The notes under the pieces: generated by a model
What the model was told of the DNA's origin: nothing
Seen by the model: the letters and a program-made list of their open reading frames with translations, nothing else
Database searches by the model: none
Position numbers and translations under genes: made by a program
Source: Candidatus Anstonellales archaeon
GTDB lineage: Archaea; Micrarchaeota; Micrarchaeia; Anstonellales; J096
Direction: 5' to 3'
Assembly (NCBI GenBank): GCA_038890615.1
Contig: JAWAFI010000001.1
Location: 98,611-162,610 of the forward strand
DNA length: 64,000 nucleotides
Part shown: piece after piece, positions 1 to 64,000 of the stretch
Layout: the number at the start of each line of letters is the position of its first letter
Position numbering within the stretch: the stretch's first letter is position 1

Positions 1-961
1 CAAGGTTGAATACGAGGAGAGAATTGGTTGACAGCTCCTTTACCTTTGGGCGCTCGGAAGAGCCAACGAGGCGCATCTTGCCTAACTCATGCAGGCGCCC
101 AACAAGCTCGTTCACTGTGGAAACCTTATTCTTGTTTTTCTCTCTTGAGCCAGAGGCCTCCACGATCTCAATCAAGTTCTTGAGCGAGGGCTTTAGGTTC
201 TGCTCCCTTATCGCTTCCTTGAATTGGGAGAAGCACTCGCTATACAACCGCTCTTGGGGAGTAGAAAGCTCAAACCACTCAGAGAGGCAGGAAGGATTAA
301 GCTTAGTAACAGGAATCCTTATCTCCTTTGCATCTACCAGCGTTGTCTTCTTTGAGAAAGAGGGATCATGCTTGAAGTCAGAATATTCGTTGTGCATGTC
401 CATCACTACAACCGCAGGTGTTGGAAGCTGGGAATTTACAAGTTCCTCGATTATTACTGTAGTTAAGTAGGATTTGCCTGCTCCGCTCATGGCGAGGATG
501 GCCATGTGCTTTTGCAAGGTACGGTTGAAGTCAAGCACTGCCTTTGTGGAATGGTTTTGCACAGTGCCTATGCTAAGCCCTTCTTGGGCAAATCCAATGA
601 ACTTGCTTAAATCAGAGTCAGGCATAAGGAAGACATCCTTTCCTGGTGAAGGAGGTGTAAAGGAGCGAATGAACATTCCTTCAGGGGACTTCCTCCCCAT
701 TGTGCGCGCAAGCGCAACTATGTATTCTCCTTCCTGGTGCGGAAAATGGTTTATTATGCCTCCCTCGCGCTCGTAATCAGAAACTATCTCAGGGTCCTCA
801 AAGTAGCGGTTGAGCCTGAAAATCTCGTTGACAAATGCGATTACTGCTCCTTGCGGGTCTGAAACCTCTACAAACTGGCCCTTGCGCACATCACCGAGCA
901 CAAGGAAATAAAACTCCGTAGTGGAGGGGGTATTGTTGAATGATATGACGCGCCCTATCAT
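1..961 (-). CDS. HerA/FtsK-like ATPase (HAS-barrel + P-loop), 3' part runs off the window
   Basis: Not in the ORF track. Manual translation from ATG at 961: MIGRVISFNNTPSTTEFYF..., then the Walker A region KHMAILAMSGAGKSY and the VVVMDMHNEY motif typical of the HerA family. Confidence 0.85.
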   Translation of the reverse strand, partial: MIGRVISFNNTPSTTEFYFLVLGDVRKGQFVEVSDPQGAVIAFVNEIFRLNRYFEDPEIVSDYEREGGIINHFPHQEGEYIVALARTMGRKSPEGMFIRSFTPPSPGKDVFLMPDSDLSKFIGFAQEGLSIGTVQNHSTKAVLDFNRTLQKHMAILAMSGAGKSYLTTVIIEELVNSQLPTPAVVVMDMHNEYSDFKHDPSFSKKTTLVDAKEIRIPVTKLNPSCLSEWFELSTPQERLYSECFSQFKEAIREQNLKPSLKNLIEIVEASGSREKNKNKVSTVNELVGRLHELGKMRLVGSSERPKVKELSTNSLLVFNL

Positions 962-1016
962 CAGCTAAAAGTAGGGGAGAGGATTTATAAAGCATAGCGT
1001 AGGATTTCGCCAATGC

Positions 1017-2732
1017 CTACTTTCCAAAATAGCGCGATGCCTCCTCTGCATCAACGCGCAGCCTGTTGCTTCGCATAAGCTCAGGAAGCGAAGAATACGA
1101 AGAGCAGAGCTTTTTCAATTCAGGGCCAGAGATTCGCTTAAGGCCTGCTTCATCTATGGCCTTTTCCACTGAAACACCTTTGGACACTGCATATCTCAAA
1201 ACATCCTTTATAGCTGCTTTTACTATATGGCCTTTCCTGAATGCCTGCACAACCTCTCCAAGCATTTTCTCGGTTGGCTCAATCCCTTCCCTGCGCAGCT
1301 CAATCACATCTCGGGTAAAAAGAGTGGAAAGGAACCCTTCGCCCAAATCAAGATTATCGCAAATCAAAGGGAGGTAGGGGCTTAGGAATATCTCATCTGC
1401 CCTCCCCCTGAAAACCTTGGAAATGGCAGAATAGCGCTCTGTAAAGGAAGGTATTTCAGGAAGCTTGGGAAGCGGAGTCGTTTCTATGTCTGTTTCAGGG
1501 TACATGCGCGCCTTGCCTGGAAGGGGGCGCTGGTAAGAAGTGGTCCCATCAGGATTAGCTTTCCTAGTTTCACCAGGGACTTCAAGCAATAAGGCACGCT
1601 TTAGAACTAGCTGTAAAGCAATCTTTGCCCTTTCCTTTTCTCCAAAGGTTATTATAAATGCATCATTTGCAGAGCAATGGAGGGCTTTTTCTACTAGATG
1701 ACGCTCGATCCCGTACTTTTCAATTTCCTCATCGCTGTGGATTATGCCCAGGCCAACAGCCGATGCATATTCGCTTAGCTCCTTGCCAAAGCGCTTTGCG
1801 CCTATCATCGTGCCTAGGATGCCCTTGAAGCCCTTCAGCTTAACCCCTATTACTGATTGGCCGGAGGACAGGGCTTTTTGCAGGAGTTTTGACTTTGTGC
1901 CCTTTAAGGCCTCAGAAAGGTCAACCAAAGAGGGGTTTTGGGAAGGAATGGACTTAATAGTTGAAATTATTTTCAACAATGCCTGCTGCCTCCTGACCTC
2001 CTCTTTTACGTATTCAGGGAGCATAGGAAGCTCCTGCACCCCTTTTATCTCAACCCTTGCGCCTCCTGGGATTGATACATTTAGGTCTTGGCGGATTGTG
2101 CCAATGCCCCTTGCAACCTTGCCTGTGTTGCGCAGTATCAGGCCTATCTTAAGCGCTGTTTCATAAGCTTGCTCAGGGCTTCTTATCTCTGGAGTGGTAG
2201 TTATCTCAACAAGAGGGATGCCAAGCCTCCTTAAGTCAAGCACGCGCTCATTTTGCGAATCAGAAACAATGCCTGCGCTTTCCTCTTCAATGGCAACAGT
2301 CTCTATGCCAACGGAGCCAAATGAGGTTTGCAGGGAGCCGTTTAGTCCTACTAGCGCAGTGCGCTGGAAGCCGGAAACATTGCTACCATCAACTACTATC
2401 TTGCGCATAACTTGAATAGAAGGCAGGAGTGTGCAGTTGAGCTCCTTTGCAATGAAAGCAGCAATAGACAGGGCTTCCTTGTTGATTGGATGTGGCGGCT
2501 CCTCATCTGCCTCAACAGCACAGCAAGAAGAAGGGTAGAACTGGTAAGTAAAGAGCTTCTGCTTCGCCTGCTCATGCAGGGCAGCTGAGTCAATCTCTCC
2601 CATCTCGCTCATAGTGGTGTGTAGCCTGCGCTTAAATGTGAAAAAATTTTCATCTTTATCATCAGGGTAAGGGCAGGCGCAAAATAACTTTTTGGTGTTC
2701 AGGCGCTGGTGGATTTCAAGCCCTATCTTCAT
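1017..2732 (-). CDS. gatE: Glu-tRNA(Gln) amidotransferase subunit E
   Basis: MKIGLEIHQRL, KLFC, MRKIVVDGSNVSGFQRT, RGIGTIRQDLNVSI, RMYPETD motifs; start reset to the ATG just past the proS stop. Confidence 0.95.
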   Translation of the reverse strand: MKIGLEIHQRLNTKKLFCACPYPDDKDENFFTFKRRLHTTMSEMGEIDSAALHEQAKQKLFTYQFYPSSCCAVEADEEPPHPINKEALSIAAFIAKELNCTLLPSIQVMRKIVVDGSNVSGFQRTALVGLNGSLQTSFGSVGIETVAIEEESAGIVSDSQNERVLDLRRLGIPLVEITTTPEIRSPEQAYETALKIGLILRNTGKVARGIGTIRQDLNVSIPGGARVEIKGVQELPMLPEYVKEEVRRQQALLKIISTIKSIPSQNPSLVDLSEALKGTKSKLLQKALSSGQSVIGVKLKGFKGILGTMIGAKRFGKELSEYASAVGLGIIHSDEEIEKYGIERHLVEKALHCSANDAFIITFGEKERAKIALQLVLKRALLLEVPGETRKANPDGTTSYQRPLPGKARMYPETDIETTPLPKLPEIPSFTERYSAISKVFRGRADEIFLSPYLPLICDNLDLGEGFLSTLFTRDVIELRREGIEPTEKMLGEVVQAFRKGHIVKAAIKDVLRYAVSKGVSVEKAIDEAGLKRISGPELKKLCSSYSSLPELMRSNRLRVDAEEASRYFGK

Positions 2733-2733
2733 T

Positions 2734-4155
2734 TCAGTAGGTCCTTTGGACATAGCCCACCACGCGTGTTTCTTTCCCGCAAACAATGCATTTGCCTTTC
2801 TCCCCATCTTCGAGAGATGTGCCAAAAAGCTCTATGCCCTCTTCTATCTCCGCTATCTTGTGCCAGCAGGGCTCTGTGTTGCAATAGTGCACAACAGCGA
2901 TGTTGCCGGAGTTTATCTCATCCTTAAGCTGTGATTCTTTGGAGCATGGCCTAAGCTTCGAGATCAGGGCTTCCTTTGATTTTGCGCGCATGGAATCAGA
3001 GATTGAGGAGAGCAGCCCCTTTACTGAATTAGTGACTTTATCCATACTTAACTCCTGCTTTTGAAGGGTGTCCCGGCGGAAAACAGAAACAACGCCTTTT
3101 GAGAGTTCCTGCTTGCCTAATTCAATGCGCAGCGGGACGCCTTTTATTTCCCAATTGTAGCGCTTTGAGCCGAGAGTTTCGCTAGAGGAATCAACATCAG
3201 CCCTGATGCCTTCTTTTATCAGCAATCCCTTTAGCTTGTTTGCCTCTTCAAGCTGGGCATGTGATATCGGGATTATTATTGCTTGTATTGGCGCTATGGA
3301 AGGAGGCAGCACGAGCCCTCTTTCATCCCCAAATGAAGCAATTACTGCTGCAAGGAAGCGCGCGCCATTCCCAGTGCAGGTCATCCATGCATATTCCTCT
3401 TCCCCTCTTTCGTTCCTGAACTTTATGTTGAATTTTCTTGAATATGCCTGGCCAAGATTGTTAAGTGAGCCGTTCTCAAGCACACGGCCGTTCGGCATCA
3501 CTGAGTAGTATTCTATTGCCCCAACTGCCCCAGGAAAAACTTCCCATTTTGGCTTTACAACCTTTAGCGGGGTTATGCATAATGAATCCCATATAGAATC
3601 CCAAATGGCCATGTGGAACCTTATTTCTTCCTCAGCTTCCTGCTTTGTTGCATGGCAGGTGTGTATTTCGTGCCAAACTGTGATTTCCCTGTCGCGTATC
3701 AAAGGGCGGGTATGCTTTGTTTCGTAGCGGAAGCTTGAGACCGTTTCATATATTTTGAGCGGGAGGTCCCGGTAGGAATGGATCCATAAAGAAAACATTG
3801 GGTACATTGCGGGCTCTCCTGTAGGGCGCAGAACATAATCCTGCTTGCCATCCTTGCCACCGCTTACATAAAAGGCCTCGTTCTCAAAGCCTCTCCACCA
3901 TTCGTCATTTATGCGCGCATATTCTAGCGGAACCAAAAGAGGGAAGTACATCTCCTTGTATCCATTGGCTTTAAGCTGGGAATCCCACAGGGATTTTATG
4001 CGAAGCATTATGTCATACCCCCACGGAAGCCAAACAAAAGCCCCTTTGACATTATACCGCTTGTCTATTATCCCTGCTGCCTCAACTACCTTGGTATACC
4101 ACTTGGAAAAATCATCTGCATCTTTTAAGGCATCTGGAGTGTCTATGTCATGCAT
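2734..4155 (-). CDS. proS: Proline--tRNA ligase (archaeal/eukaryotic type)
   Basis: FSKWY, LRPTGE, SYRDLPLK, FRYETKHTRPLIRDRE, GLVLPPSIAP motifs; C-terminal Zn-binding domain. Confidence 0.95.
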   Translation of the reverse strand: MHDIDTPDALKDADDFSKWYTKVVEAAGIIDKRYNVKGAFVWLPWGYDIMLRIKSLWDSQLKANGYKEMYFPLLVPLEYARINDEWWRGFENEAFYVSGGKDGKQDYVLRPTGEPAMYPMFSLWIHSYRDLPLKIYETVSSFRYETKHTRPLIRDREITVWHEIHTCHATKQEAEEEIRFHMAIWDSIWDSLCITPLKVVKPKWEVFPGAVGAIEYYSVMPNGRVLENGSLNNLGQAYSRKFNIKFRNERGEEEYAWMTCTGNGARFLAAVIASFGDERGLVLPPSIAPIQAIIIPISHAQLEEANKLKGLLIKEGIRADVDSSSETLGSKRYNWEIKGVPLRIELGKQELSKGVVSVFRRDTLQKQELSMDKVTNSVKGLLSSISDSMRAKSKEALISKLRPCSKESQLKDEINSGNIAVVHYCNTEPCWHKIAEIEEGIELFGTSLEDGEKGKCIVCGKETRVVGYVQRTY

Positions 4156-4205
4156 AACTTAACATTAATGAAAGGGTTTAAAAAGTTGAGAGGTGATAAT
4201 TTGTT

Positions 4206-5909
4206 ATGAAAAGCAAGGAATTAATTGAAAACAAAGAAGTTTTAGAAAAAGGCAAAAAGGGAATAAAAGCGGAGATAAAAGAGGATGAGGAGGATGAAAT
4301 AGACGAGAAGAAGGTTTTGAAGAAGGTTGTTAGCGCTATTAAGAAAGGGAAGGAGGATAAGGAGGCATTTAAAGAACTTAGGATCGTAAACGAGTACAAA
4401 AAACAGGAAATTGGAAAGGAAAAATCTAAAGAGCTTGGGCTCAACCTAGGTAATGATTATCCTGGAGATTTGAAAAGGTATGTACGCTTCATTTTAGAAG
4501 GAGCAGATATAAACGCCAAGAACGATGAAGGATGGACTTTGCTTATGATGGCTGCTTATAGGGGTCATAAGGAGATTGTTGAGCTGCTTATTAGGGCAGG
4601 TGCAAGAATTGATTTTAATGAATTGGCTAATGATAGAACTACATTGCTAATGTGCGCTTCATCTGGAGGGATTGCTGAACTAGTAGAGAAAATTATAGGA
4701 ATGGGGCCAAATATTAACGCGCAGGATAAATATGGAAATACGGCGTTGATGTTGGCTGCTGGAAAAGGACATAAGGATATCGTTGAGATGCTGATAAAGG
4801 CTGGGGCTGATGTGAATGCTAGAAAAAAAGATGAAAGCACAGCACTCATATTAGCAGCTGAAAAAGGGCGTAAGGAAGTTGTAGAGCTTCTTATTGCCAA
4901 TGGGGCTGATGTTAATGCCAAAACCGAAAATGGAATGACTGCCCTTATGAACGCCGTTTGGAATGGGCATAAGGAAGTTGTGGAGGTTTTAATCAAGGCT
5001 GGGGCTGATGTGAATGCCAAGGACAGCACTGGCAATACAGCTTTTACTTGGGCCGTTCATAATGGCCCTAAAGAGGTGGTGGATCTTCTTATTGCCAATG
5101 GGGCTGACATTAGCGTTAAGGATAATTGGGGAAATAACGCGCTAATTGCAGCTGCTACTGGCGGGCATAAAGATATTGTTGAATTCCTGATTGCCAAGGG
5201 GTTTAATGTAAATGCTACCAACAATTATGGTATTAGCCCGCTTATAGCTGCTGTTGAATACCAGCATAAGGAAGTTGTAGAGCTTCTTATTGCCAATGGG
5301 GCTGATGTTAATGCTAAGGATAATGAGGGGAAGACTGTGTTGATTGCAGCTGCTGAAGGCAGGAAAAAAGAGATTATGGAGATGCTTATTAGGGCAGGGG
5401 CTGATGTGAATGGTAGGGATAAATATGGAAGTACGGCGCTGATTGAAGCTTCTAGGAATGACCGTGATGAAGCTGTAAAGGTATTGATAGCCAATGGGGC
5501 TGATGTGAATGCCAGGGACAATTATGGAAGGACGGCACTTATTGCAGCTTCTAGGATAGGTTCTAAGTACGCAGCAGAGATTCTTATTAAGGCAGGGGCT
5601 GATGTGAATGCCAAGGATAATGAGGGTAGGACAGCGTTAATGGAGGCTATTTGGGATGGGTTTAATGATATGGTGGAGACGCTTATTAAGGCAGGGGCTG
5701 ATGTGAATGCCAAGGATAATGAGGGTAAAAGCCCACTCATGGAAGCTATTTCATACCACCGCAAGAGTATGGTGGAGATGCTTATTAAGGCAGGGGCTGA
5801 TGTGAATGCCAAGGATAATGAAGGCAATTCTGTCCTTGGCTATGTTAACAAATTGAGTGAAGATATTAATATTAAGGAGATCCTCATAAATGCAGGTGCA
5901 AAGCCTTAG
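4206..5909 (+). CDS. Ankyrin-repeat protein (~14 repeats) with a charged N-terminal extension
   Basis: Repeated GADVNAKDxxGxTAL...GHKEVVELLIxx units of 33 aa. Confidence 0.95.
   Translation: MKSKELIENKEVLEKGKKGIKAEIKEDEEDEIDEKKVLKKVVSAIKKGKEDKEAFKELRIVNEYKKQEIGKEKSKELGLNLGNDYPGDLKRYVRFILEGADINAKNDEGWTLLMMAAYRGHKEIVELLIRAGARIDFNELANDRTTLLMCASSGGIAELVEKIIGMGPNINAQDKYGNTALMLAAGKGHKDIVEMLIKAGADVNARKKDESTALILAAEKGRKEVVELLIANGADVNAKTENGMTALMNAVWNGHKEVVEVLIKAGADVNAKDSTGNTAFTWAVHNGPKEVVDLLIANGADISVKDNWGNNALIAAATGGHKDIVEFLIAKGFNVNATNNYGISPLIAAVEYQHKEVVELLIANGADVNAKDNEGKTVLIAAAEGRKKEIMEMLIRAGADVNGRDKYGSTALIEASRNDRDEAVKVLIANGADVNARDNYGRTALIAASRIGSKYAAEILIKAGADVNAKDNEGRTALMEAIWDGFNDMVETLIKAGADVNAKDNEGKSPLMEAISYHRKSMVEMLIKAGADVNAKDNEGNSVLGYVNKLSEDINIKEILINAGAKP
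5583..5822 (+). repeat. 99-bp-period DNA repeats inside the ankyrin gene
   Basis: cttattaaggcaggggctgatgtgaatgccaaggataatga occurs identically at 5583, 5682 and 5781. Confidence 0.9.
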
Positions 5910-6040
5910 AGAGAACAGAATATCTTAATATAGAAGTTAAAGATAAGATGTGTGACAAAAGAATTGGAGAAATATTAAATTACATGCTGTAGAGAGTCAC
6001 AAATGAGAATATTTAAAAAACATCTGCCTTATTCCTACGC

Positions 6041-9000
6041 ATGAGAATAAAAGAAGTCAGGATGCGCGGCTTCAAGTCCTTTAACAAGGCCCGCATTGAG
6101 CTCCCCTCCAATGTTGTATGCATATCAGGGCCAAATGGAAGCGGCAAAAGTAACATATGCGATGCCATAAGGTTTGCAATGGGCGAGTCAAGGCTAAGCA
6201 AGCTAAGGGCAAAGAAGGTGAAGGACCTCATAAACCTTTCCGGAAAAACAGCAGAGGTCGAGCTTATTATTGATAACGGGAAGGAAGTGAGGATAAAGAG
6301 GGCAATAAGGGAGGATGGGAAGGTCCTCTACAAGATGGATGGAAAACGGGTAAAAAGGCACAGCGTACAGGAGTTCTTTAGGAGGCTTGGGATAGATGGG
6401 AGCTGGAGGAATGTAATAGCGCAAGGAGAGGTTGACTGGCTGTTGAAGGTAAGCGGGAGGGAGAGGAGGCAGGTGGTTGATGCCGCAGCAGGGATAGTTG
6501 AATTTGAGGAGAAAAAAGAAGAGGCGCTTAAGAACTTGGAGGTTGTTGATGGGAGGATAAAGGAGGCATCGCTCATTCTTGGCGAGAAGCAGAGCTACCT
6601 TGATGAGCTGAAGAAAGAAAAGGAAAGGGCAGAAACTTGGATGGCAGAGGAGAAGAGATTCAAGAGCGCAAGGATGGGGCTCATAAAGGCTGAGAAGGCC
6701 GATGTGGAGAAAAAGCTTGTTGAGATAAACAAAAAGATGAGGGAGCTGGATATATTGGCAGGCGCTGCTAGAGAAGAAATGGCAAAGATAGAGGAAGCAG
6801 AGAAGCAGATTGATGCCCAGAGGAAGGAGATGCTCGCAAGGCTGGAGAAATCCCAAAACAAAGAGAATATAACCAAGATTGAACGGCTTAAAGCTGAGGT
6901 GGAGAGCCTTGAAAAGAGGAAGCAGGATTACTTGGAGCAGGCAGAATTGCTCAAAAACAAGATCATAAAAGGGCATAATGAGCTTAAGGAATTGGAGGAA
7001 AAGGCAAGAACCCTTGAAGCAGAGCTGAAGGAGCTTGGGGCGCATGCTACAGAGAAAGCTGAGGAACTAAAGATAGAGAAAGAGGAGGGCATTGATGAGA
7101 TTGTAAGTGCAATAGAAGAACTGAGGAACAAAAAAGAGATGCTTCTTGCAGGCAAGGCAGAGCTGCTGCCCAGATTGGGGGCTATGAAGGCAGAGAAAGA
7201 AAGGGCAGAAGCGCAGAAAAAGGAAGTAGAGGAAGCAAAGAAAAGGATTCAGGAGATAGAGAGGGAATCAAAGGAGTTGTTCAAAAAGGAGAAGGAGCTT
7301 AATGAGGAAATAAAGGAAATAGACAGAAGGATTCTTGAGCTAAGGGAGAAGATGGCCGTAAGGAGCGCTGTTGTAAGGCCCCCTGTGCTTGATGTCATTG
7401 AGGGGCTAAAGAAAGAGATTGATGGCATTTATGGGCCTGTAGGCAACCTAATCTCCTGCGCACCAGAGTATGAAAGCGCTGTTGGCTCTGCTGCCGGCTC
7501 TAGGCTCGCCTATGTTGTTGTTGAGGACTTGGACACTGCAGAGAAAGTAATAAAGAGGATAAAAAACATCGGGAGGGCGACCTTTATACCTCTAAAGGAG
7601 ATAAAGGAGGAAAGGAAGGTTGAAGGAAGCATTGCAGATGTAATTGAGTTTGACCAGCAGGTGGCAAAGGCAATAAACTACATTTTCGGGGGCACAAAGC
7701 TAGTTAGAGATTTCGGAGAGGCGAAGAAGAACCTTTATACAAGATGCGTTACATTAGAGGGGGAGCTTTTTGAGGCAAGCGGGGTGGTTAGCGGAGGCAA
7801 GGAAAAGCGCAATGCGCTTGATATGTTCAAATCAGCAAAGACAGAAGAGGAGATTGAGGCAGAGAGCGAGAGGAGGAAGGCAGTGATGGATTCGCTCAAC
7901 GAGCTCAGGAAAGAGATGAGCGAACTCAGAGGCGAAAAGGCAGCACTTGACATAAAAGTAAGGGAAGCAGTTGGCACTCCTGTTGAAGGGGTTGAAGTGC
8001 TTGAGGCGAAAGTGGCAGGCATTGATGCTGAGATTGCAGCTATTGATGGAGAGCTATCAAATCTTGAAGCAAAGCTTGAGAAGGCAATGGCAGAAAGGGA
8101 AGAGAAGGCAAAGGAGATGGAAAGGAAGCTAAGGGAAAGGGAGGAAAGCATACAGAGGGCTGCTTCGATAAGAGGGGACATAAAGGCAAAGGAGAAGGAG
8201 ATGGAGATTGCCAATTCAAGGGCGTTGGAGGTAAGGAAGGAGATTGAGGAGAACGAAAAAATGAAGAAAAGCCTTGAGAAGAAGATAAGGGAGGCAGATG
8301 AGGAGATGCTAGCAAGAGGGGAAGAGGTAATAAAGCTTGAGGCGATAATGGAAGAAAGCAGCAAGGAGGAAAAAAGGCTATATGCAGAGTTGCGTAAGCT
8401 GGAGGAGAAGTACAGCGAGATTGGAAGGCAGAAGGTAGAAATAGCAAAAAGGGCTGAAAAGGCAGAAAGGGAAAAAAACAAGATGATGGTTGAGGAGGCC
8501 TCGCTCAGCACCAAGCTCCAGGACCTTATGAAAAACTACGATGAGAATGTTGAGGCAATGGAAGGAGAATGGGAAGAGCTGGAAAGGATAGTAAAGCAGG
8601 CAGAGGAAACGATGAATTCATTAGGGCAGGTTAATTTCGCAGCCCCAGAGCTTTACGAAAAGAAGAAAGCAGAGGCAGATGATGTAAAAAGAAGGATAGA
8701 GGTGCTTAGCAAGGAAAGGGAGAAGGTAATGGAGATGATGGCTTCATTGGAAGAGAGGAAAAAAGAGGCCTTTTTCAAAACGTTTGAGAAGGTTGCAGAA
8801 AACTTCAGCTCTATGCTTAAGCAAATGCTAGGCACAGAAGGTTATGTTTACCTTGACAAGCCATCAAGCCCTTTTGAAAGCGCCATGCACTTCAAGATAA
8901 CAAAGAATGTAAACGGCATAAAGAAGGAAATGAACATAGAGATGCTTTCAGGGGGGGAGAAAAGCTTAGTTGCACTGGTTTTCATATTCGCCCTGCAGTT

Positions 9001-9220
9001 TGTGAAGCCATCTCCTTTTTACATACTTGATGAAGCTGATGCAGCACTTGACAAGGAGAACGCGCCCAAGCTTGCGCAGTTCCTGAAGAAGCAATCTGAA
9101 ACCGCCCAATTCATAGTTGTTTCACACAACGAGAACGTAATAAAAGAAGCGGATGTTGTTTATGGGGTTGCAAGAGGGGAAAAAGAGTCCCGCATATTTG
9201 GTATAAAGATTAAAGATTAG
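6041..9220 (+). CDS. smc: Chromosome segregation protein SMC
   Basis: GFKSF, Walker A GPNGSGKSN, hinge GRATFIPL, LSGGEKS signature, FYILDEADAALD. Confidence 0.95.
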   Translation: MRIKEVRMRGFKSFNKARIELPSNVVCISGPNGSGKSNICDAIRFAMGESRLSKLRAKKVKDLINLSGKTAEVELIIDNGKEVRIKRAIREDGKVLYKMDGKRVKRHSVQEFFRRLGIDGSWRNVIAQGEVDWLLKVSGRERRQVVDAAAGIVEFEEKKEEALKNLEVVDGRIKEASLILGEKQSYLDELKKEKERAETWMAEEKRFKSARMGLIKAEKADVEKKLVEINKKMRELDILAGAAREEMAKIEEAEKQIDAQRKEMLARLEKSQNKENITKIERLKAEVESLEKRKQDYLEQAELLKNKIIKGHNELKELEEKARTLEAELKELGAHATEKAEELKIEKEEGIDEIVSAIEELRNKKEMLLAGKAELLPRLGAMKAEKERAEAQKKEVEEAKKRIQEIERESKELFKKEKELNEEIKEIDRRILELREKMAVRSAVVRPPVLDVIEGLKKEIDGIYGPVGNLISCAPEYESAVGSAAGSRLAYVVVEDLDTAEKVIKRIKNIGRATFIPLKEIKEERKVEGSIADVIEFDQQVAKAINYIFGGTKLVRDFGEAKKNLYTRCVTLEGELFEASGVVSGGKEKRNALDMFKSAKTEEEIEAESERRKAVMDSLNELRKEMSELRGEKAALDIKVREAVGTPVEGVEVLEAKVAGIDAEIAAIDGELSNLEAKLEKAMAEREEKAKEMERKLREREESIQRAASIRGDIKAKEKEMEIANSRALEVRKEIEENEKMKKSLEKKIREADEEMLARGEEVIKLEAIMEESSKEEKRLYAELRKLEEKYSEIGRQKVEIAKRAEKAEREKNKMMVEEASLSTKLQDLMKNYDENVEAMEGEWEELERIVKQAEETMNSLGQVNFAAPELYEKKKAEADDVKRRIEVLSKEREKVMEMMASLEERKKEAFFKTFEKVAENFSSMLKQMLGTEGYVYLDKPSSPFESAMHFKITKNVNGIKKEMNIEMLSGGEKSLVALVFIFALQFVKPSPFYILDEADAALDKENAPKLAQFLKKQSETAQFIVVSHNENVIKEADVVYGVARGEKESRIFGIKIKD

Positions 9221-9439
9221 CTAAGCCTTTTCGCCAAAGGCGCTTGTTTTTCCGAGCCCTGTTATTTTCACTTTTATCCTCTCGCCTTCTTTTGCGTCCG
9301 CATTCTTTACGAATATCACAAAGCCGTTGTATTTTGCAACAATGTCGCCTTTCTTTCCTTTGCCTACTACCTCTGCCTCCACTACATCGCCCTCGTTTAC
9401 GGGCTTGGGAAGGAGGCCTCCTCTCTCTATGTTATCCAT
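9221..9439 (-). CDS. Single TRAM-domain RNA-binding protein
   Basis: PVNEGD...GKKGDIVAKYNGFVIFV...VKVKIT-like pattern of archaeal stand-alone TRAM proteins. Confidence 0.85.
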   Translation of the reverse strand: MDNIERGGLLPKPVNEGDVVEAEVVGKGKKGDIVAKYNGFVIFVKNADAKEGERIKVKITGLGKTSAFGEKA

Positions 9440-9523
9440 TTTCTCACCTTTGCTCGCAGTATAAAGGAAGCTACCTTTTAAACCTTTACTTTATGCATAA
9501 AAAGCAAAGATTAAAGTTTAGGG

Positions 9524-12500
9524 TTATTTGTTGCTCCTTTTTTCATCCTCTTTCTTAGCATAAGTTGCGTAGAGGTAATATGCGCCTGCCAGGAGGAAGA
9601 TTATTATTATAGGTATAATTATCCACATTATTGGTAACTGCTCTGCCTCAGCCACAAATACCTCTTTCTGAACATTGCCTGACTTGATGGTATAAGTGCC
9701 TGGAGCACCTGGCACAAACGCATACTCGCCATCAATAGTTTTTACCTGAATAGTAGAGCCATCAGGGTAGGTAAGGATAAGGGCTATGTCCACTGGCTTG
9801 CCATCAATAGTGGTGTAAACAATGACTTCCTGCCCAACTGTTGTGGTGTTATTGCTTACAGTTATTTCTAGCCTGCCAGAGATTGCTTCACCACCGCAAG
9901 AGAAAGAGGCCTGTATAAGCTTGTCCAAATATCCTTCTTTTGAGAGCTTAAAGGTGTAGGTGCCTGGCTCAAGCGTTGACGAGAAACTTCCATCAATTAG
10001 CCTATCCTCAATCACCTGCGAGCCCTTGTAGAGCACCATGCGCAGGCCGCTGACAAATGTTGTGAGCTTCACTTGGGCCATGCCATCTTCGCTGCACACA
10101 TAATTCAAGGATGCATCAATAATACTAAGCTGGCATGAAGGTGCAACAAACTCTTTCTGGTAGGGCTGGTAGCCCTGCTTTTCCCCAACAACCTTGTAGC
10201 TCTTCCCTGAAGAAAGGGAGTAAGTTAGCTGCTTTCCTTCAAAGGTGTTTACCAGAACCCCATTCTCATAGATTGTGTAGCGAATCCCTAATGATGAATA
10301 CAAGTAAAGCACTGGAACGCCGTCTATTGAGCACTGTATATCACTCTCAAAGGAGACTGAGGGGCAATCAAGAACAACATTTGAAAGGGTGTATGACTCA
10401 TAGCCGCTCTTTGAAGCAGTGATCGTGTATGTTCCCTGCGCAACTTTCAGAGTTGCCTTTCCATCAGTGCCTGTTGTTGTTGTGTACTGCCCTGCTGAAA
10501 CCAAAGCCCCTGAAACAGGGGAGCCACCTGAAGTTACTTGCACAATTAGAGTGTTTGGGCACTCTTTAGCCACTTCTATGTAAAGCGGAAGCGGCCCTAT
10601 TGTCTGGTTTTCCTCCTCGTGCTCATCATCATCACCCCCACCACCGCCTCCAGAGGCAACCCTAAATGATTGGGTAGCTGAAGAGCCTTCATTTCCGTTC
10701 CCGTCAGTGCACTTTACATTCCAATTGTGTGAGCCGGTTGAAAGGCGCTGGGAAGAAGACACAACAGAACCGCTTGGAGATGGAAGCGTTGCCTTTGCTG
10801 CAGAGTCAACAAAAAGGGTGCACATTATGGGCTCAGTAGCATCTGTTGCAGTCCACCTGAATACTACAGGGTTCCTTAAGGAAGCCCCTTCTGCAGGGTA
10901 GTTGAGCACAATCTCTGGCGCTGTTGTGTCATTTGAAGCAAGCACCTCAAAGTGCCATGTTGAAGAAGTGCCCAAGTTGCCATTAGAATCAGTGCAGCTG
11001 ACATGCCATGAGTGCAATCCACTGGCTACCTGCAAGCTGAGGTCTATTGTAGAGTTTGAGTTAGCCACAACTTGGCTCCTTGGAACAAAATCAACATAAA
11101 GGATGCAATTGACAGGCATTGACCGGTCTGCAACAGAGAAGCTGAACTGAACTGTGTTTGAGTTCAATATTGCACCTTCTAAAGGAGCAATCAGGTTGAT
11201 TACAGGAGGGTCTGATTCAGAAGGGGCAGAAACATTGAAGCTCCATGTTGGGCTTTGCCCTACATTTCCAGCAAGGTCAGAGCACTCAACCCTCCATGTA
11301 TATGAGCCAGCGAGCAAAGAAGTAGTAAACGAAACCTGCGAATTGTTGGCAGGAGAAGTTGTGTTAACCACTTGGTCGTTTATGTAGAGTGAGCACAGGT
11401 TCAAGCCGACATTGTCAGAGGCCTTGTATGAAAGAGTAACTGTTGGATGCACTGTTGCTCCGTTTTGGGGCGATATCAATGTTACTGTTGGCGGCTGGTT
11501 GTCAGGGGATGAAACAGTGAAGGTGCGCGAGCCCACTGCAGAGCTTTGCCCGTTTGAGCAAGCCACAGTCCATCTGAAAGATCCTGTTGGAACTGTTGCT
11601 TGGTAGGAGTATTGCCCTGTTGCAGAAGTAAGAGAATTGGCTGTCACAACAGGAGAGCCTCCTGCTGAGGGTGCAACAGAAAGGTTGCAAGATATGCCGC
11701 TGCTGCCTGCTGTTGAAGTGGCTCTCCATGAGAATTGCACCTGCTGTGATGTGAGCGTAGCGTTGTCCTCAGGGTATATCAAGGTGAGTGTCACCAGCTG
11801 GGTGCCCCCAGGCACAACGTTGAAGTAATATTCAGGCGAATAGGCAATATGTGAAGGCGCTTGGTCAGAAGGCAGGTAGCCTTCGCAAGATACATACCAC
11901 TTATAGCTGCCTGGCTCAAGCTGGATTGTGGTCTGATAGCTAACAGGCACATTTGGAGTCAACTGCATGCTCCAGGTGCTCATAAAAACGTCTTTCTCGC
12001 TGGAAAGGATAAACACATAGAGGTTGCAGCGGGCTGATTCATTTACATTTGAGGTAGCATTCAATGTGAATGAGACATTGCCGCTTTCCACAGTTGAGCC
12101 GTTCTGAGGAGTAAGGAGAGATATTCTTAAAGTCGGTATGTTGCCAACATTCCCTACAAGCGGGTATAAGTCCTTGTTGTGGAAAGAGGATGGCTCTGCT
12201 GGGTCAGAAACAAGCTTAGGATAATCCCCAAAGCCATCGCCATTTGAATCAGGCCAGCTGTAGTTTGAGTAGTAGTTGCCCCCTATTTTTGGCCCGCCTA
12301 TTATATTCCTAGAGGCAAATGGCTCAACATTCCACTTTATTGGAGATTTTCTTACACCTGCTTCTGAAAGTGCATGAAGGTCATCCATTGGGTCGCAAAT
12401 GAAAGCGTTGTTGTAAATGTACATCTTCGGGTCTGATTGTGAAACCATGATGCCAGTTGCATGGAGGGAAGGAGCACCTGGCACACAAGAAGAGAAATAG

Positions 12501-13732
12501 TTTCCGCTGACCTCAAGGAAGTTGGAATTGCATGCCGAAGTAAGAATGGTGTTATACTCTACCTTAAGCGCTTCGTAGAACCCTGAGAACTTGTTGTTTT
12601 TGACCGCTACCTCGCTGCAAGGCGATAGTGAGTTAATTGCTATAACCGCTCCGTTTGAGGCAGAGCCGCCTGATGGCGCATTGCCCTCAAATATGTTGTT
12701 TTTGACTGTTATTTTGTTCACAACCGGATGCCCGTAAGGAGTCGAAACAACGAATGGGTTCTTGTCAGCCCTTACCAAGCTGTTTTCTATCAATATATTT
12801 GTGGGCTGGTTCCTAGCCCCAAAAGCCCCTCCTGAAACTGATATTCCTTCTGAGAGGCCAGAAGGGCTATGGACATTTATGTTTTCATAAGAGAATATTG
12901 CATCCGAGCTTGTCACTACTTTTGCCACTGAGCCATTTGATGAGCCGTATATGTTGTTCAGGTTCATCGTTGACTTTATGCCATTCAAGGCCATTATGAT
13001 CTGGCCTGCCCTTGGGCTCACCTTTATCTGGTTTTTTCTTAAAGAAACCTCATAACCCTGCTCAGAAGCAGAAGGAGCGTAGCATTCATCTGACTGGCAG
13101 TTGGTTATCCCAATTATGTAAAAGGATGGTGAGCTTTCTATGGAGGTTGTTATGGTGTTTGACAAAATAAGGACTAACCCATGTTGATCGTAAGAAGAAA
13201 GGCTAGGCGTCTTATTAAGAATGTCTATCTTTATGAAAAACTTGTAAGGATCAGAAGAGCCATAGTATGTAGCTATGGAAGGAGTTATGTTTATTTCGTT
13301 TCTTGTTATATCAGTGCTATAGAGGTTTTTTGTTGTTATGATGGAATCCTGCAATTTTGCCCCCCAAACTTGCAGTGAACCTTTTGGGTCAGAAACCGAG
13401 AGGTGAGGCTCTGCATGCACCTCGCAATTTTTCAAAGTAATATCTTGAATTGAAAGCCTGCCATCCACAAAAGCATTAACGCATGCAGGAGGGTATTGGG
13501 TTGGGCCCCCTATATAAGATATTGTATTGCCGTTTCCTTTGATTATCACTACCTCATCACTGGTGAGGACAAATGTAAGGCATGTTCCTGAACTGAATGT
13601 GAGGTCTTTTGTGAGCTCATAAGTGCCTGCTGAGTCAATGGTAGTGCAGCTGCTTAGGGGAATTGCATATGCAGCGCCAAAAACAATTAATAGAGCCAAA
13701 AAAGCATATAAGAGACGAACTGATGGAACCAT
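9524..13732 (-). CDS. Large cell-surface protein: signal peptide, beta-helix (NosD/CASH-like), ~5 Ig-like repeats, Gly linker, C-terminal TM anchor
   Basis: N-terminal hydrophobic signal; CTTIDSAGTYELTKDL; NIIGGPKIGGNYYS..DSNGDGFGD; repeats PPxVxLIxPxNG...WxVxCxDxxGN; C-terminal TM helix followed by a basic tail. Confidence 0.85.
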   Translation of the reverse strand: MVPSVRLLYAFLALLIVFGAAYAIPLSSCTTIDSAGTYELTKDLTFSSGTCLTFVLTSDEVVIIKGNGNTISYIGGPTQYPPACVNAFVDGRLSIQDITLKNCEVHAEPHLSVSDPKGSLQVWGAKLQDSIITTKNLYSTDITRNEINITPSIATYYGSSDPYKFFIKIDILNKTPSLSSYDQHGLVLILSNTITTSIESSPSFYIIGITNCQSDECYAPSASEQGYEVSLRKNQIKVSPRAGQIIMALNGIKSTMNLNNIYGSSNGSVAKVVTSSDAIFSYENINVHSPSGLSEGISVSGGAFGARNQPTNILIENSLVRADKNPFVVSTPYGHPVVNKITVKNNIFEGNAPSGGSASNGAVIAINSLSPCSEVAVKNNKFSGFYEALKVEYNTILTSACNSNFLEVSGNYFSSCVPGAPSLHATGIMVSQSDPKMYIYNNAFICDPMDDLHALSEAGVRKSPIKWNVEPFASRNIIGGPKIGGNYYSNYSWPDSNGDGFGDYPKLVSDPAEPSSFHNKDLYPLVGNVGNIPTLRISLLTPQNGSTVESGNVSFTLNATSNVNESARCNLYVFILSSEKDVFMSTWSMQLTPNVPVSYQTTIQLEPGSYKWYVSCEGYLPSDQAPSHIAYSPEYYFNVVPGGTQLVTLTLIYPEDNATLTSQQVQFSWRATSTAGSSGISCNLSVAPSAGGSPVVTANSLTSATGQYSYQATVPTGSFRWTVACSNGQSSAVGSRTFTVSSPDNQPPTVTLISPQNGATVHPTVTLSYKASDNVGLNLCSLYINDQVVNTTSPANNSQVSFTTSLLAGSYTWRVECSDLAGNVGQSPTWSFNVSAPSESDPPVINLIAPLEGAILNSNTVQFSFSVADRSMPVNCILYVDFVPRSQVVANSNSTIDLSLQVASGLHSWHVSCTDSNGNLGTSSTWHFEVLASNDTTAPEIVLNYPAEGASLRNPVVFRWTATDATEPIMCTLFVDSAAKATLPSPSGSVVSSSQRLSTGSHNWNVKCTDGNGNEGSSATQSFRVASGGGGGGDDDEHEEENQTIGPLPLYIEVAKECPNTLIVQVTSGGSPVSGALVSAGQYTTTTGTDGKATLKVAQGTYTITASKSGYESYTLSNVVLDCPSVSFESDIQCSIDGVPVLYLYSSLGIRYTIYENGVLVNTFEGKQLTYSLSSGKSYKVVGEKQGYQPYQKEFVAPSCQLSIIDASLNYVCSEDGMAQVKLTTFVSGLRMVLYKGSQVIEDRLIDGSFSSTLEPGTYTFKLSKEGYLDKLIQASFSCGGEAISGRLEITVSNNTTTVGQEVIVYTTIDGKPVDIALILTYPDGSTIQVKTIDGEYAFVPGAPGTYTIKSGNVQKEVFVAEAEQLPIMWIIIPIIIIFLLAGAYYLYATYAKKEDEKRSNK

Positions 13733-13822
13733 AAATACACCGCAAATAATAATAAAATAAGTTATAAAAATGTATCTATGGGCTAAGATAAGCTTTTAAA
13801 TATATCATTTTTTATATATATC

Positions 13823-14161
13823 ATGAAAAGTATAGAGTGCGAAAAAGAGCTTATAGGGAAAGCCATAATGAGGCAATTCCTGGAGACCTTTGCGCTCTGG
13901 CTCTTCTCGCAGAGAGAGATGACTGGCTATGAATTGATAAAGCTCTGTAGGAACGAGCATCTCTATGTTGCTACCCCAAGCAGGGTTTACCCTGTGCTGA
14001 AAAAAATGGAAAGGAAAGGTTTCATAAAGGTCACAAAAGAAGATGAAAGGGGAAGGAAGTTCTACAAGATAACTGAAGAAGGGAATAAGGAGCTGATGCT
14101 AAGGAAGGGGTGGATGAAGGAAGGACTTAAAGGAAAGTTTTGGAGGGACATGGTAGTATGA
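13823..14161 (+). CDS. PadR-family transcriptional regulator
   Basis: MTGYELIK...VYPVLKKMERKGFI...RKFYKITEEG. Confidence 0.9.
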   Translation: MKSIECEKELIGKAIMRQFLETFALWLFSQREMTGYELIKLCRNEHLYVATPSRVYPVLKKMERKGFIKVTKEDERGRKFYKITEEGNKELMLRKGWMKEGLKGKFWRDMVV

Positions 14162-14823
14162 GCAGCGTAATAAAAGGAGAAGAGATATGGAAAATTTACA
14201 AGAACGGCGGGGTTGGCACAGTTGCACTGAAGGATGTGAGCTTTGACATAAAGAAGGGAGAGATGCTGGGCATACTTGGGCAAAGTGGAAGTGGAAAGAG
14301 CACGCTTTTGCACATAATAGGGCTTCTTGATGACCCTACAAAAGGCAAGCTTTACATAAATGGAATTAATACGCAAAAGATGGATGAGGATGAGAAGGCA
14401 AAGCTAAGGCTTGAAACTATAGGGTTTGTTTTCCAGGCTTTCAACCTGCTGCCAGGGCTTACTGCATATGAAAATGCACTACTCCCGATGGTTATAAAGG
14501 AAAGCGTTGAAAAGGAGTATGTAGAGGAGCTGTTTGAGAAGTTCAATATAGCTCATAGAATGGAATACTATCCGAACCAGCTAAGCGGAGGGGAAAGGCA
14601 AAGGGTTGCCATAATAAGGGCTTTGGCAAACAAACCAAGCGTGATACTTGCTGATGAGCCCACAGGAAACCTTGACAGCAAGAATGGCAATGAGGTGCTT
14701 CAGGCATTCGAAAAGGTAAACAAGGAGTTTGGCACTACTGTAGTCATAGTTACGCATGACCAGGATATTGTAAAGAATATGGACAGGATAATAAAGCTTA
14801 AAGATGGGATGGTGATTGAATGA
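14158..14823 (+). CDS. ABC transporter ATP-binding protein (LolD/MacB type)
   Basis: GQSGSGKST, LSGGERQRVAI, ILADEPTGNLD; start taken at the ATGA overlap with padR. Confidence 0.95.
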   Translation: MSSVIKGEEIWKIYKNGGVGTVALKDVSFDIKKGEMLGILGQSGSGKSTLLHIIGLLDDPTKGKLYINGINTQKMDEDEKAKLRLETIGFVFQAFNLLPGLTAYENALLPMVIKESVEKEYVEELFEKFNIAHRMEYYPNQLSGGERQRVAIIRALANKPSVILADEPTGNLDSKNGNEVLQAFEKVNKEFGTTVVIVTHDQDIVKNMDRIIKLKDGMVIE

Positions 14824-16253
14824 AAAGAGCAGTATTGTTTTTGTTATTGATAGGAATAGCAAGCGCTGCCCTATCCGTGCAGGGCATCAACACTGACAAG
14901 AATTCATACGAGCCAGGGGATGGCGGATATATAACAGTAACTATAGGCGCAGGGGCTTTGAAAGATGTTGACTCAGTGAGGATAGACATAAGCAGCCCTA
15001 ATGTGCTTTCGCTTCCTCAAACGCTTTTTGTAGGCACAATAACAGCTGCATCAAGCACTACTATGCAGGTGCCGCTTGTTGCAAGCAGCAATGCTGAAAG
15101 CGGGGTGTACAGCGTTTCCCTTACTATAAGAGGTATAGAGAAAAACGACCAAGGGCAAAGCGTAGTTACTGAAAAGACAACCTTCACGGTAGTTAAGGTT
15201 GTAAAGAAGCCAAAGATAAGCTTAAGGCTTGATACAACGCAGGTGCAGGAGAGAGGGGAGATAGGCATCACCATTGAAAACAAAGGAGGAAAGGCAAGGG
15301 GCCTTCAGCTAAAGGCAGCGAGTCCGTTTTACCTTGAAGGCCAGCCGGTCTATATTGGTGATTTTGAAGGGAGCAAAAAGGCATCTTTAGGAATAGACAG
15401 CACAGGAGCCCAAGAAGGCAGCAACATACTATCAATTACAGCAACATACCAGGACCTTTTAGGAGACAGCTATTCTGAATCTTTCTCAGTTCCGGTAACA
15501 GTAACAAAAGGGGTTGCAGGGCTCAAAGTAAGGGTTGAAGGAGGAGTTGAAGGAGTAGAGAGCCCAATGAAGCTTATGGTTGAGAACACAGGCAGCAATG
15601 AACTTCAGGAATTCAAAATAATATTTGGAGAGAGGGTAAGGGCAGCAGAAGGCGGGGAGCTTAATGTAGGCACAGTGCCAGCAGGCAGCTCCAAAGAGGC
15701 GCAATTTAGGGGAATGACCTCGCTTTCGCCCGGAATATCTTATGAGCCAATGGTTGTTGAGTATGTGGAAAAAGGTGAGAGGAAGAGGTTCAAGCTGAAT
15801 GTGCCTGTTGAAGTGATGAGCAACAACAAGCTAAAAGTTTTTTTGGAGGGTAAGCCGCTGCCGCTTTATGCAGGCGAAAAGAGCAAGCTCGTAATAACAG
15901 TTGCAAATGTCGGAAACAGCAAGATAAATGCACTTACTGTTATGGCAGAGGTTGAAGGGGCAGAGATGCAGAGCATAACCAACGAGCAGTTCATAGGAGA
16001 GCTTATGGTAAATGATTTCAGCGATGTGCAGTTTGACATAGTGCCAAAAGCTTCTGGAAGCATGCCTGTAAAGGTTACTTTAAAGTATAAGGATGCAGAA
16101 GGCAAGGAGCACTCAGAGGCCTACTATTTTAGCGCTAATGTATCGCAGAGGGCTGCAGAAGGGCCTTCAATCCTGCTCATTGTTCTGGCTCTTGCAGTTG
16201 TGTTGCTTGGGGCCTACTTCCTTTGGTGGAGGAAAAGGGGAGCAAAGAAATGA
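14820..16253 (+). CDS. COG1361-like S-layer-domain protein, membrane anchored
   Basis: Signal peptide, Ig-like repeats (ITIENKG, VENTG, VANVG), C-terminal TM + WRKR; typical position inside archaeal MacB-type ABC operons. Confidence 0.8.
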   Translation: MKRAVLFLLLIGIASAALSVQGINTDKNSYEPGDGGYITVTIGAGALKDVDSVRIDISSPNVLSLPQTLFVGTITAASSTTMQVPLVASSNAESGVYSVSLTIRGIEKNDQGQSVVTEKTTFTVVKVVKKPKISLRLDTTQVQERGEIGITIENKGGKARGLQLKAASPFYLEGQPVYIGDFEGSKKASLGIDSTGAQEGSNILSITATYQDLLGDSYSESFSVPVTVTKGVAGLKVRVEGGVEGVESPMKLMVENTGSNELQEFKIIFGERVRAAEGGELNVGTVPAGSSKEAQFRGMTSLSPGISYEPMVVEYVEKGERKRFKLNVPVEVMSNNKLKVFLEGKPLPLYAGEKSKLVITVANVGNSKINALTVMAEVEGAEMQSITNEQFIGELMVNDFSDVQFDIVPKASGSMPVKVTLKYKDAEGKEHSEAYYFSANVSQRAAEGPSILLIVLALAVVLLGAYFLWWRKRGAKK

Positions 16254-17446
16254 AGCCAGAAGATATAGCATGGATGTCCTTAAACAGCATAAGAAGGAGG
16301 AAGCTTAGGACATGGCTTACAGTGGCAAGCGTTGTGATAGGGGTTGTGGCGCTTACATTGCTCATTGGGGCTGGCACTGGCCTCCAGAAAGAAGTAAAGG
16401 AAACATTGGAGGTTTTTGGCCCAAAGATAGTGCAAGTAGTCCCAATAAGCTCAATAAGCGCAGCTGCGTTCTACAAGCCAAGGGTAATACGCTTCACCCC
16501 CCAGGACTTAAATGCAGTTAGGAACATGCCAGGGGTTGAGGCAGCTACTGCAGCTGTTTCAGGCAGGGCACTTATAGAATACAAGGGCTCAGAAGGGCAG
16601 GGTTTTATACTTGGGCTCGAGGCAGAGAATATAGAACGGCTTGTCGGCAATGTAGAGGTAAAGGAAGGCCGGCTGGTTGAGCCAGGGGAGAAGGCAGTAG
16701 TAGTAGGTGAGGTTTTTGCAGAAAATGGGTTTGTTAACAAGAAGGTAGAGCTTGGAAGCTTCCTTACTGTCGCAAACAGGAGCTATAGGGTAGTAGGCAT
16801 ACTTAAGAAAACAGGGGCAATGGCAAGCCCTGTGGACAGCGGCATTTTCATGGAGCTTGATGAGGCAAGGTACGCCCTAAAAAAGGAAAAGAATGAGATT
16901 GATGCCATAAGGGCAGTTGTTTCAGATGCCTACGATACTGAAGAGGTTGCACAAAACATAAAGGACAGGATTGCGTCGCTCCACAAGCTTAACGATGAAG
17001 AAAAGGACAGCTTTTCTGTGGTAACGGCAAAATCAATACAAAGCACAGTAGACAGCGTGCTATCCATGCTCACTACTTTTCTTGGAGGGCTTGGGCTAAT
17101 CTCTGTAATAGTTGGCACAGTTGGAAGCATGAACACAATGTATATGAGTGTCATTGAAAGGACAAGGGAAATAGGGATACTCAGCTCAATAGGGGCAAGG
17201 AAAAAGGAGATAGTGGCTATGTTCATGCTTGAGAGCCTCATCATAAGCTTAATTGGGGGGCTCGTAGGGCTTGGAATAAGCTTTTCGATAGCGTTTCTTG
17301 CGAGCGAATATGTGCCAATAGAAATATCCCTTGAGCTTGTGGCAGGGATAATGGCCTTATGCCTTGCTTCAGGTGTTATTGCAGGATACAGCCCAGCAAT
17401 GCAGGCAGCTTCAGTAGAGCCAACAGTGGCTTTGAGGTATGAGTAA
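16250..17446 (+). CDS. ABC transporter permease (MacB/FtsX family)
   Basis: RRKLRTWLT, MNTMYMSVIERTREIGIL, PTVALRYE. Confidence 0.92.
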   Translation: MKPEDIAWMSLNSIRRRKLRTWLTVASVVIGVVALTLLIGAGTGLQKEVKETLEVFGPKIVQVVPISSISAAAFYKPRVIRFTPQDLNAVRNMPGVEAATAAVSGRALIEYKGSEGQGFILGLEAENIERLVGNVEVKEGRLVEPGEKAVVVGEVFAENGFVNKKVELGSFLTVANRSYRVVGILKKTGAMASPVDSGIFMELDEARYALKKEKNEIDAIRAVVSDAYDTEEVAQNIKDRIASLHKLNDEEKDSFSVVTAKSIQSTVDSVLSMLTTFLGGLGLISVIVGTVGSMNTMYMSVIERTREIGILSSIGARKKEIVAMFMLESLIISLIGGLVGLGISFSIAFLASEYVPIEISLELVAGIMALCLASGVIAGYSPAMQAASVEPTVALRYE

Positions 17447-18661
17447 ATGAAGCTTTCATCAATGGCTGAGCAGGTTGCAAAAAAGATAAGGCAGAGAGGG
17501 ATTAGGAGCTGGCTAACTATGCTTGGGATGGTCATAGGGGTTGCTGCCATATTCTCCCTTTTATCTATAAGCTTGGGCGTTAATGAAGAGGTTGCCAAGC
17601 AGCTTGAGATGTTCGGGAGCGACACAATAATAGTGTACAATGTTCCTGAGCAATCAATAATATCAAGCGGAGGGGGCCTGCTAGGAGCATCAGGAAGAAT
17701 AACAAAAAAAGACACAGACAGCGTGAGGACAACTATAGGCGTAAAAACAGTCACGAGGGCGCTTTATGACAGGGAATCTATATCATATAAAGGGGAAAAC
17801 ATAAGCCTCTATGTGGTTGGCTATGATGCCTCTGTGTTTGAGCAGTTCAGTGTAATAAAGGCTGAGAAAGGAAGGCTTTACGAGGAAGGGGAAAGAGGCG
17901 TGGTAGTGGTAGGAAGCTCTGTTGCTAAGGATTACTTCAAAGATGAAATTAAGGTAAACAGCCAAATTGTGATAGAGAACAAGACCTTCACTGTGGTTGG
18001 CATACTTGAGGAGCAGAGGGGCCTCTCAACAGAGGATATGAACAGTTACATAATTATACCTTATGAAGACGCTGAGCTCATAATGAGGGATGCATTCAGG
18101 GAAGGGGATGTCTATGCGCTTGTAATAACAGTAGATGAGAGCTTCAGCACAAAGGAGGTAGCAGAGAACATAAAATACAAGATAGCTGCAAACCACAGGG
18201 TAGATGTTGATGAGCCTGATTTTAGCGTGATTACAATGGAAACAACAGCAGAGATGGTTGGCAGCATAATAGGGGTTGTTAATGCAGTTCTAAGCTTCAC
18301 AGGAGGAATTGCTGTTGTAGTTGGCGCAATAGGGATCGCAAACTCGATGTTCATGAGCGTTGTGGAGAGGAGGAAAGAGATAGGCATAATGAGGGCAATA
18401 GGGGCTCGCAAGCAGGAAGTGGAGATGATGTTCCTTATGGAGAGCGCAGCCCTAGGGCTTTTGGCAGGAATGGCAGGGGTGCTTATATCAGGGGCGCTGC
18501 TCTATGCTGGCTCATTGGTTGGAGTGCCAGTTGTTTTCTCTCCTTTGGTTTTCCTAGCAACTGTTTTGGGGTCAATGGCAATAGGCACTATTGCAGGCTT
18601 TGTGCCTGCCAAGCAGGCAACAGAGGTGAACCCAGTTGAGGCAATGCACTATGATTTCTGA
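17447..18661 (+). CDS. ABC transporter permease (MacB/FtsX family), paralog
   Basis: IRSWLTMLG, IANSMFMSVVERRKEIGIMRAIGA, NPVEAM. Confidence 0.92.
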   Translation: MKLSSMAEQVAKKIRQRGIRSWLTMLGMVIGVAAIFSLLSISLGVNEEVAKQLEMFGSDTIIVYNVPEQSIISSGGGLLGASGRITKKDTDSVRTTIGVKTVTRALYDRESISYKGENISLYVVGYDASVFEQFSVIKAEKGRLYEEGERGVVVVGSSVAKDYFKDEIKVNSQIVIENKTFTVVGILEEQRGLSTEDMNSYIIIPYEDAELIMRDAFREGDVYALVITVDESFSTKEVAENIKYKIAANHRVDVDEPDFSVITMETTAEMVGSIIGVVNAVLSFTGGIAVVVGAIGIANSMFMSVVERRKEIGIMRAIGARKQEVEMMFLMESAALGLLAGMAGVLISGALLYAGSLVGVPVVFSPLVFLATVLGSMAIGTIAGFVPAKQATEVNPVEAMHYDF

Positions 18662-19077
18662 GGCAGGGGGGGCAAAGAGCAGAGGTGCTTTGCACCCAAA
18701 ATGCAGCACACTTCTGAAAGGAGCTCAATGCGCTCCTCATCATCAAACCCCTTCATCAAGGAATCAAGCTTATTGAGCTTGAGCGGGAAAAATAGCTCAA
18801 CGTCCTTTAAAAAGCTTTTACCCTTGAATTCAGCTGGAGCAGCAAAGGAAGGGCTGAATGAAGAGGGAAAAGGAAGAAGAAGCCTTTTCACACCTGCCTT
18901 TGAGCAGGCTTTCAGGTAAGAGGACGGCTCTTCTGGAAGCTGGGAAGGGGGGATGTGCTTGGAAGCGATATGTATTATAAGAGCGCCTGGGAGCGTTGAA
19001 GGGTATGCAACTGCATAGCTCTCCCTAATAGAGGAAAGAACTGACTTCTTCACGAGCAAGGCTGCTTCTGAAAGCAT
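18649..19077 (-). CDS. Hypothetical protein
   Basis: 142-aa ORF filling the gap, starting 1 nt after tRNA-Arg; no recognised motif. Confidence 0.5.
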   Translation of the reverse strand: MLSEAALLVKKSVLSSIRESYAVAYPSTLPGALIIHIASKHIPPSQLPEEPSSYLKACSKAGVKRLLLPFPSSFSPSFAAPAEFKGKSFLKDVELFFPLKLNKLDSLMKGFDDEERIELLSEVCCILGAKHLCSLPPLPQKS

Positions 19078-19078
19078 A

Positions 19079-19153
19079 CGGGCCCGAAGGGATTTGAACC
19101 CCTGGCCAACAGCTTAGAAGGCTGCCGCTCTGTCCAGGCTGAGCTACGGGCCC
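19079..19153 (-). tRNA. tRNA-Arg(TCT)
   Basis: GGGCCCG acceptor stem, anticodon arm GCAGC-CT-TCT-AA-GCTGT, TTCAAAT T-loop; CCA not encoded. Confidence 0.95.
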
Positions 19154-19189
19154 AATTAGTGTATAAGTATGCATAGCAACAATTTTAAG

Positions 19190-20011
19190 CTATATGTGCA
19201 CCCTAAGGAATTTCGCTGCTTCTCTCTTTTTTGCTGGTTCCTCGCTTTCTTTTCCATACGAAGCAACTGCCAACGCCATTCCTACTAATGAGCCACCGAA
19301 CATTACTTTTAATAGGTCGCCTGCTTTGAATGGCTCGGATGAAACAATTGAAGAGAAGAAAAGCGGCATTCCATCCTTTATTGGCTTTATGGCTTCTTTC
19401 TTTATTTCAACAACCTTTCCCGGGAGGGCCTTTTCAGGAGGGAGCAGGGCAGCAGGGGTTTCGCCCTTTGCAAGGCACTCAATAAAGTTGTCTATTGTTA
19501 TGCATTGGCTCTCCCTCCAATTGCCGAAGGCAGTGCGCCTCAACTCATCCATCCTCCCTTTTATGCCCAATGCCTTACCTATGTCCTCGCACAGCACCCT
19601 TATGTAAGTGCCTGCTTCGACATTTGCAATGAAAAGTACCTTTTTTCCCTGAATCTCAACAATATCCAGCGAATAAACCTTCCTCTTCCTGTTCCTTCTA
19701 GCCACTGCGCTTATTTTCGGAGGCATCTGGGTTATCTCGCCTGTGAAAGCCCTGAAGACGCGCTCAATCCGCTCCCTTGGCACTTCTTCAGACAGCTTTA
19801 ATATCCCGACATATTCCTTTGTTTCCCTGTCTAAAAATTGAATAAGCTTCCTTGAGCGCCCTATTGCTATGGGAAGCACGCCGCTCACATTTGGATCAAG
19901 GGTGCCTATGTGGCCACACTTCTTCCCTACAAGCTTTGAAATAAGCGCAGTGGCCTCTGAGCTTGCAATTTTAGGAGGCTTGTCAAGGAGCAGGAAGCCC
20001 TCAAGTTCCAT
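19190..20011 (-). CDS. cbf5: RNA-guided pseudouridine synthase Cbf5/TruB
   Basis: LLDKP, GHIGTLDP, KEYVG, QMPP..SAV, GTYIR, ELRRT; C-terminal PUA-like domain. Confidence 0.92.
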   Translation of the reverse strand: MELEGFLLLDKPPKIASSEATALISKLVGKKCGHIGTLDPNVSGVLPIAIGRSRKLIQFLDRETKEYVGILKLSEEVPRERIERVFRAFTGEITQMPPKISAVARRNRKRKVYSLDIVEIQGKKVLFIANVEAGTYIRVLCEDIGKALGIKGRMDELRRTAFGNWRESQCITIDNFIECLAKGETPAALLPPEKALPGKVVEIKKEAIKPIKDGMPLFFSSIVSSEPFKAGDLLKVMFGGSLVGMALAVASYGKESEEPAKKREAAKFLRVHI

Positions 20012-20184
20012 TATTTCTTGCCTATTGGCTCAAGGTGCTTTATGTTCATTCTCCTTTCTTTGCCCTTTGAATCCACCACGAGCACGAAAGGCCCTTCAAT
20101 GACTTTAGATATGACTACCTCTGACCCAGCCCTCCTCCCCTTCGTAATAACAGCTATTGTGCCTTTCTCTATTGCTGCCATCAT
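20011..20184 (-). CDS. rpl14e: 50S ribosomal protein L14e
   Basis: Below the ORF cutoff. Manual translation MMAAIEKGTIAVITKGRRAG...RRMNIKHLEP; canonical position between cmk and cbf5. Confidence 0.85.
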   Translation of the reverse strand: MMAAIEKGTIAVITKGRRAGSEVVISKVIEGPFVLVVDSKGKERRMNIKHLEPIGKK

Positions 20185-20690
20185 AACCACCTTTTTGCGA
20201 GCATGACAAACTCAAGCAGCTGCTCAGGCTTGTAGCGCTCACTGCTCAAAACCAAGTCGTACCTCTCGTAATTCGTAATGTCTATATTGTAAAGCTTTAA
20301 ATACCTTTTCCTGTTGCTGTTCTCCCTTTCCCTTATGTACTTTATTGCCTCTTCTTCTGAAATGCCCTCCCTTTTTGCAACCCTCTGTGCCCTGACTTCC
20401 TCTGAAGCATATAGGAAAATCCTCAGCTCTGCCGGGAGTATCCAAGGGCCAAGCCATGTGGAGGTTACGCAGTCGCCCTTTGCTGCCTCCCTTTTTTGCA
20501 TGTCATCAAATTCCTTGTCTATGGATGGGTCCTTCTCTGCAAGCCTCTGGAGCTCAATCAAGGAAATCCCCTTTTGCTTTGCCAGGTCCTTGAAAGTAAG
20601 GTTCAGGTGCCTCATGCCTGTCTTTGACGCAACAAGCTGTGCCAATGTATCCTTCCCTGAACCAACAAGGCCTGTTATTGCGATTATCAT
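20181..20690 (-). CDS. cmk: Cytidylate kinase (archaeal)
   Basis: IAITGLVGSGK, DPSIDK, RYLKLYNIDI..YDLV; conserved synteny. Confidence 0.9.
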   Translation of the reverse strand: MIIAITGLVGSGKDTLAQLVASKTGMRHLNLTFKDLAKQKGISLIELQRLAEKDPSIDKEFDDMQKREAAKGDCVTSTWLGPWILPAELRIFLYASEEVRAQRVAKREGISEEEAIKYIRERENSNRKRYLKLYNIDITNYERYDLVLSSERYKPEQLLEFVMLAKRWL

Positions 20691-20953
20691 ATAAATCTTC
20701 TTATGTCAATTGGGACATCGCTGGCTTTCATATAGCCTTCCTTTAGGCGAGCCCTAATCACAAGCACCCTTTCTGCGCATGCATGGCAGAGCACCTGCGA
20801 GAACTTGCGGGAGGTTTTCTTTGACTCTGCGCCACAAACCGCGCATGAATGCCTTTGCTTCTTGGCTCTCCTCTTGTATACCTCTTTTGTCCCTTTCGCT
20901 GTCTTCCTGAATAACTTCCTAATGCTTGTGCTCCTGTCCTTAGGTCTTGGCAT
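20687..20953 (-). CDS. rpl34e: 50S ribosomal protein L34e
   Basis: MPRPKDRS, CAVCG, LCHAC; synteny. Confidence 0.85.
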   Translation of the reverse strand: MPRPKDRSTSIRKLFRKTAKGTKEVYKRRAKKQRHSCAVCGAESKKTSRKFSQVLCHACAERVLVIRARLKEGYMKASDVPIDIRRFI

Positions 20954-21000
20954 AAAGAATCACTTAGCATTTATAGGATGCTGGTTTAAAAAGATTTGTT

Positions 21001-21768
21001 TTATGGATTGCGCTGCATTTCCTGCTTTTGGGCAATCACCTTCCTACTCGCTGCCTCAACTAGGGATAAAGCAATATTGGCTAAAAAGCTTGAAAAAATG
21101 AAAAGCCAGAGCGGCTCGTATATTGTGTGTATGTTAAAGATAGGTATTGCGAAAGGGAGCTCCCATTTTGCCCTTGTTGCTTGGTCTATTCTCACAGAAG
21201 CTTTGTATGGCGCTGTTATCACCACTTCCTGCGGCTCTGCTATTTCGGGCGGGCTGACAGCTGCTCCTGAATCCCGCGGGTGAAGAGGTATTGGCTCATC
21301 AATTGCAAACACAAGCTTAAGCTCATCGCTTTTGTCGCCTGAAATGAATATCTTGTAGGTGCCTTGGCTTTGAGGGGTAAAGCAATAGGAATAGTTTCCA
21401 TCACCTGCAACCTTATCGCAACCCATCCCATCATCAACCAACTCAGCATTTATATCATCCTTGGCATAGGGATCAACGAGCCCAAGCACCCATGTGAACG
21501 AAAGGAAGATTGCAAGGACAGCAAATGTTATCAGCATTGCCCTAATTATTTCCTTGTTCATCTCCCCCATTATCTTCTTCTGCTCTTCGTAAATCTCATC
21601 AAGCTTCTTCTTGTTGTGCTCGTTCTTTTTGATTTCCTCCGCTAGTTTGCGAAGCTTGTCGCTCTGCTCGCGCATCCTCTTCTGGTCTGAATACCTCCCC
21701 CTTATGAACCTGACTGCAATAATGTAAAATAATGAAAGCGCAACGATCAGTGCGTCAAACCATATCAC
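21001..21768 (-). CDS. DUF106 (EMC3/TMCO1, Oxa1-superfamily) membrane protein with a loop insertion
   Basis: TM - coiled coil - TM - loop - TM layout; conserved position between adk and rpl34e. Confidence 0.75.
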   Translation of the reverse strand: MIWFDALIVALSLFYIIAVRFIRGRYSDQKRMREQSDKLRKLAEEIKKNEHNKKKLDEIYEEQKKIMGEMNKEIIRAMLITFAVLAIFLSFTWVLGLVDPYAKDDINAELVDDGMGCDKVAGDGNYSYCFTPQSQGTYKIFISGDKSDELKLVFAIDEPIPLHPRDSGAAVSPPEIAEPQEVVITAPYKASVRIDQATRAKWELPFAIPIFNIHTIYEPLWLFIFSSFLANIALSLVEAASRKVIAQKQEMQRNP

Positions 21769-22307
21769 TTAAGCAACCTCTCTATGACCTCTGCTGCCTT
21801 TGCCTGCTTGCCCTGCTCGTTCCTTACCAACATAGCAGGCACGCCCTTATAGGCAGAATAAGAGGCAATGAAGGCCTTGTTGATTGTGTCTTGCTCCTCT
21901 ATGTCCTCTAATGTATCATCATCCCTCTTCCTGGTCGGATCCTCTTTTCTCCTTAAAAGGATTTCCTCAGGCTTAGCTGTTATGAGAACAAACGCCTTCA
22001 CTTTGAGAAGCCTTAGCACATGGAGCGGAAGCCCAGGAAAGTAGCCCTCAGGGGTCCTAACAGTTGCATGGGTATCTAGGATAGCAGGCTTCAGCTTAGA
22101 CAATTTCCTTGCAACCTTTATCTGCAACTCCCTTGTCTGCCTGGCTGAAAGCTTCTTCCTCATCTCGTCCCTGTTTGAAACAAGCTTGTCCTTGAGAGCC
22201 ATCTCGTACATCAGGTCGCCGAAGTTTACTACGAAGTAGCCCTTTTCCTTAAGCAGGTTGAGCACTGTGGTCTTTCCTGCCCCAGGAAGGCCTGTGATAA
22301 CTATCAT
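21765..22307 (-). CDS. adkA: Adenylate kinase (archaeal)
   Basis: ITGLPGAGKTT, NFGDLM, RDEMRK, DTHA..TPEGYFPGLP. Confidence 0.93.
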   Translation of the reverse strand: MIVITGLPGAGKTTVLNLLKEKGYFVVNFGDLMYEMALKDKLVSNRDEMRKKLSARQTRELQIKVARKLSKLKPAILDTHATVRTPEGYFPGLPLHVLRLLKVKAFVLITAKPEEILLRRKEDPTRKRDDDTLEDIEEQDTINKAFIASYSAYKGVPAMLVRNEQGKQAKAAEVIERLLK

Positions 22308-23728
22308 TCGAACAACTCCTTTAAGCTTGGATAGGCTTCAAAAAGGCCCATCCTTTCTACCTGTATGAAAGTCCTGTAAAGTATGCTTACTGTAAGCAAG
22401 ATCCCTGTGCCGCTTCCAAGCGCCCCTATTATGTCAGCAATGGCTGCCAAAAGCCCTACAAGGGCGCTTCCTGCAACAATCAAGTAAGGTATGTATTCCT
22501 CAAGCTTCTTCTCCATTAGGCGCGGGTCGCTCCTGAATCCCGGAATGCCCAAGTTAGCTTTGTTAAGCTGCCTTGCCATGCTTTTTGTATCATAGCCGGC
22601 TGTTTCTGCCCAGAATATGCCGAATATAATCGACAAAAACATGAGGGTAATTGCATAAACAAGGGCATGTATATATTCAGGCACTTGGAAGATTGGTGAA
22701 ACGCCATTGAGCAGGAAGTTGAAGTTTTGGGCAGCATCAAGGCCTGTATGCAAGGGAGACATTAAGTAGAGGAGACCATCCCTTAGCATGTTTGTTGAAT
22801 CAACAAAGCCAATCATAGGCACTATGTCAACCCCGCCAACTTCAAAGTGAACATCCTTTAGTGCCATTGCGAAAAGCCTGAGGTTGAGGATGAAAGCGCT
22901 TGCGAATATCACTGGTATGTTGGAAAGGTAAAGGAGTTGGAGGGGTATTGAGTTTAGTACACCCCTGCCTGTGTTGAAGCGCACTGGTATGTGGACAACT
23001 ATCCCTTCCCCGTAAGCCACTGCTATGAATGTAAGTATAGTGGCAAAGAGAGGGGAAAGCTTTATGAGCATCTGCGGGAAGGCTTCAGCCCCTCCATTCG
23101 CAAATATCTCAAGCACCCCGTTGTTGCCAACAAGTATTGCAGAGATGCCTGCAAAAACTGAATAAGAAACCCCTGCTGCTATGAAAAGGCTTATTCCGCT
23201 TGTTATTCCGTACTTTGAAAGTATTTCATCAAGGTACATCAGGATTACAGTGCCAAGGGTTATCTGCAAAGCAACAAATATTACCAAATCTATGCCATGG
23301 CTAACTAGGGTTATTGTGCCGCTGCTTGCGAATATGTATGCCTCCCCCATTGCTATGATTACTGTCAGGACCTTCTGTATTGAGTGGAACTTCTGCCTCC
23401 CCTCAGGAGAATGCATGTCAAGCGATATTATGCCGCTCACTGAGAAAAGTTGGAGGAATATGCTGGCTAATATAATGGGCCCTATGCCAACTGTAAGAAG
23501 AGTGCCCAAGCTGCTTGCAGTTATGGCGCTAAGGAAGCTGAAGCCCTGCGACGCTGAATACATCACCCCTATAACAGGGGTATGGTACATCACAAAGAAC
23601 AGTATAAGCGCTGCAAGCGTCCACATGAACTTCTCTTTTATGCCGGGCTGAATCAGAGGGTCTGCTATAGTTGGGAATGCTTTTGAGACAGCATAAAGGC
23701 CATCGACCACAGAATCAGATATCCCCAT
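22304..23728 (-). CDS. secY: Preprotein translocase SecY
   Basis: GIGPIILASI, KYGITSGISLFIAAG, YLSNIPVI, GIPGFRSDPR, GSGTGILL. Confidence 0.95.
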   Translation of the reverse strand: MGISDSVVDGLYAVSKAFPTIADPLIQPGIKEKFMWTLAALILFFVMYHTPVIGVMYSASQGFSFLSAITASSLGTLLTVGIGPIILASIFLQLFSVSGIISLDMHSPEGRQKFHSIQKVLTVIIAMGEAYIFASSGTITLVSHGIDLVIFVALQITLGTVILMYLDEILSKYGITSGISLFIAAGVSYSVFAGISAILVGNNGVLEIFANGGAEAFPQMLIKLSPLFATILTFIAVAYGEGIVVHIPVRFNTGRGVLNSIPLQLLYLSNIPVIFASAFILNLRLFAMALKDVHFEVGGVDIVPMIGFVDSTNMLRDGLLYLMSPLHTGLDAAQNFNFLLNGVSPIFQVPEYIHALVYAITLMFLSIIFGIFWAETAGYDTKSMARQLNKANLGIPGFRSDPRLMEKKLEEYIPYLIVAGSALVGLLAAIADIIGALGSGTGILLTVSILYRTFIQVERMGLFEAYPSLKELFE

Positions 23729-24132
23729 CAGAATCTCTCCGCCTTTCCTCCACTCCTTGTTATTGCCTCTTCAGCCTTCTTGGTGAACGAAACAGCTTTT
23801 ACATTCACAGGGCATGATAGAACCCCAGAGCCAAGCACTTTTCCTTTGAACTCAAAATAATAGGCATTCCCCTCTTTCTTGAGCTTGCCCTTGTCTGCCA
23901 TGTTCTGTATTTCAAAAAGGTTTATTGTATTTGGCCTCTTTCGCTTCTCCCTGAAGAATCCCTTTGAATAAAGCTCTTCTGGGGCATGCTTCAAGAACCA
24001 GAAAAACTTGTGCTTCCTTTTCCCTGCCTTTCCCCTTCCTCCCCTGTTCCCTGCCCCTCTCCTGTTTTTCACGTTGCCCCTCCCGAACCTCCTCCTTCCG
24101 AGGAACGCCTTTTTCTTCTTTGGGGTTCTCAT
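23728..24132 (-). CDS. rpl15: 50S ribosomal protein L15 (uL15)
   Basis: RGAGNRGGRGKAG, KVLGSG, FTKKA. Confidence 0.92.
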   Translation of the reverse strand: MRTPKKKKAFLGRRRFGRGNVKNRRGAGNRGGRGKAGKRKHKFFWFLKHAPEELYSKGFFREKRKRPNTINLFEIQNMADKGKLKKEGNAYYFEFKGKVLGSGVLSCPVNVKAVSFTKKAEEAITRSGGKAERF

Positions 24133-24555
24133 TCAGATCATCCTCCTTATAAGGCTGTCCATGCTTGGCCTCTTGCCAAGGTCGCCTGCAGGCCATTGCT
24201 TCTTTATGTCCTTGTACCCTTTTGATGGGGGCCTGCACCTGAATGCTTTCTTAAACCCTTCTGGGAATTCGAGGGCAAGCACTTTTTTGACTATCTCGTC
24301 TGCCTTTTCCTTTGGAAGCATAGAGAGCTTCTTTCCATTAAACTCGCCTTTTGCCCTTATCAGCTTTTCAGCAACTTCTGGGCTTATAGGCCCATAAGCA
24401 ATATAATCCTTGGCTTTAAGCAGCATGCCATTTGTGCTTGGGTCATCCTTAAGCAAAACGCAGTAGTTTGTCTTCCCAAGGTTCAGCATCTCAAGCGTTG
24501 CCTTTATTTGGGGAAGCATATTCCTTACCCCCCTTATCCTAACTGCAGCTATCAT
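24133..24555 (-). CDS. rpl30: 50S ribosomal protein L30 (uL30)
   Basis: MIAAVRIRG, TLEMLNL, GMLLKAKDYIAYG, PPSKG; start reset. Confidence 0.92.
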   Translation of the reverse strand: MIAAVRIRGVRNMLPQIKATLEMLNLGKTNYCVLLKDDPSTNGMLLKAKDYIAYGPISPEVAEKLIRAKGEFNGKKLSMLPKEKADEIVKKVLALEFPEGFKKAFRCRPPSKGYKDIKKQWPAGDLGKRPSMDSLIRRMI

Positions 24556-25181
24556 TCCAGCACCTCTAGAGGCTTTGATTCTGAAAGCGAAACAAGGGCA
24601 GCAACAGTCGCCTTTGCCATTGCAAGCGATCCGCTTCCTCCGTTTGCCTTGCTCCACACATCCTTTATCCCTGCAAGCTTGAGCACTGCTTTCACTATCT
24701 TGTTTGCAACAAGCCCTGTTCCCCTCGGGGCTGGCTTAAGCTCTACTGTTGTTGCGCCCCACTTGCCCTTGCCTTTCTTAGGGATTGAATGGGGAATGGA
24801 GCACTTGCACTCCCAGCTTCCGCAGCCGAATGGTATTGAGATTATTGAGCTTTTTGCGTCTGCTATTGCGTTTTCCAGCGAGAGGCGCACCTCCTCGCTC
24901 TTGCCTACCCCAACCCCAACATGCCCTTTCTTGTCACCAACTATTACCACTGATCGGAACTGCGTCCTCCTCCCAGAGTCAGTCATCCTCTGGGTGTTCC
25001 TCATCTCTATGTTTTCGTACTCAAGAGAAGGAAGCAATGCGTCAACAATCTCCGGCTCAAGGATCTTCCTTCCTGAGCTGAAGATCTCCTCCAGCCTTGT
25101 GATCCTTCCCTCTTTTACTGCCTTTCCAAGCTTTGTCCTTGGCTCCCATGATGAAAGATCAGGTTTTTCAAGTTCAGCCAT
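24552..25181 (-). CDS. rps5: 30S ribosomal protein S5 (uS5)
   Basis: WEPRTKLG, QRMTDSGRR, GCGSWEC, PAPRGTGL. Confidence 0.95.
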   Translation of the reverse strand: MAELEKPDLSSWEPRTKLGKAVKEGRITRLEEIFSSGRKILEPEIVDALLPSLEYENIEMRNTQRMTDSGRRTQFRSVVIVGDKKGHVGVGVGKSEEVRLSLENAIADAKSSIISIPFGCGSWECKCSIPHSIPKKGKGKWGATTVELKPAPRGTGLVANKIVKAVLKLAGIKDVWSKANGGSGSLAMAKATVAALVSLSESKPLEVLE

Positions 25182-25707
25182 TCTTCTCACCTATCTTGCT
25201 CTTGACCATGTCAAAAAGCTCAGGGAGCTTTGACTGGTCAATCCCTTCTTTCTTGTAGTATGGTATTTCAGGCCCTTTTGCTATGTGCTCGCCCCTTATG
25301 CGCTCTTCAATGACCTTGCTCTCGCCATAAGGCACATCCATTCCTCCGTCATGCGCCCCCTTTAAAGCTGCGAACATTATTGCCCCTTTTGAGGGAGTGC
25401 TTTTTATGTCTGGCACGCACTTCTTTACCTTGCACACCTTTGAAAGGTAGAGCCCTGTCAAATATGCCGTCGGGGTGTTAAGAAGAGCCGGCCATCCAAA
25501 TTTCCTTAGCGCCATTGAATCAACCTGGCAAAGGAGTTTATCCCCTTTTTCGCTGAATTCAAATACCTGCGCTATTATCCTTCTGTTGGTCTTCCTTATA
25601 ACCAAGCGCGGAAGCCTGCTCTTAAGCAGCCTTAGCCGTTTCCTGTAGTCTGTCCTGCCTTTGCTCCTCCTGCTCAGTTTCGTTACATAAGTTGTTTTTG
25701 CCTTCAT
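25174..25707 (-). CDS. rpl18: 50S ribosomal protein L18 (uL18)
   Basis: GRTDYRKRLRLLKS, RLVIRKTN, NTPTAYLTG. Confidence 0.95.
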   Translation of the reverse strand: MKAKTTYVTKLSRRSKGRTDYRKRLRLLKSRLPRLVIRKTNRRIIAQVFEFSEKGDKLLCQVDSMALRKFGWPALLNTPTAYLTGLYLSKVCKVKKCVPDIKSTPSKGAIMFAALKGAHDGGMDVPYGESKVIEERIRGEHIAKGPEIPYYKKEGIDQSKLPELFDMVKSKIGEKNG

Positions 25708-26132
25708 TTGCCCTCACCAATTATAAGCTTGTTCTCCTGTGCATAGTGCAAAAGCGCCTTCTTGCCCTTGAAAGCATTGCCCTTTGCCTTTAGGAAAAGC
25801 AGGTTCTTTGCCTTCCTGTCTATTTTCCCTTCCTTGAAAAGCTTTGCTATGAAAGCCCTTTGGGAACGTATCTTCGCCATCCACTTTGCCTTCCTTCCGC
25901 TCCTCGTGTGCTTTGCGCCCTTCCTGCTTCCTGCCCTTTTCCTGCGAACTCTTCTTTCAGTGCGCTTTGGATGCACAGGCAGGGCATAAACTAATTTTTC
26001 TTTTATAAGGCCCCTTACATCCTCCCTTGTAAGGGCGTGCTCAGCCCTTTCCAAGCCCTCTGGCTTGATCCTTATGCGGTTAACGCCAACGCCGAGCATG
26101 TCAGCAGCTATCCTCTTTGTAGTGCTTATCAT
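25704..26132 (-). CDS. rpl19e: 50S ribosomal protein L19e
   Basis: KRIAADMLGVG, TREDVR, GSRKG, WMAKIRSQR. Confidence 0.95.
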   Translation of the reverse strand: MISTTKRIAADMLGVGVNRIRIKPEGLERAEHALTREDVRGLIKEKLVYALPVHPKRTERRVRRKRAGSRKGAKHTRSGRKAKWMAKIRSQRAFIAKLFKEGKIDRKAKNLLFLKAKGNAFKGKKALLHYAQENKLIIGEGK

Positions 26133-26136
26133 ACAA

Positions 26137-26472
26137 TCACCAGTTCAGCACCCTAAGGCCCATGCTTGAGGCCTTCTCTGCAATCTCTTTTTTCTTCCTT
26201 CTGCTCAGGCCTGCAGAAAGGCGAACTGCCACTCCTTTGAGCCCCTCCAACTCAGAGGTATTTCGTATGAGCACCTCCCTAATGCCAGAAGGATGGATGC
26301 TCCTTTCGTTTGGAGAGTTTTTATAGCCAACTCTAGGGGATGCCCCCCTGTCTTTCCTCCTTATGCGCTTCTTGTTGTCAGAGCCCCTTGGCCTCCTCCA
26401 AGAGCCCCTGTTTGCTATCCTTGGCCACCTATTCTCGTTTTGAACATTGAACTTTGGTTTTCTCTTCTTCAT
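26137..26472 (-). CDS. rpl32e: 50S ribosomal protein L32e
   Basis: KPKF, WRRPRGSDNK, HPSG, LRVLN. Confidence 0.95.
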   Translation of the reverse strand: MKKRKPKFNVQNENRWPRIANRGSWRRPRGSDNKKRIRRKDRGASPRVGYKNSPNERSIHPSGIREVLIRNTSELEGLKGVAVRLSAGLSRRKKKEIAEKASSMGLRVLNW

Positions 26473-26966
26473 GCTTCCACCGAATAGAATCCATCCTGGA
26501 AGACCCGTGGGTCCCTGTTCTTTATCCTTGTTGCCTTCCTTATGTTCTGCACTGTTTGGCTCACCCCTTCCTTGTCAGGGCCAAAAATGTGCAGGCTCTT
26601 GCCCTTCACCTCTACTTTTGTGTCCCCTGTAATATGCGCCTTCCTTGAAACCTTCTCGCCAAGGAAGTTCTTTATTATTATATCCTTGCCCTTTACTTCT
26701 AATGTAATTGGGAAGTGGGCATGCAGGAACTCTAGATTTACCTCATAGCCGTCCTTTACCCCTTTCACCATGTTCCTTATATGGGAAAGCGCAGTGCCTT
26801 TCATTGCCTTGTCGCTGCTTTCCACTATCACCCTTGCTCCTTCATGCTTAAGGGTTACCTTTTTGAAGGAGCGGGCTATCTTGCCCTTTGGGCCTTTTAC
26901 CTCTATTGAGCTGCCGCTTATGGAAACAGAAACGCCCTCTGGTATTTCAACATAATTCAGCTTCAT
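26469..26966 (-). CDS. rpl6: 50S ribosomal protein L6 (uL6)
   Basis: IPEGV, HIRNMVKGV, HFP, NFLGEK, DPRVFQDG. Confidence 0.95.
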   Translation of the reverse strand: MKLNYVEIPEGVSVSISGSSIEVKGPKGKIARSFKKVTLKHEGARVIVESSDKAMKGTALSHIRNMVKGVKDGYEVNLEFLHAHFPITLEVKGKDIIIKNFLGEKVSRKAHITGDTKVEVKGKSLHIFGPDKEGVSQTVQNIRKATRIKNRDPRVFQDGFYSVEA

Positions 26967-26975
26967 TTGAATCCC

Positions 26976-27362
26976 TCAATAGATGTAGCCAAGGAGCCTT
27001 CCGCCGATCCTCCTTTCAAACGCCTCCCTGTTGCTCATCACTCCTGCAGAAGTTGTCACTATAAGTATCCCTGTGTTGTAGCCCAATAAGTACTGTTGCT
27101 CCTTTTCAGGCCACTCTTCAGCTGACACAGGAGCCCTTGGCTTTATTACCCCGCACATGTTTATAGTGCCTGCAAGCTGTACTTTAAGGAATTTTTTCCC
27201 GTTTTCTTCCACTTCAGAGAAACCTTTCACATAGTTGTAGCGCTCCATTACCTTAAGGACCTCTTTTGCAAGCTTTGTGGAGCGCACCTTCACTTCCTTT
27301 ATCCCCTTGTGCTCAGCAACCTTGATGGTGTTAAGCATGTCTGCAAGCGTGTCCGTAAGCAT
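26976..27362 (-). CDS. rps8: 30S ribosomal protein S8 (uS8)
   Basis: DTLADML, INMCGVIKPR, IVTTSAGVM, GGRLL. Confidence 0.95.
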   Translation of the reverse strand: MLTDTLADMLNTIKVAEHKGIKEVKVRSTKLAKEVLKVMERYNYVKGFSEVEENGKKFLKVQLAGTINMCGVIKPRAPVSAEEWPEKEQQYLLGYNTGILIVTTSAGVMSNREAFERRIGGRLLGYIY

Positions 27363-27363
27363 A

Positions 27364-27516
27364 TTATCCTCCTCCGAATTTGCGGAAACCGAGCTTTACA
27401 GCCCTTTCCCTGAAGCATTTTCTGCAAAGGTTTAGGTTGTATTTTCTTATAAGCCCCCTTGATGAGCCGCACATCTTGCATCTCCTTTCCCCTCTCTTCT
27501 TCCTCATCTCTTTCAT
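27364..27516 (-). CDS. rps14: 30S ribosomal protein S14 (Zn-binding)
   Basis: Below the ORF cutoff. Manual translation ...RRCKMCG...[21 protein letters not shown]. Confidence 0.92.
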
Positions 27517-28022
27517 GCAACTGTCACCCCGAATTTTTCCTGAAGGAAGGCAGCTGTTTCTTCTTTTGTTATTGCCTGGGCCTTGCCGAGCTTAGCCCTG
27601 TTGAATCTCCTGTGGGCAACCCTGGCCCCCTTCCTTTCTATAGTAACGCAGACATCAAGCCCCATTACCCCTATCCTTGGGTCGTACTTTATGCCTGGCA
27701 GGTCTATGTACTGCTTAACCCCTATGGATATGTTGCCCCTGTTGTCTATTGAGCTTAGCTTAACCTTGTTTTTCATTGAGGCAAAAACCCTCCTTAGAAA
27801 CTCCTCTGCCTTCTTGCCCCTTAGCGTCACTTTTGCCCCTATTGGCAGCCCAACCCTTAGCTTGAAAACAGGGTTCCTCTCCCTTGCCTTTGTCTCCACT
27901 GGCTTCATGCCTGTGAGCCTCTCAAGCAACAGCTTTGCATTGTCTAATTTTTCTCCTGTCTGGCCAACACCTATGTTGAGCGTAACTTTTGATATGTAAG
28001 GGTTTCTCATTGGGTTCATCAT
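27513..28022 (-). CDS. rpl5: 50S ribosomal protein L5 (uL5)
   Basis: [34 protein letters not shown]. Confidence 0.95.
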
Positions 28023-28699
28023 ACCACCATCACATATTCAGCCCTTGTAATGAGCTCCTGCCCATTGCTTTCCAGCACTGCCTCCTTTGTATGCCCGTGC
28101 CTGGTTATTGCCTTAAGCTTTGCCTTCACTCCTGCGTGCTTGCCTGCTGTTATGAGCACATCAACCCCCTCCTTCAGGTTGAGCACCCCCTTGAGCTTGC
28201 CTGACTTTAGATCAAGAACTATTGTGTCCCCAACAGAGATTGCCTTGTCTCCTTTGAGCACCCTCCCATCATGGCAGCACACAGTTATCTCGCCTTTCTT
28301 CCCCCTGTACTTGCGGATCACTTTCAGCTTCTTGAGCGCATAATCGTCCTTGTCAATAGGCTCTGGCACCAAAGCCCCTTTCTCAATCAGCATCCTGTAA
28401 TATTTTTCCTCATCCTTCAAATAAATGCCTGCCATAAGCCCTATTGGAAAGTGGACGTCATTTATTTTTTTACCATCAACGAACACCTTGCCTGAGTTAA
28501 GTATCTTCTTTGCTTCGGATAAAGTGGCAGCATAGCCAAGCAGATCCCTTAGCAGCGATCCAGCAGGCACTGCCTGCCTAAGAGGGGCAGGGCCTGGGTG
28601 CGCCTTAATGTAAAAAACCCTGTGCTTCTTGTCTGAAAGCGCTACTGCGCTTGGAGAAGCAATCCTTTTCAAATGCCTTTTCGCTCCTTTTTTTGCCAT
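28019..28699 (-). CDS. rps4e: 30S ribosomal protein S4e
   Basis: HLKRIASP, LRDLL, VDGK..FPIGLM, HDGR, GKHAG. Confidence 0.93.
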   Translation of the reverse strand: MAKKGAKRHLKRIASPSAVALSDKKHRVFYIKAHPGPAPLRQAVPAGSLLRDLLGYAATLSEAKKILNSGKVFVDGKKINDVHFPIGLMAGIYLKDEEKYYRMLIEKGALVPEPIDKDDYALKKLKVIRKYRGKKGEITVCCHDGRVLKGDKAISVGDTIVLDLKSGKLKGVLNLKEGVDVLITAGKHAGVKAKLKAITRHGHTKEAVLESNGQELITRAEYVMVV

Positions 28700-28703
28700 T
28701 TTT

Positions 28704-28991
28704 TCACCTTGAGAGCCTGCGCTTCCTTTCGTCGCTCATCACGAGCTCAGTGAGGAGCAGGTTTGAAGCATCAAACGGCACAAGAACCTCTTTGCCCCTT
28801 GCATTCTTCACAGTAATGCCTTCTATATATACCTTACCTGCCTTTGAGTTTACTTTTGCAACAGTGCCTTCCTTGCCTTTGTATTCCCCTCGCATCACCT
28901 TAACCCTGTCCCCCTTCCTAACAGATATGGATCTTTTCCTTGCGCCGAGCTTTTTCCTAAGCGCTTTTGAGATGTGTGATGAAGGCATCAT
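28704..28991 (-). CDS. rpl24: 50S ribosomal protein L24 (uL24)
   Basis: KOW motif VRKGDRVKVMRG, ASNLLLTEL. Confidence 0.92.
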   Translation of the reverse strand: MMPSSHISKALRKKLGARKRSISVRKGDRVKVMRGEYKGKEGTVAKVNSKAGKVYIEGITVKNARGKEVLVPFDASNLLLTELVMSDERKRRLSR

Positions 28992-29386
28992 ACCAGCCCC
29001 GTTGAGATTGCCGCAACCTTTGGATAGCGGTCTGCCACTTCCCTTGCCACTACTCCTTTTATTTCAGTGCCTACCGGAAGCCCTTCATCGTTTACAAGGA
29101 CTGCTGCATTGTCCTCAAAAGCAACATGCATGCCATCGCTTCTCCTCCACTCCTTCTTTGCGCGCACTATCACTGCCTTTACTATCTTCCCTTTCATTTC
29201 AGGCTTCCCTGATTTTACAGAAGCGATCACCATGTCTGCAACCCCTGCAGTTGGGTATCTAGACCTTCTTCCCTTGTAGCCAACAACGCCGATTATGCCT
29301 ATTGAGCGAGCCCCGCTGTTGTCTGCGCAAGGTATGACAGAGCCCAAGGTTAAGGTCTTTGTAAGGTATGAGCTAAGCGGCTTCAT
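28988..29386 (-). CDS. rpl14: 50S ribosomal protein L14 (uL14)
   Basis: CADNSGA, AVIVR, FEDNAAV, GTEIKG. Confidence 0.95.
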   Translation of the reverse strand: MKPLSSYLTKTLTLGSVIPCADNSGARSIGIIGVVGYKGRRSRYPTAGVADMVIASVKSGKPEMKGKIVKAVIVRAKKEWRRSDGMHVAFEDNAAVLVNDEGLPVGTEIKGVVAREVADRYPKVAAISTGLV

Positions 29387-29675
29387 CCTTACCACCTACC
29401 ACTTCCAAAACCGTCCACGCCTTTGTTGCACTTATCTTTCTCGTTTCCCCTATGCGCACCTTCTGGCCAACCTCTGCTGAGATGCAATCTGGGTTATGAG
29501 CGGCTATCTTTGACTTTGCCCTTGCTGCTTTCTTGAACTTGGCTATCCAATAAGTCCTTGGCACCTCCACTATAGCAGTCCTCTTTGGGCTAGTGCTCAT
29601 TACTCTGCCCTCTAGTATACGGCCCCTAACCCTTAGGGTGCCGTGCTTGTAGCAGTGTTTATCCTTGCACTCCAT
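29373..29675 (-). CDS. rps17: 30S ribosomal protein S17 (uS17)
   Basis: CKDKHCYKHG, VRGRILEG, AHNPDC, GETRKISATK. Confidence 0.95.
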   Translation of the reverse strand: MECKDKHCYKHGTLRVRGRILEGRVMSTSPKRTAIVEVPRTYWIAKFKKAARAKSKIAAHNPDCISAEVGQKVRIGETRKISATKAWTVLEVVGGKDEAA

Positions 29676-29679
29676 AAAA

Positions 29680-29949
29680 TCACACTCTAAACCTTCTTTT
29701 CAGCTTTTTTATTCTGTCAGTAGGTTTATATTTTATAAAAGTACCATTTATAATGCTTTCCTTTCCTTCTACTTCCAGTGAGAATATTGAGCCTTTTTTC
29801 GGCACAACTGCCCTCTTGCCGTCTTCCTTCTCAATGGTGAAGGTTTCCCTTGTCTCATCCACTATGGTGCCTGAAATCCCAACATGAGCCCTTGAGAATG
29901 CTGAAACAACCCTTGCCTTCATGCCTATGAATTCAGAGAGCTCAAGCAT
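29680..29949 (-). CDS. rnp1: RNase P protein subunit Rpp29
   Basis: EFIG, GISGTIVDET, VPK; canonical position before rps17. Confidence 0.88.
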   Translation of the reverse strand: MLELSEFIGMKARVVSAFSRAHVGISGTIVDETRETFTIEKEDGKRAVVPKKGSIFSLEVEGKESIINGTFIKYKPTDRIKKLKRRFRV

Positions 29950-29951
29950 GG

Positions 29952-30236
29952 CTACTCTATGCTTTCCTTGCTGTAGCCATTCTTAACGAGCCACTCCTTT
30001 ACCTTCTCAGCGTGGTTTCCTTGGAGGATTATGCTATTGTCCTTTATTGTACCGCCGCAGGCAAGGTAGTGCTTTAGCTCCTTCATCACCTGCTTAACGC
30101 TGTTCTTCTCAATGCCTTCAACCAGAGTAACGAGCTTTCCGAATTTCGCACGGGAAGTAGAAACCTTGATGCGCCTTGTTTCCTCCTTCTCAAGCGCATC
30201 CCACACGCCCAAATCCTTGAACAGATCCTCCTGCAC
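29952..30236 (-). CDS. Translation initiation factor aIF1 (SUI1 family), GTG start
   Basis: GKLVTLVEG, LKHYLACGGT, LQGNH; SD AGGAGGT upstream of the GTG. Confidence 0.92.
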   Translation of the reverse strand: MQEDLFKDLGVWDALEKEETRRIKVSTSRAKFGKLVTLVEGIEKNSVKQVMKELKHYLACGGTIKDNSIILQGNHAEKVKEWLVKNGYSKESIE

Positions 30237-30300
30237 TTTTTATTTACCTCCTTTTGGTTTTCACTACTATACGAATGCCAATGCTTTTTAATCCTTGCGG

Positions 30301-31977
30301 TTAGTTAGCTAAGGGTTGGTTTGTCTGTTGTTGATTTTGTTGATTGTTGGTCTCGCCTTGTTGTGTTTTTGTTTGCTGATCTGCAAGATTGAGCAAAAAT
30401 GCAGGAAGGTTCAGCTTTGATAACAAATTATTCTTACCTCCTTCTTGGTTTGTTTGTGGTTGTGATGAAAGACTTTTGAGATAATCTAACTCCTCTTTTG
30501 TTAGGTTGACATTATCGGCAATTTTGTCGACACTTATGGCTACTTTTATGTAGGCATCCTTCCTAAGGAAGCCGGCCCTTTCAAGCCTTAGGCTGAATAC
30601 AAGCTGGTTCTTTTCTTTATCGTAGGTTGTGCTTAAAAGCTCCACATCCTTTACATTGGAGAACCACTTGTTAGGATCGTTAATGCCTTTTTTGTCTATT
30701 TGGGATATGGTGATTCCTTCTTGTTTATTTTTATATAATTTCTCTAATGATTCAGTAATTTTTTCTTTATTAGTATTATTTTTTTCAGTACCTAGTGATT
30801 CTTTAGTCTTTTTTTCTATCTCATTTAATAAGGAATTATTATTATTGAGTGTTTTTATTAGGAGGTCTTTTACTTGTTCTTTTGTAATTTTTACCTCGTT
30901 AGGTTTTGGTGGTTCTGAAGTTTTTGGTTCTTCTGCTTGTGCAATCAACTTATCAATTTTTTCTTCATCAGGTCTAAGAGAAAACTTTTTTTGCCCTTCT
31001 GTGAAATCAAACCCAAACCTGAATTTTCTTTCTTCCTCTCCTCCTTTTTCCTCTTTTTTTGGCTCCTCTGCAAGCAAAGGAAACTTTTCCTTTGCTTCAT
31101 CAAGCAGCTTTTTCATTCTAGGATTTTTTTCCACCTCTTTTTCAAGGAAAGCAATAAGAGTAAGATTATTATCATTTGCACGTTTATCAAGGAACTTTAT
31201 TAGCATATTGTGGCCCACTTGTCCTTCCCCCCACACTGTAAAGAGGAGGTTGAGCTCTGCCTGGGTCTGTTCTTTGGTAGCTTCAGCTCCAAAGTAATCT
31301 TGGAACGCTGACTTTTGATCTTCAGTTAGTTGTAGTCTTTTTTTGTTATCCTCCATACCATAGAAGTAGTTGCCCTGTCCGCTTGTAACAACGCTTACAA
31401 GCAGCTCTGACCTTGTCATGCCTCCGCGGTATTTTGTTTTAGTTACGTGCTCGTAGTTGCTTTCAATGCTAAACTTGGAAGTTTTGGGGATTAGTTTAGA
31501 TTTATCGGCGTCAGTGGGAGTTGTTGGCTGCTGGATGGATATGTCCTTAGTATCCTCATTTGGCGATTTAGTGCTTGTGGTCTCAGTTTGAGAAGGTTCA
31601 ACAGCAGCAGTGGCTTGTGGATTGCTGTCTTTAATTAAGTACTTGTCTTCTATCTCTTCTATAATACCATCTACATTTATATCTTTACTCTCCTTGTTAG
31701 ATGCATTTATTATCATTCCTTTGAGATCTTCCTTTTTGTCTTCGATGAAAATGGTTGAATTATCTATCTTCTTCAATATATTATCCTTTACGTTCTCTAC
31801 TTTAGCAGAAGCATTTTTAACAGCTTCATTATTCAATGGTTCTATATTCTGTTGAGCAGCAGCTTCATATTTTTTTTCAAAGTCAGCTTTTTTGGACTTG
31901 AGATAGGTCAAATCTTGCCCCAATATGTCAATTGTGTCATATTTATCATTTTTAGCTGATTTATCTCCCTCTCCCAT
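30301..31977 (-). CDS. Hypothetical protein (558 aa; K/E/N/Q-rich, low-complexity segments)
   Basis: Long ORF with its own SD (GAGGGAT) and TATA-like element; AT-rich. Confidence 0.8.
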   Translation of the reverse strand: MGEGDKSAKNDKYDTIDILGQDLTYLKSKKADFEKKYEAAAQQNIEPLNNEAVKNASAKVENVKDNILKKIDNSTIFIEDKKEDLKGMIINASNKESKDINVDGIIEEIEDKYLIKDSNPQATAAVEPSQTETTSTKSPNEDTKDISIQQPTTPTDADKSKLIPKTSKFSIESNYEHVTKTKYRGGMTRSELLVSVVTSGQGNYFYGMEDNKKRLQLTEDQKSAFQDYFGAEATKEQTQAELNLLFTVWGEGQVGHNMLIKFLDKRANDNNLTLIAFLEKEVEKNPRMKKLLDEAKEKFPLLAEEPKKEEKGGEEERKFRFGFDFTEGQKKFSLRPDEEKIDKLIAQAEEPKTSEPPKPNEVKITKEQVKDLLIKTLNNNNSLLNEIEKKTKESLGTEKNNTNKEKITESLEKLYKNKQEGITISQIDKKGINDPNKWFSNVKDVELLSTTYDKEKNQLVFSLRLERAGFLRKDAYIKVAISVDKIADNVNLTKEELDYLKSLSSQPQTNQEGGKNNLLSKLNLPAFLLNLADQQTKTQQGETNNQQNQQQTNQPLAN

Positions 31978-32039
31978 AGTATCCCTCTATATATTTATTA
32001 ACACCAATATATTTAAAAATATACTTTTTTAGAGTAGTG

Positions 32040-35000
32040 CTACCATTTGCCATACAAAAACATATACCGAAGTGCATCCGCTTTATCATATTCGTCCTTT
32101 ATTTCTAGAGCCTCTTTTATCTTTTTTACTTTAGATGGGTCCTTAAGTGCCTCTTCAAGGTTCTTATTTACTTCTCCCTCACTAATACCAAAAGATTTTA
32201 GAATTTTGATTATTTCTTCTTTTTCTGAACTGGTTAAAGTTATCTCTTTAGATTCCTCTGGCCCTTCCGTAGAGCGCCTATACATTGCCCTCTGTTGGGG
32301 TGTTAATACCCCTTCACTTTCTCCTTGAATTCCTGAAAGGTCTGTTGGCCTCCTTCTAATTTCAGCTGGTCTTATATAAGGTTCTCTCCCTAGATGGTTC
32401 AGCACCCTAACCTCCTTCTCTTTGCCCCCTAACTTCAAGCTGTCAGGAAGCATCAAGGAAAGGAAAAGAGCAACTGCATTTTCCTCTTCAGGTCCAAAAG
32501 GAACAACCTTCCACTTGTTCCAATCTGCATCCTTGAGCTTTATTTCTATGGTATTTTGTGAAACAGAGATGGAAAGGAATTCGCTTTCGTATTGAGCAGA
32601 ACCCCCTGCAATCTTGCCAAGCCCCTTAAGCGCATCATCAACTATCAAAGAAGCAGAAAGGGGGGCCTTTTCAGTGAACTGAGTAGAATTCCCATCAGCA
32701 TCTATCTTTCTCCCTTCTATTACTACTTCATCAAGGTAGGGGAACTGGAACTTTAGGGCACGAACAGCATTGATTAATTCTTCCTCATTCTTAAGAGGCT
32801 TAACCCCCTTTTCCTTTTCAGCCCCTGAAACTCCCTCGCTCTTTTTGTCTTCAAGGCGTATGTTCGCAATTTTAAGCACTGCTAAACCTCCGCTTGTGTC
32901 AAGAGAAACCTCTGCCCCTCCGAAGGTCGCTATGTTTGCATTGGATAGGAAGCCCTTTATCTTCTGCTCTTCATCAATGGTGCTTATCATTTTTCCGCGC
33001 TCACCAGATGAAAGCGAAAGAGCTGACAATGAGCCCCAGAGGCCGAAATTGCTAAGGTTTAAGTTCTTGACAATAAGAGGGGACATTGAAAGGTTTTCTG
33101 CTGTAAATGCCAAACCCCTTGGAAGCAGCGCTATTGACCAATCAAATGCTTTTGCACCTGCCTTTAGCAGAATTGGCCACGATGAAACAATGCTGTCCTT
33201 CATCACCCATTCTGCAGTTCCTCTAAGATCTGCAGCGACTTTCCTAAGGTACTTGAATAATGGCTCTTCGGAAAGCTCTAACCATGTTTCGAGCCTCTTT
33301 ATGTTTCTTTCAACTTGTTTTATATATCGATCGAGCTCCTTTATCCTAGCAGATTTTGCTGCCTCAATAGTTTTTTCGCCCTGTTCCTTTGCCTTTAATC
33401 TTTTCTTTAAGTTTGAATATAGGCTCCTAAGAACCCCAAGCCTCTTTTTTAAGTCCCCACTCTTTAATAGCTTAAATATTTCTTGGTCGGTTTGCTGGAA
33501 AAGCTTATTTATTTCTTCAAGCTCTGTTGAAATATCTTTTCCTGCCTCTTTCACCATCCTTAATGTGCTCTCAACATTATCCACTTCGCCCCCTCCTAAA
33601 GGCTGTTCTTCTGCCTTTTCAGGGGAAATCTCCTTGATTTCCTTTTTTGTTTTCTCCACGTTGACCTTTGTTCTTTCAGCTTTATTTCTTAATTCATCTA
33701 ATGGTCCTCTAACTTTTTCTACATTCTCCGGCTTAAGCATTTCCATATCGGCTTGTTTCTTAATGCCCTCGCGCTTTTGTGATTCACGTACTCCATCTAT
33801 CACTTTTTTGCTTATATTCCTTGGAGCTTGACCAATCTTTTTGGCAACCTTTAATGCACCCCCTCCTAAGAAAGTTTCCATAAACTCTTCTTTGGCAGCT
33901 GCCCAAGAAGCTGCTGGGTCTTTTATGTTAAGCTTTGTGGCTGGGCTTGCAACCAGCCTTATGAATGCCCCTGTTGCTGCGAAGAATGCAGCCACTTTCA
34001 GGTGGTCCTTAAGCCCCCTATCAAACTTGCCCTCCTTAAGCATTGTGAGCGCAATTTCTATTTCTTTTGGATCAATTCCAAGCTCTTTTGCAATCCTGTG
34101 CAAAGGTCCGTTTACTCTGCCGTCTATTAAGAACATCCCAAGAAGCTCATTCGCTTCCTTTTTCATTTCCTTATTCACTGGAGCAGGGCTTACTAAATCA
34201 GAACCCCAGGAAAGCAAAAGCCCAGTTATGCCAAATATGGTACCGTACTTAATAAGCTCTGTGAAAGGGGTTGATAGAGTGTAAAGCACAGCAGAGCCAA
34301 CAAGCCTTGGGCTGAGCAATGTTTTGGCAACAGGCCCAACAGCTTTAAAACCACCATAGACCATGGCCGGGGCAAGGGCAGCATTCATTGTGCCTATTGT
34401 TGCCTCAAAAGCCATCCCTTTGTACTCCTCTGCTGCCTTTTGTGCATAAGCCATGAACATCAGCTGGTTGGCAGCAAACATAGATTCAGCCATTGCCATC
34501 TCTTGGATGTTTCCTTGCTTGCTGGCATGCACAAATTTTGAGTACATGGTGGTCATCTGGGTGTATGCATTGTCCATGCCATCTACATATTGCTGGAATC
34601 GGGCTCCTTTGGTGTTCCTATCTGTCACTTTGAATATATTTATGAACCCTCTGGCTGCAGCGCCTATCCCAAATAGCTCAAGAATCTTAGCGGGGTTATT
34701 CCAACTTGTTCTGTCCTCAACTACATTTTCAACACTGCTCCAAAAGTACCTTCCTCTTGAGGATGCTTGGCGCATGTAGCCGTCTATAATTCCAAGCGAA
34801 GGAAGCATATAACCCCATACTTCTTCGAAATAGTTTCCAAGTGATTTCTTCTGCTTTTCTATAAGATCGTCTGCAGTTTTCATATACTTCTTGAAATCTG
34901 AAGTATTAAATGGTCCTTTTGAAGGGCTGTTTTCTATAGCACTAATGAAAAGGCGGGCCTTTATGTAGGCCTCCCCTGCTGAAGAAAAGTAGAGCATGGA

Positions 35001-35237
35001 AGCAATCTCAAGCTTTTTATCTGTGGGCAGTGTATTCCATATTTTATTAAGCTTCTCAAGGATTTGTGGATCGCGCGATAAGCATGTGAAGAATAGATGC
35101 TGTGCATAACTTACATCTTTTTGAATCAAAAGAACATCTATTTTTTGCTTTGAAATACCATCAAGCTTATTCACCATGTCTAAAGCGAACTTAGTCTGAG
35201 GCGACATATCCCTGTTCAATCCCACCTGATACCCCAT
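32040..35237 (-). CDS. Hypothetical protein (1065 aa; internal hydrophobic G/A-rich segments, coiled coil, shared C-terminal domain)
   Basis: Long ORF with SD (GGTGGGA); no N-terminal signal peptide. Confidence 0.85.
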   Translation of the reverse strand: MGYQVGLNRDMSPQTKFALDMVNKLDGISKQKIDVLLIQKDVSYAQHLFFTCLSRDPQILEKLNKIWNTLPTDKKLEIASMLYFSSAGEAYIKARLFISAIENSPSKGPFNTSDFKKYMKTADDLIEKQKKSLGNYFEEVWGYMLPSLGIIDGYMRQASSRGRYFWSSVENVVEDRTSWNNPAKILELFGIGAAARGFINIFKVTDRNTKGARFQQYVDGMDNAYTQMTTMYSKFVHASKQGNIQEMAMAESMFAANQLMFMAYAQKAAEEYKGMAFEATIGTMNAALAPAMVYGGFKAVGPVAKTLLSPRLVGSAVLYTLSTPFTELIKYGTIFGITGLLLSWGSDLVSPAPVNKEMKKEANELLGMFLIDGRVNGPLHRIAKELGIDPKEIEIALTMLKEGKFDRGLKDHLKVAAFFAATGAFIRLVASPATKLNIKDPAASWAAAKEEFMETFLGGGALKVAKKIGQAPRNISKKVIDGVRESQKREGIKKQADMEMLKPENVEKVRGPLDELRNKAERTKVNVEKTKKEIKEISPEKAEEQPLGGGEVDNVESTLRMVKEAGKDISTELEEINKLFQQTDQEIFKLLKSGDLKKRLGVLRSLYSNLKKRLKAKEQGEKTIEAAKSARIKELDRYIKQVERNIKRLETWLELSEEPLFKYLRKVAADLRGTAEWVMKDSIVSSWPILLKAGAKAFDWSIALLPRGLAFTAENLSMSPLIVKNLNLSNFGLWGSLSALSLSSGERGKMISTIDEEQKIKGFLSNANIATFGGAEVSLDTSGGLAVLKIANIRLEDKKSEGVSGAEKEKGVKPLKNEEELINAVRALKFQFPYLDEVVIEGRKIDADGNSTQFTEKAPLSASLIVDDALKGLGKIAGGSAQYESEFLSISVSQNTIEIKLKDADWNKWKVVPFGPEEENAVALFLSLMLPDSLKLGGKEKEVRVLNHLGREPYIRPAEIRRRPTDLSGIQGESEGVLTPQQRAMYRRSTEGPEESKEITLTSSEKEEIIKILKSFGISEGEVNKNLEEALKDPSKVKKIKEALEIKDEYDKADALRYMFLYGKW

Positions 35238-35312
35238 ATTCCCACCGGATATATTTGCTCATCGATGCTTTAAAATATTGATGGTTGGAATGGCTAAGGC
35301 GTTTTGCTGTGT

Positions 35313-36236
35313 TTACTCTATGCCAAGGGTTGCCTTAATACTGAAGAGCTGGGCATTCTTGTCTTTGAATTGAAGGTATTTTTTGAGCGCTTCTTTAGTA
35401 GTTGGATTTTTCATTACCTCTGAAAGCTTTTCATCAAACTCTTTTTCACTAACTCCTGCTCCTATCAAAATGCTTTTTATGTCCTGGTAGATGCGCTCAT
35501 CCTCAGTATAACCCCTTTCAAGGTCTGATATCCCTTGGGGTTTTGGTGAAGGCTGTTCCTCCTTTTTGCCCTTCTCATTTGAGCTCTGTGGGCTCTGCTT
35601 CACTAATGATGGTTTTTGGCGTGGGCCAGGCACGGCATATCCCACTACTTTAGAAGTGAAACCACCACTCAGGCAATACTTTCTAGAATATTCTATAAAT
35701 TCTGATTCTACACTTGAACCCATAATTAATTTCAGTATCTTCTTTCCTGTTTCTATTGGGTGGGTAGCAATCATTGGAGGCACAGCTGCTACTTTGTAAA
35801 TTCTCGCAATTATTTTATCTTTTGGTGTTTTGGCAACCTTATTAAGCTCTTTTATGAAATCATAAGAAACTGGATAGGTAAGTTTTTTATAAAATTCCAC
35901 GAACTTTGGACTCAGCGCAAGCAACGACTTTTCTGCAACAATCTTCTTTGTTCCGGCCTCAACCCCTTCCTCAAGGGCTTTTTTCGCTATTGCCTTGCCT
36001 GCTTCAGAAACACCCTTGCCAACTGTTAACTTGCCAACCACCCCTGCCCCTGTAATGGTTAGGATATCGAACACAAGTGAAGAAGCAGTGAGCACTGCAA
36101 CAACAGAGCCCCATTCCCAGTGGCCGTCCTTGTAAAGAAGGTAGGAATCCTTTCCTAGCCTGTAAGTTCCAATAAAAGGAACGAAGTCAAGCGCAAAGTC
36201 TCCTGCTTCTTTAGCCATTTGCCTAAGAGATGTCAT
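35313..36236 (-). CDS. Hypothetical protein (307 aa; pre-toxin-like hydrophobic N-terminus, shared C-terminal domain)
   Basis: LDFVPFIG followed by a hydrophobic hairpin; C-terminus aligns with the 32040-35237 product. Confidence 0.8.
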   Translation of the reverse strand: MTSLRQMAKEAGDFALDFVPFIGTYRLGKDSYLLYKDGHWEWGSVVAVLTASSLVFDILTITGAGVVGKLTVGKGVSEAGKAIAKKALEEGVEAGTKKIVAEKSLLALSPKFVEFYKKLTYPVSYDFIKELNKVAKTPKDKIIARIYKVAAVPPMIATHPIETGKKILKLIMGSSVESEFIEYSRKYCLSGGFTSKVVGYAVPGPRQKPSLVKQSPQSSNEKGKKEEQPSPKPQGISDLERGYTEDERIYQDIKSILIGAGVSEKEFDEKLSEVMKNPTTKEALKKYLQFKDKNAQLFSIKATLGIE

Positions 36237-36603
36237 GCCAACCCACTCCTATAAGAGCATCTAGGTATTTTGCTGCGTATTCCCTGCCATTGTTTGCATC
36301 AAGCCATGCTTTTATATCCTTAAAGTTCCTGCTAAGCTCAGGGCTTGAATCAATTGCCTCTTTAAGGCCTGGCTTCCTCCCATATAAGTAATATATGATA
36401 ACAGAGTAGTTTGCAAGATGAATTGAAAGCTCAGAAAGGAGCCTCTCTTTCTCCTTTTTGTCCTTCTCAGTATTTATTCTCTCAGAAAGCTCTGGTATGA
36501 AGCCCTTGACAAAAACATCTGAAAAAAGCGCTGGGTAGCTAATGTACTTTTTGGCATCTGCAAAGCTTTTTATTTCTTTTTTTGGGTCTGGAGCTGCGCT
36601 CAT
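36223..36603 (-). CDS. Hypothetical protein (126 aa)
   Basis: Start reset to MSAAPDPKKE with SD GAGGGAT and TATA upstream; overlaps the start of the next gene. Confidence 0.7.
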   Translation of the reverse strand: MSAAPDPKKEIKSFADAKKYISYPALFSDVFVKGFIPELSERINTEKDKKEKERLLSELSIHLANYSVIIYYLYGRKPGLKEAIDSSPELSRNFKDIKAWLDANNGREYAAKYLDALIGVGWHDIS

Positions 36604-36704
36604 TTTTATCCCTCTATTATATACTACCACTAGGGTATTTAAAAAAGTGCTGGAAACAAGCAAAAATCTTTTAATGTTTGGCATGGTGCAAAATAAGGGG
36701 AAGG

Positions 36705-37988
36705 ATGAAGAAGGAGTGTCCGCTGAGGGTTGACGAGAGCAAATGCCTTGCAGAACAAAAATTCCCAGCAATGCCCTGCCTTGAGCCAAGGAATGGGTGC
36801 TTTGATGAAGAGCTTAAATACGGGCTCAATGCAATAAGCCTTTCTGCAGGAGAATTCATAGAGCACTCTATAATAAGGCTAAGGGAAAAAGGCATTGCCC
36901 TTGATGCTGAAAAGGAGGAATTTGTTAGGGAGGTGCTTAAGCAGGAGATAATGATAGGAATAAGGGAGCTCTGCGAAGTGCCCAAGATCATAAAGAAAGG
37001 GGAGAAAGACATAGAACAAGGCAAGAAAACTATAGATGGGCTTGCTTTTGTTTACTTTATAAAGGCAAAGGAAGAGCTGGAGAAAGTGCAGGTAAGCAGC
37101 AAATGCGCAACAGCTTTGGCATTGATGAGCGTTGCCCCTGAGATGAAGCTTTATACAGTGCCAGGCCATCAGATAAGGACAGCAGAATTGATGGAATATA
37201 TAAAGGAGAAAACAAACATTGACTTCGCATTCCCAGGCCTGATGGTTATGCATGATTTCGGGAAAGCTGCATTCAACTCATGGAACCTTAAAGGAAGCAA
37301 GGATTCAATCATAGAATATATAGTGGATGAACATGAGAGGAGAAACACAGGGGATGAAAGCATAAATGTAGGCATAAAGGTGCTTATTGCAGAGGGGCAC
37401 GCATGCTTCTGCCACGAACTAATGCAGGCAATGAAAATGATGTGCCTCCATAAAGAAAGCCACAATTACACGCTAACAGAAGACATATTCAGGAAGGTGC
37501 TTGACCACCACCCTTACACCTATTATGGGGTTGACCCAAGGATAAAATCAATGACCCTTCTGGCTGATTACCTTGATGGAGTAATGTCTTTCAGGGAGTA
37601 TGCGATGAGGAGGTTTGAGACGCCTGAGCAGGTGAGGGCAAGGATAAAGGGGGCATTCTTTATTGACAACCCTTACAGGGAATTCGGGAAGGCAGCCGGC
37701 TACACTGAATTGGAGGCAGCAAAGCTCATATTCGGCTTCGTTGAGCGCATGTATGGAAAATACATGAGGGAGCTATTCGGAGAAGACTATTTTACATTCC
37801 CAAAGCTCAATGAAAGGGCACTTGAGCAGGTGTGGAAGGATTTGGAGATATTCAGAAGCATAAACATGCTTAACAAATACATGAAGGTGATGGTTGAAAC
37901 TCACTTAGTAGCAACCAAGAGGGAAAGGAAATATACTGCATATGGGATTGGGCATGTTTTGAGGGAAGCGAGGGAAAGGATCAAATAG
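36705..37988 (+). CDS. HD-domain (HD-GYP-like) protein with an uncharacterised N-terminus
   Basis: GHQ..., MHDFGK, EGH, DHH, LADYLDGVMSFREY motifs in HD-GYP order. Confidence 0.65.
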   Translation: MKKECPLRVDESKCLAEQKFPAMPCLEPRNGCFDEELKYGLNAISLSAGEFIEHSIIRLREKGIALDAEKEEFVREVLKQEIMIGIRELCEVPKIIKKGEKDIEQGKKTIDGLAFVYFIKAKEELEKVQVSSKCATALALMSVAPEMKLYTVPGHQIRTAELMEYIKEKTNIDFAFPGLMVMHDFGKAAFNSWNLKGSKDSIIEYIVDEHERRNTGDESINVGIKVLIAEGHACFCHELMQAMKMMCLHKESHNYTLTEDIFRKVLDHHPYTYYGVDPRIKSMTLLADYLDGVMSFREYAMRRFETPEQVRARIKGAFFIDNPYREFGKAAGYTELEAAKLIFGFVERMYGKYMRELFGEDYFTFPKLNERALEQVWKDLEIFRSINMLNKYMKVMVETHLVATKRERKYTAYGIGHVLREARERIK

Positions 37989-38043
37989 CCAATATATTTA
38001 AATGAGTAGTGCTTGACTAAATTATTATCGGTAAGATATTTTT

Positions 38044-38117
38044 GCCTCGGTAGCTCAGCCAGGTAGAGCGTCTGCCTGTTAAGCAGAGGGCCGGCGGTTC
38101 AAATCCGCCCCGGGGCG
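38044..38117 (+). tRNA. tRNA-Asn(GTT)
   Basis: GCCTCGG/CCGGGGC acceptor stem, TCTGC-CT-GTT-AA-GCAGA anticodon arm, GGTTCAAATCC. Confidence 0.95.
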
Positions 38118-38119
38118 CT

Positions 38120-38902
38120 ATGCAAAAGGAAAAAAAAGAAGAAAATAGGAAAGTGGTTGCAAGAGCAATTGGCAGGAGCGAAAGCGAGGAGAGATCATGG
38201 AAGGCGCTGGAAAGGTTTAGGGATGAAGGCAAAGAGAATAGGATAAAAAAGATAAGGGCCATAGGCAACAGGCCAAAGGGGAATGATGAAGAAATTTTCA
38301 TATTGGTTGAAGGGATTAGGAATGAGGATTTGGAGGTTAGGGTAAATTCCGCATGGGCCCTGTCAAAGGTTGCAGAGGAAGGGCATGACATATCAATGGC
38401 ATTTGGCTATCTTAAGAAGGAGCTAAGCTCAGAAGACAATATGCTCAAGGAATACGCGATATCAGCATTGTCAGTGGCTGCATGGCAGGGTGCTGATGTA
38501 AGCTTTGCTAAGGATGAGATTGTCAAGCTCCTTTCGCACGAGCAGCCCTCAATAAGGATGAAGGCCCTATCCGCTGTGCTTTACAATGCGCACGAAGGAA
38601 AGGATGTTTCTTATGCGTATAAGGAAATCGCAAAACTGCTTGCAGATGAATACCCTATTATAAGGTCAACTGCATTGAAAGCCATAAAGAAGGCAACAGA
38701 GAACTGCCCAGAGGAGCATCAAGAAGAGCTTGAGAGGCTGCTCCTGGATGTGTTATATAGCAATGCTTTTGACAGCATAGAGCCTCATGAAAGGGCAAAC
38801 TTAGAGGAAGAGCTAAGGAAAGTTATAGAGAGCATAGGCTCGTACAATGAATTTGAAGCCAGGAAAAAGGAGGAAAAGGGTGAAGAGCGCACAATAAACT
38901 GA
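38120..38902 (+). CDS. HEAT-repeat protein
   Basis: Repeats EDLEVRVNSAWAL, EDNMLKEYAISAL, EQPSIRMKALSAV, EYPIIRSTALKAI. Confidence 0.8.
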   Translation: MQKEKKEENRKVVARAIGRSESEERSWKALERFRDEGKENRIKKIRAIGNRPKGNDEEIFILVEGIRNEDLEVRVNSAWALSKVAEEGHDISMAFGYLKKELSSEDNMLKEYAISALSVAAWQGADVSFAKDEIVKLLSHEQPSIRMKALSAVLYNAHEGKDVSYAYKEIAKLLADEYPIIRSTALKAIKKATENCPEEHQEELERLLLDVLYSNAFDSIEPHERANLEEELRKVIESIGSYNEFEARKKEEKGEERTIN

Positions 38903-38904
38903 AA

Positions 38905-39747
38905 TTATGAAGAAAGCAACGCTGCTTTTGAGCTAACCTCCATCTCAAAAAGCATCTTCCTAAGGACTCCCTTAGGGTCAATAAATGATTCGCTAAGAGA
39001 AGAAATGTAAATGCTGAAAGGCAATGTAAAGGCAGCTGATGGGAGCCAGGAGAATGTTGCGAGCGCAAACACAGAGAATGAAATGCTCATTGCAGCCCAT
39101 GATGCCATTCCCAATCTCATAGCTTTCTTATGCTCTATGTAATAATCTACTTCCCTGCGAAGCTTGTCGCACTCAAGGATTATAGAGCACCAGTCAAAGG
39201 AGGTGTTTGGCATTATTGACCTTTCTTGTGATGAAGCAAAAAGCGGGCTTTTTAAGTCAATTATCCTTTGAAAAGCAAGGTCATTGATGGAGAGGGAAGC
39301 AAGGAATTCCTTGAAAGTAAAAAGCTTCCTATAAGAAATGTTGAAGAGCAAGGTTTCGTAGCGCGAGATGGCTACTAAATCAGGGCCATAGAAGGTGGCG
39401 CCAATCTCCTCCTTTATCTTCTTAAATGATTCCAAAACTTCAAGAAAACTGGGGGAGAAATTGGAATATATTAGCGCTGCCCTTTCCCCAAAAAGCGCCT
39501 GCTCGTATGCCTCCCTTGCAAGGGCCCTTGACCCTGTGTAAAGGGCGCCGTAGCATTTGTGGCCGCACCTATCTGCCTCAACCTTGAACCTGTCAAACTC
39601 CTTTAGCTCAGCCCTTCTCCCTATCCAATCCTTTAAGCCAGCATCAATAAAGCTTTTCCCAAAGTAAGGGCTTATGCACCTTGAGTAAGCAAATAAGAGC
39701 GGGTATTCCTTTTCTCTGCTTTTCCTAGTGGAATATGCGAAATCCAT
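38905..39747 (-). CDS. Hypothetical protein with C-terminal TM hairpin
   Basis: 280-aa ORF with a hydrophobic C-terminal segment and TATA upstream. Confidence 0.65.
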   Translation of the reverse strand: MDFAYSTRKSREKEYPLLFAYSRCISPYFGKSFIDAGLKDWIGRRAELKEFDRFKVEADRCGHKCYGALYTGSRALAREAYEQALFGERAALIYSNFSPSFLEVLESFKKIKEEIGATFYGPDLVAISRYETLLFNISYRKLFTFKEFLASLSINDLAFQRIIDLKSPLFASSQERSIMPNTSFDWCSIILECDKLRREVDYYIEHKKAMRLGMASWAAMSISFSVFALATFSWLPSAAFTLPFSIYISSLSESFIDPKGVLRKMLFEMEVSSKAALLSS

Positions 39748-39820
39748 TAATTTATATAAGTTAAGACAATTTAAAAAGGTTGCTAAATAAGATTAAAAAT
39801 AAAGCGTGATAAAGCTATTT

Positions 39821-40342
39821 ATGAAGAAGCAGAAGTACAAAAGCGAAGAACCTTATGCTAGGAAAATGATTAAGGGCAGCTTGCTGGTGGAAGAGCGCAA
39901 AAGAGGTTTGATAGAAGCAGTCAAAGAAGGGAATTATGAAAGATGCGAAAAGCTCCTTTCAAAAGGCGCAGACCCAAACAAGCTGAGCAATGGGCTGAGC
40001 CCGCTTATGGCTGCAGCAATTAAAGGAGATACAAAAATAGGCAAGCTCTTATTGAAGCACAATGCAGATGTGGATTTGATAGGGAAGGATAGAAACACAG
40101 CAATGCACTATGCAGCCCAGCATAAGCACTGGAGGTTCCTTGAGATGCTCCTAAAAACTACCCCATTCCCAGACCCAAGAATCAAAAACAAGGAAGGAAA
40201 GGATGTTTTGGCAATAGCAAAGGAGAATGGTGCACCTGAAAAGGTTATAAAGAAAATAGGCCATATAGAGTCATGTGCAAGATTAAGAGAGGTTAATAGA
40301 ATATATATGTATAAATGGATTGAAAAAATACTGAGCGGATGA
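39821..40342 (+). CDS. Short ankyrin-repeat protein
   Basis: LIEAVKEGN..LLSKGADPN, SPLMAAAIKG, TAMHYAAQ; start reset to the ATG ~27 nt after ATTAAAAA. Confidence 0.9.
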   Translation: MKKQKYKSEEPYARKMIKGSLLVEERKRGLIEAVKEGNYERCEKLLSKGADPNKLSNGLSPLMAAAIKGDTKIGKLLLKHNADVDLIGKDRNTAMHYAAQHKHWRFLEMLLKTTPFPDPRIKNKEGKDVLAIAKENGAPEKVIKKIGHIESCARLREVNRIYMYKWIEKILSG

Positions 40343-40390
40343 AAGCTTTAGGAGAAGAGAATAAGCAAAGGGCGAAATATTTGGCCTATT

Positions 40391-40597
40391 AATGCCATGA
40401 TGTCTAAAACCATAAGCAGAGGGTATGGAGGATGGAATGAGAGACCTCTTAGAGTAAGTACCTCTTGACTGTGAGCGCTACTATTGACAAACACCCCTTG
40501 CACCCACTCCCTGGGCAGAACCCGCAGTGCCCACCAGAAAATGAGTGCGCAAGGTACAACATATTCCCTGACTAAGCGAGGAAAAGCAAATGGCATT
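40391..40597 (-). ncRNA. Candidate structured non-coding RNA (~207 nt), family unknown
   Basis: Terminal helix AAUGCCAU/AUGGCAUU plus several nested helices whose G-U pairs favour the minus strand; TTTAAAT element just upstream. Confidence 0.5.
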
Positions 40598-40610
40598 GAG
40601 GCGCAATGAA

Positions 40611-40620
40611 GATTTAAATA
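40611..40620. promoter_or_regulatory. TATA box (possibly bidirectional) between the candidate ncRNA and the yhaM-like gene
   Basis: GATTTAAATA ~27 nt before the ATG at 40640, implying a leaderless mRNA. Confidence 0.55.
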
Positions 40621-40639
40621 GGGATTCCCAAATAAACGC

Positions 40640-41581
40640 ATGAAAAAGCTTATTTCAGAGTTGGAGGAAGGCCAGCAGGTTGATTCGCTTTTTTCAGTAA
40701 AATACAAGAAGCCAATAGTCCCTTATGAAGGCGGCTTTAGGTTTGTGCTAGGCGCAAGCGATAGGAGCGGGGAGATAGAGATACACTATTGGGGAGGGGC
40801 AAAGGAGGATGAAGTAAGGGAGGTTTATGAAAGGGTAAAGGAAGGAGAGGTTGTGCGTGTAAGGGGCTTTGTTGGGAAGTTCAGGGAAAAGCTTAAAATA
40901 GATGTGAACCAAGGGAGCGGAACAATAGAAAGAAGCTCCTCTTACTCAATAGAGGACTTCATAGCGAAGAGCCCAAGGGATGCCTCTGAAATGAGGAAGG
41001 AGCTTAAAGCCATTATAGAAAGCATAGATGATAGTGATTATAGAAAGCTGGTGAAAGAGGTATTGAAGAGGAACGAGGAAAGGTTTTATGTCTGGCCTGC
41101 TGCAATGTACCTCCACCACGCCCATCTTAATGGCCTGCTTGAGCATACGCTCAACTGCTGCAAAATGGGCGATGCTTTTGCAAGAATATACTCCATAGAT
41201 AGGGACTTGCTTATTGCAGGGCTTGCGCTCCATGACATAGGTAAGACAAAGGAGTTTGAGGTTAGCACAAACATAAAAGTAGGGGAGGAAGGGATGCTAA
41301 GAGGGCACATAGTGATTGGGGAGGAAATAGTAAGGGAGGTTGGGAAGGAGATTGGCACTGATGAAAGGAAGCTCAACAAAGTGTGCCACATAATAATAAG
41401 CCACCATGGCACAAAGGAATATGGCTCTCCAAAGGAGCCAGAGTTCCCTGAAGCAGTTGCAACCCATTACATAGATTTGCTTGACAGCAGGACAGTGCAG
41501 TACATGCAGGCAATAGAGGAAGCAAACACAGAGGACTTCAGGACTTATAAAAAGGGGCTTGGGGAGATTTATCTGCGATAA
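40640..41581 (+). CDS. YhaM-like 3'-5' exoribonuclease (OB-fold + HD domain)
   Basis: N-terminal OB (DRSGEI), PAA..HHA..GLLEH, LHDIGK, GHI, HIIISHHG..EYGSP..PEA. Confidence 0.9.
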   Translation: MKKLISELEEGQQVDSLFSVKYKKPIVPYEGGFRFVLGASDRSGEIEIHYWGGAKEDEVREVYERVKEGEVVRVRGFVGKFREKLKIDVNQGSGTIERSSSYSIEDFIAKSPRDASEMRKELKAIIESIDDSDYRKLVKEVLKRNEERFYVWPAAMYLHHAHLNGLLEHTLNCCKMGDAFARIYSIDRDLLIAGLALHDIGKTKEFEVSTNIKVGEEGMLRGHIVIGEEIVREVGKEIGTDERKLNKVCHIIISHHGTKEYGSPKEPEFPEAVATHYIDLLDSRTVQYMQAIEEANTEDFRTYKKGLGEIYLR

Positions 41582-41621
41582 GGATTAAAAAGGTGCATAG
41601 CAAAAGAGTTTAGGTGGGAAA

Positions 41622-42413
41622 ATGATTGAAGCGATGTTTGCCCTCCTGTTCTTTATGCTTCCGTTCCTTGTAGTGCTCTTCGTAATACTAATGATGTCAA
41701 TCAGGATAGTAATGCAGTATGAGAAAGGGATTGTGTTTACCTTGGGCAAATTCAGCAGGGTGGCAAACCCAGGGCTAAACATAATAATACCAGTGATCCA
41801 AAGCATGAGAATAGTGGATACTAGGATACTAACCACAGACATAGCGAAGCAAGAGGTAATGACAAAGGACAACGTGCCTGTTATGGTGAATGGCGTTGTC
41901 TACTTTAGGGTTGAGAACCCTGAAAAGGCAGTGCTCAGAATACAGGACTACGATTATGCGATAGCCCAGTACGCCCAAACAGCATTGAGGGACATAATAG
42001 GTAATAAGGAGCTCGATGTTGTGCTTTCAAACAGGGAGGAGGTTGCAGAGGAGATAAAGAAGCTTGTTGACAAGGAGACAAGCGAATGGGGGCTGGATGT
42101 AACAGCAATAAAGATACAGGACATAGAGCTTCCTGCAGACATGAAAAGGGCAATGGCAAGGCAGGCAGAGGCAGAAAGGGAAAGGAGGGCAACAATAATA
42201 ATGAGCGAGGGGGAGAAGGCAGCTGCAAGGAATTTGGCTGAAGCAGCAGCCACATTGGCAAAAACGCAGGGAGGCCTGCACTTAAGGACATTGCAGACAC
42301 TGGCTGATGTCTCTGCAGACCAAAGCAACACTATTGTTTTTGTAGCGCCAATAGAGATGCTGGAGGCGCTTAAGGGGCTTATGGGAAGCTCAAAGAAGAA
42401 AAAAGAATCTTAA
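41622..42413 (+). CDS. SPFH/band-7 (stomatin-like) protein
   Basis: N-terminal TM, PGL..IP, TKDNV, AQTALR, MARQAEAERERRA. Confidence 0.95.
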   Translation: MIEAMFALLFFMLPFLVVLFVILMMSIRIVMQYEKGIVFTLGKFSRVANPGLNIIIPVIQSMRIVDTRILTTDIAKQEVMTKDNVPVMVNGVVYFRVENPEKAVLRIQDYDYAIAQYAQTALRDIIGNKELDVVLSNREEVAEEIKKLVDKETSEWGLDVTAIKIQDIELPADMKRAMARQAEAERERRATIIMSEGEKAAARNLAEAAATLAKTQGGLHLRTLQTLADVSADQSNTIVFVAPIEMLEALKGLMGSSKKKKES

Positions 42414-42445
42414 TTAACTACTAATTTTACACCTGTTAGATCTTA

Positions 42446-42518
42446 TAGCCCCAACCGGATTCGAACCGGTGTCTGCAGGTCCAGAGCCTGCCATCCTTGT
42501 CCGCTAGACGATGGGGCT
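42446..42518 (-). tRNA. tRNA-Gln(CTG)
   Basis: AGCCCCA/TGGGGCT stem, GCAGG-CT-CTG-GA-CCTGC anticodon arm, GGTTCGAATCC. Confidence 0.95.
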
Positions 42519-42574
42519 TTAGACATAATGATAGCAGGCAAAAGGGTTTTAAAAGTGCTTGCTGAAAGCTATCC

Positions 42575-43000
42575 ATGTCAAGCAATATTCCTGTAAGCGA
42601 GGTAATGAAAAGGAAAACCATTGTAATAGATGTAGAGGAAAGTGTTGAGAAGGCAGCAAAAGTTATGAAGGCAAACGATGTTGGCTCAATAATAGTGACA
42701 GACAGGGGGGCAGTGGGCATAGTGACAGAGAGGGATATATGCTGGAAGGTTGTAGCAGAAGGCCACTCTGCAAAAACAACAAAGGTGAAGCAGATTATGA
42801 GCACGCCGCTGAAGACAATAGAGCCAACAGCAACTTTAGAGCAGGCAGCAGAGAAGATGAAGAAGGAGGGGGTAAAGCGGCTTGTAGTGCTGAACAAGCA
42901 TCAAGAGCTAGTTGGCATTATATCTTACAGTGATATACTCAAAATACTGCCAGCAGTCATAGATATTGTTGAAGAAAGGGCAAGGATAGAAAAGGATTAA
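42575..43000 (+). CDS. CBS-domain pair protein
   Basis: VSEVM, GIVTERDI, VKQIMS, VGIISYSDIL. Confidence 0.92.
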   Translation: MSSNIPVSEVMKRKTIVIDVEESVEKAAKVMKANDVGSIIVTDRGAVGIVTERDICWKVVAEGHSAKTTKVKQIMSTPLKTIEPTATLEQAAEKMKKEGVKRLVVLNKHQELVGIISYSDILKILPAVIDIVEERARIEKD

Positions 43001-43023
43001 AAAGACAAAGCAATAGTTAATAT

Positions 43024-43211
43024 GCTGCGCACGGATGGCGGTATGAGCATAGCTATGATTGGCCCGTCAACAGTGCGCAGTTAAGCAATCACACATAACG
43101 CAGGAGTTGGACATCACGATGGAAGAATCCAACCTTCACAATGGCATCATGCTCATTGAAAGGAAAAGGAGTGGGCTTTCAAGATGCCTGGTTTCGGCAG
43201 CGTTAGTGTGG
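43024..43211 (+). ncRNA. Candidate structured RNA / long 5' leader of dnaG with a pseudoknot
   Basis: Six helices plus a perfect 8-bp loop-bulge pseudoknot; follows GATTAAAAAG (TATA-like) and ends just before the dnaG SD. Confidence 0.6.
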
Positions 43212-43228
43212 ATGAAATAGGTGAGAAT

Positions 43229-44464
43229 ATGGGAAAAACATACATAGATACAGTAAAATATGTAATAACAGTTGAATTCCAGGTTGATGGAGTTATTGAG
43301 AAGCCGGATGTGGTTGGAGCCATATTCGGCCAGACAGAAGGGCTTCTTGGAGATGAGCTAGATTTAAGGGAAATACAGAAGAATGGAAGAATAGGTAGGA
43401 TAGAAGTGAACACAAGGACAGAAGCAGGCAAAACAATAGGGGTAATAGAGATACCCAGCGGCCTTGACATGGTTGAAACAAGCATAATAGGGGCTGCTTT
43501 TGAAACAGTGGAAAGGGTTGGGCCATTCAACGCAAAGTTCAGGGTAAAGAGCATAGAGGATACGAGAGGGGTTAAGAGGAAGTTCGTTGTAGAAAGGGCA
43601 AAGGAGCTGCTAAAGAACTTGATGAGCACAGAGATACCAGAGACAAAGGAGCTGCTTAGCTCAGTAAAGTCAGAGCTAAAGATAGAGGAGATAACGACCT
43701 ATGGGCCTGAGAGACTACCTGCAGGGCCAGGAGTGCAAGGAAGCGACAGCATAATAGTGGTTGAAGGAAGGGCAGATGTGCTTAACCTCCTAAGGAATGG
43801 CATAGACAACGCAATAGCAGTGGGGGGGATAAATGTGCCTGATTCGGTGATTGAACTCACAAAAGGAAAGGAAGTGACACTCTTCTTAGATGGAGACAGG
43901 GGAGGGGACATAATACTAAAGATGATCATTGACAAAGGCGGGGAGATAGATTTTATAGCAAGGGCCCCTGCTGGGAAAGAGGTCGAGGAGCTTACAAGGA
44001 AAGAGATAATAAAGGCGCTAAGGGGAAAGGTGCCTTATGAGGCAACTAGGGAGCAGCAAAGAGAAGGGGATGATGCAAAAGCAAGAAGGGAGAGGCCGTC
44101 CCAGCCATACCAACAATACCATGTTTACCAGCCAAAGAGCAGCAGCCCGCCAATGCCAAATGAAGAGCTTGTTGTGCTAAACATAGACAGGGAAAAGCTC
44201 CTTTCACTGCTTGAAGGAATGGAATCAACGCTCAACGCAAAGTTCTACAACGATAACTACGAAGTTGTTGGGGAGTGCGGGGTAAGGAACCTGATAAAGG
44301 AGCTTGAGACTGCAAAAGGGGTTAGCTATGTAGTTTTCGACGGCATAGTGACCCAGAGGCTTGTTGACATTGCAGAGGAGAAAGGCATAAAGGCTCTTGT
44401 TGCATTCAAGAAAGGCCACATAACAAGAAAGAGCAGGAGCGTAGAGATTGTGGTAACTGAATGA
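43229..44464 (+). CDS. dnaG: Archaeal DnaG (TOPRIM; exosome-associated)
   Basis: KPDVVGAIFGQTEGLLG, ETVERVGP, VVEGRADV, DGDRGG; start reset to MGKTY with SD AGGTGA. Confidence 0.95.
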   Translation: MGKTYIDTVKYVITVEFQVDGVIEKPDVVGAIFGQTEGLLGDELDLREIQKNGRIGRIEVNTRTEAGKTIGVIEIPSGLDMVETSIIGAAFETVERVGPFNAKFRVKSIEDTRGVKRKFVVERAKELLKNLMSTEIPETKELLSSVKSELKIEEITTYGPERLPAGPGVQGSDSIIVVEGRADVLNLLRNGIDNAIAVGGINVPDSVIELTKGKEVTLFLDGDRGGDIILKMIIDKGGEIDFIARAPAGKEVEELTRKEIIKALRGKVPYEATREQQREGDDAKARRERPSQPYQQYHVYQPKSSSPPMPNEELVVLNIDREKLLSLLEGMESTLNAKFYNDNYEVVGECGVRNLIKELETAKGVSYVVFDGIVTQRLVDIAEEKGIKALVAFKKGHITRKSRSVEIVVTE

Positions 44465-45696
44465 AGGTATACATAGAAACATATGGCTGCACTCTAAATA
44501 AGGCAGATAGCGATATGATAAGGGCTATTCTTAGAAAGAGGGGCCACAAGATAGTTGAGAGAGAGAAGGATGCAGAAGCAATAGTGCTTAACACATGCAC
44601 TGTGAAGAGCGCAACTCAGAGCAAGATACTCAGCCGGCTTAAGGAGCTGAAAGGGAAGAGAGTAATAGTTGCAGGGTGCATGGTTGTAAACCAAAATAAG
44701 ATAAGGGCAATAATGCCTCTTGCAAACTTAGTAAAGCCATCTGGAATAGCAAGGATAGCTGAAGCAGTTGAAAGGGCTGATGAAGCCAAGGTTTATGGGG
44801 AGATGGAAAAGGGGCTTGAAAGCAAGGAGGTTACAGCGCCTATACTTAGGATACCTGCCTCAGAGGGTTGCCTTTCATTCTGCCACTTCTGCCAAACTAA
44901 GCTCGCAAGACCCAAGTTCTTCAGCTATGCGCCGCAAAGCATAATAAGGCATTTGAGGGAAGGCATAAAGAAAGGGGCAAGGGAGGTGCAGCTAACCTCG
45001 ATGGACCTTGGGGCATATGGGGCTGACAGAAAAACAAACATAGTGGAGCTGGTAAAAAGGATCAACGAGGAGAAAGGCGATTTCATGGTAAGGCTGGGCA
45101 TGATGAACCCACAGCATGCAGCAAGGCATGTGGACAGCTTGCTGAAGAATATGGGGAAATGCTACAGGTTTTTCCATGTGCCTGTACAGAGCGGGAGCAA
45201 CAGGGTGCTTAAGCTTATGAACAGGGGGCACACAACAAAAGAGTTTGCTGAGGTGGTCAGGAAGGCAAGGGAATTTGACAGCATGTTCACAATTGCAACC
45301 GATATAATAGTTGGCTATCCTGGGGAGAAAGAAAGCGATTTCAGAAAAACGCTTGAGCTTATAAGGAAGAATAAGGTGGACGTAGTTAATGTCTCTAAAT
45401 TTTCGCCAATGGAAGGCACTGTAGCAAAGCTAATGAAGCAGATAAGGACTGAGGTTGTGAAAAAGAGGAGCGTTGTTGTTTCCCTTGAGAGGAAGAAAGT
45501 GGCAGAGGAAAGGAACAAGGAAATGGTTGGAAGGAGGGAAAGGGTGGTGGTGCTGGAGGAGGGGAAGGGAGGGAGCAAAGGAAGGGACATTTACTACAGG
45601 CAAGTTGTGCTTGACAGGAGGATAAAGATAGGAAGCTTTGTTGAGGCAGAAATAGAAGGTGCAAGCACTACATCGCTTTTTGGCAGGGTTGTTTAG
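44461..45696 (+). CDS. tRNA t6A methylthiotransferase (MtaB/CDKAL1-type radical SAM)
   Basis: ETYGCTLN, NTCTVK, EGCLSFCHFC, PVQSGS, TDIIVGYPGE; C-terminal TRAM domain. Confidence 0.9.
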   Translation: MKVYIETYGCTLNKADSDMIRAILRKRGHKIVEREKDAEAIVLNTCTVKSATQSKILSRLKELKGKRVIVAGCMVVNQNKIRAIMPLANLVKPSGIARIAEAVERADEAKVYGEMEKGLESKEVTAPILRIPASEGCLSFCHFCQTKLARPKFFSYAPQSIIRHLREGIKKGAREVQLTSMDLGAYGADRKTNIVELVKRINEEKGDFMVRLGMMNPQHAARHVDSLLKNMGKCYRFFHVPVQSGSNRVLKLMNRGHTTKEFAEVVRKAREFDSMFTIATDIIVGYPGEKESDFRKTLELIRKNKVDVVNVSKFSPMEGTVAKLMKQIRTEVVKKRSVVVSLERKKVAEERNKEMVGRRERVVVLEEGKGGSKGRDIYYRQVVLDRRIKIGSFVEAEIEGASTTSLFGRVV

Positions 45697-45700
45697 TTTA

Positions 45701-47167
45701 TCAAAGAAGAGGCCTGCCTTCCATCTTTTTTGGTATAGGAAGGCCCATTAGCGAAAGCACCGTAGGGGCTACATCTATAAGGGAGCCCTTGCGCAGCTTC
45801 TTTTTGCTCCCAACAATGAGGAAAGGCACTGGGTTTGTGGTGTGGGAAGGGTTTGGCTTTCCTGCCTTGAGCATCTCCTCTGCATTCCCATGGTCAGCAG
45901 TGATCACTACTGTATAGCCTTGGGAAATAGCAGCAGGCACAACCTTTGAGAGGCAGGAGTCAATGGCTTCAATGGCTTTTATAGTTGCATCCAAGCTTCC
46001 AGAGTGGCCAACAAGATCAGGGTTGGCATAATTCACCAAGATGAAACCGTAGCCAGATGAGAGCCTTGAGATTGCCTCCTCAGTTATTTCAGGTGCAGAC
46101 ATCTCTGGCGCTTGGTCATAAGAAGCCACCTTCTTAGAAGGCACAAGCACCCTGTCCTCATAGGGCTCTGGCTCCTCAACTTGGGAGTTGAAGAAGTAAG
46201 TCACATGGGCGTACTTCTCTGTTTCAGCAATGCGTAGCTGGCTTATCTTCTCAGAAGACAGTGCCTTGGCTAGGTTGATTTCGACTTTCTTCTGGGGGAA
46301 AGCAACATCCATCCTTATGCGAGGGTCATACTGGCTGAATCCCACGAAAACCCTCTGCCTCTGCCCAACAGGGAAAGCAGTAAAAGGCCTTGTGCAGAAA
46401 GCAGAGGCAAGCTGCCTTGCCCTGTCAGAGCGGAAGTTGATGAAAATTACACTGCTGTCTGGCGTGACAACTGCCTTCCCAGTAGTAAGGGGCCTGACAT
46501 AGTAATCAGTCCTGTCTCCCTTTGAGTAGGCAAGCTGAATTCCCTTTTCTATGGAAGGAACCTTTGTGCCCTTGCCCTCTGTGAGGAGCCTGTAAGCAAC
46601 CTCTGTGCGATCCCAGTTGGAGTCCCTGTCCATTGCATAGTAGCGGCCAATTGCTGTCGCAATCTCTGCAATGCCTTTGGACCACTTAGAAAGCTCCTTT
46701 ATATACTTAAGGGCGCTTTTTTCAGGAACATCCCTTCCATCAAGGAAACAGTGGATGTATGTTTTCGCTGAGCTATTCTTTGCCATCTTAAGAAGAGGCT
46801 TTATGTGGTTTATGTCTGAATGCACGCCTGCGTCTGAGCATAGGCCTATTATGTGCACTGAGCTTGACCTGAATGCATGGCAAAGCAGCTTGTTTTCATA
46901 GAAAGAGCCGTCCTTTATGGAATCGTTAATTAGCGAGAGAGGCTGCTTTACAATGGCCCCTGAACCGAGGTGTATGTGGCCTACCTCTGAATTTCCCTGG
47001 AAGCCCTCTGGAAGCCCAACATAAACACCGCTTGCATTGAGAAGGGTTGATGAGGAGGAGCGGAAAAGGGAATCTATGAACGGCTTTTCTGCAAGCGCAA
47101 TGGCATTGCCTGCCTTGGCTTTTCGAAAGCCGAAACCATCCAATACAATAAGCAATAACGGCTTCAT
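45701..47167 (-). CDS. gpmI: 2,3-bisphosphoglycerate-independent phosphoglycerate mutase (bacterial type)
   Basis: LDGFG, GNSEVGH, DGRD, GRYYAMDRD, AETEKYAHVT, NPDLVGH, TADHGNAE. Confidence 0.95.
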   Translation of the reverse strand: MKPLLLIVLDGFGFRKAKAGNAIALAEKPFIDSLFRSSSSTLLNASGVYVGLPEGFQGNSEVGHIHLGSGAIVKQPLSLINDSIKDGSFYENKLLCHAFRSSSVHIIGLCSDAGVHSDINHIKPLLKMAKNSSAKTYIHCFLDGRDVPEKSALKYIKELSKWSKGIAEIATAIGRYYAMDRDSNWDRTEVAYRLLTEGKGTKVPSIEKGIQLAYSKGDRTDYYVRPLTTGKAVVTPDSSVIFINFRSDRARQLASAFCTRPFTAFPVGQRQRVFVGFSQYDPRIRMDVAFPQKKVEINLAKALSSEKISQLRIAETEKYAHVTYFFNSQVEEPEPYEDRVLVPSKKVASYDQAPEMSAPEITEEAISRLSSGYGFILVNYANPDLVGHSGSLDATIKAIEAIDSCLSKVVPAAISQGYTVVITADHGNAEEMLKAGKPNPSHTTNPVPFLIVGSKKKLRKGSLIDVAPTVLSLMGLPIPKKMEGRPLL

Positions 47168-47188
47168 GGAGAGCCAAAGGTTAGAAGA

Positions 47189-47713
47189 TTATTGCGATGA
47201 GGAAGATACAGTGGAGACCACTGTTGCGATTGCTTCCCTGTCAACGTTTGCTATGTCCTCCTCATACTGGTACCAAAGCACTAAGCTCCCCTTGAACTGC
47301 TGGTTTAGAGAGCCAGTCACATCATTACCAGATGAATCCTTGCATACAATGTTTATGAAGTCCTTGTAATCGCCGTTGCTTATCTGCACAGAAACAGGGT
47401 CAGCATGCTCCTTCTTGATCCCCCCTCCTTGGGAGGTTGTGCATAGGATCCTGTTCACCTCTATGGTCCTGCCAAGCTTGTTCCAAACCCTTGCTGAAAT
47501 GTGGACAACCTTGTCTGCATCAGCTGTGGCTGTTGGGGGCGGGTCGCTGCACAACAGGCCCGGCTGCTGGAAGGTGCAGGTTTCAGGAAGCTTGAATGGA
47601 TTCAGCAGAAGAAGAGCGCCTATAACTATCAGAATAGCCAAAAGGGCCCATCCATATGTCATCAAATATTCCATTGCGGCCTGTCCTTTCATGTTTCTCA
47701 TTTTCTTCACCAC
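47189..47713 (-). CDS. Type IV pilin-like protein (class III signal peptide)
   Basis: KGQ/AAMEYLMTYGWALL prepilin cleavage motif followed by a hydrophobic helix. Confidence 0.88.
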   Translation of the reverse strand: MVKKMRNMKGQAAMEYLMTYGWALLAILIVIGALLLLNPFKLPETCTFQQPGLLCSDPPPTATADADKVVHISARVWNKLGRTIEVNRILCTTSQGGGIKKEHADPVSVQISNGDYKDFINIVCKDSSGNDVTGSLNQQFKGSLVLWYQYEEDIANVDREAIATVVSTVSSSSQ

Positions 47714-47714
47714 C

Positions 47715-48776
47715 TTATATGAGTAGGTTTTGGAAGAAACTATTTAAAATTGTTATGAGGCCCAGGAAAACCAGCATAGCCCCAAGGAAAATGGCAACAA
47801 AGAACTTTGCCCCGTCCTGCCATCTTCCCTTCCCCACAATCCCAACCGTAAGAGAAGATGTAAGGGAAGTAACAAGAATCATTGCCAATGCAAAGAAGAA
47901 GAAATCCCCAGAAGTGATTGAAGGGCCAAGTGGCACAAAAGGCACTGCAGATGATGATGCGCTTATTGCGCTCACATCTATCTGCGCAAAAACCTTTTCA
48001 AGCATTTGGAGAAGCTTGTACGAAACTGATAAGAGGAAAGGAGCCCCAACCATTCCCCCAAACACTATGAATATCTGGTAGAAAAGGAGCGAAGCCTTTA
48101 TGTCGTTCTTCACTATTTCCCTTTCCCTTGCGTCTTCTGCAATCTTGTCTATTGCGTCAGCAACGCTTCCTCCTGTTGCCACTGCTTGCTTTATTATCTT
48201 CATTGCCCTCTTTATAAGAGGGGAGTCAAACGTTTCTGAAAGCCTGTCAAGCGCTTGGTGTATTGTTGAGCCGCTCAAAGATGAGCTTATTGCAACATGC
48301 ACTACTGCTGAAAGCTCACCGAACTCTGGTTTAGCAGCTTGTATCATTGCCTGCTCAACATTCATCCCTGCCCTCATGTTTGCTGAAACCAGGTTTAAGT
48401 AGTCAGGGAAAACCTTCTCAACCTTGTCTGTTATGGCGTCCTTGCGCAAGGCCAAGTAGGCCATCACGAAGAACGCCCATGAGGTGGCTGAGATGATCAG
48501 CCCAACCAAGTAGAAAAGGATGAAAAGGATGAAGTAATGGCCAAAAGAAAACGGCCTAAGGAAAGCCACTATGGGGTCAATTAGTTGGATCATTGTCCCA
48601 ACAAGCAAGGTAAGAAGAAGCACCATTACTGTTGAAAAGCCAAGGAAACGCTCTCCTGTGCTCAGAACCCCTGCTGCGCTTAGCTCCTTTTCAACTGTCT
48701 TTGCGTTTTCCCTTGAGTATAGCATTCCAATAGATTCAAAAAAATCAGGGTTTCTTGTTGCTGCCATAAGCATCAC
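47715..48776 (-). CDS. TadC/T2SS-F family pilus platform protein
   Basis: FPDYL..VSANMRAGM, EFGELS, ATGG.VAD; multiple TMs. Confidence 0.88.
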   Translation of the reverse strand: MMLMAATRNPDFFESIGMLYSRENAKTVEKELSAAGVLSTGERFLGFSTVMVLLLTLLVGTMIQLIDPIVAFLRPFSFGHYFILFILFYLVGLIISATSWAFFVMAYLALRKDAITDKVEKVFPDYLNLVSANMRAGMNVEQAMIQAAKPEFGELSAVVHVAISSSLSGSTIHQALDRLSETFDSPLIKRAMKIIKQAVATGGSVADAIDKIAEDAREREIVKNDIKASLLFYQIFIVFGGMVGAPFLLSVSYKLLQMLEKVFAQIDVSAISASSSAVPFVPLGPSITSGDFFFFALAMILVTSLTSSLTVGIVGKGRWQDGAKFFVAIFLGAMLVFLGLITILNSFFQNLLI

Positions 48777-49649
48777 CTATATCTGGTACCTCGGCCTCAT
48801 GCCATTAGCCACTGCCACGAAGAGAAGTTGTATCAGCACTATTAGTATGAGGAAGGGCCAAAGCATTGCTGAGCTGAACCCAGTGCTTCCATTGCTCATT
48901 ACTGACATTATTATGATGCTGAACGCTATCAAAAGAGGAGGGAACACTATTCCGAAAATCAAGTAGAAAAGTATGAGTGGGTTGAGCTTCTGGCCATAGG
49001 ATTTGAGCTCTATTATCTGCTCTCTTGCAAGCTGCTCAACAACTGCCTCAAGCGAATCTGCAAGGTTTGCACCAGAGGCAACTGAGTTTGCAACCTGCAG
49101 GAGCACGCGCTTTGCTGCTTGCGAGGGGCAGTGGGCTATTGCCTGCCTGAATGCCTGCGATGTGGGCGTGCCTGTCATCATTGAGTCAACTATGCCCTTG
49201 AATAGGTTGCTGACCTCCCCATAGCCCTCAGTCACTCCTACAAGGGCATCGAAAAGGCTCATGCCTGAGCGAAGCGATATGATTATATGGCGGCACGCAA
49301 AAACAAGCTGCTCATCTATCTTCTTTGAGCGCACTATTATTGCAAAATCAGGGTACACCTTGAAATAAAGGAAGAACAATATCAAGAAAATCGGTAGGAA
49401 AAGAAGCAGCCATACCAAATCTATGTAAGGGAAGAAGAGCACTATGCTGACAAGCCAGAAGAAGAGCGTGTAAATCACTATGTTCCTGCCTATCTCTCCA
49501 ACAAAAACATAGGGAGATTTGTCTATGCCAGCAAGGCGCATCTTTTCTTTCACTCCAGGAAAATAAGGCATGAGCATTTCTCCAACAGGGTCTGTCTCTT
49601 CTGGTACTTCTACTTGAGTGCTAACGAAGCTGCTTACCTTCTTTGACAT
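48777..49649 (-). CDS. TadB/C T2SS-F family pilus platform protein
   Basis: SGMSLFDAL, YGEVS, SGANL, YGQKLNPL; start reset to MSKKV. Confidence 0.88.
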   Translation of the reverse strand: MSKKVSSFVSTQVEVPEETDPVGEMLMPYFPGVKEKMRLAGIDKSPYVFVGEIGRNIVIYTLFFWLVSIVLFFPYIDLVWLLLFLPIFLILFFLYFKVYPDFAIIVRSKKIDEQLVFACRHIIISLRSGMSLFDALVGVTEGYGEVSNLFKGIVDSMMTGTPTSQAFRQAIAHCPSQAAKRVLLQVANSVASGANLADSLEAVVEQLAREQIIELKSYGQKLNPLILFYLIFGIVFPPLLIAFSIIIMSVMSNGSTGFSSAMLWPFLILIVLIQLLFVAVANGMRPRYQI

Positions 49650-49732
49650 CAGAACACACCTTAAATCTATGGGTGCAAACATCTTAAAAAGGTTTGCCTG
49701 GGCATTTTTATGCTCTATAAGCAAACTAAGCT

Positions 49733-50785
49733 TTAGAACATTCCTCTTGAGCGCTCATCCCCCCTTTCCTTAAGGGAGGTGACAAAATCACCAAATGTGT
49801 TCTTGTAGCGCATGATCGCTGTTTCTTGGGAATCGAGCGCACCATCTATGCCATACTTTTCCTTTGCTATCCTGGTTTCATTGAAGTGATGCACTGTGAA
49901 ATAGTTGCCTGAGGCCTCTGCCACTTTGCTTATTTCAGAAATCAGCGCCAACAGGTTGTTTTGGAACTCGCGCCTTACCGAAAGCACATCTGAATCTGAA
50001 AGCGCCCTTGTGAGCGTTTCCTTTGTCTGCCTGACAAGCTCACCATGGTTGCGCTCAAATTCCTTCTCTATTGAGTTAAGCGCATTGTTTATCTCAAAAT
50101 TCTGGTGTGAGATCAGCAGGGCAGGAAGGTTGGTCTTCGCTGTCCCGCCAGCAAGTATGTTCTTGAGCGCAACAATCTCTGCCTTTATGCGCTCCCTTTC
50201 AGCAGTATCCTTTGTCTTGAAGAGCTGCTTGGTGTAATCAAACATCTTTTTCTTTATATCGCTCTCGTCAACCTTCATCTTTGCTTTGGAGTAAATCTCC
50301 TTTATATGCTCCTCAGCCCTCGCTTCTGGGTTGGAAAGGTCAATAGGGAAGATTATGTTGGGCGAGAAATTTATGGTAAGATGTACTTGCGCCTTTGGTT
50401 CCTCTTTTGGCCTCTGTGGCTCTGGCATTTTTATCTCTTGAGGTGCCTCAAAATCTGGCCTTTCTGCTGTTTTTTCCTCTTTAACCTCTGGCTTCTTTAC
50501 TTCCTCTTTCTTCTCAATCTCTTTCTTTTCAAAGGTTTCCTTCATCTTTTCCTCAAGCTTCTTTGTAGCCTCAACGCTGACCTTCTCCTGCTTTATGCCA
50601 AAGCGCTTCTTTATCTCCTGCACTTTCTTTATCTTTGAATAATTAGCAAATATCTCTTCAAGGTTTGATTCGCTGGCCTTTATTATGGGCTCAATCCTTT
50701 CTGATTCGCTGAATCCTGGCTTGCTGTAAGGAAGCCTGTTCTTGGAAATGGAATTGTATAATTTTAGTAACGATTCGTAGTTCAT
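49733..50785 (-). CDS. Hypothetical protein in the pilus operon
   Basis: Co-oriented ORF directly after the ATPase; helical, with an E/K/P-rich linker. Confidence 0.75.
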   Translation of the reverse strand: MNYESLLKLYNSISKNRLPYSKPGFSESERIEPIIKASESNLEEIFANYSKIKKVQEIKKRFGIKQEKVSVEATKKLEEKMKETFEKKEIEKKEEVKKPEVKEEKTAERPDFEAPQEIKMPEPQRPKEEPKAQVHLTINFSPNIIFPIDLSNPEARAEEHIKEIYSKAKMKVDESDIKKKMFDYTKQLFKTKDTAERERIKAEIVALKNILAGGTAKTNLPALLISHQNFEINNALNSIEKEFERNHGELVRQTKETLTRALSDSDVLSVRREFQNNLLALISEISKVAEASGNYFTVHHFNETRIAKEKYGIDGALDSQETAIMRYKNTFGDFVTSLKERGDERSRGMF

Positions 50786-50786
50786 G

Positions 50787-52277
50787 CTATAGGTCAAAGG
50801 GCTTGTCTTTCACAACGAGTGAAATCACTTCGTCAGGGTTCTTGTAGTAATGGTTGACTATCCTTCCAACTTCATCAACGCCAAGGTAGTTGTTCTTAAT
50901 CATCCATTCCAGCATTGCAACCCTTTCATCTATGTTTGAGTCTATTTCCTTTTCACTCATCCCTGTGTAGAGGCCAAGCTGCTCATAGATGCGCATCGGC
51001 TTTGCCAGCTCCTTTATCTTGTCATCTTTCACGCTCCATGCATGGGTAATGACTGCTTCGTTGGTGCTCGTTATCTCAGCAAACTCTATGGTGCGCCTTA
51101 TGTTCATCCTCCTGTGGCGGAACTGCACCACTATCCCGCTCACTGATGAAAGCATCTCTGGAGGTATGTTTATCGGAGGGTTTGTTATGCGGGATATTGC
51201 CTCGCGCGTGTTGTCAGCGTGCACTGTTGAGTAGACGCTGTGGCCTGTGTGCATTGCTTCAAAGAGTATTTCTGCTTCTCTTTGCTTCCTTATTTCCCCA
51301 ACCACTATCCTGTCAGGCCTCATCCTAAGCGAATTCACAAGAAGGTCAAGCATAGTCACTTCGCCTTTGCCTTCAGGATTCGGCTCCCTTGTGACCATTG
51401 GAATCCACTGGAGGAATGATGGCAGTGTAAGCTCTCTCGTATCCTCTATGGTTATTATCCTTTGGGTTGATGGGATGAGGGAAGTGATTGCATTTAGGAA
51501 GGAGGTTTTGCCGCTTCCTGTGCCCCCTGCAACAATCAGGGAAAGCTCGTTGTGCACTGCCATCCATATAAGGCTTGCAAGCCTCAGGTTGATCGTTTTG
51601 TTGAGCACAAGCACTGGAAGCGTCCATGGGTTCTTGGAGAACTTCCTTATTGTTATTGTTGTGCCCCTGTTGGAGATTGGGAACAGGGAAGCGTTAACAC
51701 GCTCACCTGTAGGTAGGTGTGCGTCAAGAAGGGGGTTAAGCACATTTATCTGCCTGCCTATGCGCCTTGCTATAGTGCTAGCCATGTCTTGTATCTGCTC
51801 ATCGGTGTTGAACTTGATGTTGGTATTGCACCACCCGAACTCCTTGTGGTAGACCTTTACTGGCTCGCCTGGGCCATTAACCCCTATTTCCTCAAGATGC
51901 TCATCGTGGAGCAATGGCTCAAGCTGGCCCATTCCGAGCGTGTTCTGTATAAGGTAAGAAACAAGGACTCCTTCTTCCTCTTCGCTAAGCTTGAATGTCT
52001 TGTGGACTAGCTCTTTTGCTGCTTCTGTGAATCGCTTCCTAACTGCTGCTGCGCTCCTTATGTCAAGTATCTCAGCAATGTCAAGCTTTACCTCCTTTAT
52101 AAGCTCTGACTTAAGCTGGTTTGTAAGGATTACTCTAGTGCCTGGGGCAATCCCTGGTATTGATATCTCGTAAATAGGCAGGAATTCGTCCCTATCCTCT
52201 ATAGTTATTTCTATTGGCATCCCTTCGCTGTTAACCTGGTATTTTGCAAGCCTCACCGGCTTTTTTGGCTGTTTCAT
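50787..52277 (-). CDS. Pilus assembly ATPase (TadA/VirB11 family)
   Basis: GGTGSGKT, IEDTREL, LRMRPDRIVVGEIR, AMHTGH..TVHA. Confidence 0.93.
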   Translation of the reverse strand: MKQPKKPVRLAKYQVNSEGMPIEITIEDRDEFLPIYEISIPGIAPGTRVILTNQLKSELIKEVKLDIAEILDIRSAAAVRKRFTEAAKELVHKTFKLSEEEEGVLVSYLIQNTLGMGQLEPLLHDEHLEEIGVNGPGEPVKVYHKEFGWCNTNIKFNTDEQIQDMASTIARRIGRQINVLNPLLDAHLPTGERVNASLFPISNRGTTITIRKFSKNPWTLPVLVLNKTINLRLASLIWMAVHNELSLIVAGGTGSGKTSFLNAITSLIPSTQRIITIEDTRELTLPSFLQWIPMVTREPNPEGKGEVTMLDLLVNSLRMRPDRIVVGEIRKQREAEILFEAMHTGHSVYSTVHADNTREAISRITNPPINIPPEMLSSVSGIVVQFRHRRMNIRRTIEFAEITSTNEAVITHAWSVKDDKIKELAKPMRIYEQLGLYTGMSEKEIDSNIDERVAMLEWMIKNNYLGVDEVGRIVNHYYKNPDEVISLVVKDKPFDL

Positions 52278-52286
52278 AATTCGCAC

Positions 52287-53984
52287 CTATTTTTCTTCAT
52301 CCTTATTTTCTTCCCAAACCTTTTTAATTAGTTTCCTTAGGCGGTTGCGCTTCTCCTCAATGCTCTCTGACTTTGCCTCTGCCTCTTTCACATCAGAAGA
52401 GAGCTGGATAAGGTCCTGGGAAGAGGTTATGCTTATGAGCTTTGCCTGCTGGGCAAGCAGCTTCAGCTGCTTGTTAAGATTGACCGCCTCAACCCTAAGT
52501 GAATCAAGCTCCTCGCTTGCCTTTTTTACTTCTGCCATTTTTTCAAGCAAATCCTCAGTTTCTGAGATGACTTCGCTTGCATCAAGAGCCTCAAGCTCCT
52601 TGCGCACCTCAACGAACTTCTGGTCAACCTTGGCCTCCTCTGCCTCTATCTCGCTTTCTAGTATTGAATATTCCTCGCCAAGGCGCTCGAGCTGGTCAAG
52701 GTAATTCTGGATTGATTGAAGGGTTTTCTCCTTTATGCGCTGGAAGGTAGAATAGTTTGCCATCTCCTCATCAAGGGTTGCAAGTATCGTGCCTGATTCA
52801 GTGGCAAGCCTATTGCGCTCCTCCTCAATCTTCTCCCTTACATCAGAGAGCTCAGAGATAACTGCTTCAATATCCCCGAATCCTTTTGAGGCCTCCTCTG
52901 CTGCCTTCCTTGCCCTCTCAACCTCAAGCCTGAGCCTTGAGGAATCCTCTTTCAAAGATTTCACCTCGGAAAGGAGGTTATCAATAGTGGCAAACTTAGA
53001 CATTACTTCGCGTGCAAGGTCCAAGTAATCGTCTATCTGCTTCAGCGCGCTCTTCTGCTCAGTTATCTCCTTATTTATCCCGGAAATCCTTGAGGAAAGC
53101 TCTGAAGCCTGCTTCTCAACGCTTTCTATCTCTTTTATGGTGCCCTTTATCCTTTTTTCGTATTCCTCAAGGCCTGTGCTGCTTGACTTTATGGCTTCAA
53201 CAGCGCCTTTCACGCTTGCAACAATCTCTGAAATCCCCTCAAGGCGCTTAAGTATATGGTCTGATTTGCGCTGATACTCTTCTATGCTCCCTACCTCAAC
53301 AGCTGGGGAGGCCCTCTGCAAATTTTTCACAACCTCATCGCTTCTCTGCTTCAAGCTCTCCAACTGGAGGTTAAGCTCTGCTATCTTTTCCTTTGAGGAT
53401 TCCACCGTGCGCAACCTATCCTCAACACCTTCCTGCCCAAGCTGCTCCTTAACGCGCTTCAACTGGGTAGTTAGAAGGTTTATGGCGTCCCTGATCTCTG
53501 AAACCCGCGCCCTGAAGTTCTCTGCCTTGTCAACAAGCGAGTAATATTTCCTCTCCTTATCTCCTTGCGCTTCGCGTATCTGCTCAACCTTTTTTGTAAG
53601 CGCATCGACCTTTGGCTGTATTGATGAAAGAACCCTGTCAAACTCCTGCCTTAGCTTCTCCAGCTCCTTCTCCTCCCTTTCTGCATGCGACCCGATTGCC
53701 TCTATTGAGCGAACTATCTCTTCTTTCTTTTCCTTGAACTTGTCTATCTCTTTTTCAACCTCTTCCTTGGACTTTGTAACCCATACAAGGAAGACCTTCC
53801 CAAGCCTGTACTCTATCTTTAGTATTCCTTCCTGCTCAAGTATGTTTGCCCACTCCTCAATATTGTTTGGCGAGATGTTGAGAAGCTTTGAGGAGCTCTC
53901 TATGTCTATCCTTCCCTTTTCCTTGACAAGTTTTATGAGCCTGTCTACGCCTGTTGTGATAAGGAGCTCATCAAAGTTATCCAT
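52287..53984 (-). CDS. Winged-helix + long coiled-coil protein
   Basis: TTGVDRLIKLV...IEEWANILEQEGILKIEY followed by ~480 aa of heptad-rich helix; start reset to MDNFDE. Confidence 0.8.
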   Translation of the reverse strand: MDNFDELLITTGVDRLIKLVKEKGRIDIESSSKLLNISPNNIEEWANILEQEGILKIEYRLGKVFLVWVTKSKEEVEKEIDKFKEKKEEIVRSIEAIGSHAEREEKELEKLRQEFDRVLSSIQPKVDALTKKVEQIREAQGDKERKYYSLVDKAENFRARVSEIRDAINLLTTQLKRVKEQLGQEGVEDRLRTVESSKEKIAELNLQLESLKQRSDEVVKNLQRASPAVEVGSIEEYQRKSDHILKRLEGISEIVASVKGAVEAIKSSSTGLEEYEKRIKGTIKEIESVEKQASELSSRISGINKEITEQKSALKQIDDYLDLAREVMSKFATIDNLLSEVKSLKEDSSRLRLEVERARKAAEEASKGFGDIEAVISELSDVREKIEEERNRLATESGTILATLDEEMANYSTFQRIKEKTLQSIQNYLDQLERLGEEYSILESEIEAEEAKVDQKFVEVRKELEALDASEVISETEDLLEKMAEVKKASEELDSLRVEAVNLNKQLKLLAQQAKLISITSSQDLIQLSSDVKEAEAKSESIEEKRNRLRKLIKKVWEENKDEEK

Positions 53985-54036
53985 ACAGAGATATAGTAAA
54001 ATGATACCTATTAAAAAGTATCTTTCATTAGGAATA

Positions 54037-55434
54037 ATGATGGGCAGCGAGTTCACCATAAGAAAAATGAAAAAAGGCACGCTGGAAAGGTTCAAAGATC
54101 AGAATAAGCTCATAAAGCAGTTCGGCAAGGATGCAGTGCTGCTTTACAAGCTTATAGGGGAGGAGACGACATCAACAAAACTCATTGAGCAGAGCGGGCT
54201 TGAGGAAAGCTATGTGCTCTCAATAGTGAATTTCATGAAGGAAAATGGCATAATTCAGGTTGTGGAAGGTGTCCTTCCTGAAGCGCCTCCAGTTCCTGTA
54301 AAAGAGGAAAAAGGAGTGATCAAAATTGAGGGCGAATTTGAAGGGCCTCCAAAAGAGGAGATAGAATTTGAGAGGGAGGAGAAAGAGGTTAAGGAGCTTG
54401 AGGTTGAGGAGCCAAAGCCAAAGGGGAGGAAAGGGAAAAAGAAAGAGGTTATGCCGAAGGAAGAGTTAGAAGAAGAAAAGCCGGAGGAGAAGATTGAGGA
54501 AGGGCCTGCAGAGATCAAGGAACCAAAGCCAGGGGAAATAGAGGAGGAAAAGGCAGAAGTTGGGCCGAAGGAAGAGTTAGAAGAAGAAAAGCCGGAGGAG
54601 AAGATTGAGGAAGGGCCAAAGGAGGAATTTGAGGAGGAGGTAGAGGAAAGGGAGGAAGGGGCGAAGGAGATTGCTGAGGGCATGCCAAAGGAGGAGCCAG
54701 ATGAGGCTCCTGCAGAAGAGTCCCCGCTTGATAAGATAATGGACAAATATGGAGAAGCAGGGCTAAAGGTATACTCCCTTATAGACGGAAAGAAAAGCGT
54801 TGAGGACATAGCGAATGAAGTTGGGACAAGCCAGGATAGGGTAATAGAAATGCTTGACTTCATGGAGAAGGAAGGCATAATAAAGATGGAAAGGAAGGGC
54901 GAAAAGGATGAGAAGAGCCCCTATGCGCCCATGGTGGAGGGGGAGAGCGAAATTCTTGAGAAAGGGGAGAGCGAGGTAGAAGTGCCAAAAGTGGTGAAAA
55001 AAGGTATAATAAAAGACCTTCAAATAAAAACAGACCTGATGCTGAAGTTTGGGGACATTGGAAATACTATATTTGGCTTAATAGACGGGAAGAGGAGCGT
55101 AATAGACATAATGCTCCTTAGCGGGGCGCCTATGAAAACAATTGAAGAGGTAATAAAGCACCTTGGTTCGCAGGGCGTTGTTGAGGTATCAATGATGGCA
55201 AGGCTGGACATAAGGAGGAGGTTTGGGGAGGATGGCTATATAGTATACAAGAAGTATGGTAAAAGCGGTCTTGCTCTTTATGAATTGGTCGGAACTGACA
55301 AAGGCCTTAAGGATATGTTAAAGATAGTTGGATGCGCAAAGGAAAAGCTAGTAGACATGTTTGCGTTCATACACGGGGTGCTTGGCATAGACATACCTGT
55401 GGATAAAACCATGCTTATGGAGCAGCTTGGGTGA
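54037..55434 (+). CDS. Protein with four winged-helix-like repeats and an acidic linker
   Basis: Repeats Kx[FY]Gxxgxx[vi][YF]xL[IV]; E/P-rich centre; start reset to MMGSEF. Confidence 0.75.
   Translation: MMGSEFTIRKMKKGTLERFKDQNKLIKQFGKDAVLLYKLIGEETTSTKLIEQSGLEESYVLSIVNFMKENGIIQVVEGVLPEAPPVPVKEEKGVIKIEGEFEGPPKEEIEFEREEKEVKELEVEEPKPKGRKGKKKEVMPKEELEEEKPEEKIEEGPAEIKEPKPGEIEEEKAEVGPKEELEEEKPEEKIEEGPKEEFEEEVEEREEGAKEIAEGMPKEEPDEAPAEESPLDKIMDKYGEAGLKVYSLIDGKKSVEDIANEVGTSQDRVIEMLDFMEKEGIIKMERKGEKDEKSPYAPMVEGESEILEKGESEVEVPKVVKKGIIKDLQIKTDLMLKFGDIGNTIFGLIDGKRSVIDIMLLSGAPMKTIEEVIKHLGSQGVVEVSMMARLDIRRRFGEDGYIVYKKYGKSGLALYELVGTDKGLKDMLKIVGCAKEKLVDMFAFIHGVLGIDIPVDKTMLMEQLG
54453..54617 (+). repeat. Exact 54-bp in-frame direct repeat (54453-54506 and 54564-54617)
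   Basis: gccgaaggaagagttagaagaagaaaagccggaggagaagattgaggaagggcc occurs twice, 111 bp apart. Confidence 0.9.
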
Positions 55435-55435
55435 A

Positions 55436-57391
55436 CTACTCTTCTTTTAAATAATCATCCATTCTTTCATTTTTATTGAGGAATAAATTCCGCAAATCTT
55501 CAAGGAATTCCTTGAATCTATTTTCCCTTTCCTCAATTGCTTCTCCTTCCTCTTTTGCACGCTCCTTCTCTTCTGCCATCCTCTTCTCTATCCTGCTCTT
55601 CAGCTCATCCAGCGAGATTTCGCCATTGATGAAATCTATGAAATCCTTAGAGTTTGAAGAGTAGATTGCATTGATATATATATCAATCTCATTGCGCGGT
55701 ATGCTCTGGATGAGCTCCTCAGCTGCCCTAGCAACTTTTTTTGGCTCCTCCAAAGCCATCCTTGCTATATCATCATTGCTTCCAAGCACCTCAAAAACCT
55801 TGTCAGCAATGTAGATGTCCTGCTCATCTTCGCTTGTGGAAGCAAGGATTCTTGGAGTGGCAATTTCTCCAAAAGAGGCAATAACCTTTTCAGGTGAGCT
55901 TACAAAGGTGTCAAATAAGTAGTCGCTTTTGAGTATTGCAGATATTGCCTTTGATGAGCATGGGCCTGTTTTGATTATTAGCTCATGGGAATAAGGTGAG
56001 AGCAAGATAGCCATCGACCTTTTATCGCTTAAAGCAGATACTAATCCATCTAAGCTTGAATTGGGGTTGCTTGCCCTGAAGGTGTCAAAAATGCCCTTTA
56101 TGGAGCCCTGGATTTTAATTGGGTCTGAAAGAAAGGCTTCAAGGATAGCTGAATTTGCCTCAAAAAGGTAGAGGCATGCATGGAATTCTTCTAAGTCGTT
56201 CTTGAATGTTTCCTTTAGGGATTGGATTGTTGTTAGCAAAAGGGAGGGGTTTTGTGAAAGCTGCTCCCTGAAAAGCATGTTTGCAAACAAGAATGTATGG
56301 GAATCGTTTTCAAATAAATTCAGCATGCCCAAAAGAGAAGATATCTTCTTCTCATCAGACAGCAAGCCTTCTCCTGAAAAAAGGGGTTCAGGCTGCGATC
56401 GGGTCTTGTTTGTAAAATCTAACAAGAAATCGCAAAACTTTCTAAGTGAAACTCCCTTTGCCCTGCATAGCTTTATTGCCTTTTCCATATTAACAGAGGC
56501 ATTTTCAAGGTCATTGGCAAAGATGTCTATGAAATGCTTGTAGTTTAGCAATCTTATCAAAGCATCTTTTTCTTCCCCTGCTTCGTTTAGAATAGATAGC
56601 AGGCACTTCTCCTTGCCTTCTTCAATAAGTTTTGCATAAAGAGAGAGGATGCCTGAGAGGTTCCCTTCGCTCAGTAGCATTTTTTCTAATCCGGCCTTTC
56701 TTGCAAGCTCCACCATCTTCTCAGATGCTTTCAAAGGCATTTTCAGGAACAGCTCAAAGAATTCCTCGCTTGCCCTTAGCCCGGTATAAAGGGCAAGGCG
56801 CTCTTCCTCGCTTGCTTTGCCCTTAATAACTTTCAGAGCGTGCAATATTGCCTCCTTCTTATCGAATAGCTTTATGGCAAAGCTGCTTGGGTCCCTAGGA
56901 GGCCAAAACATTCCATTGACTCCAGAAATAAAACTATTGGTTTCTGTGCCAAGGGTTTCTTTGAGCTGTGCGAAGAAATCCTTCCATGCAGTGAAGTTCT
57001 CTGCAAAATGGGATGCAAAGCCCTCTGATGAAAGCCATGCGAAAACCTTTGCTGAGCCATCCCCAAGAAGTGGGATGAGCTCAAGGAACTTATGAGCATT
57101 TGCAGCAAAGAATTCCTGTGTTCTTGCAGGACTTGCTGCATCAACATCAACATGGCTTAAAAATTTTACAAGGTCATCTGCTGTGCCTTCTGGGTCTTTT
57201 TTGAACCTTTCAGCAACAACCTCGTTTGTGCTCAAGATGAAAAAAAGAAAATCTGCCTTTTCCTTGCTAAGGCAGCATCCCACATGATCCTTTATCCAGT
57301 TTTCCCTCTCTTTTAAGAAGTTATTAACTTTATCTTGAGGTTGAGTGGTGTTGGGGAGCTCTTGATTTTTTTTGAATCCCGGTCGCTCCAT
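55436..57391 (-). CDS. Hypothetical alpha-helical repeat protein (651 aa)
   Basis: Long ORF with a recurring degenerate helical motif ending in FxxxP. Confidence 0.75.
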   Translation of the reverse strand: MERPGFKKNQELPNTTQPQDKVNNFLKERENWIKDHVGCCLSKEKADFLFFILSTNEVVAERFKKDPEGTADDLVKFLSHVDVDAASPARTQEFFAANAHKFLELIPLLGDGSAKVFAWLSSEGFASHFAENFTAWKDFFAQLKETLGTETNSFISGVNGMFWPPRDPSSFAIKLFDKKEAILHALKVIKGKASEEERLALYTGLRASEEFFELFLKMPLKASEKMVELARKAGLEKMLLSEGNLSGILSLYAKLIEEGKEKCLLSILNEAGEEKDALIRLLNYKHFIDIFANDLENASVNMEKAIKLCRAKGVSLRKFCDFLLDFTNKTRSQPEPLFSGEGLLSDEKKISSLLGMLNLFENDSHTFLFANMLFREQLSQNPSLLLTTIQSLKETFKNDLEEFHACLYLFEANSAILEAFLSDPIKIQGSIKGIFDTFRASNPNSSLDGLVSALSDKRSMAILLSPYSHELIIKTGPCSSKAISAILKSDYLFDTFVSSPEKVIASFGEIATPRILASTSEDEQDIYIADKVFEVLGSNDDIARMALEEPKKVARAAEELIQSIPRNEIDIYINAIYSSNSKDFIDFINGEISLDELKSRIEKRMAEEKERAKEEGEAIEERENRFKEFLEDLRNLFLNKNERMDDYLKEE

Positions 57392-57466
57392 GGATTATAG
57401 TGCGTTAAAAACGTTTAAAAAGATAGGGGAATGCTTTTAAAGCATGAAGGAAATAAAAAAGCGTTC

Positions 57467-57561
57467 GGGGTCATGGTGTAACTTGGCAGCACGGCAGGCT
57501 CCAGGTTTAGAAGAAACCTGCAAGCTGGGGTTCAAAAGCAGAACAAATCCCCATGACCCCA
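57467..57561 (+). tRNA. tRNA-Trp(CCA) with two 11-nt introns (37/38: 57505-57515; 58/59: 57536-57546)
   Basis: GGGGTCA/TGACCCC acceptor stem; removing the two inserts restores a 73-nt cloverleaf with a CT-CCA-GA anticodon loop and TTCAAAT T-loop. Confidence 0.88.
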
Positions 57562-57582
57562 ACAAGCTCCAAGGTGCGCAAA

Positions 57583-58149
57583 ATGGAAGTAAGGAAGCTT
57601 GACCCTAAGATAAGGATCAAGATGCTGCTCCCAGTGCTTATAATTGTTTTTGTTATAGTGTTGGCATCAGCCATTTTGGGAAGCCTAAAGATACTCAATG
57701 TGCCTCCCTTCTATATAGCGCTCCTCTGCCTGCTCATACTCATCCCTGCGATAATATATGTAGAGATTTACTACCGCAGGTTCGAAGTTCATATAGAGAA
57801 GGACAAGATAATAGTAAAGAAAGGCATCGTATTAAGGAAAAACATAATGATACCGTTTGACAAAATACAGGATGTAACCATAGAGAAAAACATAGTAGAG
57901 CACCTGCTTGGCATAGGCATAGTGAAAATAGAGACAGCAGGGACAAACCCATTGGAATCAGAAGGGATCATAGATGGAATAAGCAACTACAGGGAATTCG
58001 CGAGCATGCTTATAGAGGCAAGCAGGGCTGAAAGGGCTGAAAGCGAGATTGAGAGGATGGATGGGATAAGCCTGTTGGCCCAGGAGATGGAAATGCTTAG
58101 GGAAGAGATACGCAAGCTCAACGAAAGCATCAAGAAAATGAAAAAATAG
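57583..58149 (+). CDS. Membrane protein with a bacterial PH (bPH_2/YdbS-like) domain
   Basis: Two TMs, then KKGIV..IPFDKIQDV...LLGIG.VKIETAG; start reset to MEVRK after the AAGGTG SD. Confidence 0.85.
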   Translation: MEVRKLDPKIRIKMLLPVLIIVFVIVLASAILGSLKILNVPPFYIALLCLLILIPAIIYVEIYYRRFEVHIEKDKIIVKKGIVLRKNIMIPFDKIQDVTIEKNIVEHLLGIGIVKIETAGTNPLESEGIIDGISNYREFASMLIEASRAERAESEIERMDGISLLAQEMEMLREEIRKLNESIKKMKK

Positions 58150-58184
58150 CATAATGTTAAAAAATTAACTGAGCTGAGAAGAGT

Positions 58185-58376
58185 ATGGCAGAACTAATTC
58201 TTACAAAGTACGAGATGGCCCGCATTATTGGAGCAAGGGCGCTCCAGCTGGCATTTGGCGCGCCACCTCTGGTTAAGCCAGAGCCAGGGGCATCTTTCAT
58301 AGAAGTGGCCAAGCTTGAGCTTGAAAATGGCGTGATCCCACTGCACCCTATAAGAAAGATGGCAGCTGAAAGCTGA
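58185..58376 (+). CDS. rpoK: RNA polymerase subunit Rpo6 (K)
   Basis: LTKYEMARIIGARALQL..GAP. Confidence 0.95.
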   Translation: MAELILTKYEMARIIGARALQLAFGAPPLVKPEPGASFIEVAKLELENGVIPLHPIRKMAAES

Positions 58377-59857
58377 TGAGCAAGCTTGACCAGAACCCTT
58401 ACTTGGGCACCACTACAACAAGCATCGCTAGCTTGATATACCAATTTGGAGGGTTCTTGACCTACCTAATAATATTCAGCTTCCTTCCTCCAGAGCAGAG
58501 CGGCCTGTACTTCCTTGTTTATGCTTTCTATGGTCTTATAGGGGTATTCACAAGCATAGGCTTTGGGGAGGTAATATCACGCTATGTGCCCTTTTACAGG
58601 GCAAGGGAGGAGCACAGAAAAGCATCTTCAGTGTTGTACACAAGCTTGGCCTTGAACTTAGGGATGCTCATTATAGCGCTTGCCGTAGTGAGCAGGGCAG
58701 AGCTGGTAAGCTTGTACAACGCAGAGCTTAGCAATGCAATAACCCCTGCAGTCCTTTTCTTCGGCCTTGCTATGCTTGTGCAGAATGTCCTTATATATTC
58801 AATGTTCGGAACTGAGCAGTATACTAAACAGGCAGGGCTCAATGCTTTCCAGGGGCTAATGAAGCCAGTGGCTACTTACATTGCGCTTGCCAATGGCATG
58901 GGCATAGATGGGATCTTTCTTATGCAAGGGGCTCTTTTCCTTTTTATAGACGCACTAACTATGGGCTTTATAATTGCAAGGGTGAGGCCTGCTTTTGGAG
59001 CAATAGAGAACACTTCTGAGATACTTAAGTTCGGATTTTTCTCAGGGCTCAACAGCGTGATGGGCTATGTGCTTGGGTGGATGGATGTTGTAATATTAGG
59101 GTTCTTTACATCAACAGCAGTTGTGGCAGTTTATGGGTTCAGCGTGCTTATCACAAGGAATGTGATCCCTTTTGTTTCAGGCATGGCATCGAGCATAGCC
59201 CTGCCTGCATTCAGCAGGAAGGAGGGCAAGGGGGCAAGCATAAGCGTTTACAGCAGGCCTCTTTACATAATCTCGCTTTACTCAGCATCCTTCTTCTTTT
59301 TTGTTGCCCTAACTGTAGCGCCTTTCCTAATACATGTTTTCTTTGAGCAATATGAAGAGGCGAATGCCTATATGCCCCTGCTTGGGATTGCAATGGTGGC
59401 ATCAGCAGCAGCCAATCCGCTCAAAAGCTTCCTTTTTGCAAAAGTCAGGAGCGACTCTGTTGCAAAAGCAGCATTCATTGCTGCTGGGTCGAATGCCATA
59501 ATGAACATAGCGCTTGTGCCTTTCATTGGCGCAATGGGGGCCTCCATTTCAACTGCTGTTGCAATGCTCCTTTACTTGGCATACGTAGCCATGGAAATAA
59601 GAAAGCAAGGGGTGGAAGTGGCTGACTGGAGGAGCTATATGCTTTTTGGCTTACTTGCATTCTCATCAGCCATATTCATGTATGATTACTACTCAGGTGC
59701 TGGGATAGAAAGGGTTCTTTTTCACATGGGGGCGCTGCTCATAACGCTTACGCTTTATATATACTTTACTCTGGAGAAGGAGGAATTTGATTTCATAAAA
59801 GAAGCGATAAAGAGGGTTTCCCATGCTGCAGGAATCCCTTTTCCCCTTCCTGAGTGA
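58376..59857 (+). CDS. Oligosaccharide flippase (Wzx/MOP superfamily)
   Basis: ~12-14 TMs, D..ILG, LPAFS, NIALVPFIGAMGA. Confidence 0.85.
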   Translation: MSKLDQNPYLGTTTTSIASLIYQFGGFLTYLIIFSFLPPEQSGLYFLVYAFYGLIGVFTSIGFGEVISRYVPFYRAREEHRKASSVLYTSLALNLGMLIIALAVVSRAELVSLYNAELSNAITPAVLFFGLAMLVQNVLIYSMFGTEQYTKQAGLNAFQGLMKPVATYIALANGMGIDGIFLMQGALFLFIDALTMGFIIARVRPAFGAIENTSEILKFGFFSGLNSVMGYVLGWMDVVILGFFTSTAVVAVYGFSVLITRNVIPFVSGMASSIALPAFSRKEGKGASISVYSRPLYIISLYSASFFFFVALTVAPFLIHVFFEQYEEANAYMPLLGIAMVASAAANPLKSFLFAKVRSDSVAKAAFIAAGSNAIMNIALVPFIGAMGASISTAVAMLLYLAYVAMEIRKQGVEVADWRSYMLFGLLAFSSAIFMYDYYSGAGIERVLFHMGALLITLTLYIYFTLEKEEFDFIKEAIKRVSHAAGIPFPLPE

Positions 59858-60089
59858 TAAGAGAAAAAAGGAAAAATAACTCCTCTTTGGAATAGCCCTC
59901 TTTTATCTTCATTGGGACGCCAAGCGACCTAGCCAAAGAGATGTTCTTGCGCATCAATGAGAGCTTAACGGCTTTTTCCATTGGAGTGCCTTTTGATAGC
60001 TGGGAGAAGTCTATTTCTAGAAAATCGCGCTTGGTTTCGCCTGCCTTGGCCAGTCTTGCCCTGTCTGGCTTTGAATGCGCAGCTATCAA
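59793..60089 (-). CDS. Short Rpp30-like protein (RNase P component 3 fragment)
   Basis: LEIDFS...MRKNISLARSLGVP resembles the Rpp30 C-terminal half; directly after rpl15e, the usual position of rnp3. Confidence 0.55.
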   Translation of the reverse strand: MIAAHSKPDRARLAKAGETKRDFLEIDFSQLSKGTPMEKAVKLSLMRKNISLARSLGVPMKIKEGYSKEELFFLFSLITQEGEKGFLQHGKPSLSLLL

Positions 60090-60553
60090 AGACCTCTTCC
60101 CTTCTTGCCTGCCCTAGTCAGACCCCTGTCAGCCCTTCCTTTCTCCTTCATCCCTTTCTTTAGTATTACCTCAAAGTATTTTGATAGCCCGTCTTCGCCA
60201 ACCCAGTATGAGCCTACCACTTCATAACCAAGGTGCCTCAGCTTCTTCCATGCCCTCACTTCTGCCATTGCCTGCCTTGATTTTCCAGGGGATAAGAACC
60301 TTACATTCTTTGCTGGCTTTCTCCCTCCTCTTGGCGAAGGCCTGTGCCTCCTTCCTCTCCTTACCCTTACCCTCACCACTGCAAACTCAGGCTTTGCCCT
60401 GTAGCCCCTTGCCCTTGCAGAAGCAATGTTGGTGGGCTTATCCACTACTACTATTGAGCCCTCTGAATTCCATTTCCTTATCCTCGCCCTGTACTCCTCG
60501 CTCCTTTCCTTGTACTGCATCTGGAATGTTTTTGATATGGCCCTGTATGGCAA
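60086..60553 (-). CDS. rpl15e: 50S ribosomal protein L15e
   Basis: KPTNIASARARGYRAK, VVRVRV, SYWVGEDG..KYFEVIL, RGLTRAGKKGRGL; TTG start with GAGGTG SD. Confidence 0.93.
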   Translation of the reverse strand: MPYRAISKTFQMQYKERSEEYRARIRKWNSEGSIVVVDKPTNIASARARGYRAKPEFAVVRVRVRRGRRHRPSPRGGRKPAKNVRFLSPGKSRQAMAEVRAWKKLRHLGYEVVGSYWVGEDGLSKYFEVILKKGMKEKGRADRGLTRAGKKGRGL

Positions 60554-60616
60554 TTAAAACACCTCATGATATCAGCTTCAAAAAGCTTTTTAATACTTGC
60601 TGCATAAGGGTTTTTG

Positions 60617-60955
60617 ATGGAAGATACTAAGTCAAGCATACTTAGGGTTATAAAGGAAATTAAAGAAGCAGAGGAGGAGGCCAAAATAATAAGGCAAAAT
60701 GGTGAAAAGGAAGTGGAAAGCATAAAGGAGCATTACAAAAAAGAGGTATTGGCTGTTAAGGAAAGAGGAAAGGAAAGGGGTGAGCAGGAAAGGGCTAAGA
60801 TAATGGCTGATAAGAAAAAAGAGATCCAACTTACTATTGATAGGATGAGGAAGGAAGGGGAAAGGGAGGCAAAGGAGATAAATACCAAAAGCCTTACTGA
60901 ACCTCAGAAGAAAAGGATTTACGAGGAATTTGTTTCGCTTATTGATAGGGTGTAG
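60617..60955 (+). CDS. A/V-type ATP synthase subunit H (G)
   Basis: IKEIKEAEEEAKII charged helix; first gene of the ATPase operon. Confidence 0.75.
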   Translation: MEDTKSSILRVIKEIKEAEEEAKIIRQNGEKEVESIKEHYKKEVLAVKERGKERGEQERAKIMADKKKEIQLTIDRMRKEGEREAKEINTKSLTEPQKKRIYEEFVSLIDRV

Positions 60956-60960
60956 CTCTA

Positions 60961-62769
60961 ATGTTGAGGCCTGTGCACATAGAAAAGCTAGTGGCAGTGG
61001 GAAGCCAGAAGGTGCAGAAGAGGTTCATTAGGGAGATCCATAACTTAGGGATTGTAGAGATAAAGATAGCAAGCATAGAAGGGGTTGAGAGAGAGGGAAT
61101 TGGGAAAAATTTTGACAAGCTCAGCAACCTGCTTGGGAAGCTTAGGGCAGTGGTAGGGGCTCTTGGAGGAAGGACAAGGATGGAGTACATTGAGAATTGG
61201 AAGGAAGAAGCAAAGGCGTTTGAGGAGAGCAAGCTCTATGAAACAATTGGGTCTCTTGAAAGAGAAATAAAGCAAAGCAAAGAGAGGATTGCTGATATAG
61301 AGAGAGAAGAAGCCCTGCTGCACCCATTTGAAGGGGTTGATTTTGGGGATCTTGAATGCGAATCAATAAAGGTTTTTGCAGGAAGAATAAAGAAAGGGAA
61401 GGATTCAAAAAAGGCAATAGAGAAATGGTTCTATAAGATATGGAAGACAGAAAGGGGGGAATGGATATATTTCCTTGGAATAGCAAAAGAAGGGGTTGAG
61501 GGGGATATAGAAAAAGCGGACGCAGAATTTATTGATTTTAAAGTTGGCAATGTTGATGCAGAGCTAAAGGAGCTTGAGTTTGAAAAAGGCCTTCTCCAAA
61601 GGAAGATAGAGGAAGCAGGCAAAAAGAAAGAAGAAATAGCAAAAGAATGGCTGGAAAGGCTGCAGAAGCTCAAAGGCACTTTGAAGATACTTATTGAGAG
61701 GGAAAAGGTTTTGGGAAATTTGGGCAAAGTGGAAGGGGCTTTCGTACTTGAGGGCTGGATAAGGGAAAAGGATATAAGGAGGCTTGATGACTTGATAGAG
61801 AGGGAGTTCAAGGGAAGGATATATTTTGAAACTTATGAAGATGATAAAGCTCCAACAGAGCTTTCAAACCCAAAATTCGTGAGGAACTTCGAGTTTTTGG
61901 TGGAATTCTTCTCATTGCCAAAGTCATGGGAAATAGACCCTACCTTGCTTCTCTTCTTCACATTCCCTGTGCTTTATGGCATGATGGTTGGCGATGTTGG
62001 CTATGGGGTAATATCGCTAATTTTTGCATGGATAATAAAGGACAAGGTGAAGCCACTTGAAAGGATGGGGAAGGTGTGGATCATCTCATCAGTATATGCA
62101 ATAATCTTTGGGGTAATATTTGATGAATGGATGGGGGTGCCAAACTCAGAGATATTCAGGATTCTAAGGGAGTTTGGGATTGACCTTGGCATAACTAGCA
62201 TTTACACAGGGTTCAGCAGGCTGCACAATGTCAACGAGCTCATAATGATTTCAGCAGGCATAGGTTTTGTTTATATAGTGCTTGGCTTCATACTTGGCGC
62301 AATAAATGAGTGGGGCCACAGCAAGAAGCACTCTTTAGGAAAGGTAGGGTGGGTTGTGTTTATGCTTTCTGTGCCTGCTTACTTGGCTACCCAGAATGCC
62401 ATCCTTGCAGGAGGGATGGCAGGGGCAGGGCTGTTGATGATTATTTTTGGGGAGGGCATTGGAGGGCTTTTTGAAATAGGCACAGTGCTAGGCAATGTGC
62501 TTTCATATGCAAGGATTGCTGCAGTAGGGGTGTCAGGGGTTGTGCTGGCAGAGATAATAAACGAGGCATTTATGCCAAGGCCAGAAATGGGCTGGCTTGC
62601 AATAATGGTGTTCCCCTTGCTTATGGTTTTCCATTTCCTTAATGCAGGCCTGGCAATGTTTGAGTCAACAATCCAAGGCGGAAGGCTCAACCTTGTAGAG
62701 TTCTACTCCAAGTTTTTCAAAGGAGGGGGGAGGGTGTTCAAGCCCTTCTTCGTAGAAAAAATAAGGTGA
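60961..62769 (+). CDS. atpI: A/V-type ATP synthase subunit I
   Basis: EIDPT, YGMMVGDVGYG, SYARI, RLNLVEFYSKFF. Confidence 0.95.
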   Translation: MLRPVHIEKLVAVGSQKVQKRFIREIHNLGIVEIKIASIEGVEREGIGKNFDKLSNLLGKLRAVVGALGGRTRMEYIENWKEEAKAFEESKLYETIGSLEREIKQSKERIADIEREEALLHPFEGVDFGDLECESIKVFAGRIKKGKDSKKAIEKWFYKIWKTERGEWIYFLGIAKEGVEGDIEKADAEFIDFKVGNVDAELKELEFEKGLLQRKIEEAGKKKEEIAKEWLERLQKLKGTLKILIEREKVLGNLGKVEGAFVLEGWIREKDIRRLDDLIEREFKGRIYFETYEDDKAPTELSNPKFVRNFEFLVEFFSLPKSWEIDPTLLLFFTFPVLYGMMVGDVGYGVISLIFAWIIKDKVKPLERMGKVWIISSVYAIIFGVIFDEWMGVPNSEIFRILREFGIDLGITSIYTGFSRLHNVNELIMISAGIGFVYIVLGFILGAINEWGHSKKHSLGKVGWVVFMLSVPAYLATQNAILAGGMAGAGLLMIIFGEGIGGLFEIGTVLGNVLSYARIAAVGVSGVVLAEIINEAFMPRPEMGWLAIMVFPLLMVFHFLNAGLAMFESTIQGGRLNLVEFYSKFFKGGGRVFKPFFVEKIR

Positions 62770-62773
62770 ATAT

Positions 62774-63061
62774 ATGGTGTTGGTAGAAACAGTTGGTGCC
62801 ATTGCATTGGCATCTGGTATAGCGATAGCATGCGGAGCAATAGCGACTGCATATGCACAGGCAAGCATAGGTTCTGCAGCAATGGGGGTAATAGCAGAGA
62901 AGCCAGAGTCAAGCGGAATGCTTCTCATTTACCTTGCATTGCCAGAGACAATACTTATTCTATCCTTCATAGTTGCATTCCTTCTAACAAGCGAGATGAA
63001 GAACGCCATGGCAGCAGCAGGGGCAGGGGAGGCTGCACACGCAGCAGAAGCAGCATCTTAG
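62774..63061 (+). CDS. atpK: A/V-type ATP synthase subunit K (c)
   Basis: AQASIG..AEKPE..ALPET; single hairpin. Confidence 0.92.
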   Translation: MVLVETVGAIALASGIAIACGAIATAYAQASIGSAAMGVIAEKPESSGMLLIYLALPETILILSFIVAFLLTSEMKNAMAAAGAGEAAHAAEAAS

Positions 63062-63068
63062 AATTCCT

Positions 63069-63614
63069 ATGGAGATTGAAACATTAAAGACATCCCTTAT
63101 AGCTGAAGCAAGGAGAGATTCAAGCAAGCTAATAGAGAAAGCAAAGGCAGAGGGTGAAAAGGAGGTTCAGCAGGCAGAGAAAGAAGTAAAGGAGCTTATA
63201 GAGAAATGCAAGGAAGAAGCAAGGAAGGAAGCGCTTGAAATGGAGAAAGAAGAGATGGCAAGGGCTGCTGTTGAAAAGAAGAACAGGATAGCAGAGGAAA
63301 AGGCAAGGGTTGTTGATAGAGAGCTAGCAAAGATATATGAAATGGTTGAGAAGAGGATTGAGGAAGAGGAGGAATACCTTGATTTTCTTGAAAATAGGAT
63401 AGAGAAGGCGAGAAAGGAATATGGAGATATAACAGTCACAGCAGGAAAGGGGCTTAAGGGAAAGATTAAGGCTGACAAATGGTCAGATGAGCAAGGGGTT
63501 ATAGTGCATGCAAGGAAAGGGAGCATAGTGCTGGACTATAGGGTGAAGTCCATATTTGAGCAGCTGAAGCCACGCCTAAAAGGCATTATATACTCGGAGC
63601 TTTTCAAGCAATGA
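63069..63614 (+). CDS. atpE: A/V-type ATP synthase subunit E
   Basis: Charged N-terminal helix, GVIV...LDY; operon order. Confidence 0.85.
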   Translation: MEIETLKTSLIAEARRDSSKLIEKAKAEGEKEVQQAEKEVKELIEKCKEEARKEALEMEKEEMARAAVEKKNRIAEEKARVVDRELAKIYEMVEKRIEEEEEYLDFLENRIEKARKEYGDITVTAGKGLKGKIKADKWSDEQGVIVHARKGSIVLDYRVKSIFEQLKPRLKGIIYSELFKQ

Positions 63615-64000
63615 TAGAGGTCCTTAAGACACCTGAGTATGCATACGCCTATACTAGGACTAGGGCAATGAAGAGCATGATGCTGACCAGCAGGGATTAT
63701 GAGGACCTTCTTTCTGTAAAAACAGTGGAAGGGATGCTTGAGCTCCTTAGGAAAGGCCCTTACAGGCCCTACTTCAGCCAGGAGTTGCTTTTCCTGCCTG
63801 CGCCAGTAGCCATAGAGGGGGCGCTGACAAAAGCATTCTCAAGCTCGCTTGCAAAGATGGAGCGAATTGTGCCTGCAGATGGAAAGGAAACAGTAAGGGC
63901 CCTTGTTAGAAAATGGAAGGTAATAAACTTAGAGATACTGCTTTCGCACAGGATAGCAGGGGATCCATGGGAAGTTGTTGAAGGAAGCATGATAGAAGGG
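63611..64000 (+). CDS. atpC: A/V-type ATP synthase subunit C (partial)
   Basis: Manual translation MIEVLKTPEYAYAYTRTRAMKSMML...; runs off the window end. Confidence 0.85.
   Translation, partial: MIEVLKTPEYAYAYTRTRAMKSMMLTSRDYEDLLSVKTVEGMLELLRKGPYRPYFSQELLFLPAPVAIEGALTKAFSSSLAKMERIVPADGKETVRALVRKWKVINLEILLSHRIAGDPWEVVEGSMIEG

Follow-up and report, generated by a model that had tools for sequence, protein, structure and literature searches.

Type III translocon operons combine a class II chaperone with translocators, as in the gene orders SycD/LcrH-YopB-YopD, SicA-SipBCDA and IpgC-IpaBCDA. N-terminal hydrophobic hairpins are also known from the prePAAR/TMD effectors of T6SS, which go with an Eag chaperone of alpha/beta, DcrB-like fold, and from the PT-TG polymorphic toxins. 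Among DPANN archaea, few candidate genes have so far been available for a channel opening into hosts or for the question of whether any of them live on bacteria. The available text of three studies describes nanotubes and a barrel-like docking platform in ARM-1, the tube being attributed to the host (PMC11329633), TlyC-like toxins and murein transglycosylases in Woesearchaeota (PMC9723730), and peptidoglycan hydrolases in Nanoarchaeota (PMC12352652). Here we describe an island of four genes, A to D, in a 64,000-nucleotide stretch of DNA (the window) from a member of the Micrarchaeota; our comparisons support the conclusion that it represents a single copy of an undescribed cassette that occurs patchily in Micrarchaeota and whose genes form a conserved unit.

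The four-gene island and its ribosomal neighbours

An ORF check of the window confirmed the four co-oriented minus-strand reading frames as real (Table 1), with the lengths given by the initial annotation, and A overlaps the start of B by 14 nt. No significant match to A, B, C or D was found in Pfam, NCBIfam or PHROG, which is in line with the annotation's view that no described system of this architecture could be recognised and assigns none of the four to a housekeeping or viral family. Hydropathy, used alone, detected no N-terminal hydrophobic h-region in any of them, in agreement with the proposed lack of Sec signal peptides. GC3 was 0.40, 0.38, 0.40 and 0.33 in A, B, C and D, respectively, compared with a genome mean of 0.48 (sd 0.06, 723 ORFs). 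Three of the genes had also been credited with TATA and Shine-Dalgarno cassettes of their own. Separate promoter-like elements precede A, C and D, and the sequence ATAGAGGGATA, with three copies in the 846-kb genome, is found before both A and D; however, its core, GAGGGATA, has 46 genome copies, and TATA-like tracts of a similar kind also occur before aIF1 and before another orphan. A promoter peculiar to the cassette is therefore unsupported.

The island had been placed at a break in the ribosomal superoperon, at the position of rpl29-rps3-rpl22. D indeed adjoins aIF1, but rpl22-rps3-rpl29 was found intact on the plus strand of the same genome (G000:C1:19930-21274), 107 kb from aIF1 on the minus strand. 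An insertion replacing the trio was rejected in favour of an inversion. In relatives, rps3 is directly upstream of aIF1 in 26 of 29 loci, and the simplest reading is a single inversion, one end of which adjoins D. Given this inversion, the ribosomal location of the cassette looks incidental.

Table 1. Positions of the island's genes, elements and domains in the window
Feature	Positions	Strand	Description
Gene A	36223..36603	-	126 aa, counted from ATG; conserved all-helical (predicted) cassette head gene; putative dedicated chaperone
Gene B	35313..36236	-	307 aa; N-terminal hairpin domain, basic G/A/K-rich middle, linker, C-terminal helical domain; putatively translocator-like
Gene C	32040..35237	-	1065 aa; helical N-terminal domain, G/A-rich hydrophobic segment cluster, charged helical stretch, C-terminal module
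Gene D	30301..31977	-	558 aa; acidic, low-complexity linkers, without hydrophobic segment; assigned to the cassette from position only
ATAGAGGGATA, Shine-Dalgarno-like element upstream of A	36607..36617	-	
Second ATAGAGGGATA element, upstream of D	31980..31990	-	
Hairpin domain of B	35952..36215	-	residues ~8-95; alignment and profile searches
C-terminal helical module of B	35358..35486	-	residues 251-293; paralogous to C tail
Hydrophobic cluster of C	34200..34403	-	residues 279-346; hydropathy
C-terminal module of C	32091..32219	-	residues 1007-1049; paralogous to B tail
aIF1/SUI1, start of ribosomal operon half	29952..30236	-	outside the cassette; probably a neighbour by inversion

Gene A and its partners in relatives

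Strong homologues of A (E≤1e-10) were detected in 16 of 200 relatives, and 65 clusters were matched in a library of 1.84 billion proteins; identity to A of the window is 24-38%. The spread is patchy, with A in 13 of 401 genomes of the phylum and no strong match in 18 genomes of the same family. Profile searches and synteny, which the initial annotation had suggested, revealed that the genes are linked: in relatives, B-type hairpin genes come immediately after A, and at 17 of the 19 A loci fetched, A is the first of a series of large orphan genes in the same orientation. One of the remaining two reaches the contig edge with a tagged start codon directly after A, and the other has no cassette. 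A is present without the cassette at G117:C15, and genome G113 has the three large genes without A.

The first cassette gene of the relatives usually encodes a B-type hairpin on a hypervariable body. The hairpin domain has the pattern F-x-P-x-x-G-T...D-x-Y...D-G...S-x-x-x-D, which is common to B and the first gene after A in relatives, and B of the window by itself matches the gene immediately after A in G039, G148, G111 and G053. A hairpin profile matched the first cassette gene in 11 of 17 loci at E<0.001, eight of these being seeds of the profile and three independent; a twelfth locus matched at E 0.005, and the first genes of two further loci were linked through long pairwise homology. The profile found nothing significant among PDB sequences, and a word-index search with the hairpin, which is insensitive, returned four proteins, all previously collected. 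Two weak B-like genes in genus g15 have no adjacent A.

G/A-rich hydrophobic segments, annotated earlier as hairpins in two proteins, are present in B and C. B has a single, moderately hydrophobic one (residues 45-63, KD 1.89), and C has three charge-free stretches within its cluster and one at 413-433, all marginal as transmembrane helices; the segments of both proteins could be buried helices. The C-terminal domain claimed for the same two proteins proved real: their tails are 35% identical with a score of 76 that none of 2000 shuffles reached, and they are reciprocal best matches among 723 tails of the genome's own ORFs. A common C-terminal domain is also seen in G148, between the first and the third gene of the cassette (E 2e-18). 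When cassette tails were left out one at a time, five of seven hand-picked tails ranked 1-2 of 604, but B ranked 102 and C 65, and for this reason the idea of one C-terminal module for all cassettes was not extended to the window.

Among the relatives searched, C has one homologue, in G133, which covers residues 58-300 (E 9e-14) and has no adjacent A; its G/A-rich segment aligns with the first segment of the hydrophobic cluster of C. An insensitive word-index search with C recovered the query alone, and the ESM Atlas gave no usable match. D has no credible homologue in 200 genomes (four weak matches, E≥0.001), and its candidacy as an orthologue of the relatives' second genes was rejected (E 0.89 to the second-gene domain).

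The structure model of A is confident (pLDDT 83) and predicts an all-helical fold of seven helices, with long ones of 17 and 25 residues. Foldseek returned no match to it at E≤0.001, VIA no significant fold match (best Z 5.4), and the structural matches from the two programs included nothing resembling known secretion chaperones. No TPR match was found in Pfam, and no class II chaperone was among the top fold matches, which need not exclude one. A profile of A against PDB sequences and A as query in a search of related loci likewise gave nothing significant. That A is conserved while the bodies of the partner proteins are mostly unalignable fits a chaperone dedicated to their common motif, and A may be the cytoplasmic chaperone of the cassette. 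The alternative in the annotation, an immunity protein, is disfavoured because a conserved A stands beside neighbours with unrelated C-termini.

An N-terminal tag and a predicted beta-barrel

In relatives, 22 of 51 proteins of the cassette rows start with an MF[LI]FQ-type tag, compared with 1 of 158 other ORFs, this pattern and the beta-signal pattern described below having been set after the sequences had been inspected. Its codons vary synonymously, so a DNA promoter motif was rejected, and most tags are preceded by a Shine-Dalgarno-like sequence. Outside the cassette of G079, all seven tag sites start real orphan ORFs, which by eye include hairpin-bearing, TPR-like and strand-ended proteins; in genomes without A, tag sites were real in 3 of 9 cases (G098) and 0 of 4 (G137). 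Whole-genome searches gave 332 sites spread over 128 of 201 genomes; the 18 genomes with strong A matches account for 68 of them and the other 183 for 264, counts that provide no clean contrast because many of the 264 are not gene starts. The tag suggests non-Sec export in the relatives; B, C and D of the window do not carry it. The cassette could not be linked to any export machine. Loci for PrgI-VirB4-like ATPases in G079 and G085 do not contain it, and one of four has a tagged hairpin gene nearby. Two cassette proteins gave weak peptidoglycan-binding matches (E 5e-4 and 4e-3), both under the cut-off.

Nine A loci end in a gene of 760-1620 aa with a beta-rich, aromatic-ended C-terminus, and in one of these genes, at L038, a Sec-like signal peptide was found. 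A model of one relative's last gene has at least 14 consecutive strands at residues 600-827, where pLDDT is mostly 55-70, and is of low confidence overall (mean pLDDT 42.8, pTM 0.33). All of its top 50 VIA matches are outer-membrane or mitochondrial barrels (rmsd 4-18 Å), the best having Z 12.3 and rmsd 9.2 over 254 aligned residues. A beta-signal-like aromatic C-terminal strand, by a crude post hoc pattern, ends 11 of 14 barrel-like proteins compared with 25 of 605 ORFs of the window's own genome; a crude strand-count score was discarded as a detector, as it did not separate barrels from background. The last cassette gene of these relatives is thus predicted to encode an outer-membrane-type beta-barrel. 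The cassette of the window has no barrel gene, and two barrel-like orphans lie elsewhere in its genome (C1:392851-396717 and C4:14309-17410). These did not match the cassette barrels by hmmsearch (hhalign probability 0.4%), and most cassette barrels likewise fail to detect one another; an insensitive word-index search with a relative's barrel recovered the query alone. With one of the own barrel-like proteins, ESM Atlas matches scored 0.90-0.91 for unnamed clusters and 0.86 for one in which Porin_4 accounts for 22%, which is a lead only.

Possible functions and comparison with described systems

Taking together the linkage, the conserved A, the conserved hairpin on hypervariable bodies, the tag and the tail common to B and C, we put at about even the chances that the cassette is a contact-dependent membrane-breaching kit, in which a chaperone serves exported translocator-like proteins that pierce or dock on a target membrane. 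In the cytoplasm, A would chaperone the B hairpin, which is marginally hydrophobic, and perhaps that of C. B, as a translocator-like protein, and C, as a large translocator- or pore-former-like protein, would leave by a non-Sec route and insert into a host or prey membrane to form a pore or docking conduit, and D would be soluble, an accessory or cargo protein. The operon of many relatives also encodes the large predicted barrel, which would span an outer membrane. The likeliest site for this barrel may be a diderm target cell, whose own machinery would fold it, because Omp85 (PF01103), or BamA, was found in none of five cassette genomes (control positive in 7 of 14). The initial annotation had proposed exported translocator- or effector-like proteins acting on a host membrane; the relatives lend this partial support through the predicted barrel and the tag, the latter being absent from the window's own proteins. 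A broader and doubtful extension is that Micrarchaeota possess their own protein-delivery system, sequence-unrelated to bacterial ones, with a chaperone, hairpin translocators, MF[LI]FQ-tagged dispersed effectors and a giant beta-barrel planted in the Gram-negative outer membrane, the archaea being parasites or predators of bacteria. In any case, the cassette offers components open to experiment: the 126-aa gene as a marker, the conserved hairpin, the five-residue tag, with which candidate exported proteins can be listed genome-wide, and a predicted outer-membrane-type barrel, which, if confirmed, would be unexpected for an archaeon and would indicate a double-membraned partner.

One could also envisage that the cassette's product is a structure of the producer's envelope, for example a docking platform, an organelle for attachment or a conduit through a second membrane; the barrel and hairpin proteins would then reside in membranes of the archaeon itself, with A as an assembly factor. 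The large structural-looking proteins, their constant order and the Sec-like signal at L038 fit this possible but rather unlikely reading, as do, in the available text of the sources, a barrel-like 21-nm docking complex that the envelope of ARM-1, a DPANN symbiont, was seen to contain (PMC11329633) and a double membrane once proposed for Micrarchaeota, although for the cultivated strain the same text gives a single membrane covered by an S-layer (10.1101/2021.04.28.441871). The patchy, hypervariable cassette is unlike a core envelope machine, and the lack of Omp85 in five of five cassette genomes also argues against it. A polymorphic toxin locus, with B-type proteins as toxins that have a conserved membrane-crossing N-terminal domain, akin to pre-toxin TG or prePAAR hairpins, and variable C-termini, and A as an immunity protein or Eag-like chaperone, seems improbable. 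The conserved hairpin on variable bodies, a G039 cassette with three hairpin genes, the low GC3 and the A/B overlap are consistent with it, but a Pfam scan of 41 cassette proteins from relatives revealed no toxin domain (folds of unknown toxins could escape), PT-TG matched none of 11 hairpin members at E≤1, a single conserved A faces unrelated C-termini, at most loci the large ORFs are not followed by small genes that could encode immunity proteins, and the partner genes form constant classes rather than a toxin array.

DNA-ejection, pilot and tape-measure proteins are G/A-rich, helical, signal-less and fast-evolving, and such proteins with a small chaperone could make up a remnant or domesticated virus module. 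This we regard as very improbable, given no PHROG match among eight proteins tested, housekeeping flanks at the fetched loci, a constant position beside cysS in genus g19, and barrels whose beta-signal-like ends are atypical of virions. Finally, A and B might be a conserved intracellular pair with C and D as unrelated lineage-specific orphans beside it, as the missing homologues of D, the C homologue without A and the separate promoter-like elements would suggest; the paralogous tails of B and C, the similar arrangement in G148 and the 11-mer common to A and D make this reading improbable.

The contact-dependent kit that we prefer can be compared with described systems. It shares an ecological setting with DPANN host-contact structures and proposed predatory genes, although the available text of that literature names no gene cassette of this kind (PMC11329633, PMC9723730, PMC12352652). 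As with Eag and prePAAR or PT-TG proteins, a conserved chaperone-like gene precedes a conserved hydrophobic hairpin on variable bodies; unlike Eag, A is predicted to be all-helical, and no PAAR, Rhs, PT-TG or toxin domain was found in the cassette. The predicted barrel falls in the class of two-partner/CDI systems and outer-membrane porins: CdiB, FhaC, OccD/K and TonB-dependent chains fill the top structural matches of the model and have the aromatic C-terminal strand in common with it. In contrast to these systems, the cassette has no Omp85 match and no filamentous haemagglutinin partner, and its barrel has a large helical region at the N-terminus, in most cases no Sec signal, and an archaeal producer. 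The type III translocon operon differs in that A has no TPR-chaperone match, B, C and the relatives' 41 cassette proteins have no SctE/SctB translocator match (Pfam; NCBIfam), and the cassette is archaeal with a barrel gene in the same operon; the export gate SctV/FlhA (FHIPEP, PF00771) had no candidate in G000, which is 94% complete (control positive in 4 of 14 genomes). In both, however, a small helical gene leads, followed by signal-less proteins with G/A-rich marginal hairpins and then by soluble variable proteins, and a non-cleaved N-terminal tag is present, here in the cassette relatives. Our best reading, by analogy, is that the cassette would function in the manner of a type III translocon operon but is not itself one.

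The four-gene island and its chromosomal setting

The observation behind the initial annotation, four co-oriented genes of which the first two overlap, was confirmed: A to D lie on the minus strand, A and B overlap by 14 nt, and none of the four had a significant match in Pfam, NCBIfam or PHROG. Their GC3 is 0.33-0.40, compared with 0.48 for the genome. The claimed absence of Sec signal peptides stood, no signal-peptide h-region being seen in the island proteins; the segments described as hydrophobic hairpins are present, but are only marginal as transmembrane helices. A C-terminal domain common to two proteins was recovered for B and C, whose tails were reciprocal best matches among 723 ORF tails, with a similarity score (76) reached by 0 of 2000 shuffles. 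The notion of a private TATA/Shine-Dalgarno cassette held only in part; A and D share an upstream 11-mer that occurs three times genome-wide, yet the core of this 11-mer, with 46 copies, is an ordinary Shine-Dalgarno-like word, and TATA-like tracts of the same kind are found ahead of other genes too.

The island had also been placed at a break in the ribosomal superoperon. In this genome (846 kb, 94% complete) aIF1 is indeed split from rps3, which lies directly upstream of it in 26 of 29 relative loci, but rpl22-rps3-rpl29 is intact elsewhere and a single apparent inversion explains the order; the ribosomal neighborhood is therefore uninformative about the island. An HD-like motif was noticed by eye in the Cys-rich orphan divergent from A, which matched no family and had no homologue within the fetched loci.

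Coordinates of features in the window and elsewhere in its genome (G000; C1 and C4, contigs)
Feature	Location	Strand	Remarks
Gene A	window 36223-36603	minus	ORF
Gene B	window 35313-36236	minus	ORF
Gene C	window 32040-35237	minus	ORF
Gene D	window 30301-31977	minus	ORF
436-aa orphan	window 36678-37988	plus	Cys-rich; divergent from A
tRNA-Asn and following genes	window 38044-40342		then HEAT-repeat, orphan membrane, ankyrin-repeat genes
Type IV pilus/archaellum-like cluster	window 47189-55434		parts named by eye
651-aa orphan	window 55436-57391	minus	helical repeats; lower GC; no signal peptide; adjoins pilus-like cluster
rpl22-rps3-rpl29	C1:19930-21274	plus	intact
aIF1	C1:128562-128846	minus
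Apparent 107-kb inversion	C1:21281-128846		splits superoperon between rpl29 and aIF1
1288-aa orphan (L058)	C1:392851-396717	minus	helical N-half; beta-rich C-half, aromatic-strand end
561-aa orphan (L058)	C1:391156-392841	minus	follows 1288-aa orphan
Further orphan	C1:399264-400460		N-terminal ~55 residues nearly identical to 1288-aa orphan
1033-aa orphan (L059)	C4:14309-17410	plus	strand-rich, aromatic-ended C-terminus

Gene A and the genes behind it

A was matched in 17 of 200 relatives (16 at E ≤ 1e-10), with no strong match among 18 same-family genomes. An A profile was positive in 13 of 401 phylum genomes, its own counted, and in a search of 1.84 billion proteins retrieved 65 clusters, set off by a sharp cut-off; named homologues were labelled Micrarchaeota/Anstonellaceae, with a 'Parvarchaeota' label for one genome. 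Synteny in relatives, proposed as a check, upheld the linkage: large co-oriented orphan genes lay directly behind A in 17 of 19 fetched loci, a contig edge ending one of the others and no cassette being present in the last. A marks a cassette, although the linkage is not absolute, since one relative (G113) has the three large genes without A. In genus g19 an orphan of ~190-250 aa divergent from A (L042:9082-9642 and equivalents), with no family match, has a fixed place adjoining cysS.

The window's B matched the gene directly behind A in four genomes, the alignment covering the conserved N-terminal hairpin (~90 residues). With a hairpin profile, the first gene behind A was recovered at E < 0.001 in 11 of 17 loci, eight of them seeds and three independent, and at E 0.005 in a twelfth; long pairwise matches tied in two more, and three were tied by neither. 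B-type proteins (250-1160 aa) are mostly unalignable beyond this domain, which occurs in three genes of one cassette in G039. C had one homologue (residues 58-300, E 9e-14), in G133, with no A adjoining. D had none in the search of relatives, and its match to the helical domain of their second genes (E 0.89) was rejected.

The N-terminal tag and the predicted barrel

An MF[LI]FQ-type start, a pattern defined after inspecting the sequences, was found in 22 of 51 cassette rows (one of the 51 actually a flanking gene) versus 1 of 158 other ORFs. Its codons vary synonymously and a Shine-Dalgarno-like sequence lies upstream of most, arguing that the tag is a protein motif. Among 20 further sites, long orphan ORFs started at 7 of 7 in A-positive G079 and, in two genomes where A was not found, at 3 of 9 (G098) and 0 of 4 (G137); the tag thus labels orphan proteins dispersed beyond the cassette, and is not confined to genomes with A. 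Such scatter would be expected of an export signal, and the tag is a candidate for one across Micrarchaeota. It is absent from B, C and D of the window. Tagged orphans outside the cassette (L068-L074 in G079; L076, L081 and L082 in G098) include, by eye, TPR-like repeats (L068), a barrel-like end (L070), a translocator-like hairpin (L072) and a transglutaminase-like Cys/His/Asp arrangement (L074).

The last gene in nine A loci encodes 760-1620 aa; the product is helical in its N-terminal half, and its C-terminal half is rich in Gly and aromatic residues and has an aromatic strand at its end. Six other loci reach a contig end before any last gene, the G039 run stops at another copy of A, where the contig ends, and the cassettes of G148 and the window, both with two genes sharing a C-terminal domain, have no barrel gene. 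The G079 model (12 sequences) was poor overall (pLDDT 42.8), with at least 14 consecutive strands in residues 600-827 (pLDDT mostly 55-70); its best structural matches were outer-membrane or mitochondrial barrels in 50 of 50 cases (top match Z 12.3, rmsd 9.2 Å, 254 residues). The model supports a predicted barrel class, not a particular family. A crude beta-signal pattern fitted 11 of 14 barrel-like proteins versus 25 of 605 background ORFs, gene C among the latter. G000 has two orphans of barrel architecture away from its cassette, with no detectable homology to cassette barrels; language-model features of the 1288-aa protein gave a weak pointer to bacterial and porin-like clusters, and the 1033-aa gene is flanked by two secreted-looking genes, adjoining the RNA polymerase operon.

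Proposed mechanism and known systems

Chaperone-translocator operons place a small helical protein before a marginally hydrophobic hairpin protein without a signal. By this logic A would keep B (perhaps C) soluble, B (perhaps C) would leave by a Sec-independent path and become inserted in the membrane of a target, and the barrel, where present, would span the target's outer membrane; on our analysis this scheme has an even chance of being correct. The chaperone/translocator interpretation of the initial annotation was partly supported, through the conserved A-hairpin linkage, and was extended by tag and barrel. The confident seven-helix model of A (78 sequences, pLDDT 83) gave 0 Foldseek matches at E ≤ 0.001 and a best Z of 5.4 with VIA, and neither search placed A in a recognised class of chaperones. 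Most of the residues conserved in A are aromatic (F27, Y66, Y71, Y74, N93, F94).

The pilus-like cluster might provide an export route; TraG-like ATPases were matched in all five genomes searched, with a weak match in G000, and no candidate export machine was tied to the cassette. By eye, the cluster holds a class III pilin, two TadC-like membrane proteins, a VirB11-like ATPase, a long coiled-coil protein and an acidic repeat protein. Large PrgI-VirB4-like fusion ATPases, in six copies in G079, lie beside VirB6-like and pilin-like genes at L125-L128 (G079, G085).

The proteins might instead form an envelope structure of the archaeon itself, which seems rather unlikely. A polymorphic toxin locus is quite improbable, and tests for membership in such systems failed. 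An intracellular A-B pair with other genes gathered beside it by chance is very improbable; a viral remnant is slightly more so. Tests for membership in type III systems (no export gate found in G000) and two-partner systems (no Omp85/BamA found in five cassette genomes) also failed.

The initial annotation recognised no described system with this architecture, and searches of the open literature listed no description of the cassette, the tag or Micrarchaeota barrel genes; supplements or subscription papers could hold a mention. Published passages describe a host-derived nanotube and a 21-nm barrel-like platform in ARM-1 (PMC11329633), and the words secretion, barrel, toxin and pore do not occur in the main text of a Micrarchaeota genomics study (PMC12892359). 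Other published passages concern peptidoglycan hydrolases of Nanoarchaeota (PMC12352652) and, for Woesearchaeota, TlyC-like toxins along with murein transglycosylases (PMC9723730).

We conclude that the cassette is new as a gene system, its mechanism being an unproven proposal. We infer that it acts like a translocon operon; like chaperone-translocator operons, the cassette has a conserved small helical A before a conserved, marginally hydrophobic hairpin carried on variable, signal-less bodies.

Follow-up and report, generated by a model that had tools for sequence, protein, structure and literature searches.

The first domain (positions 43024 to 43084, forward strand) of the folded region upstream of dnaG is very probably a single-hairpin box H/ACA-type guide RNA, which, judging from its sequence and those of its relatives, would direct the pseudouridine synthase Cbf5 to U2554 (numbered as in E. 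coli) within the A-loop of 23S rRNA. Positions are those of the window, the whole 64,000-nucleotide stretch of DNA analysed, which comes from an 846 kb genome (94% complete). The hairpin represents a candidate Micrarchaeota family of H/ACA guides with one precise prediction, a pseudouridine at A-loop U2554. This nucleotide adjoins the CCA terminus of the tRNA in the A site and occupies the position targeted by snR10 in yeast.

From the outside inwards, domain 1 consists of a lower stem, a GGAUG/CAACA internal loop, an upper stem, GA motifs and an apical stem with a 3-nt bulge, followed by the box. The lower stem joins 43024-43032 to 43073-43081 in 9 bp. The 5' pocket strand GGAUG lies at 43033-43037 (predicted partner 23S CAUCC, 3' of the target UN) and the 3' pocket strand CAACA at 43068-43072 (predicted partner 23S GUUG, 5' of the target U). 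Between them, the upper stem and predicted K-turn (43038-43067) contain a GA at 43045-46, a C-stem at 43047-53, a bulge at 43054-56 and a second GA at 43057-58. The tandem GA stands 9 nt (5' side) and 11 nt (3' side, GA included) above the pocket, inside the range of 8-11 layers asked of such a motif, and we infer that it would form a K-turn bound by L7Ae. The lower stem likewise has the 7-9 bp and the stem-internal loop-stem arrangement of an H/ACA guide, and the distance from the target to the position of ACA in relatives is 5 + 9 = 14 nt, where 14-16 nt is the accepted range. The box position itself (43082-43084), which lies 14 nt from the upper stem's base, reads a degenerate UAA, which is neither ACA nor ANA, so the window copy is filed as an ACA-less variant of an H/ACA guide and not as a strict member. 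An earlier note had proposed two helices for this domain. The helix of CTGCGCAC with GTGCGCAG holds, with lower-stem pair probabilities of 0.82-1.0 and covariation behind it, while the GAUGG/CCGUC helix is excluded in that register (itself unscored) by a G43038-U43067 pair at 0.99, and GGAUG is instead the 5' strand of the internal loop.

A pattern search over relatives returned 73 distinct domain-1 sequences, a set later extended to 136. Among the first 73, 622 of the 657 lower-stem cells were paired, where shuffles gave 549 at most; the observed count is inflated by the requirement for at least 7 of 9 pairs. In a 51-sequence alignment, two-sided changes were seen in 8 of the 9 lower-stem pairs and 94.3% of cells were paired. 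Over 14 pairs (51 of the 65 short members), two-sided changes occurred in 11, with a covariation score of 0.455 as compared to 0.174 for shuffled and at most 0.114 for slid alignments, and the C-stem pairs of the K-turn region covary. The 5' GA is found at constant spacing in 67 of 73 members and the 3' UGA in 52 of 73; members without the fixed 3' UGA have, by eye, mostly shifted it by one base or carry inserted hairpins. Long inserted hairpins are tolerated in the apical loop or on the 3' side of the upper stem at L005, L030, L080, L085, L100, L119, L126 and L133. ACA was present at the box position in 71 of 136 members and ANA in 77 of 136. As the search pattern included the pocket, its invariance among the first 73 members is circular, and only model matches count here. 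The covariance model matched in 79 of 151 genomes of the class and gave 68 matches in 80 dnaG loci, with GGAUG in 68/68 and CAAC in 67/68 (53 of the 68 outside the training set). The stem base adjoining the pocket is more variable (GGATG in 68/68 vs GGATGGC in 65/68). Within the window, model R1 has domain 1 as its single match, at 68.7 bits, this sequence being part of the training set.

In an effort to identify the target, we scanned 1526 uridines in this genome's 16S, 23S, 39 tRNAs, RNase P and SRP RNA. The pocket forms 9 Watson-Crick pairs (4 + 5) around U2524 of the genome's own large-subunit rRNA, in GGUUG-UU-CAUCC, and this is the single such site; the runner-up reaches 6 pairs, and shuffled pockets attain 9 in 3 of 300 cases. 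Aligned to E. coli, U2524 falls on the first of the two uridines in the A-loop UU. The E. coli strain used for the alignment numbers that U 2550 (its gene is shorter), and 2554 was assigned via the A-loop landmark in the accessible part of PMC9976906. Pocket registers of +1, +2 and -1 gave only short or G.U-rich sites, and the perfect complement that the 7-mer GGAUGGC has in 23S (GCCAUCC at 1099) was rejected for having no upstream UN and no partner strand. An A-loop pattern was matched in 99 of 151 genomes, and by eye 86 of these read GUUG-UN-CAUCC, with A as the unpaired N in 10 of the 86. The A-loops with A at 2555 in place of the near-universal U are those of G062, G042, G066, G044, G060, G054, G050, G006, G117 and G189. 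With a target flank that hardly varies, no two-sided compensation between guide and target was seen. In three genomes of family f16 the pocket carries the variant CGAC, and pairing is retained via G.U.

A paralogous hairpin in two genomes (L221:260-329 in G056; L220:266-339, minus strand, in G072) has the pocket UUAAUG/UGAAC, both strands of which have moved 4 nt along the same helix 92. Its best site is U2528 of the own large-subunit rRNA, with 12 pairs in G056 and 13 in G072, which places its predicted target at the E. coli 2558 equivalent; a model search of the window's genome found no such paralogue. In yeast, a pseudouridine is present at the position equivalent to U2554 (PMC9976906, available portion), and the A-loop pseudouridine at U2923 is made by snR10 (PMC2879522, available portion). 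The literature surveyed, from which subscription papers and the supplementary target lists of PMC3491384, PMC4652768 and PMC11077068 were absent, contains no report of an H/ACA RNA from Micrarchaeota or of an archaeal guide that targets U2554, nor of a pseudouridine at the equivalent of U2554 in any archaeon.

The only Rfam matches inside the window are three tRNAs. For 42900-43350 the best E is only 2.5 and the gathering threshold of no Rfam 15 family is reached, in agreement with the failure of the earlier note to place the element in a known family. That note had gone on to regard it as a new kind of element, whereas domain 1 falls in a known class by architecture. RNase P RNA and SRP RNA were considered as identities and discarded, both being located elsewhere in this genome. 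The stable fold and the lack of an Rfam match would also be expected of a new class of RNA, either a ribozyme that cleaves itself or a riboswitch for a metabolite. Such an RNA is, in our view, a next to negligible prospect, given that rRNA pairing, K-turn and stems explain all invariant bases of domain 1 and that the structure of domain 2 is not conserved.

The predicted catalytic partner of the guide is a Cbf5-like pseudouridine synthase of 273 aa with a short N-terminus, encoded at 19190 to 20011 on the minus strand. The protein matches NF003280 at E 4e-65 and 220 bits, under the cut-off of 242, and has TruB_N, TruB_C_2 and weak PUA domains together with a GTLD motif; a profile search of it found no DKCLD domain. 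DKCLD is weak or absent through much of this order (0/9 in f16), though TruB_N is present, and loss of ACA and loss of DKCLD follow no clear pattern across genomes by eye. Genes for Nop10 and an L7Ae-family protein were found in the genome. Gar1 (PF04410) was not found in this genome and none scored over cut-off in 76 genomes, with a profile that misses Sulfolobus too (1/4 control archaea). A degenerate ACA in about half of the family, a shortened Cbf5 and an undetected Gar1 would all suit a hairpin that, paired with helix 92 and bound to L7Ae and Cbf5, acts as a folding chaperone of the peptidyl-transferase region and forms no pseudouridine, and a separate role in processing is described for snR10 (PMC2879522, available portion). 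We nonetheless consider a chaperone very unlikely, as the 14-nt geometry, the unpaired UN and the Cbf5 GTLD motif are all retained and the paralogue is likewise centred exactly on a U. With guided modification as the preferred reading, these features point to a pared-down H/ACA machine in which Cbf5 is short, ACA is often lost and Gar1 is undetected.

Co-occurrence of enzyme and guide was examined in a phylum sample that comprised this class only. Cbf5/TruB was found in 0/21 genomes of f15 and 0/13 of f19, and the guide RNA was absent from the same 0/21 and 0/13; in a larger sample the guide was found in 0/46 and 0/25, respectively, and none lay near dnaG in the 5 f15/f19 genomes examined. The data suggest that these two families lost enzyme and guide together, perhaps in one evolutionary event. 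Nop10 matches are weak or missing in f15/f19 (e.g. G148, G154, G184, G178, G210). The five A-loops recovered from f15/f19 have drifted, and position 2554 is C in G184 and G210. Other families speak against the guide reading. Family f14 (G102, G107, G112, G117, G137) has Cbf5 in 8/9 genomes, a weak Nop10 and an A-loop flank changed to UUUG in 7/9; no compensated guide was found in the 1.5 kb that precede dnaG in the 5 of 9 genomes examined. In f10 (0/2) and most of f18, Cbf5 and a matching A-loop are present and the guide model has no match.

The hairpin lies between a CBS-domain gene (42575-43000) and dnaG (43219 to 44464, plus strand, comprising the SD AGGTGA at 43219-24 and a coding sequence from the ATG at 43229). 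The identity of dnaG, as named in the earlier note, was confirmed by NF003108 (481 bits vs a cut-off of 300), and alignments of relatives also begin at the Met of 43229. A tRNA with anticodon CUG is encoded at 42446-42518 on the minus strand, divergent from the run of CBS-domain gene, guide and dnaG. A TATA-like box, TTAAAAAG (42997-43004, plus strand), overlaps the stop of the CBS-domain gene 27 nt before the hairpin and is, from its sequence and spacing, a likely promoter of the guide. TTWAWA occurs within 70 nt upstream of 75 of 134 members of the hairpin family, with 71 matches at 25-34 nt. In the proposed mechanism, transcription would start from this box, probably jointly with dnaG, and the hairpin would be released or used as a guide, its K-turn bound by L7Ae and its lower stem by Cbf5-Nop10. 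Helix 92 would then open and its GUUG and CAUCC would pair with the pocket, leaving UN unpaired, and Cbf5 would turn the U2554 equivalent into pseudouridine. Domain 2 would most likely be the 3' tail of the guide transcript and the leader of dnaG.

Domain 2 (43090-43210, plus strand) is a folded spacer or leader between guide and dnaG for which no homologue was found; its length is matched by no relative among 100 genomes. When the 221-nt region was compared by BLAST with 100 relatives, the best matches covered positions 8-71, and the best in domain 2 was 32 nt long (E 0.0011). The closest DnaG identities are just 46-67%, so domain 2 has no close relatives to be compared with. Folding z-scores were -2.2 for the whole element, -2.7 for domain 1, -2.3 for domain 2 and -3.6 for the minus strand of domain 2. 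A decayed gene was rejected as the origin of domain 2; the best tblastn match (E 0.033) spans 11 residues, and no trace was seen of the genes located here in relatives. The homologue of the small, probably DUF167-like gene that stands between guide and dnaG in relatives lies on another contig here (G000:C2:79253-79462).

The helices that the earlier note had drawn in domain 2 fared unevenly by pair probability, with 0.98-1.0 for the closing helices, about 0.7 for GUUGGA/UCCAAC, 0.54 for GGCAUC/GAUGCC and only 0.05 for UGAAAG/CUUUCA. A tail motif, UUCAC..UCAUGCUCAUU (43136-43157, plus strand; family consensus RCUNAYU), includes the partner of the pseudoknot that the note had proposed. RCTNAYT is found in 69 of 136 tails (17.6 expected) and GCTCATT in 28 of 136 (1.1 expected), and HUCAY repeats average 1.5 per tail vs 0.7, with five in the window, these counts being inflated by related genomes. 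HUCAY words at 43088-43157 and in tails (e.g. L018, L085, L101) are often about 11 nt apart and end in RCUCAUU; in f6 the HUCAY/RCUCAUU region belongs to a multi-stem leader. Antisense pairing of the motif to 23S 2574-82 was rejected, since the motif varies against an almost constant rRNA, and no covariation was evident by eye. Our guess is that the motif, rather than forming a pseudoknot, would probably act in 3'-end formation or in binding a protein.

A different reading of the whole region, close to that of the earlier note, is a 190-nt pseudoknotted leader that controls dnaG through DnaG, L7Ae or a ligand by switching between the K-turn and a helix of AUGAGCAU with AUGCUCAU. The sequence strings on which that note was built are all in place (CTGCGCAC at 43025, GTGCGCAG at 43073, ATGAGCAT at 43043, ATGCTCAT at 43149, CACACATAACGC at 43090, GCGTTAGTGTG at 43200, GATTAAAAAG at 42995 and the SD AGGTGA at 43219), and the 8-nt complementarity is real, a perfect 8-bp match in this genome worth -9.2 kcal/mol. 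A leader role would further be in keeping with the GCUCAU-type motif enriched downstream throughout the family and with the retained dnaG linkage (68 matches in 80 dnaG loci). Across relatives, however, the stems of domain 1 covary and the pseudoknot does not. About 2% of 3000 domain-2 shuffles reach 8 nt, and the window loop finds at least 8 nt with 11 of 118 family tails, its own included, such that the match is not special within the hairpin family. Native loop-tail pairs have a mean longest match of 5.71 nt, as compared to 5.82 nt for cross-paired genomes (P = 0.92; n = 118/136, short loops). Since AUGAGCAU spans the sheared GA on the 5' side of the K-turn as well as its apical stem, K-turn and pseudoknot are mutually exclusive. 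Other genes usually stand between hairpin and dnaG; the gap is 46-621 nt, and in 13 of 18 loci it holds one or two small ORFs (none in this genome). In f6, the GCUC of the motif seems by eye to pair with a downstream GAGC. Thus both a covarying pseudoknot helix and a fixed position before dnaG, the marks of a cis-regulatory leader, are lacking, and five genomes with the hairpin in 23S have a dnaG with no hairpin upstream. We regard such a switch as highly improbable. The helices and the 8-nt match exist in the sequence, yet the analysis does not support 43024-43211 as one pseudoknotted leader. Among the options raised earlier, a co-transcribed non-coding RNA with its own promoter is retained for domain 1 only, and a riboswitch, a ribozyme or a single autoregulatory leader is not.

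The guide family is also found within rRNA genes, where several of the weaker matches of the guide model fell inside 23S. Among 401 genomes, a junction pattern revealed 10, from 8 genera and four families, whose 23S sarcin-ricin loop holds an insertion, a lower bound given that rRNA is often unassembled and the pattern strict. The hairpin-bearing insertions (L361-L370, in G254, G180, G168, G165, G257, G280, G211, G198, G141 and G255) contain the pocket motif in 10/10 cases, nine by model at E up to 0.5 and G141 by pattern. Eight of the ten, 129-167 nt long, have bulge-helix-bulge ends (3-nt bulge, 4-bp helix, 3-nt bulge) in which the central helix forms 4/4 pairs, with GAGT/GCTC in G180 and AAGT/GCTT elsewhere; by eye, the 3' end of G254 is a variant, and that of G255 was not found. 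Taking out the insertion regenerates the sarcin-ricin loop sequence, and the insertions are predicted to be bulge-helix-bulge introns. The inserted hairpin lies about 150 nt downstream of the predicted A-loop target U. In 5/5 insertion genomes checked, the 1.5 kb upstream of dnaG contained no hairpin, which shows that the hairpin has no need of a dnaG-leader role; G211 has both copies, possibly through binning.

Taken together, it is likely that in four Micrarchaeota families the guide moved from the dnaG locus into an intron of the 23S sarcin-ricin loop. The pre-rRNA would there carry and splice out its own pseudouridylation guide, for a modification otherwise known from eukaryotes only, and the intron would be kept as guide host. 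The intron-borne copies suggest a reason for the persistence of an intron in a loop as essential as the sarcin-ricin loop, and provide a natural case in which to ask whether a guide works in cis upon the pre-rRNA that contains it. In the literature covered (which excludes subscription papers), no H/ACA guide in an rRNA intron is reported; group I introns in Micrarchaeota rRNA are known at other positions, according to the available portion of PMC6125680. Many more insertions were observed in the 23S peptidyl-transferase region of Micrarchaeota, some of protein-coding length (L198, L199, L201, L194, L187, L202, L330, L331, L334, L335, L343).

The closest known counterparts of domain 1 are archaeal single-hairpin H/ACA sRNAs of the 10/5/9 fold, namely Pab91 and Pab160/Pf9 of Pyrococcus and sR115 and sR435 of Sulfolobus, as described in the available portions of PMC4652768, PMC2377435 and PMC11077068, the first two of which also define this fold type and the 14-15 nt rule. 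Domain 1 has in common with them, as far as those portions extend, a 9-bp lower stem, a 5-nt 3' guide strand, a K-turn roughly 10 layers above the pocket, a 14-nt spacing to the box and an rRNA target with an unpaired UN. It differs in that this copy has no ACA and no Rfam match and is accompanied by a shortened Cbf5 and an undetected Gar1. U2554 does not appear among the targets in the S. islandicus table. It is presumably absent from the P. abyssi target list as well, on a numbering inferred from E. coli positions. The missing ACA has precedents, since the available text of PMC7075261 describes ACA as dispensable for typical single-hairpin guides, and that of PMC11077068 describes H/ACA-like atypical guides of Pyrobaculum and Sulfolobus that function with no ACA box. 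The atypical guides have no lower stem, whereas domain 1 keeps a full, covarying one. The 3' hairpin of yeast snR10 shares its A-loop target position with that predicted for domain 1. Unlike domain 1, snR10 is a eukaryotic snoRNA of two hairpins, with a separate hairpin for processing; the snR10 family of Rfam has no match to 42900-43350 at E up to 10, and shared ancestry is not claimed.

For the intron-borne copies, the nearest parallels are C/D guides in introns of pre-tRNA-Trp (Haloferax; Pyrococcus sR50) and in the tRNA-Met intron of N. equitans, where the guide sits inside the intron of its own substrate (available portions of PMC7994747 and PMC3491384). N. equitans has one two-hairpin H/ACA RNA besides the C/D-like RNA in its tRNA intron (PMC3491384, same portion). 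The 23S copies of the relatives, not the window copy, likewise place a guide in the predicted intron of its own substrate, but the guide is of H/ACA type and the host is the sarcin-ricin loop. On its own the window copy is modest, and the relocation at the level of the family is the surprising part: if true, the retention of an intron for the sake of its guide would resemble that of eukaryotic intronic snoRNAs.
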